A stretch of DNA of 60,512 bases, filler included. It is 4 parts of 4 records of this genome, joined end to end, with 100 filler letters (N's around TTAATTAATTAA, not from the genome) between each part and the next. Parts side by side here need not be neighbours in the genome. Positions count along the whole stretch, not along the records: positions 1 to 14,445 come from SRR20825019_412; 3 more parts are not named here. One strand, written 5' to 3'. The translations under genes and the position numbers were made by a program. Each line of letters starts with the position of its first letter. Position 1 is the first letter of the stretch. This document shows, piece after piece, positions 1-60,512 of this stretch. Below the pieces are notes generated by a model. The model was not told where the DNA came from. It was given only the letters and a program-made list of their open reading frames with translations, and ran no database searches.

Positions 1-430
1 CTTCTTCTGTCGGGGCGAATAGCAATTCGCCCGTATCGGTGAATAAAAATGATTTGATATTTTTGGTCGCCGCTCCTTTGAAGCCGCGAATTATGGCCCC
101 GATGGTGTGGGATGGTGATTTGAATTCGCCTGGAGAAGCGGATGAATCCTTTATTATTTGTTCCTTAATTTCAATGACTCCATGAAAATGGTCAGGCATG
201 ATGATATATTCTCCTAGGGTTATGTTTTCTCTAATTTGCGCGGATTTTTCCCATTCATCAGCGACTATTTTTCCGAATGAATTGAGCTTCATTTCTCCGC
301 TTTCAATGTTTCCAAATAGATGTGTTCTCCCTTCGACACAAAGGGTGATGAAGTAAAGTCCAACGCTCGAGTAATCATACTCTTTTAAGCGAATGCTTCG
401 GCGGTTGTGGATTTTTGGGTTAAATGTCAT
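1..430 (-). mobile_element. REP-associated tyrosine transposase (RAYT / IS200-like Y1 HUH), 3' end cut by window edge; absent from ORF track
   Basis: Manual translation from ATG at 430: MTFNPKIHNRRSIRLKEYDYSSVGLYFITLC...YIIMPDHFHGVIEI...PSHTIGAIIRGFKGAATK. HUH motif HFH and RRSIRLxxYDY N-terminus typical of this family; frame open to position 2. Confidence 0.88.
9..36. repeat. REP-like hairpin inside the RAYT coding sequence
   Basis: GGGCGAAT-AGCA-ATTCGCCC palindrome, read in frame as TGELLFAPT. Confidence 0.7.
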
Positions 431-547
431 GTAGTAGATGTGGTTGGTTATTCTAATTTAAGAATTATTTTCGTCAGGTAAATTTGAATTCACCATGAGA
501 TTAAGAAGTATTCCTTTTTTCAATAGAATTCTTCCTTAATTACAAGA

Positions 548-1045
548 ATGAAAAAAATACTACTGTTTTCCTTTGCAATTTTATTCTCAAGCTCTTCTTT
601 TGGACAAATTGATACACTTCAAGGTGATTTGTACTTTGGTCTTTGGCGTTATGGGAGTTTGTATAAACAACCGAAAGAGGTTGTAAAATGGGTTGATGGT
701 CTGGCAAAATTGGAAAACAGGGATTCGTTGGACGGTACGACAAAAAGTATTTTGAGAATTTATGACGTTCTTAAAAAAGAAGATCTTTTATATAATCCTT
801 ACGTGCAGCTAAAATTAGATAATGATTCTATTATTAGAATCTACTTTGACAAAAGAGATTATTCGAAGATCAAAAAGTACAAATTGGACGCGTTGCAAGA
901 TGAAAAAGAAAAGGTTAGAATAACCTTGAAAGGAAGAGTAATTGGTGATGGTTTAGTTTATTGTGAAGACCTTGTATTTGTCTCTAAAGAAAAAGGGCAA
1001 ACCTACGCGATTCCTCATAAATTCGCAATTGAAGATTATCGGTAG
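548..1045 (+). CDS. hypothetical exported protein
   Basis: 165-aa ORF with signal peptide MKKILLFSFAILFSSSSFG. Confidence 0.75.
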   Translation: MKKILLFSFAILFSSSSFGQIDTLQGDLYFGLWRYGSLYKQPKEVVKWVDGLAKLENRDSLDGTTKSILRIYDVLKKEDLLYNPYVQLKLDNDSIIRIYFDKRDYSKIKKYKLDALQDEKEKVRITLKGRVIGDGLVYCEDLVFVSKEKGQTYAIPHKFAIEDYR

Positions 1046-1197
1046 AATTTACCTCGAGAGCCTCAGTCGACTATTGCTATCGGTGTAGGAAGTTGTGAAA
1101 TACACGGTTTTGCGCATATCAAAAGAAGGATTGCACAATTTTGTAATCATACAATTGAGAAGTTTTTTTGAACAGGTAAGGGCGAAAAAACCAGTTA

Positions 1198-1989
1198 TCA
1201 CTCCTGCAAGCAATGGTTGTAGATGTCGATGTGCATGTACAATTCTTTGATGCGTTCAATTTTTCCTTTGGGCTTGGCTGCTTTCAATGATTCTTGCACT
1301 TTTGGGCAATCACCAAGCACCTCCAGGGCATCTTTTGGCTTAGCGTATTTGATGAGTTCTCCTTCAAGTCCTTTTTGAAAATAGACGGTTTCTTTGTGAT
1401 AATAGATTTTATCAACGTTTGATCCTATACCTAATTCCACATTCTCCAGAAACACGCGGTGTTTGCCTGTGAAATTGGTTCCGACTTTCAAGAGCTGCAT
1501 TTCTCTAATGTGCTTTTTATGCACGTTGGGTGATCTGTCGTCTAATGATCCAGTGTGCGTGATGTGTAACCCTCCAGTTGAGTACACAATGATGTCTCCC
1601 ATGAGTAGGATTTCCAGCAGTTTCGAGTCATGAAAGCGAAAATCGACATACTTCGTGCCGTCTGAATACACTTTGATGCGCGCTCCCCAGTATTGAATTT
1701 TGGATTCGGCGAAATTTACAAGTTCATAGCTGTCTTTTCCATTGCTTTTTTTTGTGACTATTGACAATCGGTTGTCGGCACCTGGGACGTAGTTGTCTAA
1801 TTTGAATTCTACGGTGTCTGTGATTCGTTCGTTCAGAAAGTCGTCGTATGTTTTATAGAACCCCTCCACTCCAGTGTATCTGACCCTGAAGAGTTCACCA
1901 CCTTGCATGAAGAGACTGTCGTTGGAGGTTGTTTGTGCAAAAGAAAGTGTTGAGCTGAAAAGGAAAAAAAGGAGTATTCGAAAGGGCAT
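1198..1989 (-). CDS. hypothetical exported protein
   Basis: 263-aa ORF, signal peptide ending SFA-Q. Confidence 0.75.
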   Translation of the reverse strand: MPFRILLFFLFSSTLSFAQTTSNDSLFMQGGELFRVRYTGVEGFYKTYDDFLNERITDTVEFKLDNYVPGADNRLSIVTKKSNGKDSYELVNFAESKIQYWGARIKVYSDGTKYVDFRFHDSKLLEILLMGDIIVYSTGGLHITHTGSLDDRSPNVHKKHIREMQLLKVGTNFTGKHRVFLENVELGIGSNVDKIYYHKETVYFQKGLEGELIKYAKPKDALEVLGDCPKVQESLKAAKPKGKIERIKELYMHIDIYNHCLQE

Positions 1990-2116
1990 TTGCTTCTGTT
2001 TCTAGGGTTAAATTTTTTGAATTCTAAATATAGCGTTTTTTAGATGATCATTGTTGGACTTTGAGAGCCTAAGTTCGATGGAACAACTTTGATGGACAGG
2101 GAGTCGTCTTTATTCT

Positions 2117-3376
2117 ATGAAAAAGGAACTCATTTCACTGACTTTAATGGCTTTTTATGCCTTTGTTTCTCCTGCGCAATCTTCATTTTGTGGTGTAGAA
2201 AAGAACGACCAATGGGAAAATTCGGCGTTCAAAAGTAAGCTTCATTCTCTCTCGGATTCGCCGAAATCAACGTATAATGTACCTGTCGTTTTTCACTTAG
2301 TTCATCAGGGAGGTGCGGAAAATGTACCTGATTCTGTGGTGATTAATTGGATTTCTGAACTCAATGAGCGTTTTGCGAATAGTGGTTCGTTTCAAACTCC
2401 AGATGGTGTGGATGTAGATATTAATTTTTGCCTAGCTGAGAAGGATACGAATGGTTTGCCTACGACTGGAATCACGCGTGATTACTCTGAGTTTTCACAC
2501 ATGTACTCTTATATAAATAGTAATGGTTTGTCTACTTCAACTGATCTTATGGATAGTATTTGTAGGTTGTATCATTGGAAAACCAAGGATTATTTGAATG
2601 TTTATTTGGTGAAAAATCTGTTTGTCGCAGGCAGTGCTCGTACAGGTTGGGGATTTTTCCCAAACAGTAATGGGTATTATATGGACGGCGTTTTTCTGTA
2701 TCACGCCTATATGAATAGTGCGGATACTTTTTTTTACTACCCAGGTTTGTTTGAGCACGAAGTAGGTCACTATCTAGGATTGTATCATACTTTTCAGGGT
2801 GGCTGTTTAAACAACGATTGCACGGTTGATAATGATAATGTCTGTGATACACCCCCCGTCAGCTATCCGAATAATGATTGTCAAACGAGTAATTCGTGCC
2901 TTTCGGATGCCGATGATCAGTCGACAAATAATCCGTTCAGACCTGTTGCCCTCGGTGGTTTGGGAGATCAACCTGACGATCTTACAAATTACATGGATTA
3001 TACGAAGTGTGCGGATCATTTCACCTTGGGGCAGAAAAACAGAATGATCGCTGCTTTGACAACCATTAGGACTAGTTTACTTTCTTCTGATGGGTGCGGA
3101 ATCACTTGGAATAGTATTTCAGAAAATGATGACGCATTTTTAAAATTTGCTTTATTTCCAAACCCATTTTTTGATCGAGTAACTATTCCATTCGGGGATT
3201 TCAAGTCGTGCGAGTTTACATTGTATTCTATTACTGGGACGATCGTAAGTGTTGAAATGATTACTGAAGATCTTCCTGAGGTTGAGCTCACTGACGTATC
3301 TAGCGGTACATATTTTTACAGATTGAATTTTGATAATAACCGGAAAATTGTGATTGGAAAGTTGTCTAAGGAGTGA
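2117..3376 (+). CDS. M43 (pappalysin/ulilysin-like) zinc metalloprotease with T9SS C-terminal sorting domain
   Basis: VPVVFHLV, HEVGHYLGLYH zinc motif, NYMDY Met-turn, C-terminal LFPNPF...SGTYFYRL...GKLSKE. Confidence 0.9.
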   Translation: MKKELISLTLMAFYAFVSPAQSSFCGVEKNDQWENSAFKSKLHSLSDSPKSTYNVPVVFHLVHQGGAENVPDSVVINWISELNERFANSGSFQTPDGVDVDINFCLAEKDTNGLPTTGITRDYSEFSHMYSYINSNGLSTSTDLMDSICRLYHWKTKDYLNVYLVKNLFVAGSARTGWGFFPNSNGYYMDGVFLYHAYMNSADTFFYYPGLFEHEVGHYLGLYHTFQGGCLNNDCTVDNDNVCDTPPVSYPNNDCQTSNSCLSDADDQSTNNPFRPVALGGLGDQPDDLTNYMDYTKCADHFTLGQKNRMIAALTTIRTSLLSSDGCGITWNSISENDDAFLKFALFPNPFFDRVTIPFGDFKSCEFTLYSITGTIVSVEMITEDLPEVELTDVSSGTYFYRLNFDNNRKIVIGKLSKE

Positions 3377-3631
3377 ATCGGTTGGGTTTGTTCGGAACAT
3401 GCTTTTAAAATAGATGCTTTTTAGTAACCTTTAAATTGTTTGAGTTTTTTTGTGAGAAGTCTGTATCGTTTTTGGATTTTTTAACCTGTAATTATGTGAC
3501 CCTCATTTATTAAGTGTATTTTTTTCTAAGTGTTCTCATCAGATCGCAGATAATGAGTGGCATCGAAGCCCTTTGCTAACTCTCGGACATACCACTTTTC
3601 GGAGTAAAACTTAGCGCAGATTACTGTAATG

Positions 3632-4093
3632 TTAGTCTTGTTCGTAGAAACTTAACTCCGTATAAGACTCACTGTCAATCAATTCATAAATGTTTTCTGG
3701 TTCAGTTGGATTAGCAATCCAGTTGCCATCTTTCTTAAGATAAAACCGAGCTCGATGAGGATACTTTACAATTATTTTTTCAATGTCTCTGAATAGATTT
3801 TCTAGTTTCTTCCAGATCGCACCAGTCTCTCCGCAGCCATAGAACTTTTCAGAATTATCGTCAATATATGATATAAATCCGTGTGAACCAGAAATTGGTG
3901 TTCTTAAAGGCGCTAGTTCAGGTGATGGTACCGAACCACCGCTAGGATTGAAGCCAAACCCTAGTCCACAATTTTGACATTCAAACATTACAAAAGTCAT
4001 TCCCTTTTTTACCGAGGAATTAATAAATTCTTGTTGCTTTTCATCTGGAATGAAATTCTTATCGCAATTTTGGCATTTAATCATTTTATTCAT
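3632..4093 (-). CDS. hypothetical Cys-rich (zinc-ribbon-like) protein
   Basis: 153 aa, CQNC...CQNC pairs and YGCGETG. Confidence 0.7.
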   Translation of the reverse strand: MNKMIKCQNCDKNFIPDEKQQEFINSSVKKGMTFVMFECQNCGLGFGFNPSGGSVPSPELAPLRTPISGSHGFISYIDDNSEKFYGCGETGAIWKKLENLFRDIEKIIVKYPHRARFYLKKDGNWIANPTEPENIYELIDSESYTELSFYEQD

Positions 4094-4159
4094 TCTTCTG
4101 CTTCACTTTTCTTTAAAATTTAACTTCCCGACAGTTGTTTCATTGGCTTTATAGGGAGT

Positions 4160-4351
4160 TTATTTTACTATTTTTTCAATCGAAGATTCGTCAACTCTCA
4201 ATCCTCTTAATATTTGTTTAGCCCTAATTTTATCATCATTAATGGCTTTGTCAAACTCATCCATGAGACCGCTTGCATATAGCCTTTCATTAGCGGTCAT
4301 TCCAGAGAGTTCAGCAATTTTCTGGATTCTGATTAAAGTTTGTTCGTCCAT
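4160..4351 (-). CDS. small hypothetical protein
   Basis: 63-aa ORF (GMTANERLYASGLMDEFD), co-oriented with neighbours. Confidence 0.65.
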   Translation of the reverse strand: MDEQTLIRIQKIAELSGMTANERLYASGLMDEFDKAINDDKIRAKQILRGLRVDESSIEKIVK

Positions 4352-4452
4352 TAAATTTTAAAATTTGCATTTATGAGTCTTTTTTTTTTACAAGCGAAAT
4401 TAATCTAAGACGGAAAAGTTCGTACTAATCTGTTATTCAAAATAATCTTGTT

Positions 4453-4833
4453 TTATCTTCTGGATTTTTGGTTGCGATTAAAAATACTAGACCGTCCACT
4501 TCTTGAGGTCGCCATCATGGTTAATCCGCCCAAGATTGGTCCATAAGCGAAAATAAAATAATTGCCCATTTGGATCCAGCCAGTAGATGTTCCTACCGTG
4601 ATAATTGTTCCGCCTACTACGAGAAAAATTCCAATGATTTTCGTCGTATTGACTTGTGATCTATCATTGTTTTGTCGGATGCTCATCAAAAGTTTATTAT
4701 CAATTGAGCCTATAATAATTCTTATCTCAGAGTCATCGAGTCCTTTAGCTTTCAGTTCACTACGAATTTCCGAAAAGTCCATACCGTTCACCTTCTTGTC
4801 GTAATAATATTCTGATAAAGAGTCCAATTCCAT
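4453..4833 (-). CDS. hypothetical membrane protein (2 TM)
   Basis: 126 aa with two C-terminal hydrophobic segments. Confidence 0.7.
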   Translation of the reverse strand: MELDSLSEYYYDKKVNGMDFSEIRSELKAKGLDDSEIRIIIGSIDNKLLMSIRQNNDRSQVNTTKIIGIFLVVGGTIITVGTSTGWIQMGNYFIFAYGPILGGLTMMATSRSGRSSIFNRNQKSRR

Positions 4834-4977
4834 TCTGAGTCAATTCTAACAAACGTTTAAAATATAAAAGTAATGATTTGGAATATTAAACTTTCGGTTT
4901 ACACACTTAACGGGATAGTGTCGTTAAAAACAAGGTTTAGCTTTCCCCAACGTTTCGAATATCCGCGTTAGCAAACG

Positions 4978-5451
4978 TTATTCACATAGTTCAATTCCCC
5001 AATCAGTATGCCCTCTCCCATCCCAACACTTCCAATTCTTTTTTATAGAAACTACGGTCCATTTATTTTTCACTCTTTTCAATTCCATAATATATTTTTC
5101 TCCTCTTTGAGAATCGTCTAGTAGATTATCATGAATTAGCGTTACTAATGTATTTCCGTTTTCACTATTTTTTTCGGTGATTTCTATTTTCTCATTTCCT
5201 TCACCTGAGTTTATCTCATTAGGATAATATAATTTAATCACATCTTGAGCAGATAAATCCTCATTTTTTCCTTTTAATAGCTGATTTATTTCGTCAGGAT
5301 TTATTGCTACAAACTTTTCATGCTCATAGGCCGTATTCGTTTGAATACTTTCATTTTCTTCAGATAATTGAACTTCAGTAGTCGTTTTATCAGCTCCCTG
5401 ATTACATGAAAATAAGATGATCGTTAAAAGTAATCCAATGACTGTTTTCAT
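4978..5451 (-). CDS. hypothetical lipoprotein
   Basis: Lipobox LFSC; C-terminal WKCWDGRGHTDWGIELC. Confidence 0.75.
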   Translation of the reverse strand: MKTVIGLLLTIILFSCNQGADKTTTEVQLSEENESIQTNTAYEHEKFVAINPDEINQLLKGKNEDLSAQDVIKLYYPNEINSGEGNEKIEITEKNSENGNTLVTLIHDNLLDDSQRGEKYIMELKRVKNKWTVVSIKKNWKCWDGRGHTDWGIELCE

Positions 5452-5462
5452 AATTTAGTTTT

Positions 5463-5602
5463 AATGTTTGTTAACGATTTGCGGTGATACTTTCGTGCCG
5501 ACTCTCGAATGTACCCTTTTCGGTATTAAGCACAGGCAAAGCGACTGTTACATGACTAAAATGCGAACAAACTCCAAAATCTATGAAAGATCCAACAAGT
5601 TA
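5463..5602. repeat. dispersed intergenic repeat, copy A
   Basis: Aligns with 7472-7610 over about 115 nt; core ACTAAAATGCGAACAAACTCCAAAATCTA. Confidence 0.7.
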
Positions 5603-5655
5603 AGCGCCAAAAGTATATTCGTAGCAGCACTTTTGAACCCGTTTTTGGATGGTTT

Positions 5656-6066
5656 TCAGCTTTTGATTTTGGATAAATTCTTTAAGCATTTGTTTCTTGC
5701 TTTTCCCGTGACAGGTACTTTCGACCAACTGATTATTATTGCGTCATAATCTCCAAATCTTGTTTTTTCTTCTTCGGTTAGAATTATTATGTCTTCGTGA
5801 ATTCTAGAACCTTTTCCCAACCAATCTTTCACATCCTTAAAATATGCCATTTTATTAGAGGAGAAATGTCCGTAATTGGATAATCTAAATTCAATTTTCT
5901 TGTTTTCGAAGTCAAAATTTTCATCTATAAAAACAGAATTTAAATAGTGAGATTCATATTTATTAAGGAAGAGATTACTGTCTACACCGCAACTATCCAA
6001 CAATTGATTTTGTCCAAAACATGCGGAAATAATAAGTATAAAAAATGTTGCTGTAATTAGTTTCAT
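5656..6066 (-). CDS. hypothetical exported protein
   Basis: Start moved to MKLITATFFILIISACFG, which gives a signal peptide. Confidence 0.7.
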   Translation of the reverse strand: MKLITATFFILIISACFGQNQLLDSCGVDSNLFLNKYESHYLNSVFIDENFDFENKKIEFRLSNYGHFSSNKMAYFKDVKDWLGKGSRIHEDIIILTEEEKTRFGDYDAIIISWSKVPVTGKARNKCLKNLSKIKS

Positions 6067-6213
6067 CGGTTTTAAAGTGATTAATCTTGATGTCAATTTA
6101 TTTAAAATTAAATTATAAAAATTCTCCGTAGTAGTTGCAATTTTCTCAGTGATCATTTCCCGTTTGAGATCTATCGTCTTCGCCGCGGAGTTCGCTAGGC
6201 TTAGATATAATGT

Positions 6214-7467
6214 TTATTTTTTGTGATACACAGTTGAATTTTGTTCTTCTGAAAATTTTTCATTTAACAAGTCCCATAAATCAGAATAACCATCATCATA
6301 ACCTAATGCCCAAATACCAACTCCACTTATTTGATTTTCCTTGATCCAATCATATTTAATCCCTAGTGATTTTTTGTCTTCGAAAAAAAGTTGACGATAG
6401 CTATTACTACTGTCTTTCACAACTATGTACGTTGAAGAACTTAGGGAATCAAATTTTACTGGAGTATTTAATAAGTCAATATAGAATTTTCTAATCGCAT
6501 TATAAGGTGGATGATCTCTAAATTTTGAAACCATTGAACCTGGTTGAGATTCTTTGGTGTACCATTCAGCACCATAATAAGGAAGACCAACAATTAATTT
6601 ATTCGAATGCACACCTTTATCTTGATAATATTGAATAGATGTTTTTAAACCATTTCCAAATTTTTCGCTCTTGTTAAAAGGAGTCACTGGTCCAGTTCTT
6701 TTACTGAATCCTCCAAAGTAATCATACCCCATCAATGTGTAAAAATCTACGTAGGGATCAATGGTTTCAATGTCGAAAATATTGTTCCAGTCCTCCGCAT
6801 AAAGGCACAGGGATATCATGTAGTTTGCATTATCTTGTTTTAGTCTCTTTGAAATTTCAATGATAAATTTTGTAAAACCCTTTTTGTTCTTTTTTGATAC
6901 TCCTTCGAAATCGATATTAATACCATCTGCAGATCTCAGAGCCAATAAATAGGACAAACTATCAATCAACGTTTTCTGGGCTTTTGGATTTTCCAAAAAA
7001 GTAGCATTATTGTCACTTCCAAAATTAGAAACTGAAAGGAATACTTTACAATTGTAAGCTTTCGCACTATCAATCAAAGCAGTAGTTTTCCATTGATGGA
7101 TACTTTTATAGCTTCCAGTTTCTGGTTGAATACTATATGAAAAGTAAGAAAGACCCCATAGCATGGAAAAGTTGTAATTTTTCCATGAAGAACCATTGGA
7201 ATATATGTGCCAACCAAATGTGCGGAAATCAGGGTGCACGTTCCCTTTTTGGTGAAGTATTTTTTCTTGAGAAATATTATTTAAGTTATCCCAATCCTGT
7301 TCAGAATTAAAATTAAAGCCTTCATATTTTTTTTCGTGGAAATGTCGTTGGCTAATAAATTTGCTACTATCTGACACGATACTTGTATTCGGATCTTTGG
7401 CCTTTTCATCATTACTGCACCCTACTAACACTAATGCTGAGACAATGGTAATTATTAATATTTTCAT
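6214..7467 (-). CDS. glycoside hydrolase family 18 lipoprotein
   Basis: DGINIDFE catalytic DxxDxDxE motif, LMGYDY, GVGIWALGYD; lipobox LVGC after start MKILIIT. Confidence 0.9.
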   Translation of the reverse strand: MKILIITIVSALVLVGCSNDEKAKDPNTSIVSDSSKFISQRHFHEKKYEGFNFNSEQDWDNLNNISQEKILHQKGNVHPDFRTFGWHIYSNGSSWKNYNFSMLWGLSYFSYSIQPETGSYKSIHQWKTTALIDSAKAYNCKVFLSVSNFGSDNNATFLENPKAQKTLIDSLSYLLALRSADGINIDFEGVSKKNKKGFTKFIIEISKRLKQDNANYMISLCLYAEDWNNIFDIETIDPYVDFYTLMGYDYFGGFSKRTGPVTPFNKSEKFGNGLKTSIQYYQDKGVHSNKLIVGLPYYGAEWYTKESQPGSMVSKFRDHPPYNAIRKFYIDLLNTPVKFDSLSSSTYIVVKDSSNSYRQLFFEDKKSLGIKYDWIKENQISGVGIWALGYDDGYSDLWDLLNEKFSEEQNSTVYHKK

Positions 7468-7471
7468 CCTG

Positions 7472-7646
7472 CTTTGTATAATGGTTGGGACTAAGTTTTG
7501 TGTCGACTCCAATATAGCATTTTTCGGCGTGAGGTATAGGCGATGTGTCTGTTTCTCAACTAAAATGTGAACAAACTCTGGGATCTACAAGGAATGACCA
7601 AACGATGTAACTCAGAGGAAAACAGGTGCAACGACGAATGTTAGGT
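7472..7646. repeat. dispersed intergenic repeat, copy B
   Basis: Core ACTAAAATGTGAACAAACTCTGGGATCTA; ends in GTTAGGT at 7640-7646. Confidence 0.75.
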
Positions 7647-7886
7647 GCTTCTTTAAATGAAATGTTGCCTGTAAAAAGACGCTAATTTCTCGGATTAATA
7701 CACCGCCGAATTTTTATAGTTTGTTTTCAACTTATCAATTTTAAAAGTCGAATTTAAAAATTTAGCGGTATTCGCACATAAGCACAGTCCTTTCCTTTAG
7801 CGCTTACTGGCTATAATTTATACACCTTATTGTAGTGTGTTTTTGTTCTTTCTTTTTTTGTCTAGAAATTCTGTAAGATTACTTTC

Positions 7887-7900
7887 TTATCTTAAGTCAA
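7887..7900 (+). promoter_or_regulatory. possible Crp/Fnr-type operator upstream of the DUF4345-like gene
   Basis: TTATC-TTAA-GTCAA resembles FNR-type TTGAT-N4-ATCAA; a Crp/Fnr gene is adjacent; GATATTTG (-7-like box) at 7923-7930. Confidence 0.35.
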
Positions 7901-7952
7901 GGTTTTTTTTCTTTTCCGCTTCGATATTTGCATAACTATAAATTAAACAAAA

Positions 7953-8360
7953 ATGGAAAAGAACATATTTACAAAGGCGCTTTTAATAATTTCTGGAATG
8001 ATTGGGACTGGAATTGGATATTCTCTCTTATTTTCTCCAGTTGCTTTTGAGGCGTCAGCAGGTATCAATCTCGGAGATGATATTAATTTACTAAGCGAAA
8101 TTAGGGCTCCTAGCGGACTATTGTTAGTTAGTGGAATAATAATTTTTTTAGGAGCCTTTTTTTCTAAATTGACAATCTATTCCATTCAGCTATCTTGTTT
8201 AATCTATTTATCGTATGGATTGTCACGTTTAGTGAGTATTATATTTGATGGATTTCCAAGCGAACCACTTCAGATAGCTTTGTTTGTCGAACTTTTAGTT
8301 GGATTCCTATGTCTGTTTGTCCTTTTGCGATTCTACAAGAAAGGGATTAAACCGGCATAA
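7953..8360 (+). CDS. DUF4345-like membrane protein
   Basis: Four TM helices, SEIRAPSG and YGLSRLVSIIFDGFP motifs. Confidence 0.75.
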   Translation: MEKNIFTKALLIISGMIGTGIGYSLLFSPVAFEASAGINLGDDINLLSEIRAPSGLLLVSGIIIFLGAFFSKLTIYSIQLSCLIYLSYGLSRLVSIIFDGFPSEPLQIALFVELLVGFLCLFVLLRFYKKGIKPA

Positions 8361-8372
8361 TTGCAATTGAAT

Positions 8373-8960
8373 TTATTCGGATTTTTCCTTTGTCAAAATT
8401 CTCTTTCTGATTCTGCTAAGTGATTCAGGAGTAACTCCAATATAACTCGCAATTAAATGCAAAGGGATTCTATTGAGAAGCTTGGGATAGTTCTTTAAAA
8501 TTATCTGGTATCTTTCTTCAGGACTATGATGGCTCAGTAATTCGATATGTTCTTGAGACTTGGCATAATCGTTAGGCATTAAAGTGTTTATCAAATTTTC
8601 AAGATTCGGATGTTTCCTATGCAATTCCTTTTCTGCTGTTCTAGTTCCTGTGGTTAAAATGGAGTTTTCAATGGTTGATAAATAATATTTTGACGGCTTT
8701 TTTTCTAAGTAACTGGAATATAAAACTGCAGCTTCTCCTTCACAAAAAAACGCTGTCGTCTTTTCTTCTCCATTGACTATTTGATATTGTCGAAGGCATC
8801 CCTCTATAACAAAAAAGCATTTAGTACAGATTTCACCTTCTCTTAAAATTGTAGTTCCTTTTTTGAAATTCTCTAATTGAGTATTTTCCACAATAGCATT
8901 AATTTCCTCGTTGGTAAATTTGTCGAACTGTGAAATAAAATGAACTAAAGAGTCTTTCAT
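8373..8960 (-). CDS. Crp/Fnr family transcriptional regulator
   Basis: cNMP-binding domain (KKGTTILREGE...GCLRQY) and HTH IASYIGVTPESLSRIRKR; start set at MKDSLV. Confidence 0.92.
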   Translation of the reverse strand: MKDSLVHFISQFDKFTNEEINAIVENTQLENFKKGTTILREGEICTKCFFVIEGCLRQYQIVNGEEKTTAFFCEGEAAVLYSSYLEKKPSKYYLSTIENSILTTGTRTAEKELHRKHPNLENLINTLMPNDYAKSQEHIELLSHHSPEERYQIILKNYPKLLNRIPLHLIASYIGVTPESLSRIRKRILTKEKSE

Positions 8961-9108
8961 ATTTTTAGTTTGTTCTTTCAAATGCACTACAGCGACTAAA
9001 GCCAGAAAGTGCTGCGGATCTTTCACCCAGATTTGATTTTAAAGTTAGGAATAGTTTTCTAACCAAAATTGATCTTACGAGGCATAAACCAGTATGCTTT
9101 CTAAGCCT

Positions 9109-9175
9109 TTGTGCTTGTTGCACAGCTAAAATGTGAATAAACTCTGGAATCTAACCGAAAGATCAAACAAGGTAA
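9109..9175. repeat. dispersed intergenic repeat, copy C (right half only)
   Basis: TGTGCTTGTTGCACAGCTAAAATGTGAATAAACTCTGGAATCTA. Confidence 0.75.
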
Positions 9176-9197
9176 AAACAACAAAATCAGTTGTTGC

Positions 9198-9899
9198 TCA
9201 GGGAAGAGGTTGTGTAATGGTTACGTAAGTTATCGATATTTTTTTTATTACCACACTGTGCTTTCTGGTGCCTGGAGTAGAGATGTCGATTGAGTAATTC
9301 CAATTTTTATGGTTCACTTGATATTGTTTATTTGTATGATTCACGCGGCCACCAAATCTAGCAATATCCTTTTTTATTTTTTCACTTTCTACCACCGTGC
9401 TATTCTTACCATTCAAATTGTGTATTGATACTTTCGATCCGTACGGTGTCGATATTTTTATTGTTAAATCACTGCTATCCGCCCAATGACCACCGTAAGG
9501 TAGAGAAGAACGTTCACTCCAAAGTTCGTTACCGTATTTATCGAATACCTGTATTTGTCCTAAATAAGAGCAATAAATCAAGTTGTCATTAATTATTGTA
9601 ATAGGTTGGGTTGAAAAGGCTTTGACAGGCATTCGCCATTTAACTGTTCCATTACTTAAGCTAAAACAGTATAAATAATTATCCTCTCCGAAACCACCAA
9701 TTGTATTACAATAAAGGTCATCGTTGTAAACACTTGCATTTTGAAGACCTCTCTCATCAAAGCTATCCAGCCAAAAATCACCAGGATCAAATAATGGATA
9801 CGGAACGGTAGGATCATATAAAAAATCACCTTCCTCTTGACTTTGATTACAAGAAAAAGCGATAAGGAGTAACAGTAAGTAATTGAACGTAGTTTTCAT
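9198..9899 (-). CDS. lipoprotein with PQQ-like beta-propeller repeats
   Basis: Lipobox AFSC; LYCFSLSNGTVKW and VFDKYGNELW repeats. Confidence 0.65.
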   Translation of the reverse strand: MKTTFNYLLLLLIAFSCNQSQEEGDFLYDPTVPYPLFDPGDFWLDSFDERGLQNASVYNDDLYCNTIGGFGEDNYLYCFSLSNGTVKWRMPVKAFSTQPITIINDNLIYCSYLGQIQVFDKYGNELWSERSSLPYGGHWADSSDLTIKISTPYGSKVSIHNLNGKNSTVVESEKIKKDIARFGGRVNHTNKQYQVNHKNWNYSIDISTPGTRKHSVVIKKISITYVTITQPLP

Positions 9900-10031
9900 A
9901 TTGGGTCGTTACCGATAACAACCACAAATATGCCACGGCGCTAGCGAAAATCGTTCCTATAAAATTATGATTTTTTCCATACGAAAAGACAGATTCTCGA
10001 TGAGAAAATCGGTGCTGGAGTATAGAACGTC

Positions 10032-10487
10032 TTAACAAACTGCTTCATTATAGAGTTTATAAATCAAAGAATATTTAGACGTATAATCCATATTACTTTT
10101 CATTGCTCCATCGAGGTTTTTAAGTCGAATCAGTAATTCGTCAATTAACTCAACATCTTTTGGTAGGTTATTGTCAATAAAATCAAAGTTTTCCAGCAGA
10201 CACTCAGCAACGAAATCATTAGAAATTGTGAATATGAAGGCATACATTGCACCTGTATCATAATTGGAAATTTTATTGTCTTTTATTTCCACTAAGGAGT
10301 TAGCAATTAATCCCAATTCATCTTGTGTCAAGTCTTGAAGGATTCCATGCATCTCCGCCCATTCTTCATATTCAAGTTTTTGTAGCGGGTACAACAAATT
10401 TATATGATCAATATTTCCTAACTCAAGATATTCCAGACTTTTCACAGCCATTTTGATTTGATTGTATATTTGATCAACTATTTTCAT
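10032..10487 (-). CDS. hypothetical acidic cytoplasmic protein
   Basis: 151-aa ORF, no signal peptide, no recognised motif. Confidence 0.65.
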   Translation of the reverse strand: MKIVDQIYNQIKMAVKSLEYLELGNIDHINLLYPLQKLEYEEWAEMHGILQDLTQDELGLIANSLVEIKDNKISNYDTGAMYAFIFTISNDFVAECLLENFDFIDNNLPKDVELIDELLIRLKNLDGAMKSNMDYTSKYSLIYKLYNEAVC

Positions 10488-10523
10488 TCTCTCTTCTAGC
10501 TATACTTGGTTCTCAGTCAATTC

Positions 10524-11066
10524 TTATTTAGTGTACTTCGAAAATACGTTTGCGTAACGATCGTCAAAACTTAATTTTGTGATGTCATTAAAGGCATGAG
10601 TGGTGTTCTTTTCATCTAGTTTTCCAGCGGCATTAAAATATCTAATTGATATTGACTTTGGATTAACACGCATTAACTCTCCAATACAGAAGTATTCGTG
10701 GTCAGGATGTTCACATTCTGATATTACTGTCAACTTGGTTTTTTTAACTCCTTGACAGGCAGATTTCCAACTTGTTAAGTCAATGTCATATTTTAAGCCA
10801 ACAAATTCTAGTAACCCTTCTTTTTTCAATATTCGATGATACGTTCTATCATTGTTATTGTATCGAACGTGAGAAATCGTGTTTATTGGAATAATTTGAT
10901 ACCCTAAAATTCTAAATTCATCGCTCTCTTGAAGTAAAATCAAAGTGTCGGAAATTTTCAAAATGAATCCGGTCGATATTTCACTAGAATCACCAAAGCT
11001 TCTAGTTATTCGAGAATAGAGCTTTTCCGCATGGTGCTTATTTAGTTTTTTCTGTATCGGTGTCAT
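10524..11066 (-). CDS. hypothetical protein
   Basis: 180-aa ORF, co-oriented, 36 bp from the next gene. Confidence 0.7.
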   Translation of the reverse strand: MTPIQKKLNKHHAEKLYSRITRSFGDSSEISTGFILKISDTLILLQESDEFRILGYQIIPINTISHVRYNNNDRTYHRILKKEGLLEFVGLKYDIDLTSWKSACQGVKKTKLTVISECEHPDHEYFCIGELMRVNPKSISIRYFNAAGKLDEKNTTHAFNDITKLSFDDRYANVFSKYTK

Positions 11067-11183
11067 CTGGTGATAGGCTTAATATTTGCTAACGGTTCGT
11101 ACTAGGCGAAGTGACGCATTCTATCGAATGCAATTGTTGAGAACTTAGAGTTGCTTTCATCGAAGTGCGTGTAAGTAACATTT

Positions 11184-11639
11184 TCATTTTACAACAAACA
11201 AAGAGTCAAAGTATTTTTCTTTGATGGGAAATTGACCTATACCAGCATTAATAACTCCCATAACATTCGGGTCTGAAATTACCACACCATCTATTACGTA
11301 AAAAATTTTTTCGTTTAAATTTCTTTTGGTCAACGCTGTATATTCTTTAGTTCCTTCTTCATTAAATTTAAAGCAAATACAAATTTCTCCCGCATAGCAT
11401 TCATCTGAAATTTCCAGCGATTCAAATTTTTCAATGGTGATGGATGGTTTCGATTTTAGTGTATAAGTAGTAGAATCATTGTCAAGCACTTTATGAGTTG
11501 TTCCCTTTGGGTCAAATTCATATATCCCCGTTTGTGAAGATTCCTTCTTAAAAGAAACGATTTTGTCAGATGTACCACATGCTACGAGTAGTACACTCAT
11601 TACTAGGATTCGTATCACATGTTTTGTTGTATTCATCAT
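11184..11639 (-). CDS. lipoprotein resembling a stand-alone SecDF P1 head subdomain
   Basis: Lipobox LVAC; FNEEGTKEYTALTKRNLNEKIFYVIDGVVISDPNVMGVINAG resembles the SecD P1 head. Confidence 0.65.
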   Translation of the reverse strand: MMNTTKHVIRILVMSVLLVACGTSDKIVSFKKESSQTGIYEFDPKGTTHKVLDNDSTTYTLKSKPSITIEKFESLEISDECYAGEICICFKFNEEGTKEYTALTKRNLNEKIFYVIDGVVISDPNVMGVINAGIGQFPIKEKYFDSLFVVK

Positions 11640-11706
11640 TACTATTAACGGTTATGCTGCAGGCAATGTGCCACTTCTCTTGAGTGTAATTGTGCGCCAC
11701 TTTTTT

Positions 11707-12378
11707 TTAGTTCTGTCGATCTTCTCTATAAAGTGGAACGAAATTAGTCCAACTACGATTATGAATATCGTTCAAATCTTTTATTGAAATTTCTAAATTT
11801 TGTTTATCCACTTCTTGTAAATATTGTGGCACATTTTTTTCAAGGGTTAAATCAGTAATATGATTTATATTTCGTTGGATTAATTTTTCTGCCTTATCAT
11901 AATCTCCCTCCAAATAATATTCATAAGCTAATGATTGGATGTAGAAATGGGGAATGACTTCAGAAGGGTTAAATGGATCTTCTAATAGATATGTTAATCT
12001 AAAATCTGAACCTTTAATTGAAAAGTTAAAAACTGCGAAAAGAAATAACAAACTAGTTATAAAGAATCGAACATTAAACTGGATTTTTTTCTGTAAAAAT
12101 CGAAAAATAAATATTGCTACAGCAGTGATAGCAATCCAAAATAACAAACTATACCCTGGCCAATATAAGAACTTAAACAAAAAGAAAAGGGATAGCAGAA
12201 GAACACTAATTGATGATAAAAGCCTTGTTTCTTTATCACCTTTTTCACGAATTAATTGAATTATTATGTCAATGAACGGAAATAAGGGTGAAACAACAAA
12301 AATCAAACCTGTTCCCGGAAAATGTAAAAATCTAAAGATAATTGCAGTTAGGAGTAATATTAGATACGTTATTAACAT
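11707..12378 (-). CDS. membrane protein with GldL-N-like repeats
   Basis: Two motifs FRFLHFPG and FKFLYWPG within TM helices. Confidence 0.6.
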   Translation of the reverse strand: MLITYLILLLTAIIFRFLHFPGTGLIFVVSPLFPFIDIIIQLIREKGDKETRLLSSISVLLLSLFFLFKFLYWPGYSLLFWIAITAVAIFIFRFLQKKIQFNVRFFITSLLFLFAVFNFSIKGSDFRLTYLLEDPFNPSEVIPHFYIQSLAYEYYLEGDYDKAEKLIQRNINHITDLTLEKNVPQYLQEVDKQNLEISIKDLNDIHNRSWTNFVPLYREDRQN

Positions 12379-12410
12379 AGTTCTATTTTTTGGTTGTTTT
12401 CTTCAATTCG

Positions 12411-12470
12411 CCATAACGTTTAGTGTATGCTGCGTGTCCCGAAGAGCATGAAATATACACAATGTTACCA
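12411..12470 (-). repeat. 60-bp attC-like imperfect palindrome
   Basis: Minus strand TGGTAAC-ATT-GTGTAT-...CTTCGG...-ATACAC-TAAAC-GTTATGG, starting 5 nt after a stop codon and ending about 32 nt before the next start. Confidence 0.7.
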
Positions 12471-12475
12471 AACGT

Positions 12476-14164
12476 TTATTTTCGGACTATAATTTTTCCA
12501 GTTTCAATAATTCCTGAATCATCACTTAGTGTAAACGTGTACGTACCATTTGACATATTATCTATTTTGATTTCTTGATTATTTGAATAGTTGTCTATGG
12601 ACATTATTCTTTGTCCCATGATATCATATATACTCAGTAGCCCCCCTACCTTATTAATAAAACTGACACGGAAAGAAATGTTTGTTGGGTTTGGATAGAC
12701 AACTATTGTTTTCAAATATTCATTTTCAGTTATCGCTGATGGTCCCGAGAACTCATGTGCTCCAATGTCATATATTCCATTAACTGGTCTTGGGTTATAT
12801 TCAAAATCATCTATAATATTTGTATTAGTTCCTGCATCAATTGCGATAGACGTGATTAGTAAAGTGAGATTTAACCCTGATAAATTTGTAAAATAGGGAT
12901 CACCAAATACGGAGTTTAAATCTTTATTTAATGTACTTGTGTATGAAGAGGAATCTAAATAAGTATAAATTTGGTTAGAAGGAAAAAAAGCAAATAATGT
13001 ATCATTAGCAGTAGGTTGATACATTACATTATAATCCAATTCATATTGGCCATTTGCACTGTCGTGAAATGCATATATAGTTCGTTGCGCCTCAAAAAAG
13101 ATATTATTCCTAATATAAACAGTGTCAGTTTGAGCAATATTACCACTAATCAATACGTGTACTCCATAATAATCAGGCCGTTGTATTCCCCAGCCACTGC
13201 CAGCAAATAAACAAGTGTTATTTTCAAAATAGATTTCATTGACTGTTGATATTGATGGTTTGCACCAAAATTCAAATGAAGACAAACCACAATTCCAGAT
13301 TAAGTTATTTTGATACTTGATATTATTTTGTGAAACTGGAGTAGTATGATTTTGATTGGTAACTCCAGTATCATATATTTCCCATATTTTACATTTTGAA
13401 ACCGTATTATTTGAAGCATTCCCCCAAAATTCGACACCATTACCATATCTAATTGCACCATCCATATTGAGGTCGCCGCCGCCAATATAAGAGATGTTAC
13501 AGGAATTAATAATAATATTTGATGTATTGCCTCCGCCAAAACCGTGAGCAGCTCCATATTTAATACTCAAATTTTCGAACGTAATAAAGCTTCTATTCTG
13601 ATGGTTAACAATGTCTTTTCGCAATGCAAGTTCTATTTCTGTATAAATGCTTCCAGGATTAGATGTAGAATATATCACTAATTCGTTAGATGATAAATCA
13701 AACCAAAAGTCATTTTGGTTTTGTAATTCGATTAAATTCCACTTTTTGAATCCTACGCTCGTGGCATTGTCAAATAGGATATTTCCTATGTCAGTCGAAA
13801 AAATGGAATCACATTTCCAAATATTCCCTCCAATATTTGTCCAATCTGATATATCGCTAAAATTTAAAGAACCTAAAATATTGGGTTTTTCACCCGTAGA
13901 ATACGCTCCATAATAATTGTTTGCGCCTGGAAAACCACTTTGAGGAATCAATTGTCCTCTCCAAATCTCATTTCGCTTAAAAAGAATAGAGTCGCCAACT
14001 GAAAAAGAAAATGAGTTTATTTTATTCAATGTTTTCCATGCTAAACCGGGTGTTGTTCCTGAGTTAAAATCATTACCAGTATTGGAAGATATATAATAAG
14101 TTGCCGCAATACTTTTAAGCGTTAGTATTGAGATGAAGATTATTAATATTTTTCTGATTTGCAT
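12476..14164 (-). CDS. T9SS-secreted right-handed beta-helix protein (choice-of-anchor Q-like tail)
   Basis: Signal peptide, TYYISSNTGNDFNSG, Asn-rich beta-helix repeats, PRPVNGIYDIGAHEF, VYPNP...GKIIVRK CTD. Confidence 0.85.
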   Translation of the reverse strand: MQIRKILIIFISILTLKSIAATYYISSNTGNDFNSGTTPGLAWKTLNKINSFSFSVGDSILFKRNEIWRGQLIPQSGFPGANNYYGAYSTGEKPNILGSLNFSDISDWTNIGGNIWKCDSIFSTDIGNILFDNATSVGFKKWNLIELQNQNDFWFDLSSNELVIYSTSNPGSIYTEIELALRKDIVNHQNRSFITFENLSIKYGAAHGFGGGNTSNIIINSCNISYIGGGDLNMDGAIRYGNGVEFWGNASNNTVSKCKIWEIYDTGVTNQNHTTPVSQNNIKYQNNLIWNCGLSSFEFWCKPSISTVNEIYFENNTCLFAGSGWGIQRPDYYGVHVLISGNIAQTDTVYIRNNIFFEAQRTIYAFHDSANGQYELDYNVMYQPTANDTLFAFFPSNQIYTYLDSSSYTSTLNKDLNSVFGDPYFTNLSGLNLTLLITSIAIDAGTNTNIIDDFEYNPRPVNGIYDIGAHEFSGPSAITENEYLKTIVVYPNPTNISFRVSFINKVGGLLSIYDIMGQRIMSIDNYSNNQEIKIDNMSNGTYTFTLSDDSGIIETGKIIVRK

Positions 14165-14175
14165 TCTTGTTTTTT

Positions 14176-14300
14176 ATGTTTGGTAACGTTCAAGGCTAGA
14201 ATGACGTGCGCCATTTACACGTTATTAAGTTTTATACTAAAGATAGTTGTTTTCATATAGGATAGTTGTGCGAAGCTTGAATGGAGCATGCATTTTAGGC
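14176..14300 (-). repeat. long attC-like element with imperfect inverted arms
   Basis: Core ATGTTTGGTAAC at 14176-14187; arms GGCTAGAATGACGTGCGCCATT (14194-14215) and AATGGAGCATGCATTTTAGGC (14280-14300). Confidence 0.6.
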
Positions 14301-14347
14301 GATGTGCCTGTTGCACAACTAAATTGTGAATAAACTCCGAAATCCAA
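14296..14347. repeat. dispersed intergenic repeat, copy D (right half only)
   Basis: TAGGCGATGTGCCTGTTGCACAACTAAATTGTGAATAAACTCCGAAATCCA. Confidence 0.75.
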
Positions 14348-14445
14348 AACTAAATCGCTGCACAATCATCCTTATCTTAGATTATGCAAGGACCAAAAAA
14401 TTTCAAGAAAAACTTTTCGCTAATTTTCAATTGAGCGATCGAGTG

Positions 14446-14545
14446 NNNNNNNNNNNNNNNNNNNNNNNNNNNNNNNNNNNNNNNNNNNNTTAATTAATTA
14501 ANNNNNNNNNNNNNNNNNNNNNNNNNNNNNNNNNNNNNNNNNNNN
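14446..14545. other. artificial contig linker
   Basis: N runs flanking TTAATTAATTAA (stops in all six frames), 100 nt. Confidence 0.98.
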
Positions 14546-14547
14546 AT

Positions 14548-14613
14548 CACGGATTGCAAATCCGCGATGACTCTTTTTAAACAATTAAAATTTACGCGGA
14601 TTTCTAATCCGTG
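14548..14613. repeat. inverted REP doublet (REPIN-like)
   Basis: CACGGATTGCAAATCCGCG (14548-14566) and inverted copy CGCGGATTTCTAATCCGTG (14595-14613), 17/19 identical. Confidence 0.75.
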
Positions 14614-14729
14614 GAAACAACACAGCCTCATATCCATTTGCGAAATTCGCAACTCATTAAATTCAATGTGCGTAATTCAGTTCTCTCAAAACACCATCCC
14701 TCGGTAAGTTTGGAGAAAATTAATGAGTT

Positions 14730-15941
14730 ATGAAAAAGATCCTAGTATTACTTACATTCTTTACCGCGCTTCAAGTAAACGCTCAAAACACAACAAAAAT
14801 GAGCATTGCAGTAGCAAAACCATTTGTTAACAATCTGTCCAATTACGACGACGTAACTGTAGCAAAACTAATCCAACTAGAGTTGATAAAACTCGATATC
14901 TATTCTGTTTACGATGAATTTGATATGGCCGAAGTTCTCAAAGTTGATGGAAAAACGATTACCGATTGCTACGGAATTAATTGTCTCACTGACATGGGGA
15001 AAAAACTGAATGCCGACTACATTGTTTCCGGTAGATTTGATGGTTTAAGCGGAAAAATCGCTATTTCACTAAAAGTAATTGACGTAAAAACAGGAAAATT
15101 ACATCGTTCCATTGTAAGAGAATTTGATAACCAAACGGGAGAAGTTCAGCGAATGGTTGAAATACTGCTCAAGGATTTGCATGAAATCGACGTAGATAAA
15201 ATCCTTGCTGAGAGACTTAAATTCAACAATGAAATGATCACTTCGAACAATATTGGAAAAATCAATAATTCTGGTCCAAGAGTTGGCTACGCTTACCTTG
15301 CTGGATCGATGAATGAATTCGCGCTCAGACCTCAAAGTCAAGGTGGACTGGACATTTTTCCTGGCGTAAGCATGATCGGTTATCAAATTGAAAAACAATA
15401 TGTGGGGACAGAAAACTTCTCAGCTTTAGTGGAAGGAGTTTTTAACGTTTCGGGATTAGAGCAAGGTATATTTATTCCAACATTTACTTTAATGAACGGT
15501 TTTCGATTTGGGAAATCAGGTTGGGAAATCGCCTTTGGACCTGGATTTGGAATTAAAAAGACATCCAATGGTTTCTTCGATAGTAAGAATTACTTCGGAG
15601 AAGGAGAAAACACTTATTTCAGTGAAGCCGACTGGGATAGTTATGCGCTTCACAACTTTGGAAGTGATTCATCTTATTACAATGCGGGAAATTTTGAAGC
15701 ACCAACAGCGATTGAAATATCTGGCGATCGAAATTACTCGAACAGCTCCCATTTAGACACGCGTGGGACTTATAAACTCACCACGAACTGGGTTTTCGCT
15801 TTCGGCAGAACCTTTCGAGCTGGAGCGCTAAACATTCCTGTCAATCTCTTCTACTCTAGCACACGAAATGGAGGATTAGCAGGCGTTTCAGTTGGATTCA
15901 ATGTTCAAAAGCAAAAAGAAAACATCCACCGCTATAACTAA
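14730..15941 (+). CDS. exported protein, CsgG/TolB-N-like N-terminal domain plus probable beta-barrel C-terminus
   Basis: Signal peptide; CYGINCLTDMGKKLNADYIVSG...ISLKVIDVKTG; amphipathic beta strands ending GVSVGFN. Confidence 0.65.
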   Translation: MKKILVLLTFFTALQVNAQNTTKMSIAVAKPFVNNLSNYDDVTVAKLIQLELIKLDIYSVYDEFDMAEVLKVDGKTITDCYGINCLTDMGKKLNADYIVSGRFDGLSGKIAISLKVIDVKTGKLHRSIVREFDNQTGEVQRMVEILLKDLHEIDVDKILAERLKFNNEMITSNNIGKINNSGPRVGYAYLAGSMNEFALRPQSQGGLDIFPGVSMIGYQIEKQYVGTENFSALVEGVFNVSGLEQGIFIPTFTLMNGFRFGKSGWEIAFGPGFGIKKTSNGFFDSKNYFGEGENTYFSEADWDSYALHNFGSDSSYYNAGNFEAPTAIEISGDRNYSNSSHLDTRGTYKLTTNWVFAFGRTFRAGALNIPVNLFYSSTRNGGLAGVSVGFNVQKQKENIHRYN

Positions 15942-15954
15942 GAAAAAGTAACAT

Positions 15955-15991
15955 AAACTCGGGCGATTTACCTAGATTGTCCGAGTTTTTT
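15955..15991 (+). terminator. intrinsic terminator
   Basis: AAACTCGGG...TCCGAGTTT stem followed by T run, 14 nt after stop. Confidence 0.7.
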
Positions 15992-16053
15992 ATCTCTACT
16001 CATTTTAAAGATTGAGATTATTTTAGCTAGCTTGGAGAATAATTTATTGATCC

Positions 16054-16596
16054 ATGAAATTCAAACTCCTCATCATTGTTCCTTTTATTGCTTGTCTCTC
16101 TTGCTCAGAAGTGAGGAGTGACACCCCTTCCGAAGGACAAATCTCGTTAACGGAAAAGGCAGAACCGATGAAACAATTAGCCGATGAATCAATAGAAAAT
16201 GTGGGGGGACATTACATAGAAAGCCAAAACAAACTCTATCAACCATTGATTCCCGAAGAAATAAACATTTCAGAGTTCGCCCATCTTCTAAACTCCATGG
16301 ACACAATAATTACCTATTGGAATGGTGAATTCAATGTTTCAATCATAACTTCTTGCAATGCCAAAGGTGATCCCGAAATAGAAGCTTGTAATTGTTCAAG
16401 TAACATTTACATCTCAACTGGCGTTTATGAGCTTCCTAATGAACATCATTTGTTCAGAATCGGTCCATATCATGGACTTGAAATTGATAGCCTGAGTAAG
16501 AAAGAGTTAATGCTCTATTTCAAGCATTCAACTAAAAACAAAAGTGTGAATAAGAAAATCCAAATTCATCAAAAACATGTGAGCATCGCGCATTGA
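16054..16596 (+). CDS. hypothetical lipoprotein
   Basis: 180 aa, lipobox-like CLSC. Confidence 0.65.
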   Translation: MKFKLLIIVPFIACLSCSEVRSDTPSEGQISLTEKAEPMKQLADESIENVGGHYIESQNKLYQPLIPEEINISEFAHLLNSMDTIITYWNGEFNVSIITSCNAKGDPEIEACNCSSNIYISTGVYELPNEHHLFRIGPYHGLEIDSLSKKELMLYFKHSTKNKSVNKKIQIHQKHVSIAH

Positions 16597-16609
16597 ATTT
16601 CAGTTTTTA

Positions 16610-17173
16610 TCAATTCTTCCTAGTGGGAATTTGAAAACCTAACCCAGCTGAAATAAGTAGTTCATCCGTTCGTTGATTCGATAAATGAGTTCCAGAAAGC
16701 TTTGAATTCAAATACGTTAAACGAGCAAAAAAGTTAAAATACTTCCACACGTAGTACGTTGTACCTACTTCTATGGCAAACGAAGGTGAAACCATCACGG
16801 GATATCGATTTCCATCCAGATTTTCAAGACCAGACTTGGTGACAGTCAACCCAGGTGAAAAACCGATGTGCTGATCCCAATTATTTTTATTGAAATGGTA
16901 CATTGCTCCGAAATACGTGTTCACTCTATTCTCGAAAATAGACGAAGCATCATTTCCATTTAAAAATAGGTGAGATTGCCCTTTGAAACTCACTTTTTTG
17001 TCGACAAAATATTCCAATTTACCTGAAAAGTAAAAATTATGTGTATTTCTATTCAACATGCTTGAGGGAGAAAAAGTTACTTCTCCTGCCAACAAACCGG
17101 GTTCAATATAGTCTTGTGAAAAAACAAATCTTGACACAAACCAAATACATACAAAAAGCATTCTTTTTACCAT
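16610..17173 (-). CDS. outer-membrane beta-barrel protein
   Basis: Signal peptide, alternating beta strands, C-terminal ISAGLGFQI. Confidence 0.7.
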   Translation of the reverse strand: MVKRMLFVCIWFVSRFVFSQDYIEPGLLAGEVTFSPSSMLNRNTHNFYFSGKLEYFVDKKVSFKGQSHLFLNGNDASSIFENRVNTYFGAMYHFNKNNWDQHIGFSPGLTVTKSGLENLDGNRYPVMVSPSFAIEVGTTYYVWKYFNFFARLTYLNSKLSGTHLSNQRTDELLISAGLGFQIPTRKN

Positions 17174-17781
17174 AAATCAGCGAGTTTGTAGTTTATTCCT
17201 AAATGAAAAAGCATGTGTCCTTCGAAACCTGTGTGCTGCTCACTATGAAATTCAACGTGTCCATTATGCTGGTGCGCATCAATTTCCTTTCCTAAGTGTA
17301 GCATGTATTGGCCAACCAAGGAAAGATCGAGACGTTCTGTTAAATTGAAGTGTACTCCCGCTCCACCTTGCACCGCAGAGCTAAAACGACTCGCTGAATT
17401 GCTCCAGTTTCTATTCTCTTGTACTTTCGTATAATCGAAGCAATGTCCAGCTAATAAATACGGTCGTACAAATGAAGTCGGATTCTTCGTGGGATAAAAC
17501 AAAACACTCCATCCGATATGGTAATCTGTTCGCTTGGCGTAATCACCAATGTCACTTGAGATATAATCAAAAAACCAATCGGAATTCACTCTGTTCGCAA
17601 ACTGAAGTCTAAATTGACCGCCTACTCCAATTCCTGCGCTTTCATTTTCGTGTCCGTTAAACGCGCTAACAGTAGTTCGAATTCCTAACGAAAATATTCC
17701 TTTTTGATCCGAATTATTGCTTAGGATTTGTGACTGTGCAAATAAAGGAATCACGCTACAAATGAAAATGAGTAAACGCAT
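17167..17781 (-). CDS. outer-membrane beta-barrel protein with His-rich loop
   Basis: Signal peptide, VRPYLLAG, C-terminal LGINYKL, loop HQHNGHVEFHSEQH. Confidence 0.72.
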   Translation of the reverse strand: MRLLIFICSVIPLFAQSQILSNNSDQKGIFSLGIRTTVSAFNGHENESAGIGVGGQFRLQFANRVNSDWFFDYISSDIGDYAKRTDYHIGWSVLFYPTKNPTSFVRPYLLAGHCFDYTKVQENRNWSNSASRFSSAVQGGAGVHFNLTERLDLSLVGQYMLHLGKEIDAHQHNGHVEFHSEQHTGFEGHMLFHLGINYKLADLW

Positions 17782-17922
17782 AGTATATAAATTGGTTGAT
17801 TAATTCTACAACGATCCGTCCAATCAAATATTGTAAAAAATGGAATTAATCCAATCTCCGATCGTTTGCGAATTTACACAGAAATAGCCATTTGAAAAAC
17901 GGATAGAGTTTTTTCTTCCAGT

Positions 17923-17954
17923 AAAAAAGCGAATCCCAAAAGGAACTCGCTTTT
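17923..17954 (-). terminator. intrinsic terminator after fabI
   Basis: AAAAAAGCGA...TCGCTTTT hairpin just downstream of the fabI stop. Confidence 0.6.
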
Positions 17955-17974
17955 CAATTTTTTTTGAGAATCGA

Positions 17975-18787
17975 TTAGTTGCTGAACTTCTCAATTACTT
18001 CTTGAGTTACTCCCGTATTTGAGAATCCACCATCATGGAATAAATTCTGCATTGTTACATACTTCGTAAGATCCGAGAACATTGCGATACAGTAATCTGC
18101 ACACGCTGCTGCTGAAGCATTTCCAAGCGGAGACATTTTTTCTGAATAATTAATGAATTCGCTAAATCCTTTTACACCACTTCCTGCAGTTGTCATTGTT
18201 GGCGACTGAGAAATTGTATTTACACGAACATGTTTTGCAACACCGTAGTGATAACCAAAACTGCGTGCAATTGACTCCAAGTAAGACTTGTTGTCCGCCA
18301 TATCGTTGTAATCAGGGAATACACGTTGAGCAGCAATATATGTTAAAGCTAAAACAGATCCCCAATCATTCATTGCGTCCTGTTTCATTGCCGTTTGAAG
18401 CACTTTATGAAAAGATAATGCAGAAACATCGAAGCCTTTCATTGTCCAATCGTAATTTTCGTCAGTATAGTGTTTTCCTTTACGAACGTTCACCGACATT
18501 CCGATAGAATGAAGAACAAAATCAAGTTTACCACCCAAAATTTCCATCGATTGAGCAACCAAGTTTTCAAGATCTTCCACGCTTGTTGCGTCTGCCGAAA
18601 TAATTTGACTTCCTGTTTTCGCAGCAAGATCATTAATCTCTCCCATTCGCATTGCGATTGGTGCATTTGTAAGTACAAACGTTGCTCCTTCCTCATGAGC
18701 TCTTTCTGCTACCTTCCAAGCTATTGATTGATCATTTAACGCTCCGAAAATGATTCCTCTTTTTCCTTTCAATAAGTTATTTCCCAT
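17975..18787 (-). CDS. fabI: enoyl-ACP reductase
   Basis: LLKGKRGIIFGALNDQSIAW, YNDMADNK catalytic Y..K, RVNTISQSP. Confidence 0.93.
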   Translation of the reverse strand: MGNNLLKGKRGIIFGALNDQSIAWKVAERAHEEGATFVLTNAPIAMRMGEINDLAAKTGSQIISADATSVEDLENLVAQSMEILGGKLDFVLHSIGMSVNVRKGKHYTDENYDWTMKGFDVSALSFHKVLQTAMKQDAMNDWGSVLALTYIAAQRVFPDYNDMADNKSYLESIARSFGYHYGVAKHVRVNTISQSPTMTTAGSGVKGFSEFINYSEKMSPLGNASAAACADYCIAMFSDLTKYVTMQNLFHDGGFSNTGVTQEVIEKFSN

Positions 18788-18832
18788 GTTTTCTGATTTG
18801 GTGATACAAATTTAGAATAATCTACGAATGCT

Positions 18833-19600
18833 TCAATCTATTTCTAAGGTTAGTCCATCATAAGCGACAAATACGTTCTCTGGAAGTTCTTTTTCAATCT
18901 CAGCATGCCTTCCAAAAAGGTGCGAGATATGCGTCAAATAAGCTCGTTCTGGCTTAATCTCCGCTATAAATGCTAGTGCTTCTTCTAAATTGAAATGCGA
19001 AATGTGCTCTTCTCTTCGCAATGCATTAACCATCAATGTTTTTGTTCCGAAAAGTTTTTGCTTTTCTTCTTCGGTAATTGTTTTAGCATCTGTCAAATAG
19101 GTAAAGTCGCCAATTCTAAATCCCAAAACAGGCAACAAATAGTGCATCACTTCAATTGGTTGTACTTTTGTTCCATTTGGGAGTTCAAACGCTGATTTGT
19201 CAATTAAACGAACGTCAATTTTAGGAATCCCAGGGTAAGTATTCTCGCCAAAAACATAGCTAAACTCTCTTTTTAAAGCTTCCAAAACGCGTTCGGTACA
19301 ATATACATTCATATCGCGTTTCTCTCGAAAATTAAACGCGCGCACGTCATCCATTCCGGCTACGTGATCCTTGTGTTCATGCGTGAACAAAATCCCTGAT
19401 AATGTTTTGACGTTTTCTCGGAGCATTTGCTGACGAAAATCGGGTCCACTATCGATCACAAAATTCTGACCGTCGATTGACACAAGCACCGAACACCTGA
19501 GCCTGCTATCCTTTGGATCAGAAGAAGTACACGTGTGACAATCGCAGGCAATTACAGGAACGCCTTGAGATGTGCCAGTTCCAAGAATCGTTACTTTCAT
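18833..19600 (-). CDS. MBL-fold metallo-hydrolase (PhnP-like)
   Basis: LGTGTSQGVPVIAC, THEHKDH, LTHISH, AYDG. Confidence 0.9.
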   Translation of the reverse strand: MKVTILGTGTSQGVPVIACDCHTCTSSDPKDSRLRCSVLVSIDGQNFVIDSGPDFRQQMLRENVKTLSGILFTHEHKDHVAGMDDVRAFNFREKRDMNVYCTERVLEALKREFSYVFGENTYPGIPKIDVRLIDKSAFELPNGTKVQPIEVMHYLLPVLGFRIGDFTYLTDAKTITEEEKQKLFGTKTLMVNALRREEHISHFNLEEALAFIAEIKPERAYLTHISHLFGRHAEIEKELPENVFVAYDGLTLEID

Positions 19601-19992
19601 TGGCCGCTAGATTTCGTGGCAATTAACTTCACAATGAAAATCCCCCAAGAAATAATGAGTAAAAGTCCACCTATCGGAGTAATTGGACCTAAAAACCGAA
19701 GATTCATCTCAAATACTGTTTGAAGAGCCAATAAATAAATCGAACCACCAAAGAAAAGTAATCCTATCAACATCAAGGCTTTAATCAACTTAAGGTTCAT
19801 TTTTAGTTTATCCGCATTCAATCCAATAACTAGCAATGCCAAACCATGATACATTTGATATCGAACGCCAGTTTCAAAAGATGCCAATTGATCTGGACTT
19901 AATACTTCCTTCAAAGCATGCGCTCCGAAAGCACCCAAAATGATTCCAAGAACAATTAGAGTTGCACCGAAAAGAACACTATTTCTGTTCAT
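19597..19992 (-). CDS. DUF423 (YgdD-like) membrane protein
   Basis: GAFGAHAL, YQMYH, LGPITPIGG. Confidence 0.9.
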   Translation of the reverse strand: MNRNSVLFGATLIVLGIILGAFGAHALKEVLSPDQLASFETGVRYQMYHGLALLVIGLNADKLKMNLKLIKALMLIGLLFFGGSIYLLALQTVFEMNLRFLGPITPIGGLLLIISWGIFIVKLIATKSSGQ

Positions 19993-21265
19993 AATTTAAA
20001 TTTAATGTAAAGTTCAATACTTCATTCCACCCTTTCCATATTCCATAATCTCCGATGGTTTCATTGTGCCACAAGAAAACGAAATCGCCACCATATCTGC
20101 GCACCTCATCGTACAACGCTTGAATCTTTTCCTTACTCGCTTCGGGAGTTAATTTCATGTATTCATTGAGCGTTCCATCCATATACACAAAAGGGTGAAT
20201 GATCAGCTCTGTATGAATGTTCTTGCTCAAGTCGAACCAAGGAAACGAACGAGCGGTTCCACAACGAAAACCAGTATGCTCGGCAAATCCCATGGAATAC
20301 TCATGTTTAAATTCAGCATCTATTAATTGCTGAAATGTTTCTGGAAGTTTAAACCTCAAAAAATGCTGTCTCGAACTAACCACGGAATCAGAAACAACTT
20401 TATCCAGACTTTTCTTCTCAGCTTGAATCGTTTCTCCTTTTAGAAAGGAAGCGTAACTCGGATGAAGTCCTATCTCAACACTTTTAGATAATTCAGCGAT
20501 CAACTTTTGATGCTCGGGATGTTCAATCGAAATATTCCTGTCTTTCTTAGCCCATTTTCCTACCAACCAAAAAACAGTTGATCTCTGAAAATCTTCTGAA
20601 ATTTTCTTTATTTTATCAAATGTGTCGTAAGGATCTGATTGTGTTCCAAGTAAAATCGCCTTTCTCTCTCTGATTCTTGCATGATTTCTTTGGAAGACAT
20701 CCTTTGCAATAGAACTCCACATTCGCATTCCACCTTTTAGTCGATAGGCAAATGTGTTGTCTATGTCGAAAGTTGGGACTATTTCTGTTTTGATGTTTTC
20801 AAATTTCCAGCGTGAATTTATCTTTTGAATAACGGATTCCGCCCATCTGTCACAAACTGCTTTGGAAATCCAGTCTCCTTTTAAAACACTGTCTTGATAC
20901 CTAAACCTTCCATGTTGGTCACGCTTATTGACGTTGTATTCTTCATAACGAGTTAGCACATAAAAAATGGAAGCAATTGGATCAGCTTGACCATCAAAAC
21001 TGAGTAATTCCAGTTCGTTAATCGTCGTTTTCTCTATTTTAAGCGATTGAATTCCTGTTTCTTCCATGATCGTAGCACGTGGAATCCATAACGCATTTCC
21101 ACTATAAACTTTGGAATAAGCCAATTTTTGATTGCTCAAACTTCGCTCAAACGCTTCTAAACTGTACTCGATAGTGAATTCCAAACCTCGTTCTTTGAAG
21201 ATGAAGTCCAATGTGTAATCAACACGTGGTGAAGCACTATCTATATAAATGAGTATCATTGGCAT
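19979..21265 (-). CDS. polysaccharide deacetylase-family protein
   Basis: TFDID, EIGLHPSY, RQHFLRF, GFRCGT, LWHNE. Confidence 0.8.
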   Translation of the reverse strand: MPMILIYIDSASPRVDYTLDFIFKERGLEFTIEYSLEAFERSLSNQKLAYSKVYSGNALWIPRATIMEETGIQSLKIEKTTINELELLSFDGQADPIASIFYVLTRYEEYNVNKRDQHGRFRYQDSVLKGDWISKAVCDRWAESVIQKINSRWKFENIKTEIVPTFDIDNTFAYRLKGGMRMWSSIAKDVFQRNHARIRERKAILLGTQSDPYDTFDKIKKISEDFQRSTVFWLVGKWAKKDRNISIEHPEHQKLIAELSKSVEIGLHPSYASFLKGETIQAEKKSLDKVVSDSVVSSRQHFLRFKLPETFQQLIDAEFKHEYSMGFAEHTGFRCGTARSFPWFDLSKNIHTELIIHPFVYMDGTLNEYMKLTPEASKEKIQALYDEVRRYGGDFVFLWHNETIGDYGIWKGWNEVLNFTLNLNYEQK

Positions 21266-22407
21266 TAGAGCATTTCAAGTATTTTCTCACACATAAATTC
21301 AGCGGCCTTTCCATCACCGTAAAATGAAGGATAGGAATAATTGTTTTTAGTATACAACGCATCAAAAGCGCGAACGATTTCTTCTTCCTTAGCTCCACAA
21401 AGAATTGCATTTCCGTTATCGACAATCTCAACCCACTCTGTTTGCGGACGAAGAATAACGCATGGTTTCTGAAAGAAAAACGCTTCCTTTTGCAATCCGC
21501 CGCTATCTGTTACGATCATTCGTGCATTTTTTTCCAAAGCGATGATATCCTTAAACCCAACCGGGTCGATAATTCTAATCAACTCTGATGATGCTATTTC
21601 TTTTTGTAATTCGGTATTTATCGATGCTATTTTTCCTCGTGTACGCGGATGAATCGGCAGAACAAAAGGAATTTGATAGTTGTGTGAAATGGCGAGAATA
21701 GCTTTGAAAATGGCTTCTAGGTTTTCAGGAACATCGGTATTTGAATCTCGATGAACAGTCATAAGTACAAACTCCGTATTCTCCAATTTTTGTGTCTTCA
21801 AAATGGTCGAATGCTCTGCTGATAACTCTGAAAAATAAAGACTGTTATCGTACATAATGTCCCCACAATGGTAAACATGCGGGTGGTCAATGGTTGCCTT
21901 CCCGTCTTTTTCTAGTGAAAATCCTTCGCGTTCCAAATTTGCCAATCCAACTGCAGTTGGCGTAAATAAAAGCGTTGACATGTGATCACATGAAATTCTA
22001 TTTACCTCTTCGGGCATGGATTTATTAAAACTGCGAAGTCCGGCTTCCACGTGAATTACGGGAATGTGAATTTTCGAAGCTGCAAGAGCGCCTGCAATGG
22101 TTGAATTTGTATCCCCATAGACCAAAACTGCATCTGGGCGTTCTTTTAAGAAAACCTCTTCCAGTCCTTCAAGCATTCGAGCAGTCTGTGAAGCATGAGA
22201 ACCACTTCCAACATTGAGGTTGTAATTCGGATAGGGAATTCTCATTTCTTCGAAGAATACATTTGACATATTCTCATCGTAATGTTGTCCCGTATGAATT
22301 ATCACTTCCTCAAGCTGTTCTGAAAAAAAATGTTTTATAGCTCGACTCAAGGCAGCAGACTTAATAATTTGTGGCCGAGTTCCAACGATGCTAATTATTT
22401 TCTTCAT
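21265..22407 (-). CDS. wecB: UDP-N-acetylglucosamine 2-epimerase (non-hydrolysing)
   Basis: VGTRPQIIK, HTGQHYD, GDTNST, HVEAGLRS, TDSGGLQKEA. Confidence 0.94.
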   Translation of the reverse strand: MKKIISIVGTRPQIIKSAALSRAIKHFFSEQLEEVIIHTGQHYDENMSNVFFEEMRIPYPNYNLNVGSGSHASQTARMLEGLEEVFLKERPDAVLVYGDTNSTIAGALAASKIHIPVIHVEAGLRSFNKSMPEEVNRISCDHMSTLLFTPTAVGLANLEREGFSLEKDGKATIDHPHVYHCGDIMYDNSLYFSELSAEHSTILKTQKLENTEFVLMTVHRDSNTDVPENLEAIFKAILAISHNYQIPFVLPIHPRTRGKIASINTELQKEIASSELIRIIDPVGFKDIIALEKNARMIVTDSGGLQKEAFFFQKPCVILRPQTEWVEIVDNGNAILCGAKEEEIVRAFDALYTKNNYSYPSFYGDGKAAEFMCEKILEML

Positions 22408-22411
22408 TCCT

Positions 22412-23101
22412 CTAGTTTAACATTCCTTCATCTGCAAAACTAAAGTAATTATCGTCTGTAATTATTAAATGATCCAGAATATGTAAATCGATCAGCTTGC
22501 CAAACTCGAGCAAATGCTTTGTAAGTTTAATGTCTGAATGACTTGGTTTCAGCTGGCCGCTAGGATGATTATGAGCCAAAATAATCGCGGAACTTTTCAT
22601 TTCTAGCGCTTTTTGAAAAATCACCTTTCCATCTGCAACGGTTCCTGAAAGCCCGCCTTTAGAAATTTGCTCCACTCCGAGTAATTTATTGCTTCTGCTT
22701 AGGAAGAGAACAAAAAACTGCTCATGATCCAAATCTGCAAATTTGGGATAGAGAATAGAATAACTATCATTTGATGAAGTAATAATCGGCGTTTGACCTG
22801 AAATGCTTACACTTCTCCGCCTTGAAAGTTCGAGTGCTGCAAAAATTGAAATCGCTTTGGCTTGACCAATTCCTTTAAACTTTTGGAAATCTGAAATTGA
22901 TTTCTTGCTTAATTTCGAGAGGTCGTTATCAGAATCTTGTAAAACTACTCTTGCAAGCTCCACCGCAGTTTGATTTCTGGAACCTGAACCGATGAGTATT
23001 GCGATCAATTCTGCATCAGATAGGGCACTTCTACCTTTCGTGATTAATTTTTCTCGTGGACGGTCTTCTTCCGCCCAGCATTTAATGGTTGTTGTTATCA
23101 T
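22412..23101 (-). CDS. radC: RadC/JAB-domain protein
   Basis: DRPREKL, LSDAELIAILIGSG, AHNHPSG, LDHLII. Confidence 0.94.
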   Translation of the reverse strand: MITTTIKCWAEEDRPREKLITKGRSALSDAELIAILIGSGSRNQTAVELARVVLQDSDNDLSKLSKKSISDFQKFKGIGQAKAISIFAALELSRRRSVSISGQTPIITSSNDSYSILYPKFADLDHEQFFVLFLSRSNKLLGVEQISKGGLSGTVADGKVIFQKALEMKSSAIILAHNHPSGQLKPSHSDIKLTKHLLEFGKLIDLHILDHLIITDDNYFSFADEGMLN

Positions 23102-23251
23102 TGTGGTATAGGTTTACTCTAAGGTATTCATTCCTTTTCGGCTTCTCAACACATTTTTACATTTTCTTTGGTATAGTTATTGACATTCCCACATGGACAA
23201 TTGGTTCATGTTAATTCTTATGTTCTTGACTCGAACCATTAAATTTGTTCT

Positions 23252-24379
23252 ATGATTAAATCTTATATGAAAAACGTTGTTTCTATCCTTTCGGTTCTTT
23301 CTATTTTCTTCACTTCTTGCGCACAGCAAGAACAAGTAACTAGAGAGGAACCTATTTCACTTAGCTCTTTTTTGAAGGATCATAAAACACTCGATCATAA
23401 AGTGGACAGTGTGATGAAAACATTGGATCAAAAAGCAATGGTTGCGCAGTTAATCATGCCAGCTGCTGGTAGGCTGGGACAGTCTGAAGAGCGCATTCAT
23501 TACTTGGTGGAAAATGGTTTTGTTGGTGGAATCATTCTTCTTAATGGAACGAAAGAACAGTTCACTTCTTGGGTAAAAGAATACGAAGGAATCAATAAAG
23601 AAAAAGGAAATCTTCCGTTTTTATACTCCGCAGACGCTGAGCCTAGTCTTGTAAATCGCAAGATTCTTGGTTCAACTACGGTGAGTAAAGCTCCTGAAGT
23701 CACAACTGTTGAAGAAGCCAAAAAAGCGGCTCGAATTATCTCCAACGATTTAAATGAAATTGGCATCAACTATAATTTCGCACCTGTTGTAGATCTTTCT
23801 GCAAATAAAACTGTTGGATACAGAGGTTTTGGCTCTGATCCTAAAAATGTGATTCCTTTTTCGCAAGCATTTATTGACCAAACGCAAAGTCAAAATATTA
23901 TCGCAACGGCAAAACATTTCCCTGGTCATGGTCTCGTTAGTGGAGATACACATAAATCTCTCCAGGTCATTGATGGTGAATTGAAAGAACTCAAGTATTA
24001 TCCGGAATTGATAGAGAACGGATTACTCTCCATAATGGTTGCGCACATCGCGGTGAAGAATAATGCTCAATTTAGCACAAACGGATTACCTGCTACGACG
24101 TCAGATGTAATCGTTCAAAAACTACTTCGCGACAGTTTAGGATTCAAAGGTCTCGTAATTACCGACGCTATGGGAATGGGCGGTGTTGCTTCTATCCCGA
24201 ACGCTTCTGTACTTGCAATTAGTGCTGGATGTGATATTTTGCTAATGCCGAAAGATTCGGAACAAGCCCACAAGGAAATTAGTGCAGAATGCGATAAAGA
24301 TGCTAAATTCAAGCAAAAAGTTTTTACCGCTGCAGAGCGCATTGTTCGAATGAAAATCTGCCTTGGACTCATCCAATAA
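23252..24379 (+). CDS. GH3 N-terminal-domain beta-N-acetylglucosaminidase (NagZ-like) lipoprotein
   Basis: Lipobox FTSC, NFAPVVD, KHFPGHG...DTH, ITDAMGMG. Confidence 0.85.
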   Translation: MIKSYMKNVVSILSVLSIFFTSCAQQEQVTREEPISLSSFLKDHKTLDHKVDSVMKTLDQKAMVAQLIMPAAGRLGQSEERIHYLVENGFVGGIILLNGTKEQFTSWVKEYEGINKEKGNLPFLYSADAEPSLVNRKILGSTTVSKAPEVTTVEEAKKAARIISNDLNEIGINYNFAPVVDLSANKTVGYRGFGSDPKNVIPFSQAFIDQTQSQNIIATAKHFPGHGLVSGDTHKSLQVIDGELKELKYYPELIENGLLSIMVAHIAVKNNAQFSTNGLPATTSDVIVQKLLRDSLGFKGLVITDAMGMGGVASIPNASVLAISAGCDILLMPKDSEQAHKEISAECDKDAKFKQKVFTAAERIVRMKICLGLIQ

Positions 24380-24468
24380 CGTTAAAAGTACTTACAATTC
24401 CTTCTTTCGCTTCTCATTAGAATAACGTATTGTTTGCTAATATGAAATGAACGATTAACTTTGAGTTA

Positions 24469-25233
24469 ATGTCGATAGAAGAACTACACGCTAAACTTAT
24501 CAAATTCGACCGTATCGCGCTCGAGGATATGGGTCGTGTACGACTTATGGATCGCGTAGATACTAAATTCAATTTCAGTCGAGATCAGCTATCAGTAATT
24601 CTTCCTGAATTATCAAAACACTACTTTGTTCTCGAAATCGAAGGAAGTCTAACACCTAAATACGAAAGTCTTTATTTCGACGATAATGACCTTACCTTTT
24701 ATACAAATCATCATCAAAAAAAGATGAATCGCTACAAGGTTCGAATTAGGAAGTACTTGGATTCTGATATTGCCTTTCTAGAGGTTAAACACAAATTTAA
24801 GGGAAGAACGAATAAGATGAGAATCCCAGTAGACGGACTGAACCACACATTGGAGGATGATCACAAGAAATTCTTAGAATCGACTGGCGTAAATGCCAAG
24901 GAATTAAAACCAGTGCTTTCCAATAAATATCAGCGAATTACGTTGGTTGGAAAAGTACTAAATGAACGACTTACATTGGATCTATTTTTATCATTTGATT
25001 GGGAAGGAGAAAACTACAATTTCGATGAACTGATTATTGCCGAATTGAAGCAAGAAAAAGTGTCGCGGAATTCTCCATTTTTTCAAGTCATGAAACAACA
25101 TCAAATTCGACCATTCAGATTAAGCAAATACTGCATTGGAGTGATCAAGCTGTTTGGAAAGGAAAATGTAAAATACAATCGATTTAAAATGAAACTAAAC
25201 AAACTAAACAAAATTGACACAAATGCCGCTTAG
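24469..25233 (+). CDS. VTC (polyphosphate polymerase-like) domain protein
   Basis: LMDRVDTKF, SLYFDD, KVRIRKY, FLEVKHK, ERLTLD, ELK, SKYC. Confidence 0.88.
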   Translation: MSIEELHAKLIKFDRIALEDMGRVRLMDRVDTKFNFSRDQLSVILPELSKHYFVLEIEGSLTPKYESLYFDDNDLTFYTNHHQKKMNRYKVRIRKYLDSDIAFLEVKHKFKGRTNKMRIPVDGLNHTLEDDHKKFLESTGVNAKELKPVLSNKYQRITLVGKVLNERLTLDLFLSFDWEGENYNFDELIIAELKQEKVSRNSPFFQVMKQHQIRPFRLSKYCIGVIKLFGKENVKYNRFKMKLNKLNKIDTNAA

Positions 25234-25885
25234 CACTAAAACCTATACAATAGCAGAACAATTGAACTTAACATGGTTTGATACTGATTTCTACGCATTA
25301 TGTCTGCGCTTGGCAGTCAATCTGGTATTCATGACCATCTTAATTCGGTATTTGTATTATCCCATTGCCAAAAGAAAGGATTACTTGTTCACTTATTATT
25401 TGATCGGGATTATTACGTTCTTTCTCTGCTTCGGGTTGAAAAAACTGGATATCGATACGGGAATGGGGCTTGGTCTATTCGCCATATTTGGGATTATTCG
25501 CTACAGAACAGATGCTATTGAGATTAAAGAGATGACTTATTTGTTTCTTGTAATCGGAATCAGCGTTGTTAACTCTTTGGCATCAAATAGAATTAGCATT
25601 GCAGAAATGGCGCTTATCAACGTGAGTGTTGTACTGATTACTTTTGGATTAGAACGTGTTTGGTTGCTGAAACATGAAACGAGAAAAACTATCACCTACG
25701 AGAAAATCGACCTTATTATTCCAACTCGCTACGACGAAATGAAGGCGGATATCGAATTACGCACTGGATTATCTATTAATCGCTTTGAAGTAGGAAAAAT
25801 TAACTTTTTGGATGACACTGCTCAGGTAAGAATTTTCTATTTTGCCGAAGAACAAGTCTTTTCAGACTACCATAACGAGAATTAG
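25214..25885 (+). CDS. DUF4956 membrane protein
   Basis: GLGLFAIFGIIRYRT...IKEMTYLF; usual partner of VTC genes. Confidence 0.88.
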   Translation: MTQMPLSTKTYTIAEQLNLTWFDTDFYALCLRLAVNLVFMTILIRYLYYPIAKRKDYLFTYYLIGIITFFLCFGLKKLDIDTGMGLGLFAIFGIIRYRTDAIEIKEMTYLFLVIGISVVNSLASNRISIAEMALINVSVVLITFGLERVWLLKHETRKTITYEKIDLIIPTRYDEMKADIELRTGLSINRFEVGKINFLDDTAQVRIFYFAEEQVFSDYHNEN

Positions 25886-25888
25886 CCC

Positions 25889-26914
25889 ATGAAGAATTTA
25901 CGAAAACTCTTACTTCCAGTTGCTTGGTTGTATGGTTTCGTTACATTCCTGCGAAATAAAATGTACGATTGGGGCATCTTTCGAACCCAGCGAATTTCTA
26001 AAAAATCAATTCTTATCGGAAACCTTTCTGTTGGAGGAACTGGAAAATCTCCTCTCGTAGAATACGTTGCCCAACATTTTCTCGACCGAGCACAGAAATT
26101 AGCTACGCTTAGTCGAGGATATGGAAGAAAAACAAAAGGACTCATTCACGCATCGGTTAATTCACTCGCTGAAGAAATTGGAGATGAACCACGTCAGTTT
26201 AAATCAAAGTTTAAACAACAAGTGGAAGTCGTTGTAGCAGAAAAACGTGTTGTTGGGATTGATTATATTGAACGTTCTCTTCCCGAAACGAACCTAATTA
26301 TCTTGGATGACGCTTTTCAACATAGAGCGGTAAAGGCGGGCTTTCAAATAATCGTAACCCCTTACAACGATCTTTTCAGTAGAGACTTAATGCTTCCTGC
26401 AGGAAATCTCCGAGAATGGAAAATGGGAAAAAACAGAGCCGATTTGATAATCGTAAGCAAATGCCCAATTGATCTTTCGGATGCAGAGAAATTACGCGTT
26501 CGAACTGAACTGGTTTTTCCAAATGAGCGCATTTTTTTCTCCAGTATTCAATACCTAGTTCCAGTTGGAAAACAGAAACTCGATGTTCCCAAAAACGTGT
26601 TAGTAGTCACTGGAATTGGAAATCCGCAACCACTTTTAGAAGAATGGATGAAAAAAGCGAACGTCGAACACCTCTCTTTTGGTGATCATCACAACTTCTC
26701 TTCGAACGACATCGCCAGAATTCATGAAAAATTTGATACTTTTGCTCACCAGAATAAAGTCATTCTAACAACCGAAAAGGACTATATGCGCATAGAGCAT
26801 TTCCCCGAAGTTCAAGAAGGAAATTATCCTTGGTATTATCAACCGATCGCGCTAAAAATGCATGATCAACAACTATTTAAAGCACAATTAGATGGATATT
26901 TTGACCAAATTTAA
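25889..26914 (+). CDS. lpxK: tetraacyldisaccharide 4'-kinase
   Basis: GNLSVGGTGKSP, LSRGYGR, GDEP, LDDAFQH, TTEKD. Confidence 0.95.
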   Translation: MKNLRKLLLPVAWLYGFVTFLRNKMYDWGIFRTQRISKKSILIGNLSVGGTGKSPLVEYVAQHFLDRAQKLATLSRGYGRKTKGLIHASVNSLAEEIGDEPRQFKSKFKQQVEVVVAEKRVVGIDYIERSLPETNLIILDDAFQHRAVKAGFQIIVTPYNDLFSRDLMLPAGNLREWKMGKNRADLIIVSKCPIDLSDAEKLRVRTELVFPNERIFFSSIQYLVPVGKQKLDVPKNVLVVTGIGNPQPLLEEWMKKANVEHLSFGDHHNFSSNDIARIHEKFDTFAHQNKVILTTEKDYMRIEHFPEVQEGNYPWYYQPIALKMHDQQLFKAQLDGYFDQI

Positions 26915-27710
26915 AGAAGCACACGATTATATTCGAACAAGAACGAACGTGGAACCAACTGTTGGAATTATTCTTGGAACAGGATTGGGAGGTTTAGTTA
27001 AGGAAATCAATATTATTGACGAAATTAATTACGCCGATATTCCACATTTCCCGCTTTCTACGGTGCAAAGTCACTCTGGGAAACTCATTTTTGGAGAATT
27101 AGGCGGAAAACACGTTGTTGCAATGCAAGGTCGTTTTCATTTCTACGAAGGATATACGATGCAGGAAGTAACCTTCCCCGTTCGCGTGATGAAATACCTT
27201 GGGATCGAACGCTTGTTCTTAAGCAATGCTTCTGGAGGTGTAAATCCTGATTATATTATTGGTGAAATCATGATTCTTGATGATCATATTAACCTCTTCC
27301 CTGCTCATCCACTGATTGGAAAAAACATCGATGAACTAGGACCGCGCTTCCCAGATATGAGTCAACCATACGATCATAAAATGGTTGAGTTGGCAAAACA
27401 AATTGCTTCTGAAAAATCTATTCGGATAGCTGTTGGAACGTATGCTGGTTTAACGGGACCAACGCTTGAAACTCCTGCTGAGTACAAATATGTAAGAGCC
27501 ATTGGAGCAGACACAGTTGGAATGTCTACCGTTCCAGAAGTAATTGTTGCGCGTCACATGGATATTCCGTGTTTTGCGATTTCTATAATTACAGACCTAG
27601 GAGTTCCAGGGAAGATTAAAGAAGTAAGTGTGGAGGATGTGATTGCTGTGGCCAATGAAGTTGAGCCAAAAATGACAATCATTATGAAAGAATTGATAGC
27701 AAGATCATAA
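26892..27710 (+). CDS. punA: purine-nucleoside phosphorylase
   Basis: IILGTGLG, QGRFHFYEG, GPTLETPAE, VGMSTVPE. Confidence 0.93.
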   Translation: MDILTKFKEAHDYIRTRTNVEPTVGIILGTGLGGLVKEINIIDEINYADIPHFPLSTVQSHSGKLIFGELGGKHVVAMQGRFHFYEGYTMQEVTFPVRVMKYLGIERLFLSNASGGVNPDYIIGEIMILDDHINLFPAHPLIGKNIDELGPRFPDMSQPYDHKMVELAKQIASEKSIRIAVGTYAGLTGPTLETPAEYKYVRAIGADTVGMSTVPEVIVARHMDIPCFAISIITDLGVPGKIKEVSVEDVIAVANEVEPKMTIIMKELIARS

Positions 27711-27711
27711 A

Positions 27712-29169
27712 ATGACAGCTGAAATTAGAGATAAATACGAAGTGGTAATTGGGCTTGAGGTACACGCTCAAATGCTCACGAAGTCAAAAGCGTATTCAAA
27801 TGACGTTAACGAGTTTGGAGCTGTTCCAAATTCAAATGTGAGCGTTATTTCGCTAGGACATCCAGGAACACTTCCGAAAATGAATAAAAAGACGATAGAA
27901 TATGCTATTCGTCTTGGTTTAGCTTGCGAATCAAAGATTGCAGAGAACCAATATTTTGCCCGTAAGAATTATTTCTATCCCGATCTTCCAAAAGGATATC
28001 AGATTACGCAAGATAAAACACCTATCTGTACTGAAGGTCGAGTTTACATCAAAGACGACAACGGCAACGAAAAAGCGATTAAACTTACGCGGATTCACAT
28101 GGAGGAAGATGCTGGGAAAAGCATGCACGACGTGGACGTACACGACACTCTTGTTGATCTCAACCGAGCTGGAGTACCGCTCATCGAAATCGTTTCTGAG
28201 CCAGATTTAAGGTCTTCGCAAGAGGCATACAATTACGTCACTGAAATTCGAAAGCTCGTGCGCTATTTAGATATCTGCGACGGAAACATGGAAGAAGGAT
28301 CTCTTCGTTGTGACGCGAACATTTCTGTGCGTTTAAAAGGAGTTGAAGAATTTGGAACAAAAGTAGAGGTCAAAAACATGAACTCTATGCGGAATGTTCA
28401 AAAGGCCATTGAATTTGAAATTATTCGTCAAATTGAAATGGTTGAGAAAGGTGAACGAATTGATCAAGAAACAAGATCCTTCGACGCGTTGAAAAGCAGA
28501 ACCATTTCCATGCGTTCAAAAGAAGCAGCGAATGATTATCGCTATTTCCCTGAGCCAGATTTACAACCTTTGGTTATCAAATACGCTCAAATTGAGGAAA
28601 TCAAAGCAGAAATGCCTACGCTTCCTCGTGATTTGTTTTTAAAGTACACTACGGAATTGGGACTTTCGGATTATGACGCATATAACCTCACAGATTCTAA
28701 GGAAATAGCACTTTTTTACGAGAAAGTGATTGGACATACAACCAATTACAAAGCAGCGGCTAACTGGATTATGGGAGATGTAAAATCCTATTTGAATCAG
28801 CGAGGATTGGAGATCGGAGAATTCCCTGTGAGTCCAAAAACAATCTCGCAATTGATTAAACTAATTGATGACGGTAAGATTTCTTCGACTATCGCGTCAC
28901 AGAAAATATTCCCTGAACTTCTTACAGGAAATCAAGATCCATTAGCGATTGCTGAATCAATGAACCTCATTCAGGATTCCAATGAAGACGCAATTGTAGG
29001 ATTTATTCAGGAAGTAATAAAGCAACATCCGGCGGAAGTTGAACGTTATAAAAATGGCGATAAACAACTGGTTGGATTTTTTATGGGACAATTAATGCGT
29101 ATTTCTCAAGGAAAAGCAGATCCAAAAGCTGCCAACCAATTGATGCGTAAAACACTTGATGAACTTTAA
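27712..29169 (+). CDS. gatB: Asp/Glu-tRNA amidotransferase subunit B
   Basis: IGLEVHAQ, RKNYFYPDLPKGYQITQ, HMEEDAGK, LRCDANIS, YRYFPEPDL. Confidence 0.97.
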   Translation: MTAEIRDKYEVVIGLEVHAQMLTKSKAYSNDVNEFGAVPNSNVSVISLGHPGTLPKMNKKTIEYAIRLGLACESKIAENQYFARKNYFYPDLPKGYQITQDKTPICTEGRVYIKDDNGNEKAIKLTRIHMEEDAGKSMHDVDVHDTLVDLNRAGVPLIEIVSEPDLRSSQEAYNYVTEIRKLVRYLDICDGNMEEGSLRCDANISVRLKGVEEFGTKVEVKNMNSMRNVQKAIEFEIIRQIEMVEKGERIDQETRSFDALKSRTISMRSKEAANDYRYFPEPDLQPLVIKYAQIEEIKAEMPTLPRDLFLKYTTELGLSDYDAYNLTDSKEIALFYEKVIGHTTNYKAAANWIMGDVKSYLNQRGLEIGEFPVSPKTISQLIKLIDDGKISSTIASQKIFPELLTGNQDPLAIAESMNLIQDSNEDAIVGFIQEVIKQHPAEVERYKNGDKQLVGFFMGQLMRISQGKADPKAANQLMRKTLDEL

Positions 29170-30348
29170 ATGAACAAATTTCTTATCTTTTTCTCACTCG
29201 CTTTTGTTTTTGCTTCATGCGGAAATGATGCTGATAACGGCGCAAATAGTGACGAAGTAGTTGCCAGTGATTCGGTTAAAATCTCCGGACAAATTAACAA
29301 TGCTTCTCAAACAAAGCTTTTTTTGCAATCCTTTGTAAATAAAACAATTGTAGAGATTGCTTCTACAACAACTGATGCCGAAGGAAAGTTTTCCTTTTCT
29401 GCACCCTTGAGTAGTTTCGCAGTTTATCAGTTGACTTTAGGAAACGGAGGAAGTAAAATCATTCCGCTGACTTTGGTTCCTGGAGATAATATCCAAATCA
29501 ACTCGGATTACGCTGTTTTTGAGACTACACCAACAATTTCAGGAACTGAGTGGGCAACAACAATGACTGCTTACATGAAATTGTACTCAGAATTTAGAGA
29601 AAAACAAGCTGCGCTCATGGCTCGACAAGGAGATCTTTCCAACGATGACCTTAATAAGCAGTTCATTACTTTAAAAAAGCCTTCTGAGGACTTCGCTATA
29701 AAAGAGATTAAGAAAAATCCGTCAAACCCTTTCCATGCTGTCTTGAGCGGGGCAATTACTCCAACAACTGGATTCGAAACATGGAATCCTGAGTACTTGG
29801 AGTTGCTTAAATCCGTGTCTCAAGCGTACGATAAAAACTATGCTGAATCTGAAATAGCGAGTTCTATCTCCAATCAAATTTATCAGATTGAGCTGGCGTA
29901 TAACGAATATGTCGCAAACAATTCAGGAACGAGAGAAGCACCAGAATTGGCGCTTCCAAATCCAGAAGGTAAAGAAATTCGACTTTCTTCACTCAGAGGA
30001 AACTACGTTTTAATCGACTTTTGGGCATCTTGGTGCGCACCTTGTAGAGCTGAAAATCCAAACGTGGTAAAAACGTACAATAAGTATAAGAGCAAAGGAT
30101 TTACCATTCTTTCTGTGTCGCTTGACAACGATAAAGAGAAGTGGAAAAAGGCAATTAAAGATGACGGCTTGATTTGGCCCAATCACATTAGTGACTTAAA
30201 ACAATGGGATTCTCCAATTCCACAATTATACGGATTCAATGGAATTCCACATACTGTTTTAGTAAATCCAGAAGGTAAAATCATCGCAACTGGATTAAGA
30301 GGATCAGCTTTGGAACAAAAATTGGAAGAAGTCTACTCAAAAAAATAA
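29170..30348 (+). CDS. TlpA-family thiol:disulfide oxidoreductase lipoprotein
   Basis: Lipobox FASC; DFWASWCAPCRAENP. Confidence 0.92.
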   Translation: MNKFLIFFSLAFVFASCGNDADNGANSDEVVASDSVKISGQINNASQTKLFLQSFVNKTIVEIASTTTDAEGKFSFSAPLSSFAVYQLTLGNGGSKIIPLTLVPGDNIQINSDYAVFETTPTISGTEWATTMTAYMKLYSEFREKQAALMARQGDLSNDDLNKQFITLKKPSEDFAIKEIKKNPSNPFHAVLSGAITPTTGFETWNPEYLELLKSVSQAYDKNYAESEIASSISNQIYQIELAYNEYVANNSGTREAPELALPNPEGKEIRLSSLRGNYVLIDFWASWCAPCRAENPNVVKTYNKYKSKGFTILSVSLDNDKEKWKKAIKDDGLIWPNHISDLKQWDSPIPQLYGFNGIPHTVLVNPEGKIIATGLRGSALEQKLEEVYSKK

Positions 30349-30352
30349 TTCT

Positions 30353-31459
30353 ATGAAATTTACTTTAGTACTCGTTTGTTTAACTTTTCTATCCACTTCT
30401 TTCGCAGAAACAATAAATGTTAGTGTTTCTGGATCTATTTTTAATTCGGGAGTGGATTCAATTTATCTTTCACAGTACTACGGGACACATTACGTTGACC
30501 ATGTTGGTAAAAAACTAAAAAAGGACGGCAGTTTTGAATTTAAAACAACACTTCCAAACCCCGATTACTATGTTTTGCGACTTGGGAAAAACCATTTGAA
30601 TATCATCCTAAGAAATGGCAGCGATATTAAAGTGTATGGTGACGGAACTAAATTGACCCAATTCGTAAACTTTGTAGGTTCAGATGAAAGTCAAGCGATG
30701 CATGAATACCTTCGCCTTTTGAATGATTTTAATATGAAGCGTGATTCTGCGATTCTGGTTGTTCAAAATGACCCTTCGAAGCAAAATGAAATCAATCAGT
30801 TCATGAATGGTGAATTGAATAAATTTAGAACGGCTCAGCAGGGATTTGTAACGAAAAACCATAATTCTCCAGCTTTAATACCGATTCTAGGACAAATTGA
30901 TCCAAGTCAGGATTTCAACTCTTACGAAGTAATTGTTACACAATTGATCGCTGGATTTGGAGAATCACCTTCAGTAAAAGGACTTCAAGAAAATTACATG
31001 AAAATGAAGAGTGACATACTTGCAAAAGATCCACTCTCTCCAGGGAAATTAGCTCCTGATTTTGAAGAAACGTTGGTTGACGGTTCAACAATGAAATTAT
31101 CCGATTTGAAGGGAAAAGTCGTTTTGCTCGACTTCTGGGCGTCTTGGTGTGGACCTTGTAGAAAGGAAAATCCACATGTAGTTGAGCTCTACAAAAAGTA
31201 TGAAAAAAACGGATTTACTGTTATGAGTGTTTCGCTCGATAAGGACAAAGGAAGTTGGGAAGCTGCGATTAAAAAGGATAACTTAATTTGGCCAAATCAT
31301 GTGAGTGATTTACAGTTCTGGTCGAGTAAAGCAGCTAAGCTCTACGGAGTTGGAAGTATTCCTTTTACTGTATTGATTGATCAAGAAGGGAAAATCATAA
31401 AAACAAAATTACGCAGTGCACAGATAGAAGAAGAACTAAAACTTATCTTTGGTCATTAG
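30353..31459 (+). CDS. TlpA-family thiol:disulfide oxidoreductase (tandem paralogue)
   Basis: Signal peptide; DFWASWCGPCRKENP. Confidence 0.92.
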   Translation: MKFTLVLVCLTFLSTSFAETINVSVSGSIFNSGVDSIYLSQYYGTHYVDHVGKKLKKDGSFEFKTTLPNPDYYVLRLGKNHLNIILRNGSDIKVYGDGTKLTQFVNFVGSDESQAMHEYLRLLNDFNMKRDSAILVVQNDPSKQNEINQFMNGELNKFRTAQQGFVTKNHNSPALIPILGQIDPSQDFNSYEVIVTQLIAGFGESPSVKGLQENYMKMKSDILAKDPLSPGKLAPDFEETLVDGSTMKLSDLKGKVVLLDFWASWCGPCRKENPHVVELYKKYEKNGFTVMSVSLDKDKGSWEAAIKKDNLIWPNHVSDLQFWSSKAAKLYGVGSIPFTVLIDQEGKIIKTKLRSAQIEEELKLIFGH

Positions 31460-31461
31460 TA

Positions 31462-32217
31462 ATGACTGCATCTATCTCAAAGAAAATATATTTCGCCTCA
31501 GATTTTCATCTCGGAGCTCCAAATTATGAGGAGAGTTTAATCCGAGAGAAGCGCATCGTGGCTTGGCTCGACGCCATCAAAGATTCTGCCGAAGAAATCT
31601 TCTTAGTTGGCGACATCTTCGATTTCTGGTTCGAATACAAGCATGCGATTCCAAGAGGATTCGTTCGTTTACAAGGAAAAATCGCTGAATTAACAGATCA
31701 AGGAATTCCCGTTCACATTTTTACTGGAAATCACGACATGTGGATTTTTGATTACATCCCAAAAGAACTTGGCGTTTCTTTATACAGAGAACCAATTGAG
31801 AGAACTTTTTTCGGAAAATCTTATCTAATCGGTCACGGTGATGGACTTGGCCCTGGTGATCGTGGTTACAAATTCTTGAAGAAGGTATTCAATAATCGAT
31901 TTTGCCAATGGTGTTTCGCACGTCTTCATCCGAATTTTGGGATCTGGCTTGCGATGAAATCGTCAAAAACAAGTCGTGCAAAAACGGGTAAATCTGACGA
32001 AGTTTATCACGGAGATGAAAACGAATGGCTCGTTAGCTTTTGCAAGGATGAATTAAAGAAAAAGCACACGGATTACTTCATTTTTGGGCATCGTCACCTT
32101 CCCTTGGAGATCAGCGTTGGAGAGAATTCAACCTATTTTAATCTAGGCGAATGGATCAATTACAATACGTTCCTCGAAGTCTCTGCTGAGGGAGTTGAAT
32201 TGAAAACGTGGAAATAA
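31462..32217 (+). CDS. lpxH: UDP-2,3-diacylglucosamine diphosphatase
   Basis: FASDFHLG, GDIFDFWFEY, GNHD, HGDG, FGHRH, NLGEW. Confidence 0.88.
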   Translation: MTASISKKIYFASDFHLGAPNYEESLIREKRIVAWLDAIKDSAEEIFLVGDIFDFWFEYKHAIPRGFVRLQGKIAELTDQGIPVHIFTGNHDMWIFDYIPKELGVSLYREPIERTFFGKSYLIGHGDGLGPGDRGYKFLKKVFNNRFCQWCFARLHPNFGIWLAMKSSKTSRAKTGKSDEVYHGDENEWLVSFCKDELKKKHTDYFIFGHRHLPLEISVGENSTYFNLGEWINYNTFLEVSAEGVELKTWK

Positions 32218-32380
32218 ACACAATTCACTGAATAAAAAAGAGGAATGAAATAATTCCATCCCTCCCTTTCGTGTAGTAATTACAGGTTATTTTTTTCGAT
32301 CACCATTTGGATAAACAAGTGCGTACATCCAGAGGACATACGCACTTTGCTAACCAAATGCTCGCTACCGAGCCTTTTTA

Positions 32381-33529
32381 TTAACTTCCGAAATCTCCTG
32401 ATGCGTTGTTGTAGAAGTTGTTTGTTCCTTCATCTGTAAACGTATTTCCTCCTTGGTAATTTACCAATCCAAAGCGTTGACTGTCATGCACTGCGGAATT
32501 CCCCAAAACTAACTGAGAACCTGCATATAAATAGATGAGTCCATTCCAGTTAGAGTCATTTCCACCAAAGGAAACATCACAATGACGCATAATGTTATTT
32601 ACGCTATTGCTGTAGCTAAAAATGATTCCTACCCACGCTCCAGCGCTTGAGTACTCACCTGTGAAGACAATTTTTTCTGCTGCTGTTCCAGTTGCATTCA
32701 ATGATCCAGCAGAATTTATCTTAATCTCTCCAGTAGAAGTAAACCTGAATTGTGCCCCTGGATTAATTGTAAGTGCAGCGTTCACTCCCACTTCTCCCGA
32801 GATCAAGTAAGGAATCGTTGTTTTTTTCCATGTTCTTGGCGTATCAAATCCAGAACCAATCACTCTTATCACGTTGAATACATTGTTCGAAGCTGTAAAC
32901 GTACCATCCACGTAATGCATTTGATTCGCATTCATCTTTAATGGATACTGGGCACAGCTCGTTACGTTTACGTTTGTGAATTGGTTAAGCACACAGTTCT
33001 CGTCATATTGTAGAACTCCTGAACGCGCGCTTCGAGTAACAGATACGTTATCCATTGTCAATTGACAACTCGTGTACATATAAACTGCTGCATCCCAATT
33101 TGAATCCCCTCCAGCATCACTCACTGTACAATGAATCAACTTGTTGTTTGGACTGTTTGAATAGCTATAAATAATCCCAGTCCAATATCCTGCCGTTGGT
33201 TGATCTCCCTTAAACACAATTGGCTGAGCTGCTGTTCCTGTAGCATTCAAAGATCCATTCGCATTTACTTTAATTTCAACTCCAGGTTTCACACAAATAA
33301 CAACTCCCGGAGCTATTGTAACATTTGCGTTCAGAATCCAATCTTCCGAAAGGCAATAATCAGGTACGTTTGGATCAGAATTAATGTCTGCAACGGTTAA
33401 TGGACTGCTTACTGTTCCACCAATTGTTAACTGAGGAACTTCCTCCTCTTTTTCTTTTTTCTTCTTTTTACAACTTGTAAAACCTACTGTTGTTGCTAAG
33501 GCAACAAATAAAATATACTTTGTTTTCAT
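32381..33529 (-). CDS. surface lipoprotein with internally duplicated beta-helix
   Basis: Lipobox FTSC then KKKKKEKEEE; two copies of GSLNATGTAA..IVF.G....G.W.GII.SYSNS.NN. Confidence 0.8.
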   Translation of the reverse strand: MKTKYILFVALATTVGFTSCKKKKKEKEEEVPQLTIGGTVSSPLTVADINSDPNVPDYCLSEDWILNANVTIAPGVVICVKPGVEIKVNANGSLNATGTAAQPIVFKGDQPTAGYWTGIIYSYSNSPNNKLIHCTVSDAGGDSNWDAAVYMYTSCQLTMDNVSVTRSARSGVLQYDENCVLNQFTNVNVTSCAQYPLKMNANQMHYVDGTFTASNNVFNVIRVIGSGFDTPRTWKKTTIPYLISGEVGVNAALTINPGAQFRFTSTGEIKINSAGSLNATGTAAEKIVFTGEYSSAGAWVGIIFSYSNSVNNIMRHCDVSFGGNDSNWNGLIYLYAGSQLVLGNSAVHDSQRFGLVNYQGGNTFTDEGTNNFYNNASGDFGS

Positions 33530-33561
33530 GATTCTAATTTTTAATTGATTGTTTATACTCG

Positions 33562-34215
33562 TTACTTTTTGTGAAATACTACTCCAACATTTAATAAAGA
33601 CTTTCCATATCCTACTTGACCGTAGAAACCGACATTTGTTTTAGGATAATAGCGTATACCAAGCTGAACATCTCCGAAGAAAGCGTAGCCAACTTCCCCT
33701 TCATCTCCTTCATAGCGAGGAACAAGGAATGCTGGTCCTGCACCGATACCAACTCCAACGAATACATCTACTTTTTCTCCACCCAAATCTGTTTCTGTGA
33801 TGTCTTGAATCCATTGTAGGGCGTGAAAATTATACTGCACTCCGATTGGAACTACGAAACTCCAATAATCGTCGTTGGGAATTCCAAAGAGGGCATTGCG
33901 ATAAAAGATGCTTGAATACACATTGTTAGCGAATCCAGCTCCTAGTGAAAATCCTAATCCTCCATAGTTTCCCACTCCTCTTTCATGTTGGAGACTAATG
34001 CCGTTAAAAACTGGAGCATATCGACCTTTTAGTCCAACTCCGTTTTCGGCATACCAACAATTAATCTCAGAAATGTTCCAGCCAATTGATGTGTACTTAG
34101 AACCTTGCCCGTCAAAGGCTTGTGCTTGTGCATTATTATTTGATCCTAGAAACAATAATGCACAACTACAAATAATGATTTTTTTCTTCATAACGTTTAC
34201 ATTGCGGTTAAACAA
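33562..34215 (-). CDS. small outer-membrane beta-barrel protein
   Basis: Signal peptide AQA-QAF; LGIRYY...GFYGQVGYGKSLLNVGVVF. Confidence 0.75.
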   Translation of the reverse strand: MFNRNVNVMKKKIIICSCALLFLGSNNNAQAQAFDGQGSKYTSIGWNISEINCWYAENGVGLKGRYAPVFNGISLQHERGVGNYGGLGFSLGAGFANNVYSSIFYRNALFGIPNDDYWSFVVPIGVQYNFHALQWIQDITETDLGGEKVDVFVGVGIGAGPAFLVPRYEGDEGEVGYAFFGDVQLGIRYYPKTNVGFYGQVGYGKSLLNVGVVFHKK

Positions 34216-34250
34216 TGCAAAGTTGCCTCATACCGAGACCTCAGATCAGA

Positions 34251-34285
34251 GGGGATTCGTTGAAAATGTACATGGGGGATTCCCC
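34251..34285. promoter_or_regulatory. candidate operator for the adjacent response regulator
   Basis: GGGGATTC at 34251-34258 and palindrome GGGGA-T-TCCCC at 34275-34285 in an AT-rich spacer. Confidence 0.45.
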
Positions 34286-34304
34286 TTAGAAGGAAAATGA
34301 TTGA

Positions 34305-34931
34305 TTAGCTAAACCCTTTCAAAAGCGATTGTTTCACCAGTCCAGCTACATTTTTCACTTGGAATTTTGCAAACAAATTAGCGCGATAAGTTTCCACTGT
34401 TTTTTCGGAGATGAAAAGTCTTTCTGCTATTTCTTTAGAACTGAGTTCATCTTGAATTCCTTTTAAAACTTCTAGCTCTCTGCTTGTCAACTTGATTTCT
34501 TGTCTAGCAGTATTCGTTGTGAAAAGCGCATTAAAAAACTTACGTTGAAGATCCGTTGAAATATACTGATTGCCTTTTTGCACTTCAATGATGGCATTTT
34601 GAATCTCTTCCATCGGTGCATTCTTAGTAACATAGCCGTCATACCCTTTTGAGAGAACTGATTTCACCGTAAATTCATCAGAATGTGAGGAAAGCGCAAT
34701 ACATTTACAATTAGGTTGCTTCTCCTTGATCCCATCAATGATCTCTCGGGCGTCTGAAGCTCCGAACTGTACATCTTGAATGAGTATGTCAAATTGAATT
34801 TCTTCTGATTTTCTATTTAACTCATGAACGTCCAACGCAATGATAATTTGGCTCTCTGGAATCTCTCTTTTTAAAAATGAGGAAACTCCTTCTGCAATCA
34901 ATTCGTGATCATCCGCTATGACTATTATCAT
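34305..34931 (-). CDS. NarL/LuxR-family response regulator
   Basis: IADDH, IQD phospho-acceptor, GYVTK, LTSRELEVL...SEKTVETYRANLFAK. Confidence 0.93.
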   Translation of the reverse strand: MIIVIADDHELIAEGVSSFLKREIPESQIIIALDVHELNRKSEEIQFDILIQDVQFGASDAREIIDGIKEKQPNCKCIALSSHSDEFTVKSVLSKGYDGYVTKNAPMEEIQNAIIEVQKGNQYISTDLQRKFFNALFTTNTARQEIKLTSRELEVLKGIQDELSSKEIAERLFISEKTVETYRANLFAKFQVKNVAGLVKQSLLKGFS

Positions 34932-34990
34932 GACTTATGCGCTAAAGTTAGGTTAAATGTAATTAAAAAATGAACTGTTGATTCACCAGA

Positions 34991-36340
34991 CTACATTCCT
35001 GGCATTCCGCCACCCATTCCCTTCATTTGTTGCATCATTTGACGCATATTTTTTGGGTTGGACATCATTTTCATCATTTTTTTTGTATCACCAAACTGTT
35101 TCATCAGTTTATTCACTTCTTGTAGGTTTGTACCGCTTCCTTTCGCAATTCTCGCTTTTCTAGCTCCGTTAATAGAATCAGGATTTGAACGTTCAAATGG
35201 TGTCATAGAATGAATAATCGCCTCAATGTGTTTGAAAGCATCATCCTTAATGTCAACATCTTTCATTGCTTTCCCCATTCCAGGAATCATTCCAACAAGA
35301 TCTTTAACATTCCCCATTTTTTTGACTTGTTGCAATTGTGCTAAAAAGTCATTGAAATCGAATTGGTTCTTTTGGATTTTCTTTTGAAGTTTTCTTGCTT
35401 CCTCCTCATCGAATTGCTCTTGTGCACGTTCAACGAGAGAAACAACGTCTCCCATTCCCAAAATACGGTCTGCCATACGCGCAGGATAGAAAACGTCCAG
35501 CGCATCCATCTTTTCACCCGTACCAACAAACTTAATTGGCTTATTGACTACCGATTTAATTGAAATCGCAGCTCCACCTCTTGTATCTCCATCTAACTTC
35601 GTTAAAATAACTCCGTCAAAATTAATTTTTTCGTCAAATGCTTTTGCAGTATTCACCGCATCCTGTCCTGTCATGGCATCAACCACAAACAAAGTTTCAG
35701 TTGGAGAAATCGCTTGTTTTACGGCAGCGATTTCGTTCATCATTTGCTCATCAACAGCTAAACGGCCCGCGGTATCAATAATTACCACCGAAAATCCTTT
35801 GCTTTTTGCGTGCTGAACCGCAGCTTCGGCAATTTTCACAGGATTCTTCTCTTCTTTATTTGAAAAAACTTCTATTGAAAGTTGTTCTCCTAAAACATGA
35901 AGTTGGTCAATCGCCGCTGGACGATAAACGTCACACGCTACCAAAAGTACTTTCTTTCCTTTTTTGGTAGTTAAATAATTACCCAGTTTTCCAGTAAAGG
36001 TTGTCTTCCCCGAACCTTGAAGTCCAGACATCAAAATGATTGCAGGATTTCCTTTCAAGTTAATCTCCACCTCATTCTCTCCCATCAAGATTGCCAACTC
36101 ATCGCGGCAGATCTTTGTCATTAACTGACCTGGAGAAACTGATGTAAGAACGTTTTGACCGATTGCTTTTTCTTTAACAGTGGTCGTGAAATCTTTTGCT
36201 AATTTAAAGTTAACATCGGCATCCAAAAGCGCTCTTCGCACTTCCTTCAATGTTTCTGCAACGTTAATTTCAGAGATTTGACCGTGTCCTTTTAGAACTT
36301 TAAACGCTCTTTCAAACTTATCTGTTAAATTTTCAAACAT
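34991..36340 (-). CDS. ffh: signal recognition particle protein
   Basis: MFENLTDK, GLQGSGKTT, DTAGR, TKLDGD, Met-rich M domain. Confidence 0.97.
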   Translation of the reverse strand: MFENLTDKFERAFKVLKGHGQISEINVAETLKEVRRALLDADVNFKLAKDFTTTVKEKAIGQNVLTSVSPGQLMTKICRDELAILMGENEVEINLKGNPAIILMSGLQGSGKTTFTGKLGNYLTTKKGKKVLLVACDVYRPAAIDQLHVLGEQLSIEVFSNKEEKNPVKIAEAAVQHAKSKGFSVVIIDTAGRLAVDEQMMNEIAAVKQAISPTETLFVVDAMTGQDAVNTAKAFDEKINFDGVILTKLDGDTRGGAAISIKSVVNKPIKFVGTGEKMDALDVFYPARMADRILGMGDVVSLVERAQEQFDEEEARKLQKKIQKNQFDFNDFLAQLQQVKKMGNVKDLVGMIPGMGKAMKDVDIKDDAFKHIEAIIHSMTPFERSNPDSINGARKARIAKGSGTNLQEVNKLMKQFGDTKKMMKMMSNPKNMRQMMQQMKGMGGGMPGM

Positions 36341-36453
36341 ATACTTAGAATTTCGGGCTACAAATGTAGTAAATAAGGATGATTTTGGAGTGAATTAACA
36401 AGAAATCCCATCTTATATTTTAGATTGAAACTTCTCGAACAATCACTAATTGA

Positions 36454-36623
36454 CTAATCTGCTTTTTGGAGCTTTCGAATTTTTATATTGAAATAACCGT
36501 AAATAACTGTCATTACAGGACTGATTAAATTGAAAAAACAATAGAACCAATATTCCCCTGTTGCAACGCCAAGTACTGAAGATTGAGCCGCTCCGCAGGT
36601 ATTCCAAGGAAAAAGAACCGAGG
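36454..36623 (-). CDS. nhaC: Na+/H+ antiporter NhaC, C-terminal fragment; absent from ORF track
   Basis: Manual translation SVLFPWNTCGAAQSSVLGVATGEYWFYCFFNLISPVMTVIYGYFNIKIRKLQKAD-stop; PWNTCG motif. Confidence 0.75.
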
Positions 36624-36723
36624 NNNNNNNNNNNNNNNNNNNNNNNNNNNNNNNNNNNNNNNNNNNNTTAATTAATTAANNNNNNNNNNNNNNNNNNNNN
36701 NNNNNNNNNNNNNNNNNNNNNNN
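36624..36723. other. artificial contig linker
   Basis: N runs flanking TTAATTAATTAA; abrupt AT-rich to GC-rich switch. Confidence 0.98.
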
Positions 36724-36955
36724 CCATGAAGCCGTCGATCACCCGGTGAAAGATGATGCCGTCATAGAAGTTCTGCCGGGCCAGTTCCTTGATCCGTGCC
36801 ACATGGTTCGGTGCCAGGTCGGGGCGCAGCTCGATTTCGACGCGTCCATATTCGAGGTCGAGATAAAGCGTGTTTTCAAGATCCGCAGCGCGCGCCGGGC
36901 CGGTCAGCAGGAGTACCGTCAGCAGCGCCAGCAGGGCGCAAAGGCGATGGGCCAT
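36724..36955 (-). CDS. cyclophilin-type peptidyl-prolyl isomerase, N-terminal fragment
   Basis: Signal peptide, then LRPDLAPNHVARIKELARQNFYDGIIFHRVIDGFM. Confidence 0.9.
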
Positions 36956-37004
36956 GTATGCCTCCGAGATTAAGCGTTTCCGGCCGCACCATAGACGACC
37001 GCGC

Positions 37005-38474
37005 TCAACGGGCAAGACCGAACAGAGTCTCGATATCCAGATGAGCTTCCAGATGATCGGCCAGCCGGTCCAGCACACCATCGATCTCGGCGGTGAAATT
37101 CATGTCGGAGAAGTGAGCGGCGCCAAGTCCGGCGAGAAAGCTCCGGCGGAAGCCGTCATCGGAAAACATGCCATGCAGGTAGCTGCCCGCGATTTGCCCC
37201 GAAGGGGAGCAGGCGCCATCCTGATGCGGGCCGGTGCCGTCATCGATGGTGGCGAAGGGGCGGTCCCCGTCGGGGCCGCCGGTCCGGCCGATATGGATCT
37301 CGTAGCCGGAAACCGGCTCCCCTGTGGCTGAAGTGCCGGTGACGCGGGTCAGGGCTTTTTCCGGCGACAGTATCGTTTCGACATCCAGCAGCCCTAGCCC
37401 GTCCGCCGGTCCGGCGGGGCCTTCCAGCCCGTCCGGGTCATGCACCTTGCGGCCCAACATCTGGTAGCCGCCGCAGATCCCGAGCACGCGCCCGCCGCGC
37501 CGGACATGGGCGGCGATATCCACATCCCAGCCCTGAACACGAAGGTCTGCAAGGTCGCCGATGGTCGATTTGGAGCCGGGGATCAGGATCAGCGCGGCGT
37601 CGCCGGGCAGGGCTCGGCCGGGCTCCACGATATCGACGGTGACATCCGGCTCCAGCCGTAGCGGGTCCAGATCGTCGAAATTGGCGATGCGGGAAAGGCG
37701 CGGAACGGCGATCTTGATTGGCCCGGCGGCTTCGCGAACCGCGCTTTCAAGGGCGACGGCGTCTTCGGCAGGAAGTTTACCCGCTTCGGGGAAATAGGGC
37801 ACCACCCCGAGCGAGGGCCAGCCGGTGCGTTCGGTGACGATGCGCAAGCCTTCGTCGAACAGCGAGACGTCGCCGCGAAACTTGTTGATCAGATAGGCGG
37901 AGATACGCGCGCGGTCTGCCTTCGGGATCACCGCATGGGTGCCGACCAGCGAAGCAATGACGCCACCGCGATCGATATCGCCGATCAGCACCACCGGGCA
38001 GCCAACAGCTTCGGCAAATCCCATATTGGCAATATCGCCGGCGCGCAGATTGACCTCCGCCGGACTTCCCGCACCCTCGACCAGAATCAGGTCGGCCTCT
38101 TCCTGCAGACGCGCGAAGCTTTCGCGGACAGCGCCCAGCAAGTTCGGCTTCATGGCCTGATAGGCGCGGGCCTTGGCGTGTCCGCGTGCCTTGCCCTGCA
38201 CCACCACCTGGGAGCCGAGATCGGTTTCGGGTTTCAGCAGCACCGGGTTCATGTCGGTATGCGGCTCAACCCCGCTGGCGCGAGCCTGCAATGCCTGCGC
38301 CCGGCCGATCTCGCCGCCATTAATGGTGACGGCGGCATTGTTGGACATATTCTGCGGCTTGAAGGGGCGGACCCGGAGGCCGTTCCGGGCTGCCAGCCGA
38401 CACAGGCCCGCGACCAGAACGGACTTGCCGACATCCGATCCTGTCCCCTGAAACATCAGCGCTTTTGCCGTCAT
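37005..38474 (-). CDS. cobQ: cobyric acid synthase
   Basis: [52 protein letters not shown]. Confidence 0.96.
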
Positions 38475-38589
38475 TCTCGCCACGCATTCCTTATTCATCA
38501 ATGCAGGCTATACCGCAGGTGATTTTGTTTGTCCTGTTTACGAAATGTTCAGGTTTAACGGGTAAAAAAACACCAAGCACGCGTTATCC

Positions 38590-38705
38590 CTGGCTTCCTC
38601 CGGCGGGATCTCGCAGGCAACGGAACACTCGAGCCTTTCGACTTCGCTCCCTCCCTCCCGGCTCGAGCTAGGGCGGTCCCTCGGGACCGCCCGACTTATT
38701 TTCAT
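38590..38705 (+). ncRNA. candidate small RNA with CU-rich anti-Shine-Dalgarno loop and terminator
   Basis: Stem CTCGAGCC (38628-35)/GGCTCGAG (38660-67), loop contains CTCCCTCCCTCCC; hairpin GGGCGGTCCC/GGGACCGCCC (38671-92) then T-rich tail; 5' end uncertain. Confidence 0.55.
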
Positions 38706-38779
38706 TCTGAAAATATATCTACTTTCAGTGGCTTGCTGGGAAAAGAAAATACAGACCTTTTTTGGTCCTTTATTCTGTA

Positions 38780-38822
38780 TTGACAATCACTCGCAGTAAG
38801 CATCATATGCGAATGACTCTCA
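38780..38822 (+). promoter_or_regulatory. bfd promoter with two Fur-like boxes
   Basis: TTGACA at 38780; TGACAATCACTCGCA (38781-95) and TGCGAATGACTCTCA (38808-22). Confidence 0.6.
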
Positions 38823-38839
38823 ATTGCGGGTATCGCGCG

Positions 38840-39034
38840 ATGTATGTGTGTCTTTGCAACGGATTTACCAATCGCTGTGTCGACAAGGCTATAGATGCCG
38901 GTGCGCGGACGGTTGGTCAGGTGTATCAAAATGTCGGGTGCCGTCCCCAGTGCGGAACCTGCATGAACACTATTCGGGAACAGCTCTCGGCGCGTACGAG
39001 CGAGATTGAAATGTCCGCCTCGGATGCCGCATAG
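38840..39034 (+). CDS. bfd: bacterioferritin-associated ferredoxin
   Basis: MYVCLCNG...CRPQCGTC, directly upstream of bfr. Confidence 0.92.
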   Translation: MYVCLCNGFTNRCVDKAIDAGARTVGQVYQNVGCRPQCGTCMNTIREQLSARTSEIEMSASDAA

Positions 39035-39066
39035 GTCCAGGATTAAATACTAACTCATTGTTATAT

Positions 39067-39118
39067 TGAGTGTAATTCGCAATATAGATTTTGCGAACGC
39101 CCTTGGAATTATTCTAAT
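39067..39118 (+). promoter_or_regulatory. Fur-like box plus Irr iron-control-element-like site upstream of bfr
   Basis: TGAGTGTAATTCGCA (39067-81, inside TATATTG...CAATATA); TTGGAA-TTA-TTCTAA (39103-17) vs ICE TTTAGAA-N3-TTCTAAA. Confidence 0.55.
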
Positions 39119-39163
39119 CAGTGCTATCTTCGGCTCCGGGACATTTATTCTGGAGCAAGGCCT

Positions 39164-39646
39164 ATGAAGGGCGACACTAAGGTTCTCGAGTTTCTGAACA
39201 ATGGTCTGAAGGGCGAGTTGACCGCCATCAGCCAGTATTTTCTACATGCCAAGATGTTGCAGGACTGGGGCTTTTCGAAGCTCGGCAAGCACGAGTACGA
39301 CGAATCCATCGACGAGATGAAGCATGCGGAAACGCTTATGGCGCGCATTCTTTTCCTCGAAGGCGTGCCGAACCTGCAGTATCTCGACAAGCTGCTGATC
39401 GGCGAGGACGTCAAGGAAATCTTCGAAGGCGACATGAAGCTCGAGCTGGACGGCATTGCCAATTACAAGGCCGGCATCAAGCATTGTGAATCTGTCGGTG
39501 ATTACGTGACCCGCGATCTCTTTGCCGAGATCCTCGAGGACGAGGAAGGTCACGTCGATTACATCGAGACGCAGCTCAGCATGATCGAAAAGTTGGGCAT
39601 GCCCAATTATCTGCTGCTGCAGTCCGAAGCGAACGAGATGGACTAA
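39164..39646 (+). CDS. bfr: bacterioferritin
   Basis: MKGD, ELTAISQYFLH, ESIDEMKHA, RILFLEGVPNLQ, EEGHVD. Confidence 0.97.
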   Translation: MKGDTKVLEFLNNGLKGELTAISQYFLHAKMLQDWGFSKLGKHEYDESIDEMKHAETLMARILFLEGVPNLQYLDKLLIGEDVKEIFEGDMKLELDGIANYKAGIKHCESVGDYVTRDLFAEILEDEEGHVDYIETQLSMIEKLGMPNYLLLQSEANEMD

Positions 39647-39679
39647 CGCAGATCCGGCTACGGATTTGCATCGAGAACC

Positions 39680-39718
39680 GGGACATCCTGCCAGTCGGGC
39701 GGGATGTCCTTTGTTTTT
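39680..39718 (+). terminator. intrinsic terminator after bfr
   Basis: GGACATCCTGCC...GGCGGGATGTCC stem then TTTGTTTTT. Confidence 0.75.
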
Positions 39719-39755
39719 AGGGCAAGCGTTCCGGTGTTTCAGGGGCCGGTTTGAC

Positions 39756-40232
39756 CTAAGCGTGCGCCCCGATTGCGGCGGGGGATGAGAACGCAGCTTG
39801 TGCCAGAAGCATCGCGGCCTGTGCCGTTGCCTGGACGCTGACCTGCTCCATCCACATCCCGAGGCGGGATTCCACCAGATCCATCTGGCGTTGCCGGGCT
39901 GCGTTCAGGATGCGCAGGAGCAACTGCTCATCGATACTCAATGGCGCCGTCTCAATCGTGGCGATGGCAAGACGCCGGCGGCTGCCGAGAATCAGGAGTG
40001 TCATCATCCGGTTGAGTGGCGCGAGAGCGGGGACAAGCCCTGAGAACTCAAACGCGTCGAGAACGGAGCCTGTCGCGCAACGCCGTTCCTTATGGGCGTG
40101 CATCCATTGCCGCATGCCCCAAAGGATCAGGGTTTCGAATTCATCGAGCGTGGGTGTCGCCAGTATTGAAGGGAGTGGCCCGTTTCCGGTCCGCGCCTGA
40201 ATCCCGGTTTGTGCTGTTAGCGAATGCTGCAC
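39756..40232 (-). CDS. hypothetical protein, probably iron-regulated
   Basis: 158-aa helical ORF with GTG start; Fur-like box upstream. Confidence 0.65.
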   Translation of the reverse strand: MQHSLTAQTGIQARTGNGPLPSILATPTLDEFETLILWGMRQWMHAHKERRCATGSVLDAFEFSGLVPALAPLNRMMTLLILGSRRRLAIATIETAPLSIDEQLLLRILNAARQRQMDLVESRLGMWMEQVSVQATAQAAMLLAQAAFSSPAAIGAHA

Positions 40233-40275
40233 GATTTATCCTTCCCATCGAATGGTCAGGACAGGTTAGTGATTA

Positions 40276-40290
40276 TGAGAATGAGTTGCA
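40276..40290. promoter_or_regulatory. Fur-like box
   Basis: TGAGAATGAGTTGCA, same pattern as the bfd boxes. Confidence 0.55.
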
Positions 40291-40306
40291 ATTAAAAGAA
40301 TTCACC

Positions 40307-41551
40307 TCAAGGGCGATCAGGCATGGTTTTTCCGGCCAATTCGAAACAGGCCGAGACGATGGTCTGGAGACCGGCCTCCGGACTCCCCAGTTCCACGGAC
40401 TTCGCCGCGCTGATGGCTGCATCGAGAAAGGTGTCATCACGAGCCGTTTTGACAAGAAACTGTGCCAGCGCCTTGCCGGGAAGTTCCTTCGCCGGATTGT
40501 TCAGCACGCGTGTCGCGCCAAGGGTTTCAATCCGTTTGGCGGTCACGAGATGTTCCAGGTTCCAGGGCAGGATTGCCTGTGGTGTTCCGGCCATGGCTCC
40601 AGCGACCGCTGTTGAGAGCCCGCCGTGATGCACCAGCAGTCGTGCTTTCGGCATGACCTCGTTGAAGGGCAGGGGCGTCGGGCTGATGCGGAACCGGGCG
40701 ATGGAGTTCTTGCGGGCGGAGTCCGCATTGATGCCGCTGATATAGGCCTGCACCTGAAGGCCGCTCTGTTTCAGCGCGTCCATTGCCAGCTTCAGAAGCG
40801 GGTGGGAATGGGGCATGTAGAAAAACACGCCGTCCGCCGTTCGCTGGTCCTTCGGCAGGGGTGTGATGTCCGTCGGCATGTTGAAGGGCGGGACGGTTTC
40901 CTCCGCGCGATGCGCCGCATAGGGGTCGACGATGGACAGGGTGAGCGGAAAGGACCGGTCGCCGTGAAAGGCATCGCTCAGATAGGGGAGCGGTTCCTCG
41001 CCGCGCAATCGCAGCACCTTGTTGATGGTGGTGAGCAGCCTGGCTTCGTGTTCCCGGGAAAATTTTTCGAGTGTCTCCTGCCAGGGCCGGATCGGCGGCA
41101 TGGCCTGTCCGCCGGGTGGCATGGTGTAGCCATTCCCGATGGTCAGGGACGGGATCCGGCCGCGTGCCGCGATATTCATGGTCGGGCTGAAATCGCCGAT
41201 CACCAGATCCGGGCGCACGGCCGCGAACAGGCCGCTCCAGGCTTCGAGGCGGGAAGCCAGACCGATCTCGTTGCCATAGCCGATCAGGTTCAGGACATCG
41301 GCGAAGGAATGGGTCGGGACCGTTCGCGCTTTCGGGTCGGATGGCATGTTCCAGCGCGGGATCGGCAGCAGATGATAGCCGTCCGGCAGCTTGCCTGTTT
41401 TCGGATCCCAGAAGCCATCCGCGCGTTCGGTTTCCTGCAGGGCGAGGAAAATTTCCGCCCCCCGTTCCCGAAGCGCGCGGGCGATCGGTTTGATCCTGTT
41501 GATGTGGCCGAGTCCGGCCCCAAATTCCCACCCGAATAAAATACGCATCAA
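40307..41551 (-). CDS. GT-B glycosyltransferase (GT1/GT28-like)
   Basis: RILFGWEFGAGLGH, RPDLVIGDFSP, VHHGGLST...AGTPQ. Confidence 0.85.
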   Translation of the reverse strand: MMRILFGWEFGAGLGHINRIKPIARALRERGAEIFLALQETERADGFWDPKTGKLPDGYHLLPIPRWNMPSDPKARTVPTHSFADVLNLIGYGNEIGLASRLEAWSGLFAAVRPDLVIGDFSPTMNIAARGRIPSLTIGNGYTMPPGGQAMPPIRPWQETLEKFSREHEARLLTTINKVLRLRGEEPLPYLSDAFHGDRSFPLTLSIVDPYAAHRAEETVPPFNMPTDITPLPKDQRTADGVFFYMPHSHPLLKLAMDALKQSGLQVQAYISGINADSARKNSIARFRISPTPLPFNEVMPKARLLVHHGGLSTAVAGAMAGTPQAILPWNLEHLVTAKRIETLGATRVLNNPAKELPGKALAQFLVKTARDDTFLDAAISAAKSVELGSPEAGLQTIVSACFELAGKTMPDRP

Positions 41552-41628
41552 CCGTTACTTTTCAGTGCCTTGATTTATTTGCATAGTGACGCTGCAGATT
41601 CGGAAAGCAAGCCGGGAAAGAACGGAAT

Positions 41629-42558
41629 ATGGAACAGCCGCGGCAATTGCCGGTCGGAGAGGAGATCTTCCTCGATCATATAGCGCATTTCGTGCCGGAT
41701 ATGGCGGAGGCGCATCGCGAGTTTAACCGGCTCGGCTTTGTGCAGACGCCCTATACGGAACACCGCCATATTGTTGGCGAGGAGACCGAACCGGTGCCGT
41801 CGGGCACGGCAAATCGCTGCATCATGCTGCCCGAGGGCTATATTGAGGTGATCACGGTCTCGGATGCGTCGACGACGCTTGGCGGAAGGGCGAAAGCCCA
41901 GATGGAGCGTTATGTCGGCCTGCATCTGATCGCTTTTGGCTGCGCCGATCCGGAAAGCGTGCAGGGCCGGCTGACCTTGACCGGCTTTCACCCTGAGCCC
42001 CTGGTGCATCTGAAACGCCCGGTCGGTCTGGCCGACGGGGGCGAGGACGAAGCTTCCTTTACTGTCTGCCGGGTCCGGCCGGAGGATATGCCCGAGGGAC
42101 GGGTGCAATATGTTGCGCATCATACCGAGGAGATCGTCTGGCAGGACCGCTGGCTGCATCACGGTAATGGTATTGTCGCGCTCCGGGATGTGGTGGTTGG
42201 CGTGGAGACCCTCGACAAGGTGGCCGCACGCTATTGCTGGTTCCTGAATCAGGGTGGGCCGAAGCCGTTGAGCGAGCATGTCTGGCGCATTCCGCTCGAC
42301 CGAGGCGGCGTGGTGATCGTGGACGAGGACGGGCTTGGCGATCTTGTGCCGGATGCGGAATTGCCGGAGGACGGTCCTTTGATCGTCGGGTACGGACTGC
42401 TGTCCGAAGACCTGGCGAAGACCGAAGCCTTCCTGAAGGAGCGCGGTTTTGCGCCGGAGCGCATGGACGGTTATCTCCGTCTCTCCCTGCCGGAGACCAT
42501 AGGCGGAACCCTGTTTATCGCGGAAGATGAGGAGAAATTGCCCTGGATCGAGGGATAG
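41629..42558 (+). CDS. VOC/glyoxalase-like family protein
   Basis: LDHIAHFVPD, LGFVQTP, GTANRCIML, YIEVI, HGNG. Confidence 0.85.
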   Translation: MEQPRQLPVGEEIFLDHIAHFVPDMAEAHREFNRLGFVQTPYTEHRHIVGEETEPVPSGTANRCIMLPEGYIEVITVSDASTTLGGRAKAQMERYVGLHLIAFGCADPESVQGRLTLTGFHPEPLVHLKRPVGLADGGEDEASFTVCRVRPEDMPEGRVQYVAHHTEEIVWQDRWLHHGNGIVALRDVVVGVETLDKVAARYCWFLNQGGPKPLSEHVWRIPLDRGGVVIVDEDGLGDLVPDAELPEDGPLIVGYGLLSEDLAKTEAFLKERGFAPERMDGYLRLSLPETIGGTLFIAEDEEKLPWIEG

Positions 42559-42578
42559 AGTCATAAAATCGCCAGCAA

Positions 42579-43367
42579 ATGTGTGTAGAACAGCCTCGTA
42601 ACGAAGCGAGGCTGGGTATTGTGGGTGCTGGTGATGATGATCGAGACCCTGAACGCGAAAGTAACGAGTTGGATCCGATGATCGATGCGTCCCTGCCGGA
42701 GAACCCGGCTCTTCCAAGACTTGAAGGCCTGGAACGCCGGCGTGCCTGGTGGCACCTGATGGCGCAGGATCACGGGGTCTTCCGCTCGATCTATCTGAAC
42801 AAGCATCTGGTGCGGGATGACCTGTGGCGTTCGGCGCAGCCGTCGCCTTGGCATCTGGAGCGGCTGGCTGCGGCCGGTTTCCGGACCGTTCTCAATCTGC
42901 GTGGCTCGGAGCAGGACAATTACCGTTACCGGCTGGAACGGGAGACCTGTGAGCGGCTCGGGTTGAAGCTGATCAGCTTGCCGATCCGGTCCCGCAGCCC
43001 GCTGAAGCGGGAAACCATGCTTGATGCAATCAATGTCTGGGACCAGCTTGAAGGCCCGACCCTGATGCATTGCAAGTCAGGCGCGGATCGTACCGGACTG
43101 ATGAGCACACTTTATCTGCATCTGAAGCATGACGTGCCGATGCGGGAGGCGATGGACCAGCTTTCCCTGCGCTTCGGCCATGTAAGGCAGGGAAAGACCG
43201 GTGTCGTCGATTTCGTGTTCGAAACATTCGCCGACCGGCAGGAGGAAACCGGGATCACGTTCCGCGACTGGGCCGAGACGGAATATGATCCCGATGCCTT
43301 GAAGGCGTCCTTCCGCGATCAGTGGTTCTATTCACTGATCGTCGACAAGGTGCTGCGCCGGGAATAA
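42579..43367 (+). CDS. protein-tyrosine/dual-specificity phosphatase family (start may be 42678)
   Basis: RSAQP, VLNLRG, HCKSGADRTG CX5R P-loop. Confidence 0.88.
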   Translation: MCVEQPRNEARLGIVGAGDDDRDPERESNELDPMIDASLPENPALPRLEGLERRRAWWHLMAQDHGVFRSIYLNKHLVRDDLWRSAQPSPWHLERLAAAGFRTVLNLRGSEQDNYRYRLERETCERLGLKLISLPIRSRSPLKRETMLDAINVWDQLEGPTLMHCKSGADRTGLMSTLYLHLKHDVPMREAMDQLSLRFGHVRQGKTGVVDFVFETFADRQEETGITFRDWAETEYDPDALKASFRDQWFYSLIVDKVLRRE

Positions 43368-43372
43368 ACCGC

Positions 43373-44365
43373 TCAGGCGGCGATTTTTCCGTTCAGTTCA
43401 TCTTCGATAAAGGCCCGGATGACGGCTTCCATGCCTTCATCCTGCGTAAAGCCGAGCGCTGCCGCCTTCTTGGTGTTGAAGGCGGGCGGCCAGCCGCGCA
43501 CGATCTTTTCGATGAAAGGATCGGGCTCCCAGTCGATCCGCCCCGCCACGGCCGGACCGGCGACATTTTCCAGTGCTTTCGCCATCTCTGCGACAGTGAG
43601 CGAGAAGCCGGGAAGCGAGACGGTGCGGGACGCGCCCCAGGCATTGGCCGCCAGATTGTGGGCATGCAGTGTGTTCTCGACGATGCTGCGCGGGGAGGCG
43701 AGCCACATCTTGGCGTCTGGCGCCACCGGACAAACAGCGCGCTGCCCCTGCAATGGCTCGCGGAAGATCGAGCTGGCAAAGGTGGAGGCGGCCTTGTTCG
43801 GTTTGCCCGGACGGACCACGACCGTCGGGAAACGGAGCGAGCGTCCATCCACGAAGCCGCGCCGGCTGTAGTCCGAAACCAGTAGCTCGCCGATGGCCTT
43901 CTGGGTGCCGTAGGAGGTCGTCGGCGTCGTTGCCGTCATGTCCTCGACGATATTGGGCAGATCCCCGCCGAAAGCTGCACAAGAACTGGCGAAGATCATC
44001 TTCGGCGTGCCATCGGCCTGCCGCAGGATTTCCAGAATGTTCCGCGTGGCATCCAGATTGACGGCCATGCCGAGCTCGAAATCTTCTTCCGCCCCGGCGC
44101 TGACAATGGCGGCAAGATGGAAGACGCTGTCCGTGTCGCCCGGGATGGCCTCGGCCAGCAGCGCGCCGTCCGTGATATCGCCGGAGAGACTGCGCACCCG
44201 GCTATCGTCCGTCAGCGCGGCGGGCGCCGGTACGGTGTCGAGCAGGGTCAGCTCGGTGATGCTCTGCCGGCTGCCGTCGGCGGCGACGATGGCGTTGGAA
44301 TCGAGCAGGCGGCGGGCCAGTTTCTGGCCGATGAAGCCCGTGGCCCCGGTGATGGTGACCTTCAT
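43373..44365 (-). CDS. denD: D-erythronate dehydrogenase
   Basis: ITGATGFIG, HLAAIVSAGAE, YGTQK, VRPGKPNKAASTFASSI; ATGA overlap with otnI. Confidence 0.85.
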   Translation of the reverse strand: MKVTITGATGFIGQKLARRLLDSNAIVAADGSRQSITELTLLDTVPAPAALTDDSRVRSLSGDITDGALLAEAIPGDTDSVFHLAAIVSAGAEEDFELGMAVNLDATRNILEILRQADGTPKMIFASSCAAFGGDLPNIVEDMTATTPTTSYGTQKAIGELLVSDYSRRGFVDGRSLRFPTVVVRPGKPNKAASTFASSIFREPLQGQRAVCPVAPDAKMWLASPRSIVENTLHAHNLAANAWGASRTVSLPGFSLTVAEMAKALENVAGPAVAGRIDWEPDPFIEKIVRGWPPAFNTKKAAALGFTQDEGMEAVIRAFIEDELNGKIAA

Positions 44366-45141
44366 AGGGACCACTCCTTCTTCCATCCGAGACCATCGAC
44401 GGTCCCGGCTTCCGGTCGGTACTCGCAGCCGACCCAGCCGTCATAGCCAAGCTCGTCCATCAGATCGAACAGGTAACGATAATTGATCTCGCCGATATCG
44501 GGCTCGTGCCGGGCCGGGACGCCCGCGATCTGGATATGCTCGATCAGGTCGAGATAATCCTGCAGGTGGACCGCGAGATTCCCTTCCATGATCTGGCAGT
44601 GATAAAGGTCGAATTGCAGCCGGACATTGTCCGCGCCGACGGCCTCGAGGATCGACCGGGCCTGAGCCTGATAATTCAGGAAGTATCCCGGGATATCGAT
44701 GTTGTTGATCGGCTCGATGATCAGGGTCTTGCCGCGTGCGGCAGCGATCGGAGCCGCCTGACGCAGATTGGCTATCAGGGTTTCCGTGCAGGCCTCGCGG
44801 GAGACACCGTCGGGGACAAGGCCGCTCATCACATGCAGGCGCGGACAGTCGAGCGTGACGGCATAGTCGAGCGCCTTTTCCAGCGCTGCACCGAAGGTGT
44901 CTTCCCGGCCGGGAATCGCCGCGAAACCGCGCTCTCCCGCTTCCCAGTCACCGGGCGGCAGATTGAAGAGCGTCTGTTCGAGACCGGCTTCCTTCAGGTG
45001 TGTGTTGATTGTTTCGGCCGGGAAATCATACGGAAACAGGAACTCGACACCCTTGAACCCGGCATCGGCCGCAGCCTGGAAACGGTCGAGGAACGCATGC
45101 TCCTGAAACATCATGGATAGATTGGCTGCCAGCTTTGGCAT
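44362..45141 (-). CDS. otnI: 2-oxo-tetronate isomerase (Hyi family)
   Basis: MPKLAANLSMMF, VEFLFPY, IEPIN, QFDLYHCQI, HIQIAGVPARHEP, GCEY; context with otnK and denD. Confidence 0.85.
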   Translation of the reverse strand: MPKLAANLSMMFQEHAFLDRFQAAADAGFKGVEFLFPYDFPAETINTHLKEAGLEQTLFNLPPGDWEAGERGFAAIPGREDTFGAALEKALDYAVTLDCPRLHVMSGLVPDGVSREACTETLIANLRQAAPIAAARGKTLIIEPINNIDIPGYFLNYQAQARSILEAVGADNVRLQFDLYHCQIMEGNLAVHLQDYLDLIEHIQIAGVPARHEPDIGEINYRYLFDLMDELGYDGWVGCEYRPEAGTVDGLGWKKEWSL

Positions 45142-45272
45142 GAACACCCCCTTGGTTGCCGGTCCTTGAAATTGCCGGTTGAAGCGCGGTCCCGCGCTTG
45201 ATTGGAGACGCAGCCTACAGCAGACTGCGCTGCTCAATCCAGAAACTGATTTGTTAAGGGAGGCATGCGGTC

Positions 45273-46541
45273 ATGGCGCCTATTCTCGGCTGTATCGCGG
45301 ATGATTTCACCGGGGCGACCGACCTCGCGAACATGCTTGTGCGCGGCGGCATGCGGACGGTGCAGCTGATTGGCGTGCCTGATGAAAAAACTCCGCTGCC
45401 CGATGCGGACGCCATCGTCGTTGCCCTGAAATCGAGAACAAATCCGGTGAAGGAGGCGGTCGCCCAATCACGCGCCGCGCTGAAATGGCTGCAAAATGCA
45501 GGCTGCCGGCAGTTTTTCTTCAAATATTGCTCCACATTCGATTCGACCGACGAGGGCAATATCGGGCCGGTGACGGATGCGCTGATGGCGGATCTGAAGA
45601 CGGATTTCACGATTGCCTGTCCGGCCTTTCCCGAGACGGGGCGGACGATTTTCAAGGGGCATCTGTTCGTCGGCGATCAGCTTCTGTCCGACAGTCCGAT
45701 GCGGAATCATCCCCTGACACCGATGACGGACAGCAATCTTGTGTCGGTCCTGCAACGACAAACTAAAAAACCAGTTAAGGTGATCCAATTCGCTACCGTT
45801 GAGGCCGGTCCGGAGGCAATTTCAGCGGAAATCGAGGCATTGAAATCGGCCGGAGGCGGTATCGCCATTGTTGATGCCGTTCTTGATCGTCATTTGTTTT
45901 CAATAGATTGCGCTCTGACTGATCTTGCACTGATCACCGGTGGCTCCGGTATCGCCATCGGTCTTCCCGAGAACTACCGGCGGCAGGGTCTGCTGGGGGA
46001 AACGGGCGGTGCGGACGCTGTTCCGGCGGTTTCTGGGCATGCCGCTGTGCTTGCCGGAAGCTGTTCCGTTGCGACGCTCGGGCAGATCGAGCGGTTCAAG
46101 GCGGACTATCCATCCGTTGGCATTGATCCGCTGCGTCTGGCGGATGGCGAAACTGTGGTGGAAGAAGTGCTCGACTGGGCGCGCGAAAAGATTTCGGCGG
46201 GCCCGGTACTGGTTTATGCCAGCCAGCCGGCGGATACCGTGCGTGCCGTGCAGGATCGTCTTGGCCGCGCGGAGGCTGGTGCGCTGGTTGAGGAGGCCAT
46301 GGCCGCGATTGCCAGGGGACTGGTCGCGTCAGGCGTGCGGCGCCTGGTCGTCGCGGGAGGGGAGACTTCCGGCGCCGTTGTGTCCGCGCTGGGTGTGTCT
46401 GGGCTGCGGATCGGGGCGCAGATCGACCCCGGCGTTCCGGCGACGGTCTCTCTGGGCGATGAGCCTATCGCGCTGGCGCTCAAGTCCGGTAATTTTGGCG
46501 GTACGGACTTCTTTGCCAAGGCACTGGCAGCCATGCCGTGA
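45273..46541 (+). CDS. otnK: 3-oxo-tetronate kinase
   Basis: LGCIADDFTGATD, FKYCSTFDST, HPLTPM, VAGGETSG, LKSGNFG. Confidence 0.92.
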   Translation: MAPILGCIADDFTGATDLANMLVRGGMRTVQLIGVPDEKTPLPDADAIVVALKSRTNPVKEAVAQSRAALKWLQNAGCRQFFFKYCSTFDSTDEGNIGPVTDALMADLKTDFTIACPAFPETGRTIFKGHLFVGDQLLSDSPMRNHPLTPMTDSNLVSVLQRQTKKPVKVIQFATVEAGPEAISAEIEALKSAGGGIAIVDAVLDRHLFSIDCALTDLALITGGSGIAIGLPENYRRQGLLGETGGADAVPAVSGHAAVLAGSCSVATLGQIERFKADYPSVGIDPLRLADGETVVEEVLDWAREKISAGPVLVYASQPADTVRAVQDRLGRAEAGALVEEAMAAIARGLVASGVRRLVVAGGETSGAVVSALGVSGLRIGAQIDPGVPATVSLGDEPIALALKSGNFGGTDFFAKALAAMP

Positions 46542-46559
46542 CAGGTCTGGTGCCGGGGG

Positions 46560-47321
46560 TTAGGTCTGGATTGCCGGGAAGACGAGAGAGACCGAGGTGC
46601 CGAAATTCGGATTGCTCCTGATTTCAATCACCACGCCATAGGGGGCGAGCTGGGCCTTCATGATCGACAGGCCCCGGCCTGTACCGAGCTCGCCATCTGA
46701 CCCTTCCGCCGGCTTGACGGGCAGAAACTGGAGAACTTTAGAGAGTTTCTCCGGTGACATTCCCACCCCGGTATCGCGAACGACCATGATAACAGCACCG
46801 GACTTAGGGTCGCACTTGCCTATGACTGCGATGGTTCCGCCGGAAGATGTGAACTTGATGGCATTCGTAATCAGATTGCCGAGGACATCTTCAAGGATGG
46901 TTTGGGGAATAGGCAGGGAGGGAAAACCCCGTTCGAACTGAACATACAGGGAGACATTTTTCTCTTCCGCCAGTGCTGCATAGCGTTCGACCACGATGCT
47001 TGAAACAGCGCTTGCATCCGTAGATGGCGCTGGCCCCGGATCCGGCATGCCCGTTTCATCTCCATCGAGCAAGCGATCGCAGATTCGCACCAGGGCCTCG
47101 GCGGCATCATGGGCTACCGTTGAATAGCGCTGATATTGCGGATGACTGTGTGGTCCGTGCTTTTCGGCCTTCAGGAGATGTGTATAGGCACGCAGCGCGC
47201 TCAAAGCATTGCGCATTTCGTGCGCAATATCGGCCACGAATTCCTTGTCGCCACCAAGGGCTGTCTCTGTTCCCGTGCCATCCGCGGAGGGAGGAGCATC
47301 GGGTATATGCGTCTTCTTCAT
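46560..47321 (-). CDS. sensor-less histidine kinase-like protein (HisKA + HATPase)
   Basis: IAHEMRNAL H-box, NLITNAIKFT, DTGVGM, GTGRGLSI. Confidence 0.82.
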   Translation of the reverse strand: MKKTHIPDAPPSADGTGTETALGGDKEFVADIAHEMRNALSALRAYTHLLKAEKHGPHSHPQYQRYSTVAHDAAEALVRICDRLLDGDETGMPDPGPAPSTDASAVSSIVVERYAALAEEKNVSLYVQFERGFPSLPIPQTILEDVLGNLITNAIKFTSSGGTIAVIGKCDPKSGAVIMVVRDTGVGMSPEKLSKVLQFLPVKPAEGSDGELGTGRGLSIMKAQLAPYGVVIEIRSNPNFGTSVSLVFPAIQT

Positions 47322-47499
47322 GCTTATACATGCCGTTTGTCATCGGTTCATGGTAACGGCACCACAGCATGAGAAAGTGCTTTTATTCGGTTTCGGTGTA
47401 ATGCATGCCGGTGCGTTACTGAGCGACTGTGTATCAAGCGTTGCATACTTTTGTATTACAACGCAGCCGTCATGTTCACACCGAAACCAAAAAAATTCA

Positions 47500-49263
47500 T
47501 TAATGGGACTCGCGCATGATCGGGGTTCCGCTCCTGCCGACGAGGAAATCCAGATCCGCGCCCTTGTCGGCCTGCTCCACATGCTCGACATAGAGTTTGG
47601 AATATCCCCTGTCATAAGGTGATTCAAACCCGGGCCATGCGGCCCGCCGGCGCTCCATTTCCTCGTCCGAAACATCCAGATGCATGCGCCGTGCGTCGAC
47701 ATCGACCTCGATCATGTCACCGTTCTGCACGAAGGCGAGCGGCCCGCCGGCAGCGGCTTCCGGCGCCGAATGCAGGATCACGGTACCATAGGCGGTGCCG
47801 CTCATCCGGGCGTCGGAAATCCGGATCATGTCCTTGATGCCTTTTTTCAGGATTTTCGGCGGCAGGCCCATATTCCCGACCTCGGCCATGCCCGGATAGC
47901 CTTTCGGGCCGCAGTTTTTCAGCACCATGATGCAGGTTTCGTCGATATCGAGATCCGGATCGTCGATCTTCTCCTTGTAGTCCTCGATGGTCTCGAAAAC
48001 CACGGCCCGGCCGCGATGCTTCATCAGTTCCGGCGATGCGGCGGATGGTTTGATGATAGCGCCGTCGGGGGCGAGGTTGCCGCGCAGGACGGCGATGCCG
48101 CCATTCGGCTTGAACGGCTTGTCCAGCGGGAAGATGACTTCCCGGTTCCAGCATTCCGCGTCCTTGTTGTTTTCCCAGAGCGTCCGGCCGTTCACCGTCA
48201 TCGCATCCTTGTGGATGAAGCCTTCAAGCTCCCTGATGATGGCGGGCAGGCCGCCGGCATAGAAGAAATCCTCCATCAGGAACTCGCCGGACGGCATCAG
48301 GTTGAGCAGGCAGGGCACGTCCCGGCCCAGCCGGTCCCAGTCGTCCAGCGTGATGTCGATGCCCATCCGCCCGGCGATGGCGAGCAGATGCACAACGGCA
48401 TTGGTCGAGCCGCCGATGGCGCCATTGACCATGATGGCATTCTCGAAATTCTCGCGTTTCAGCACATCGGAAAGCTTGATGTCCTGGCGCACCATTTCAA
48501 CGATCCGGCGCCCGGCCATCTGGGACAGCACATTGCGCCTGGAATCCACGGCGGGAATGGCCGCGTTGTGGGGCAGGCCAGCGCCGAGGGATTCGACCAT
48601 GGAGGCCATGGTCGAGGCAGTGCCCATGGTCATGCAGTGACCGGCGGAGCGGGCATTGTCCTGTTCCGCATCCATGAAATCCTGCAGGGTCATTTCACCC
48701 GCACGGACCATTTCCGAGAATTTCCAGACATGGGTACCGCTGCCGACCAGCTCGCCCCGGTAGTGACCGTTCAGCATCGGGCCGCCGGAGACGGTGATCG
48801 TCGGCAGATCGCAACTCGCCGCGCCCATCATCAGCGATGGCGTGGTCTTGTCGCAGCCAACCAGCAGCACGACGCCATCCATGGGCAGGCCACGGATGGC
48901 TTCCTCGACATCCATCGAGGCGAGGTTGCGGTACAGCATGGCCGTCGGCCGGAGCTGGCTTTCGGAGGTGGAGAAGACCGGGAACTCGACCGGCATGCCG
49001 CCAGCTTCATAAACGCCGCGCTTCACCCGTTCCGCGATATCGCGGAAATGAGCGTTGCAGGGATTGAACTCGGACCAGGTGTTGCAGATGCCGATCACCG
49101 GGCGCCCGTCGAACATGTCGGCGGGAATGCCCCGGTTCTTCATCCAGGACCGGTGCGCCCAGCCGTCTTTATCGGCTTTTCCGTACCAGTCGGACGAGCG
49201 CCGTTTGCCCTTGTCCGGATCGTTCTTGTTCGAATTGTCCCTGTTCGAATTGTCAGCGGCCAT
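47500..49263 (-). CDS. IlvD/Edd-family sugar-acid dehydratase (L-arabinonate dehydratase-like)
   Basis: PCNAH, GCDKTTP, CMTMGTASTM, GGSTN, GPKGYPGMAE, SDARMSGT; SD-like GGGGAG before ATG 49263. Confidence 0.92.
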   Translation of the reverse strand: MAADNSNRDNSNKNDPDKGKRRSSDWYGKADKDGWAHRSWMKNRGIPADMFDGRPVIGICNTWSEFNPCNAHFRDIAERVKRGVYEAGGMPVEFPVFSTSESQLRPTAMLYRNLASMDVEEAIRGLPMDGVVLLVGCDKTTPSLMMGAASCDLPTITVSGGPMLNGHYRGELVGSGTHVWKFSEMVRAGEMTLQDFMDAEQDNARSAGHCMTMGTASTMASMVESLGAGLPHNAAIPAVDSRRNVLSQMAGRRIVEMVRQDIKLSDVLKRENFENAIMVNGAIGGSTNAVVHLLAIAGRMGIDITLDDWDRLGRDVPCLLNLMPSGEFLMEDFFYAGGLPAIIRELEGFIHKDAMTVNGRTLWENNKDAECWNREVIFPLDKPFKPNGGIAVLRGNLAPDGAIIKPSAASPELMKHRGRAVVFETIEDYKEKIDDPDLDIDETCIMVLKNCGPKGYPGMAEVGNMGLPPKILKKGIKDMIRISDARMSGTAYGTVILHSAPEAAAGGPLAFVQNGDMIEVDVDARRMHLDVSDEEMERRRAAWPGFESPYDRGYSKLYVEHVEQADKGADLDFLVGRSGTPIMRESH

Positions 49264-49382
49264 TGCGCCGGTCTCCCCCTTGACCATCGTCCGGTTTTAG
49301 CGCCGGACGTATTTTTCATCTATTACGAACCGTCTCACCGGTTCGCAACAGGGTCAAGGTGGTGACTGCGTAATGCGGCGGC

Positions 49383-50552
49383 TCAGCCGTTTTTAGCGGC
49401 CCAGTCCGTCAGCTTACTCATGAATTCAACGCATTCCTCGACCTGGGAGATCTCGATGAACTCGTCCGGCTGGTGCGCCTGCTGGATATATCCGGGGCCG
49501 AAAATCACGCCCGGGACGCCGGCCTGCTGGAAGAAGCCAGCCTCGGTGCCGAAGGAGACCGCGCCGGACTGGTTGAGACCGGTCAGATGGCGGATCAGGT
49601 CTTCGGCGGCGGATTCCGTGTCCGGCACGAGTGGTGGCACGTCATTGACCAGTTCCATGGTCACGCCGGCTTCGGGAGAGACGGCCTTCAGGGCCGGGTT
49701 CAGCTCGCTCTCGATATAGTCGCGGACACGCTGCTCGATGACTTCGCCGTCGTCGCCCGGATGCAGCCGCATGCCCCAGCGGAATTTGGTGAATTCCGGG
49801 ATGATGTTGTGCGCGGTGCCGCCTTCGATGACGCCGAGATCGATGGTGGTGTAGGGCGGATCGAACGGGCTGTCCTCATGCGCGTTCTCGCGCAGTTCGG
49901 TCTGGATCTGTTCCAGCAGATTGATGATCCGGGCGGCGAACATGATGGAATTGGCACCGCGATGCGGCTCGCTGGAATGGCCCGGTACGCCACGGACAAC
50001 GACAGAGAGGCTGCGGCTGCCCTTGTTGCCGCCGATGATCTTCATGCCGGTCGGCTCGCCGACGACAACGGCGATCGGCAGAGGCAGGTTCTCGGCCATG
50101 TCCTTGATCAGGCCGCGCACGCCGATGCAGCCGATTTCTTCATCGTAGGAAAACGCGAGATGGATCGGTGTTTTCAGGCCGCGTTTTTTCATCTCCGGTG
50201 CCATGGCGAGGGCAATGGCGCAGAAGCCTTTCATGTCGGCGGTGCCGCGGCCGAACAGCTTCTTGTCGGCTTCCCACATCTTGAACGGCTCGTTGCTCCA
50301 GTCCTGACCGTCGACGGGAACCACGTCGACATGGCCGGAGAGAATGACGCCGCCCTTGTCTTCCGGGCCGATGGTGGCCCAGAGGTTGGCCTTGGTTTTG
50401 TCTTCGTTGAAGGTCGTCCGCGTCGGAATGCCGTGGCCTTCCAGATAGTCCCGCGCGAAATCGATCAGCGCGAGGTTGGAGATACGGGACGTGGTGTCGA
50501 ATGCGACCAGACGGTCAAGCATGGAAATGGATTGGGCGAGCATCTCGCTCAT
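49383..50552 (-). CDS. argE: acetylornithine deacetylase (M20)
   Basis: SGHVDVVP, GRGTADMKG, YDEEIGC, GEPT, AHQPDE. Confidence 0.9.
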   Translation of the reverse strand: MSEMLAQSISMLDRLVAFDTTSRISNLALIDFARDYLEGHGIPTRTTFNEDKTKANLWATIGPEDKGGVILSGHVDVVPVDGQDWSNEPFKMWEADKKLFGRGTADMKGFCAIALAMAPEMKKRGLKTPIHLAFSYDEEIGCIGVRGLIKDMAENLPLPIAVVVGEPTGMKIIGGNKGSRSLSVVVRGVPGHSSEPHRGANSIMFAARIINLLEQIQTELRENAHEDSPFDPPYTTIDLGVIEGGTAHNIIPEFTKFRWGMRLHPGDDGEVIEQRVRDYIESELNPALKAVSPEAGVTMELVNDVPPLVPDTESAAEDLIRHLTGLNQSGAVSFGTEAGFFQQAGVPGVIFGPGYIQQAHQPDEFIEISQVEECVEFMSKLTDWAAKNG

Positions 50553-50576
50553 GTCGAATACCTTTCCGGGCGGCGC

Positions 50577-52028
50577 CTAACGGCGCCAGAAAGAGGGAGA
50601 GAGCATCACCAGAACGGTGAACAGTTCCAACCTGCCGAGCAGCATACCGAATGACAAGAGCCATTTTGCACTGGCTGGCAGGGAGTCGAAATTTCCGGCG
50701 GGGCCGATGATCGGGCCCAGGCCGGGACCGACATTGCTGATCGCGGTCGCGGCGCCGGACACGGCTGTGATGAAATCAAGTCCGATGAGGGCAAGCAAAA
50801 CGGCAATCACCGCAAAGCAAAGTATGTAGAGAAAAAAGAACCCCATGACCGATTCCGAGACCGTTTCCGGGATCGGTTTGCGGTTGTAGTAGGGAATGAA
50901 AACCCCGTGCGGGCGCAGCAGCCGTTCAATCTGAACCTGTGCGGTGGCATAGAGCACCTGGATCCGGAAAATCTTGATGCCGCAGGTCGTCGATCCGGCA
51001 CACCCGCCGATAAACATCAGGCACATGACGACGGTTACCGGGAAGCCGCCCCAGTTGCCGTAGTCGGTCGTGGTAAACCCGGTCCCGGTCATCACCGAGA
51101 CCATGTTGAAGGCCGCATAGCGCAGCGCTTCCATCGGTGCGAAATCAAGCACATGCCAGTTCCACACGGAGATGGTGAAAACCACGATCGCCACGATGGC
51201 CAAAAACCACTTCACCTGGCTGTCCTGGAACAGCGGGCGAAGCGATCCGCGCATCATCCGCAGATAGTAGACGAATGGCAGGCTGCCGGCGATCATGCCA
51301 ACAAAGACGATCCAGTCCACAAGGGCACTATCATAATGCCCGATGGAATCGTCGCGGGTGGAGTAGCCGCCCGTTGCGATCGTTGCCATGGCATGTGTGA
51401 TGGCATCGAACCCCGGCAGGCCGGCCGACCAGAGCGCGGTCGCACATATCGCGGTGAAGGCGAGGTAGATGGCGGTGATGCCGCCGGCCAGCTGGGCCGC
51501 GCGGGGTACCACTTTGTCCGGTGTATCGAACGCTTCGGTCTGGAATAGCTGCATACCACCGACGCTCAGCATCGGGAGTACGGCCAGGGCCATGACGATG
51601 ATGCCGATGCCGCCAAGCCATTGCAGAAGAGCGCGCCAGAGCAGAATGCCCGGCGGCGCGTGATCAAGCCCGGCGATAACGGTTGCACCGGTTGTCGTCA
51701 CACCGGACATGCTCTCGAAGAAGGCATCGGCGACGGTCATATCGAGCTGGGAGAAGGCGAAAGGCAGTGCTGCGACTGTGGCGATCGTCAGCCAGCTGAG
51801 GGTGGTCAGCAGGAAGGCCTGACGTAGGCTCAGATTGGTTGCCGACGGGCTTTGCGTGCTCAGCATCAGCGAGACGCCGATAAACAGGGTCAACGCGGAC
51901 GAGCCGGTGAATACTCCCCAATCGGGATTGCCAACAATGAGATCCACACCGGCCGGCAGCAACATGGCCACAGCCATGATCGACATGAGAAGGCCAATGA
52001 TGTGAAGGACCGGACCAATGGCGACCAA
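50577..52028 (-). CDS. trkH: Trk potassium uptake membrane subunit
   Basis: FESMSGVTTTG, ATGGYS, TGTGF, GGCAGST, NVGPG, LGRLE. Confidence 0.95.
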   Translation of the reverse strand: MVAIGPVLHIIGLLMSIMAVAMLLPAGVDLIVGNPDWGVFTGSSALTLFIGVSLMLSTQSPSATNLSLRQAFLLTTLSWLTIATVAALPFAFSQLDMTVADAFFESMSGVTTTGATVIAGLDHAPPGILLWRALLQWLGGIGIIVMALAVLPMLSVGGMQLFQTEAFDTPDKVVPRAAQLAGGITAIYLAFTAICATALWSAGLPGFDAITHAMATIATGGYSTRDDSIGHYDSALVDWIVFVGMIAGSLPFVYYLRMMRGSLRPLFQDSQVKWFLAIVAIVVFTISVWNWHVLDFAPMEALRYAAFNMVSVMTGTGFTTTDYGNWGGFPVTVVMCLMFIGGCAGSTTCGIKIFRIQVLYATAQVQIERLLRPHGVFIPYYNRKPIPETVSESVMGFFFLYILCFAVIAVLLALIGLDFITAVSGAATAISNVGPGLGPIIGPAGNFDSLPASAKWLLSFGMLLGRLELFTVLVMLSPSFWRR

Positions 52029-52105
52029 GTCCGCGCTCCAATTCCGTTTCGCACAGAGCGGGGATCATTGGACTGGCGCGCGTCCGATGTCCAGTCCCGA
52101 AACGG

Positions 52106-52134
52106 AAAAGGGGCGCAGCCGTAAGGCCCGCCCC
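52106..52134 (-). terminator. intrinsic terminator after folE
   Basis: Minus strand GGGGCG...CGCCCC-TTTT. Confidence 0.6.
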
Positions 52135-52163
52135 CTGGTCCTGCTAATTGTGCGTTCAGGCGG

Positions 52164-52808
52164 TTAGCCAGCCTTCGTAACCAGGTCGAAGAATTCCTTG
52201 CGGAGTTCAGCATCGTCCCTGAAGCAGCCGGTCAGGGTTTTGGTGACCATGCTGGCGCCCGGCTTGCAGACGCCTCGGGTCGTCATGCACTGGTGTTCCG
52301 CCTCGACCATGACGGCAACGCCCTTGGGCTGCAGCACGTCCTGGATCGTGTTGGCGATCTGCGCGGTCATTTTTTCCTGGATCTGCAGGCGTTTTGCGAA
52401 AGTCTCCACGACCCGCGCCAGCTTGCTGACGCCGACCACGCGATTGTTCGGCATATAGGCGATGGAAACCCGGCCGATGACCGGCAGCATGTGATGCTCG
52501 CAGTGGGATTCCATGCGGATATTCTTCAGCAGGACCATCTCGTGATAATCCTCGGTCTCCTCGAAGATGCGTTCGAGATAGACACGGGGGTCGCTGTAAT
52601 ACCCCCTGAACAGCTCTTCGTAGGAGCGCACCACGCGTGCCGGCGTCTCCAGCAACCCTTCGCGGTCCGGGTCGTCACCGGCCCACTCGATCAGGGTGCG
52701 AACAGCCGCTTCCGCTTCTTCGCGGGAGGGGCGGGATCCAATGACCTTGACGTCAAGGTCTGTGCTCGCCGCGGCCTCTGCGCGCAGTGCGTTGTCATAA
52801 GGCGACAT
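52164..52808 (-). CDS. folE: GTP cyclohydrolase I
   Basis: [38 protein letters not shown]. Confidence 0.96.
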
Positions 52809-52896
52809 TTTGAATTCCTTCTCGGTCAAGAGCGCATGAATTGTAATGGGGTTACGCCCTCAGTGTTCCCAATGGATGCCCGCTTTGCGCATCCGC

Positions 52897-53298
52897 TCAG
52901 TTTGGCCGTCCGGCCGCTTCCGGAAGATCCAGTGCGAAACTGGGTACCGAAACAGTGAAAATCTGCCCGTCAGGGCCTGTCATATCGTAGTGGCCGCTCA
53001 TGAAACCCGAAGGCGTTCCAAGCGGTGTGCCACTGGTATATTCGAAACTTTCGCCGGGCCGGATCACTGGTTGCTCGCCGACGACGCCGGGTCCATCGAC
53101 CTTCTGCTGGCGTCCGAGTGCATCGGTGATTTCCCAATGGCGCGCCCGCAGGCGTACTTCCTCGTCGCCGAGATTCTCTATCGTGACCCTGTAGGCCCAG
53201 ACATAGCGGTGGTCTTCCGGATCGGAATGGTCCGGAAGATAATGGGGTTCGACGAAGACTCTGATCGGGCCCGTGGTCTCGCTGTACAACCGTGTCAC
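52897..53298 (-). CDS. apaG: ApaG protein
   Basis: YVWAYRVTIEN, RHWEITD, GPGVVGEQP, FEYTSG. Confidence 0.95.
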   Translation of the reverse strand: MTRLYSETTGPIRVFVEPHYLPDHSDPEDHRYVWAYRVTIENLGDEEVRLRARHWEITDALGRQQKVDGPGVVGEQPVIRPGESFEYTSGTPLGTPSGFMSGHYDMTGPDGQIFTVSVPSFALDLPEAAGRPN

Positions 53299-53495
53299 TC
53301 CTCATGCGCACCGTCACCGTCCATCGCTGCCGACTTCCGGTTTCAACGCTATATGTGGAGCGAAAATCGGAAGAGTCCATATCGGGCGCACCCTGCGCTA
53401 CCGCGGCTGGACGGGCAAGTGCCTGCACCTGCACAATCCCTCACCATGTCGTGACTATCGGGGCCTGTAAAGCGGCAGAGGGGGCGGCGAAACGG

Positions 53496-54821
53496 TTATC
53501 CGAAAATGAACAGGCCGTCGGAAACCGCTCCTTGGGAGACGCCGACCAGCGTGATCGTACCGCCATCGCTTAGGTTGACAATCGTGTTCGTACCGGATGC
53601 CGTGGTGCTGTGACCGGTGCCGGAGGCGAGCAGGATACGGTCCTCTGCGGTGTTGAAATCCAGGACCGTATCGGCTCCGGAACCGTTGCCGATCATTGAG
53701 ATGGTATCTGCGCCGTCACTGCCGGAGATCGTGTCATTCCCCGCATTTCCCGCGAGGATGTCCGCGCCGCCGCCGCCAATCAGCAGATCGCCGCCCGATC
53801 CGCCATAGAGCGTGTCCGCATCGGCGCCGCCATAGAGGATGTCGCTGTCCTGATTGCCGTAAATCAGGTCGGCTCCGGCATTGCCATAGATGATATCCGC
53901 GCCCTTGTTCCCGGCGAGCCGGTCGGCGTTATCACCGCCGGCCAGGAGGTCGTTTCCTGCTCCGCCAAAGAGGGTGTCATTGCCGGTATCGCCGGACAGC
54001 GTGTCATCGCCCTGATTGCCATAAATCAGATCGTTGCCGTCGACGCCGGAGACCACATCGTTGCCAGTACCGCCAAACACGGAATCATTTCCGGCATCGG
54101 CGCTGATTGTATCGGAGTCTTGCCCGCCAAACAGCGCGTCGTTTCCGGCCCCTCCGGCCAGTAGATCCGCACCGACGTTGCCGTAGATGAAATCGTCCCC
54201 GTCGCCTCCGAAGAGAGAGTCCGTTCCCGCGTTGCCGAACAGGGAGTCAATTCCGGCCCCACCCGAAGCCTGGTCGTTCCCGGCTCCGCCAATGATGCTG
54301 TCATTATCCTCGCCGCCGAACAGGGCGTCATTGCCCTGTCCCCCGAACAGGGTATCGGCCCCGGAATCTCCATACAGGCTGTCGTCACCGATATTGCCGT
54401 AGACCACGTCATTCGATGCACCGCCATAGAGCAGGTCCTGGCCGAGGCCGACGCCACCATAGAGCACATCGAGGCCGCCGCCGCCGGTCACGGTGTCGTT
54501 GTCCGGCCCACCGCTGAAGGTATCGGCTGCTTCGGTGAGCGAGGCGTTGATCTTGGTTTGGGTGCCAAGCAAATTGACGCCGGATACGGACACGCCAAGC
54601 GTGCTGTTGAAGGTGATCGTAATGGTGCCGGAAGGGGTGAAAAGATAATCCTGCGCGAAGGCAATCTCGTGCGCCGCATTGCTGTTGACAGCAATGGTGT
54701 CGTACCCGCGGGCGCCATCCAGACTCGTGGTCTGCAGAGTGCCGGACGTAATGGTTATTGTTCCAGAATCCGAGGCGAGCTCTGGCAGAGAACCTATATC
54801 GTCAACAGTTGTGGAGACCAT
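53496..54821 (-). CDS. RTX-type calcium-binding repeat protein
   Basis: Many tandem GGxGxDxLx / GNxGxDxLx nonapeptides; no N-terminal signal; C-terminal GTITLVGV. Confidence 0.9.
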   Translation of the reverse strand: MVSTTVDDIGSLPELASDSGTITITSGTLQTTSLDGARGYDTIAVNSNAAHEIAFAQDYLFTPSGTITITFNSTLGVSVSGVNLLGTQTKINASLTEAADTFSGGPDNDTVTGGGGLDVLYGGVGLGQDLLYGGASNDVVYGNIGDDSLYGDSGADTLFGGQGNDALFGGEDNDSIIGGAGNDQASGGAGIDSLFGNAGTDSLFGGDGDDFIYGNVGADLLAGGAGNDALFGGQDSDTISADAGNDSVFGGTGNDVVSGVDGNDLIYGNQGDDTLSGDTGNDTLFGGAGNDLLAGGDNADRLAGNKGADIIYGNAGADLIYGNQDSDILYGGADADTLYGGSGGDLLIGGGGADILAGNAGNDTISGSDGADTISMIGNGSGADTVLDFNTAEDRILLASGTGHSTTASGTNTIVNLSDGGTITLVGVSQGAVSDGLFIFG

Positions 54822-54989
54822 TTCTTACCTCCATTGCAGTCGATTTCTTCGGCTACAGTCAGTTCAATATTTGCATTTCAACCAGAAAGGCGCTGATTTT
54901 TCAACTTATATAGGTTCATTTAGAGAAAAATGCTCAACAAACGATTTCGCTTGTAAGCAAGGCGTCGCTTGCGCATCTTTGGCGGCGTT

Positions 54990-55055
54990 GCGGGTGTAGT
55001 TCAATGGTAGAACATCAGCTTCCCAAGCTGAATACGAGGGTTCGATTCCCTTCAC
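54990..55055 (+). tRNA. tRNA-Gly(CCC), 3' end truncated by contig end
   Basis: GCGGGTGTAGTTCAATGGTAGAAC; anticodon arm TCAGC-TTCCCAA-GCTGA; T arm GAGGG-TTCGATT-CCCTT. Confidence 0.93.
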
Positions 55056-55155
55056 NNNNNNNNNNNNNNNNNNNNNNNNNNNNNNNNNNNNNNNNNNNNT
55101 TAATTAATTAANNNNNNNNNNNNNNNNNNNNNNNNNNNNNNNNNNNNNNNNNNNN
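55056..55155. other. artificial contig linker
   Basis: N runs flanking TTAATTAATTAA. Confidence 0.98.
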
Positions 55156-55506
55156 CCCCCCCCCCCCCCCCCCTGCGCCCCCCCCGCGGCCCCCCCGGCC
55201 GGTGACTAGCGACCCCCCCTCCCCAGAGCAGTGACGGCACCGGCCGGCGGCGGCGCGGCTGCCGCCGCTATTGGCCGCCGGGGGGGGCCGGGGGCCGGCG
55301 CGGCACAACGGGGGCCCGCCACCTTGCCCGAACCACCCCCAGTTCCGATGGCCGCAGCTGTTGGAGTGCGGCATTCAAACAGTCCGCACGACGGAGAGTC
55401 ACGCCCCAGGCGCTCGTGTGTGCACATATATATATTGCTGGTGATAATGTGGCGAAACATCAGGTTAGGGGCTGGGTTACTGCGCGAAGACCCCTTGGGA
55501 CTCGTG

Positions 55507-58500
55507 ATGTGGTGGAGGGTGGTGGTTCTAGCCGTCGTCGCCCTTGTCGGGACAGATGCGGCGCGGGTGGGAGGGGCAGTCCCGGCGGCCGTGCCTGGTC
55601 GCGTGACGTTGGCCGCCATAAACCAAAAGAACGGGACGGAGATGCTTGCCCTCGCCAAGAACATGGTCGCGTCGGCACACGTAGGGGTGGACCCCAGCAT
55701 TGCCATTCGCAACGGGACCTTGGATTCCAGCGTGCTCATTGGCAACGGGACCTTGGATTCCAGCGTGCTTGGCAACGGGACCGTGGAGTTGACAGAGGCC
55801 AAGACCGGGGCCTGCATGAAGGACGAGGCGAAAAAACGGGCGATACGTGCCATGAAGCGTGTATTTGGTGATGACTACCTCCGGCTAGACGATAAAGGCT
55901 ATGTTAAGAGTGACGTGCTGGCCAAGTCAATCATGGACGAATACCACTGCGAGCACTCGCTAGACGCGGAGGTCGAGGTATGCATGCGTTGCTTGGTTGT
56001 GGTGTCCGTCGCTTTTCGAATGGATTGACACTGACGGTTCCGTTTTTGCAGGCAATTGAAACGTTCATTGCCAGTGCCGAAAAAGTGCAGGCGGAGGAAT
56101 ATAAGAAATATGTGGGTTCACTTGAGAAAGAGGTGGGGGATGTCGTGAACGACCTCATTGATTCTGGGCCGAAGGGGGCAAGTCCGAAGCTTGATGGTGC
56201 TGAAGGTGCTGAAAAGCCAAGCGACAAGCCAGTTGCCAAGGAGGGTGGCGGGGGAGGGCACCCTAAGCATACGCAAGACCGCGTGAATGATGAGGAACCG
56301 AAAAGTGATAACCCTTTTGATTCGGAGATGCTGACAATTTTCGACAATCATGAGGATGAGGCGAGGAGTGCTCGCCGCCCGATAGAAATAGAGAAACCGG
56401 AGTTAATTGAAGATGAAACAAGCAGGGTCCTCGGTGGAGAGGCTTTCCGTTACTGGTACTGGGCAACTCAACTTGTGCGAGATGCGACCGAGAAGCCGGA
56501 GGACACGTGGATGACCCGTGAGCACATGTCTTATGAATGCTTCCGATCTATTATCTATGACCACGGCCTGGCCCCAGTGAAGACAGATGGCCAGTATGGG
56601 ATTATGGAGGCATTGGGAGAGATACTTGGAACATCAAAAGAATCTGTTCGACAGGATTTGACTCAATTTCTGCACGGGCTTCGTCTTCCTGTTCATGTCA
56701 AGAGCGGGGTGTTCCACATGGCGTGTAATTATCTCCAGAAGACCGAGTGCACCCCGGCGCATGCGCTGATGACAAGTACCACGCCTGGTGATCTGAAGGT
56801 CGGTACAAAGATGCCACTACGATATGAGTCCCGGCTAACGTCTCTTTAGGATGAAGAATGTGAGAGGGCTCTGGATCTATATACCAGGGAATGCCTTGAC
56901 AAGGAGTACAAATTCAACATGTGGGTTATCGCGCAGATGTATAAGGTAGCCTTCCCAAGCAGTGATTCTTTGCACGTTTGACTGACCCCACTTCCACCAT
57001 CAGATCCGCCTTTACGAGTACTCCTGCTCCCGTGACCTCGACCTTGCCAAAGTTATTAAGATAATCGTGCCGGAGCTGGGGAACGCGATGGGAGAAGTAC
57101 GACTGCTAGCCACAAACGATCGGAGCGGGGACAAGATCATGCTACTGGCGGACGTGGTGCTTCACGAGGACAAGCGCACCATGCGCGATGAGGTGTACCA
57201 CGGTCTCAAAATGGAGAGGAGTAATCGGAACCTGAGCACCCAGATGGATATGGGGTGGTTCCAAGTCCTGGAGAGTATTAATTACTATTTTGACCGTGCG
57301 CTTAAGGATCAGCACATGGTAATGTATGAAGCATATCGTTTCGCACAGGAGATCATTAGCGTGGAAAACTCCAAGAGCAAGAGCGATGGTCTGGCCCGGA
57401 CCCGAGATACTGACGGGATTGTGAGACGCCACATCGCCCGTGCGGAGGTTGAGGTGCACGCGCGGTTCCAGCGCATCCAGTATCGAATGGACACATTGGC
57501 GATGTTCAGGGCTTGCTGGCTTGCGGTGATACCCGATATCTTGTTGCAAATCGGCAATGATGAGGACGACCCTATTGTAGTGCCAGATCTGCGGTGGAAG
57601 TTGTTCAAGCTTGGCCGTTTCAGTCGCGATGACGTGTTAGATGCGCGCGCGATTCTGGAAGGGCTGCACCGGGCCGATCGCGAACACCTACAGATGATCA
57701 TCTGGAAAAAGTATGGCTGGGATGTTGCAGAGAGTGATATAGAGGATCGTATAAAGGACAGTGTGCCGAAGATGGAGGATATCTTGAAGAAATCGCGGGC
57801 CTCCAACATCGAAAAGCTCTCCAGTGAACTCCCGCCAACTATTATCATATCAGATGTGGACAATCCCGAGAGAGGGCGAACGGTTCTGACGTACGACCCC
57901 CTCACCGAACAGTCGGTGGTGAAGGACATAATGAATCCGGAGGAGTACGAGGCTGTCCAGTTTAAGGCTATGCGTTCGATGCTCAGCCTACCCTCGAGTG
58001 TGTACCTAGTGCCCGTGGAACCGCGGAAGCGGGTCCTTCCTGAAATGCCGGAGATGAAGGTGTCTCGCGTCAAGGGATTAGGGTTCTTGCTGGCTGTCAG
58101 TACTGCCCTTGCATACGAGCCCTCTATTTTACCTTCACATAATGGGAAGACTTCAGTCTACGAGCGTGCTCGGCAAATCAAGAAGGATTGGCTCCAGGTG
58201 CAGCTGAACAAGGGCGGGGCACACCAGGTCCAACTGGCCATGCGGGGTGGAATTGATGCAAAGGAGATTATGAGTATGGGAAAAGATGACATTTTGAAGA
58301 AAATCATGGACAATGATGAGTTTGCCTTCACCACAACCGACCGATATGACATTGCCAGCGTTGTGGAGCACAATATCGTATTGATATCTGACAACAACAG
58401 GAGGTGGGACTACCAGGCCCAACCTCAACAAGACCGATCAGTGCAGATCGCTGTAATAACGGATAGCGCGGGGCAGAACCCGAGGTGGTATGCGTGCATA

Positions 58501-60129
58501 CCGGGGATGTACTACAGTGTCAATGGCGCGATTAGCGTCATTAAGCTGAATAAGGTTGCCATCGGAGATAGTGACATTTCTACACTGAATGGGATGTTGG
58601 ACTCGCCATTGTTTTCGGGTGAGACTTCGGGCTCCCCCGTTAAACGCCCTCACACGCCTTCGCCTAGCTCGCCTTCGCCTGTCAAACCACAACCTTATCC
58701 CAAACCGGCCCCTATATCGACACAAGTGCAAACATACGGGCCTACAGTTGTCACACCCATGCCCGTAAGGAATAGGAATTTGTCGGGTGAGGACTTCACC
58801 AGCGCAAAGCCTGGGAAAATGCTGAGAATATCTGAGGACTCCGCTTTCAAGGCAAGGTCCCGTGGCGATACCACAAGTATGCCGTCACGCCTGAAGCCGC
58901 CGCTTTTCGAGCACCGCGCCTCTGAGAGCAGGCCCGACAGCACTCCAGAGGAGATGAATTCCGTGGATGCAGACTCGCGAGGACACGATTCCGCAGAGTT
59001 GGGTCGGCAGAAGCGTAATAGGGATCCTTCTGGCACTTCTGGCAAGGAACCGATAGAAGCTCGTGACGATAACAATGGTGCGGAATCAGATGTGGAGCCC
59101 TCGACCGAGAACCCCAGGAAGCGCTTCAGGCGTCGCTTCAAGCGTTCAGATGCATTTGACGATGACGACAGCGGCGATCTTGCAGATCCAACGAAGAAGC
59201 CGCATGAGAGGCCTGTAGCTTACCGCGACCCATCAACGCATCCATTCCAAGAAGTATCCGCCACAAGCCCTGATGAGCCTCTGACGTCGCCTCCACACAA
59301 GCGCCTCGGTAGTTTCTACGGGTTTGGGGATGATTTCGTGAATCCGTACCGGCACGACCCGTCGAATCTTAGGGTACCTGCCACAGTTCCAGAAGGGGAC
59401 TACAGCGATGACGATATGAGCCATGATGACTATGACATGCCGGCGGGGGGAAATCCGGGCGGACTTGACCTAGAATCCAGTATTAGCAGCTTACACTTGG
59501 ATGGACCTTATGAACCCCCTTCATGGATGGGGGTCAGGCCCAGTTCCCCGCCGCCTCTGCATACGGATAGTGATGGTTATGAATACAGTGTGGACGGCGA
59601 GATAGAGGGCATTCTCGGACGGGACGACGAACATCCAAATAGGGAGGACGAAAGAGATACACAAGGATTGTCGGCTATGCGCTCACAATCCAACGGCTCG
59701 GGGGGTGGCGGTAGCTCGGGTGCCATGCACAAAGCCAAGCTTCGTAGGCCCGAGAGTCTAACCCCCCTGGACCATTTTTCGGTGGAGAAGATGAATCCTG
59801 AGTTTAAGCGTCCGAAGTCTACGACGCCGTTGAAGGGACCGTCGCTGCAGAGAACATCATCACTTGATGGCGGGATGGAGCAGGCAGTCGCAAATCATAT
59901 TCCTGACACGGTGTACTATGGTGAGAAGGGTGAGGTGATGGGGACATTGTCGGGGGCCAAGAGAAAATCGGGCCAACTCGACCATGACAGCAATGACAAC
60001 CGCCCTCTTGTCCCTGGGATGCGCAGCGAGCCCGGGCCCGTATTGATCCGGCCAAAGCCCCGCAAGGCCGTTGTGGTTCCGGGGGATGCGGGTGCGACGC
60101 CGCCGAAACATGACACGCCCGACCATTAA
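55507..60129 (+). CDS. eukaryotic 4-exon gene, ~1479-aa secreted protein of unknown function; exons 55507-55977, 56052-56798, 56850-56945, 57004-60129
   Basis: Three GT-AG introns with branch sites join three track ORFs and a 32-codon exon in one frame; signal peptide MWWRVVVLAVVALVGTDA; TATATATA about 80 nt upstream. Confidence 0.82.
55711..55782 (+). repeat. coding tandem repeat NGTLDSSVL(I)G
   Basis: AACGGGACCTTGGATTCCAGCGTGCT twice (33- and 30-nt units) plus a partial third copy. Confidence 0.9.
55978..56051 (+). other. spliceosomal intron 1 (74 nt, phase 0)
   Basis: GAG|GTATGC...ACTGAC...TTTTTGCAG|GCA. Confidence 0.85.
56799..56849 (+). other. spliceosomal intron 2 (51 nt, phase 0)
   Basis: AAG|GTCGGT...GCTAAC...TCTCTTTAG|GAT. 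Confidence 0.8.
56946..57003 (+). other. spliceosomal intron 3 (58 nt, phase 0)
   Basis: AAG|GTAGCC...ACTGAC...CCATCAG|ATC. Confidence 0.8.
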
Positions 60130-60512
60130 ATGCAATTGAGACAATAGAGTTTGGGGTACGTGAACGCATTAGTTCATTTCTCCAACGCTGATACACAGTG
60201 CCGCTACAGACTGACGGCGCGGCATCAACAGCACCCCTGATGTAACGTTGAAGGAGCCGCAACGGACTACCCTGGTGTGAGGCGGCGCTGGGCAATCCCC
60301 CACCATCGTGACATCCCGGCTGGATCTTGTGCCAATCCCTAAAGGGGATGATGGCGTCCTGTGGACCAAACCCCCGGCCAGCTGAAACTGCAGTTCATCA
60401 TTTCATAAGGAAACCACCGGCTCGACACGGCTGGCCGTCGGCCCTCGCTTATCGACTTTCAAGAGGATGTCGCGACCTTCGCGCCGCTTGATAACACCCG
60501 ACTAGTCTGATC

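Follow-up and report, generated by a model that had tools for sequence, protein, structure and literature searches.

The run of genes at 3632-14164 of the window, by which we mean the whole 60.5-kb stretch of DNA analysed here, is probably an eroded or divergent gene-cassette array of the integron type. The array system as such is common and well preserved in the relatives of this bacterium; in the window it is probably eroded or diverged and not demonstrably active in shuffling. Four contigs, linked by N...TTAATTAATTAA...N, make up the window, and the gene run meets the end of its contig at 14445 (Table 1).

ORF calling bears out the 14 genes, 13 on the minus strand, of the preliminary description. 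Its view that they are functionally unrelated agrees with Pfam, which gave unrelated families or none: the products include GH18, Crp-like cNMP-binding, DUF4345, a T9SS-tail protein and a SecDF-P1-like lipoprotein, 8 of the 14 ORFs have no Pfam family above its cut-off, and most ORFs are small. The GC-content of the region is 0.30-0.36, versus 0.36-0.41 for the majority of 1-kb windows in contig B. Two window proteins, each searched in 101 relatives, gave no full-length counterpart. When all 14 proteins were compared with 150 kb of family arrays by tblastn, no counterpart was found within the arrays, and the sole match (E 1e-4) lies in the flank upstream of the G748 array (locus L049). No tyrosine recombinase was found in the window with two array recombinases as tblastn queries (best E 0.13), in line with the earlier statement that an integrase is missing there.

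Boxes at 5475, 11093, 11649, 12417 and 14187 stand 8-36 nt before a start codon on the gene strand, with the consensus AAnC/GTTA at four starts and AAC/GTTA at 14187 (the slash marks the crossover). Of the 14 region genes, 5 have CGTTA no more than 45 nt upstream of their start, compared with none of 27 control ORFs taken from contig B and from the left part of contig A, at an equal background density in region and controls (0.86 per kb per strand). Moreover, GTTANCAAAY was observed nine times in the window against 1.15 expected, a count reached in 0 of 100 shuffles, and five of the nine occurrences lie at gene borders within the region. These five boxes, already named in the preliminary description, are real, but those that it placed at 9920, 3631 and 7640 are indistinguishable from chance. 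Eight of the 13 junctions have neither box and keep nothing recognisable.

Complementarity between the two ends of a gene unit had been proposed for three pairs, and stands for two of them. Over 10-mers, the cores at 14187/12473 (earlier 12464/14176) are complementary at 10/10 positions and those at 5475/4976 (earlier 4967/5463) at 9/10, and when 45-nt flanks are included these pairs reach scores of 10.5 and 10, the mean over cross-pairs being 5.6 (sd 1.2). The pair 7829/8980 scores 7.5, third in its row, which is background. Among the 13 gene units, two, at 4978-5451 and 12476-14164, exceed the cross-pair background in own-end complementarity, and the remaining 11 do no better than cross-unit pairs. 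For the five units opened by an R' box, own-end matches are 10/10, 9/10 and 8/10 (the last at the stop codon), and the other two units reach at best 9/10, inside a gene, and 7/10, both consistent with chance. Only two cassettes, perhaps three, have kept matching ends. Cross-unit pairs between motif-bearing flanks likewise score 8-10, and therefore complementarity within the window cannot be called unit-specific.

Table 1. Positions of the gene run, boxes, attC-like sites and repeat copies in the window
Feature	Position	Strand	Remarks
Co-directional run, 13 ORFs plus one opposite ORF (7953-8360, +)	3632..14164	-	gene GC 0.28-0.38
R''-type box GTTTGCTAAC right after stop of gene 4978-5451	4967..4976	-	9/10 versus complement of 5466-5475 box
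R'-type box AATC/GTTAACAAAC, 14 nt before start of gene 4978-5451	5466..5479	-	
Repeat copy 1, specific to this genome	5507..5606	-	R1 77.2 bits
Repeat copy 2, upstream of GH18 gene	7511..7612	-	R1 82.2 bits
Repeat copy 3, between gene 9198-9899 and Crp-like gene	9076..9179	-	R1 79.8 bits
attC-like site after gene 11184-11639 (putative cassette C3)	11084..11180	-	R3 15.0 bits, full length; fold z -0.67
R'-type box AACC/GTTAATAGTA, 8 nt before start of gene 11184-11639	11640..11653	-	closes putative cassette C2
R''-like TCGACAGAAC abutting stop of C2 gene 11707-12378	11710-11719		8/10 versus expected sequence
Short attC-like site: R'' GTTTGGTAAC-A, 41 nt, AAAC/GTTATGGCGA	12408..12473	-	R3 11.8 bits, ends only; fold z 0.04
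Gene of putative cassette C1, 562-aa protein with T9SS C-terminal sorting domain	12476..14164	-	between R' 14178-14187 and R'' 12464-12473
Best attC-like site, ends GAAC/GTTACCAAAC, 13 nt before start of gene 12476-14164	14178..14312	-	full-length alignment; R3 21.1 bits (E 0.03, whole window); R2 19.7 bits; fold z -0.80
Repeat copy 4	14270..14371	-	R1 80.4 bits
Artificial contig linker, N runs around TTAATTAATTAA	14446..14545	.	5' (upstream) end of array cut off

Clean arrays in relatives support the core of the earlier idea, namely integron-type cassettes with crossover at G/TT and complementary ends of their own. In G748, a genome of the same order, 13 attC sites within 12.3 kb (locus L034) are cut at AAC/GTTA. 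The R' and R'' 10-mers of one cassette match at 10/10 positions six times and at 9/10 six times (12 of 12 cassettes), against a cross-pair mean of 5.98, and the cassettes, similar in character to the genes of the window region, encode ParE, a T9SS-tail protein and unknowns. A model of the sites of this one relative, R2, gives matches in 23 of 40 relatives, as many as 23 sites in a single genome, and 73 attC sites were gathered from 17 loci. Members of the same order and family, among them G748, G695 and G438, possess the clean architecture, and the nearest relatives by GatB (G413, G415 and G416, 75-76% identity) have such sites as well. The consensus hairpin of the relatives' sites takes the R''-L''...L'-R' form, which apart from its R' core is the classical one, with 14 of its 19 pairs showing compensatory changes. 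The family R' is GTTA followed by variable bases (GTTATAG, GTTAGCA, GTTACAG, GTTATGG and others); the cores of the window do break GTTRRRY, as had been pointed out, but this is not peculiar to the window and applies to the genuine sites of the family as well. According to the available text of the IntegronFinder 2.0 paper, integrons are almost unknown in Bacteroidetes among complete RefSeq genomes; their supposed rarity in the phylum holds for that set, but not for this lineage, with attC arrays in 23 of 40 genomes.

The whole window was scanned on both strands with the family attC model, R3. The four best matches are all on the gene strand in spacers of the region, three of them full-length and ending at R' boxes; scores of 21.1 and 15.0 bits in the region compare with a best of 11.6 bits outside it. 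In three spacers the scores are 21.1, 15.0 and 11.8 bits (E 0.03, 0.6 and 2.8), none individually significant. The 3' half of the site at 11084-11180, TTCGCCTAG..GAACC/GTTAGCAAAT, resembles the family L'-R'. That the boxes of the window equal the family consensus, and that the best family-model matches end at them, also speaks for the core idea. The cassette-shuffling system first proposed is not demonstrably active: the window sites reach about 12-21 bits versus 31-132 bits for the 73 genuine family sites, and 8 of 13 junctions are without a recognisable site. Ten core spacers (z -0.76 to +1.61), 14 extended spacers (z -1.77 to +2.60) and five candidate sites (z -0.80 to +0.16) fold no better than shuffles, in a test that is weak for this family because only three of eight genuine sites reach z <= -2.

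The weak model scores and the missing hairpin signal would also fit an ordinary strain-specific island of co-directional genes, which would make the boxes and both inverted pairs a short regulatory or chance motif and the repeats a dispersed intergenic element unrelated to recombination. We consider this explanation unlikely. It is favoured by the dispersal of the 100-nt repeat in the genome, by the lack of window-wide enrichment of AANCGTTA (12 matches versus 8.7 expected) and by the 13-mer GTTANCAAACRTT, whose genome-wide frequency in 61 and 401 genomes is that expected by chance and similar to that of the reversed control. However, it leaves aside the excess of CGTTA before starts (5/14 versus 0/27), a box consensus identical to the R' of genuine sites in relatives, and the position of the best family-model matches in spacers, on the right strand and ending at boxes. 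In addition, the same inverted cores bracket an ORF within model-confirmed cassettes of G695 (sites of 49.8 and 43.2 bits).

The four-copy repeat is a feature apart from the presumed array. This 100-nt direct repeat is common to four spacers of the region, its copies being 64-87% alike, all intergenic and all in gene-strand orientation; within the window it occurs in this region only, and elsewhere in this genome it is dispersed in at least five more copies. If the repeat were a recombination site of its own, unrecognised by the family model, the region could be an active array with a species-specific attC variant, a reading to which we give rather little credence. Its 3' part, ..GTGCAAC-AGGCACATCGCC, occupies the same place as the R''-L'' end of the best attC-like match (the 3' 43 nt of copy 4 overlap site 14178-14312) and resembles the family 5' half nTAAC-AGCnGTCnAGCGCC, and R' boxes (5475, 14187) follow two of the four copies. 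In the sequencing runs, copy 4 is matched by the ends of four or more further contigs of equal depth, such ends matching 14288-14391 in three runs, and two of these contigs are short (1151 and 2267 nt), the size of a cassette. Nevertheless, the copies at 7511-7612 and 9076-9179 lack a downstream AAnC/GTTA box, no consensus structure emerges for the four copies (-2.4 kcal/mol, covariation term -0.06), and their conserved part lies mostly 5' of the putative R'', the place for the cassette's own sequence. Moreover, neither 61 relatives (best E 0.002) nor 150 kb of family arrays yielded anything with R1.

Invertible DNA is common in Bacteroidota, and two ORFs (4978-5451 and 12476-14164) are tightly bracketed by 12-15-nt inverted repeats, but that these cores are inversion sites of whole-gene, phase-variable invertons is most improbable, for the contigs of four runs hold no strand-changing joint, no invertase lies nearby, and the same cores in relatives are explained as cassette ends with full attC sites.

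We retain the eroded or divergent array as the probable reading. Arrays in relatives sit downstream of a co-oriented tyrosine recombinase, orthologs of which are present in 15 of 40 genomes (12 of those with attC sites); it adjoins attC sites in the same orientation in six genomes (G748, G438, G428, G422, G440 and G406). The window array points to its contig end, the side on which these six carry the 5' co-oriented recombinase. Two array recombinases score 208 and 194 bits with TIGR02249, versus an integron-integrase cut-off of 265, and one of them, aligned to IntI1, has a 44-aa gap opposite about residues 210-253, the IntI-specific segment. This IntI-specific domain is thought necessary for recognition of folded attC sites.

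According to our model, the region would be the promoter-distal part of an integron-type chromosomal cassette array such as this Bacteroidota lineage typically has, by now presumably largely eroded or strongly diverged. The lineage recombinase, at the array 5' end and co-oriented, would recombine folded attC-type sites at AAC/GTTA, so that an inserted cassette would start with its own TTA... half-core and end with the complementary ...TAAC. Three consecutive cassette-like units, 14186-12418, 12416-11650 and 11648-11094, may be such insertions, as may the unit 5474-4967; the sizes of the three (1769, 767 and 555 nt) are comparable to the G748 cassette range of 512-1640 nt. The other genes are probably old cassettes with decayed sites, or ordinary genes, and the recombinase and the array head, the place of the attI site and the Pc promoter in an integron, would be expected beyond the contig end at 14445. 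We infer that the lineage mechanism inserted the window units and that recombination in the array has ceased or is now poor. Against this model, no unit-spanning joints were found among contigs of four sequencing runs, three of them probably with the source strain, contigs being a form of data that drops rare variants.

The region resembles sedentary chromosomal integrons and CALINs (attC clusters without integrase) in its small co-directional putative cassettes of unrelated or unknown function, its putative G/TT crossover core and, in the two units with matching ends, R' and R'' complementary to each other, and the relatives share with them the R''-L''...L'-R' hairpin with covariation and a toxin-antitoxin (ParE) cassette. 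It differs from them in its weak or missing sites and in having no integrase; the adjacent integrase with the IntI-specific additional domain that defines a complete integron was not found in the window. In contrast to sedentary integrons, moreover, the relatives' recombinase is co-oriented with the cassettes, scores below the TIGR02249 cut-off and is without the 44-aa IntI1 stretch, and the family R' is not GTTRRRY. The class 1 integron of plasmid R46, used as control, has G/TT cores like the family, and three of its four attC spacers fold as hairpins (z -2.4 to -4.0). Unlike the family, it is mobile and GC-rich, with a divergent intI1 that has the IntI-specific segment and attC sites of 60-70 nt versus about 138 nt.

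[quoted passage not shown] Compared by description, from the available portions of these sources, they share with the window the phylum, repetitive intergenic motifs and arrays often split over short scaffolds; rAID-1 belongs to Bacteroidales, whereas the lineage studied here is placed no closer than Bacteroidota. In the same portions, rAID-1 is delimited by a 5' XerD-like recombinase with 44% or more identity to BF9343_RS08045 (10.1101/471110) and by at least two co-directional downstream genes with GC <=41%. The region has 13 co-directional genes with GC 0.28-0.38, a value that is weakly informative because contig B itself lies at 0.36-0.41 in most 1-kb windows. As to orphan immunity genes, also part of the rAID-1 description, Pfam gave no SUKH, Imm or similar family at E up to 5 for 10 ORFs and up to 0.01 for all 14, where absence of a match is no proof, and immunity families were not found in 10 G748 cassette ORFs.

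Tentatively, these comparisons may point to an integron-like system spread over the lineage from family to order, with attC hairpins of ~138 nt and a co-oriented Xer-like recombinase without the IntI-specific domain, which could form a mechanistic bridge between classical integrons and Bacteroidales rAID. The window might then be a later stage, in which canonical sites have eroded and a new species-specific 100-nt repeat with the same R''-L'' end has spread among the cassettes as well as genome-wide. If the recombinase drives cassette exchange, this would widen the definition of what operates attC sites and would link integrons to Bacteroidales rAID arrays. The window would also illustrate array decay into ordinary-looking gene runs, a process relevant to the annotation of strain-specific islands and to estimates of the share of a genome acquired as cassettes.

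The locus of G748, one of the relatives' genomes, is a textbook cassette array. It carries 13 sites in 12.3 kb, which have the form nnnnnnTAAC-A ... AAnC/GTTAnnn (the slash marks the crossover point) and lie between co-directional small ORFs. Comparison of the 10-mer opening each cassette (R' box) with that closing it (R'' box) gave complementarity of 10/10 in six cassettes and 9/10 in six, against a mean of 5.98 for cross pairs. A hairpin of 19 pairs is common to the sites, and 14 of these pairs show compensatory changes. The cassette products comprise a ParE toxin, a T9SS-tail protein, an LRR protein and unknowns. A two-gene ParE-type toxin–antitoxin cassette occurs twice in this array (L034:4479-5225 and L034:9751-10497), and the copies are identical from shortly before the opening AAnC/GTTA to the closing AAC/GTTA and differ outside. 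This cassette-bounded identity is direct evidence that cassettes have been duplicated or have moved as units.

A covariance model built from 12 of the G748 sites (R2) finds both sites flanking a unit in another relative, G695 (49.8 and 43.2 bits). Among 40 relatives of the genomes nearest to the window, 23 have matches to R2; these number as many as 23 in one genome, are arranged in tandem and often lie at contig ends. From 17 loci, 73 family sites scoring 31-132 bits were collected for a broader model (R3). Genome-wide, the 13-mer GTTANCAAACRTT occurs at chance level (matches in 40 of 61 and 231 of 401 genomes, with counts about those of a reversed control); the matches listed include two inverted pairs that flank ORFs just as they do in the window (G092 and G695) and one direct pair that marks a duplicated two-gene module in G748. 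In G092, a single 218-aa ORF is closely flanked by inverted GTTAGCAAAC cores (L032:10001-10692); the family model places no attC site beside it, and the unit resembles a cassette that stands alone or has eroded, as seen in the window.

The arrays of G748 and G438 each have, at their 5' end, a tyrosine recombinase (373-379 aa) encoded on the cassette strand (Table). The two proteins are 49% identical. With NF040815 (cut-off 220) they score 224 and 211 bits; with the integron-integrase family TIGR02249 their scores, 208 and 194 bits, are below the cut-off of 265. The G748 recombinase shares 30% identity with IntI1 and has a 44-aa gap opposite IntI1 residues ~210-253, the location of the IntI-specific domain. 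Of the same 40 relatives, 15 have orthologs (46-70% identity), and 12 of these 15 have attC sites; the recombinase adjoins co-oriented attC sites in G428, G422, G440, G438, G406 and G748. A TIGR02249 search of 61 relatives gave no match at E ≤ 1e-40 and its controls were silent; this was a false negative, because G438 was in the set and its array recombinase reaches 194 bits by hmmscan. In the window no recombinase was found.

In its working, the system resembles sedentary chromosomal integrons and CALIN elements. It differs from an integron in the strict sense in that the window has no integrase and the relatives' recombinase lacks the IntI segment and is co-oriented with the array. The closest arrangement is that of the rAID-1 arrays of Bacteroidales (10.1101/471110, PMC12247911), with a 5' XerD-like recombinase, integron-like intergenic repeats and co-directional low-GC short genes; no immunity families were found here, and the likeness of recombinase and motifs is by description only. 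For lineages other than Bacteroidales, our literature search found no account of attC arrays paired with a recombinase of this type, which is not proof of absence. An archaeal-integron preprint (10.1101/2022.02.06.479319) names Bacteroidota among phyla with detected integrons, and the IntegronFinder 2.0 paper, which covers complete genomes in RefSeq, counts one complete integron for Bacteroidetes.

In the window, 14 ORFs occupy 3632-14164, with 13 on the minus strand as the preliminary description had laid out. Five R' boxes agreeing with the family consensus stand before starts (Table). The 45 nt before the start contain CGTTA in 5 of the 14 region genes and in none of 27 control ORFs, the background density being equal. 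GTTANCAAAY occurs nine times against 1.15 expected, five of these at gene borders of the region. The R' box at 14187 is complementary to an R'' box at 12473 at 10/10 positions, and that at 5475 to one at 4976 at 9/10; the box at 12417 has an 8/10 match adjoining its gene's stop codon, and those at 11093 and 11649 have matches at chance level only. Three consecutive box-bounded units measure 1769, 767 and 555 nt, and G748 cassettes span 512-1640 nt.

Coordinates of attC model matches, R' boxes and array recombinases
Feature	Position	Orientation	Score or sequence	Remark
R3 match	14178-14312	gene strand	21.1 bits, E 0.03	best match
R3 match	11084-11180	gene strand	15.0 bits	
R3 match	9015-9092	gene strand	12.2 bits	loop only
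R3 match	12408-12473	gene strand	11.8 bits	
R' box	5475		AATC/GTTAACA	before a start; family R' consensus
R' box	11093		AACC/GTTAGCA	before a start; family R' consensus
R' box	11649		AACC/GTTAATA	before a start; family R' consensus
R' box	12417		AAAC/GTTATGG	before a start; family R' consensus
R' box	14187		GAAC/GTTACCA	before a start; family R' consensus
Array recombinase	L049:15706-16827	co-oriented with array		with L034 (G748)
Array recombinase	L045:250-1389	co-oriented with array		G438

It had been proposed that the two ends of a unit are complementary to each other and differ between units. Scoring of 45 nt upstream of the start against 45 nt downstream of the stop in the 13 minus-strand units bore out the complementarity for 4978-5451 (score 10) and 12476-14164 (10.5), while the other 11 own pairs scored 4-7.5, and a third pair put forward at first fell within background. 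Cross-unit pairs (n = 156) had a mean of 5.6, an sd of 1.2 and a maximum of 10. Since cross pairs of motif-bearing flanks also reach 8-10, the cores are a motif common within the window and not demonstrated to be unit-specific.

Gene 9198-9899 is preceded, 4-24 nt before its start, by a stem of 8 bp with a 4-nt loop (GGTTGTTA TCGG TAACGACC) at 9904-9927, in which GTTA and TAAC boxes stand back to back. At 3571-3580 and 3631-3637, a ..CTAAC-A box overlaps the stop of the run's last gene and, in the direction of the gene strand, is followed ~50 nt downstream by a GTTAGCAAAG box; the two may be the array's last site. The region has three occurrences of GTTAGCAAA. Reading the motifs as promoters (Bacteroidota -33 and -7 boxes) gave no consistent fit by eye.

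In an unfiltered R3 scan of the entire window, the top four matches all fell in region spacers, and the three called full-length terminate at R' boxes (Table). The best match outside the region scored 11.6 bits, and all window scores are far below those of genuine family sites. A search with all Rfam families (E up to 1, positions 1-37000), including the Bacteroidota or Flavobacteria motifs that had been suggested, left the region empty. As single-stranded DNA, no spacer folded better than shuffles, neither 10 spacers as they stand (z -0.76 to +1.61) nor 14 extended into flanking genes (-1.77 to +2.60), whereas three of four attC-bearing spacers in the class 1 integron of plasmid R46 gave z of -2.4 to -4.0. 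We first read this as evidence against attC, and dropped that reading after eight genuine family sites gave -0.18, -0.75, -2.00, +0.65, -2.75, -1.33, -3.10 and -1.04. The window's five candidate sites gave -0.80 to +0.16; because the test is insensitive for this attC family, the z-score counts neither for nor against.

What the preliminary description observed is real, and it identified the correct type of system. We consider it fairly probable that the region is an integron-type cassette array of a kind common in this lineage, with its head cut by the contig break, few junctions recognisable and many eroded. Against the array reading stand the low model scores, the 8 of 13 junctions that hold nothing recognisable, the absence of a recombinase from the window and the lack of relatives of the region's proteins in the family arrays. 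That the region is instead an ordinary island whose motifs are chance or regulatory is unlikely; the placing of CGTTA before region genes and not before control ORFs speaks against it.

A direct repeat of ~100 nt lies in four spacers (5507-5606, 7511-7612, 9076-9179 and 14270-14371), always in gene-strand orientation and nowhere else in the window. That it is the species' own active site variant appears quite improbable: the R''-L'' end of the best site does fall together with the repeat's 3' end, and there are short contigs bounded by the repeat, but the repeat has no consensus structure, and most of its conserved part falls where cassette-specific sequence is expected. Neither 61 relatives nor 150 kb of family arrays yielded a convincing match to a model of the repeat (R1). 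All 24 matches of the repeat core in a genome contig collection were due to chance, because none share flanks, and a longer core had no match in a metagenome contig collection. Three sequencing runs (X1, X2, X4) contain contig A (1-14445) whole and may be its source, and X5 has short low-depth pieces only. In the first three, the ends of at least four other equal-depth contigs match 14288-14391, so the repeat is dispersed in this genome and breaks assembly. None of the four runs has a contig joining across a gene unit, parts without cover being uninformative; the single joint, from 14332 to 5617, consists of a contig end that matches two copies of the repeat. A CRP-type palindrome in the repeat was rejected by eye. 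Just upstream of the Crp-like gene, 9025-9112 shows 11 differences in 88 nt to a stretch of an 18.7-kb contig from the same runs, 90 nt away from that contig's end, and thus a paralogous upstream region exists elsewhere in this genome. Whole-gene inversion is very unlikely.

Products of the region include a GH18 hydrolase, a Crp-like regulator, a T9SS-tail protein, a SecDF-P1-like lipoprotein and, on the plus strand, a DUF4345 membrane protein. One further ORF has a weak TPR match, and eight have no Pfam family above cut-off, relaxed thresholds included. No relatives of the 14 proteins occur in the fetched family arrays; the sole tblastn match (E 1e-4), in L049, lies in the flank upstream of the G748 array. 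Among 101 relatives, the 4978-5451 protein has no match and the 11184-11639 protein has matches in six, confined to the P1 head of full-length SecDF; neither has a full-length relative there.

The 60.5-kb window consists of four contigs, with linkers N...TTAATTAATTAA...N at 14446-14545, 36624-36723 and 55056-55155. The array is located in the first (GC ~0.33 over 1-14445) and continues up to its end; the second (14546-36623) has a GC of ~0.38. The last two (36724-60512) have GC of 0.51-0.66, against 0.30-0.42 in the first two, and are probably from a different organism, as in a mixed bin or co-culture. T9SS sorting domains place the first two in Bacteroidota. GatB identity was 56% to three Bacteroidota genomes tried and 75-76% to the nearest genomes compared, and for the flanking M43 peptidase no ortholog above 48% identity was found. 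A weak Rfam match to SurA sRNA at 17921-18007 (28 bits, gathering score 100) is limited to a hairpin of terminator type, probably an intrinsic terminator.

For the cassette arrays of this lineage, the window's copy is a weak and probably eroded example, and the relatives are the stronger and more interesting material.
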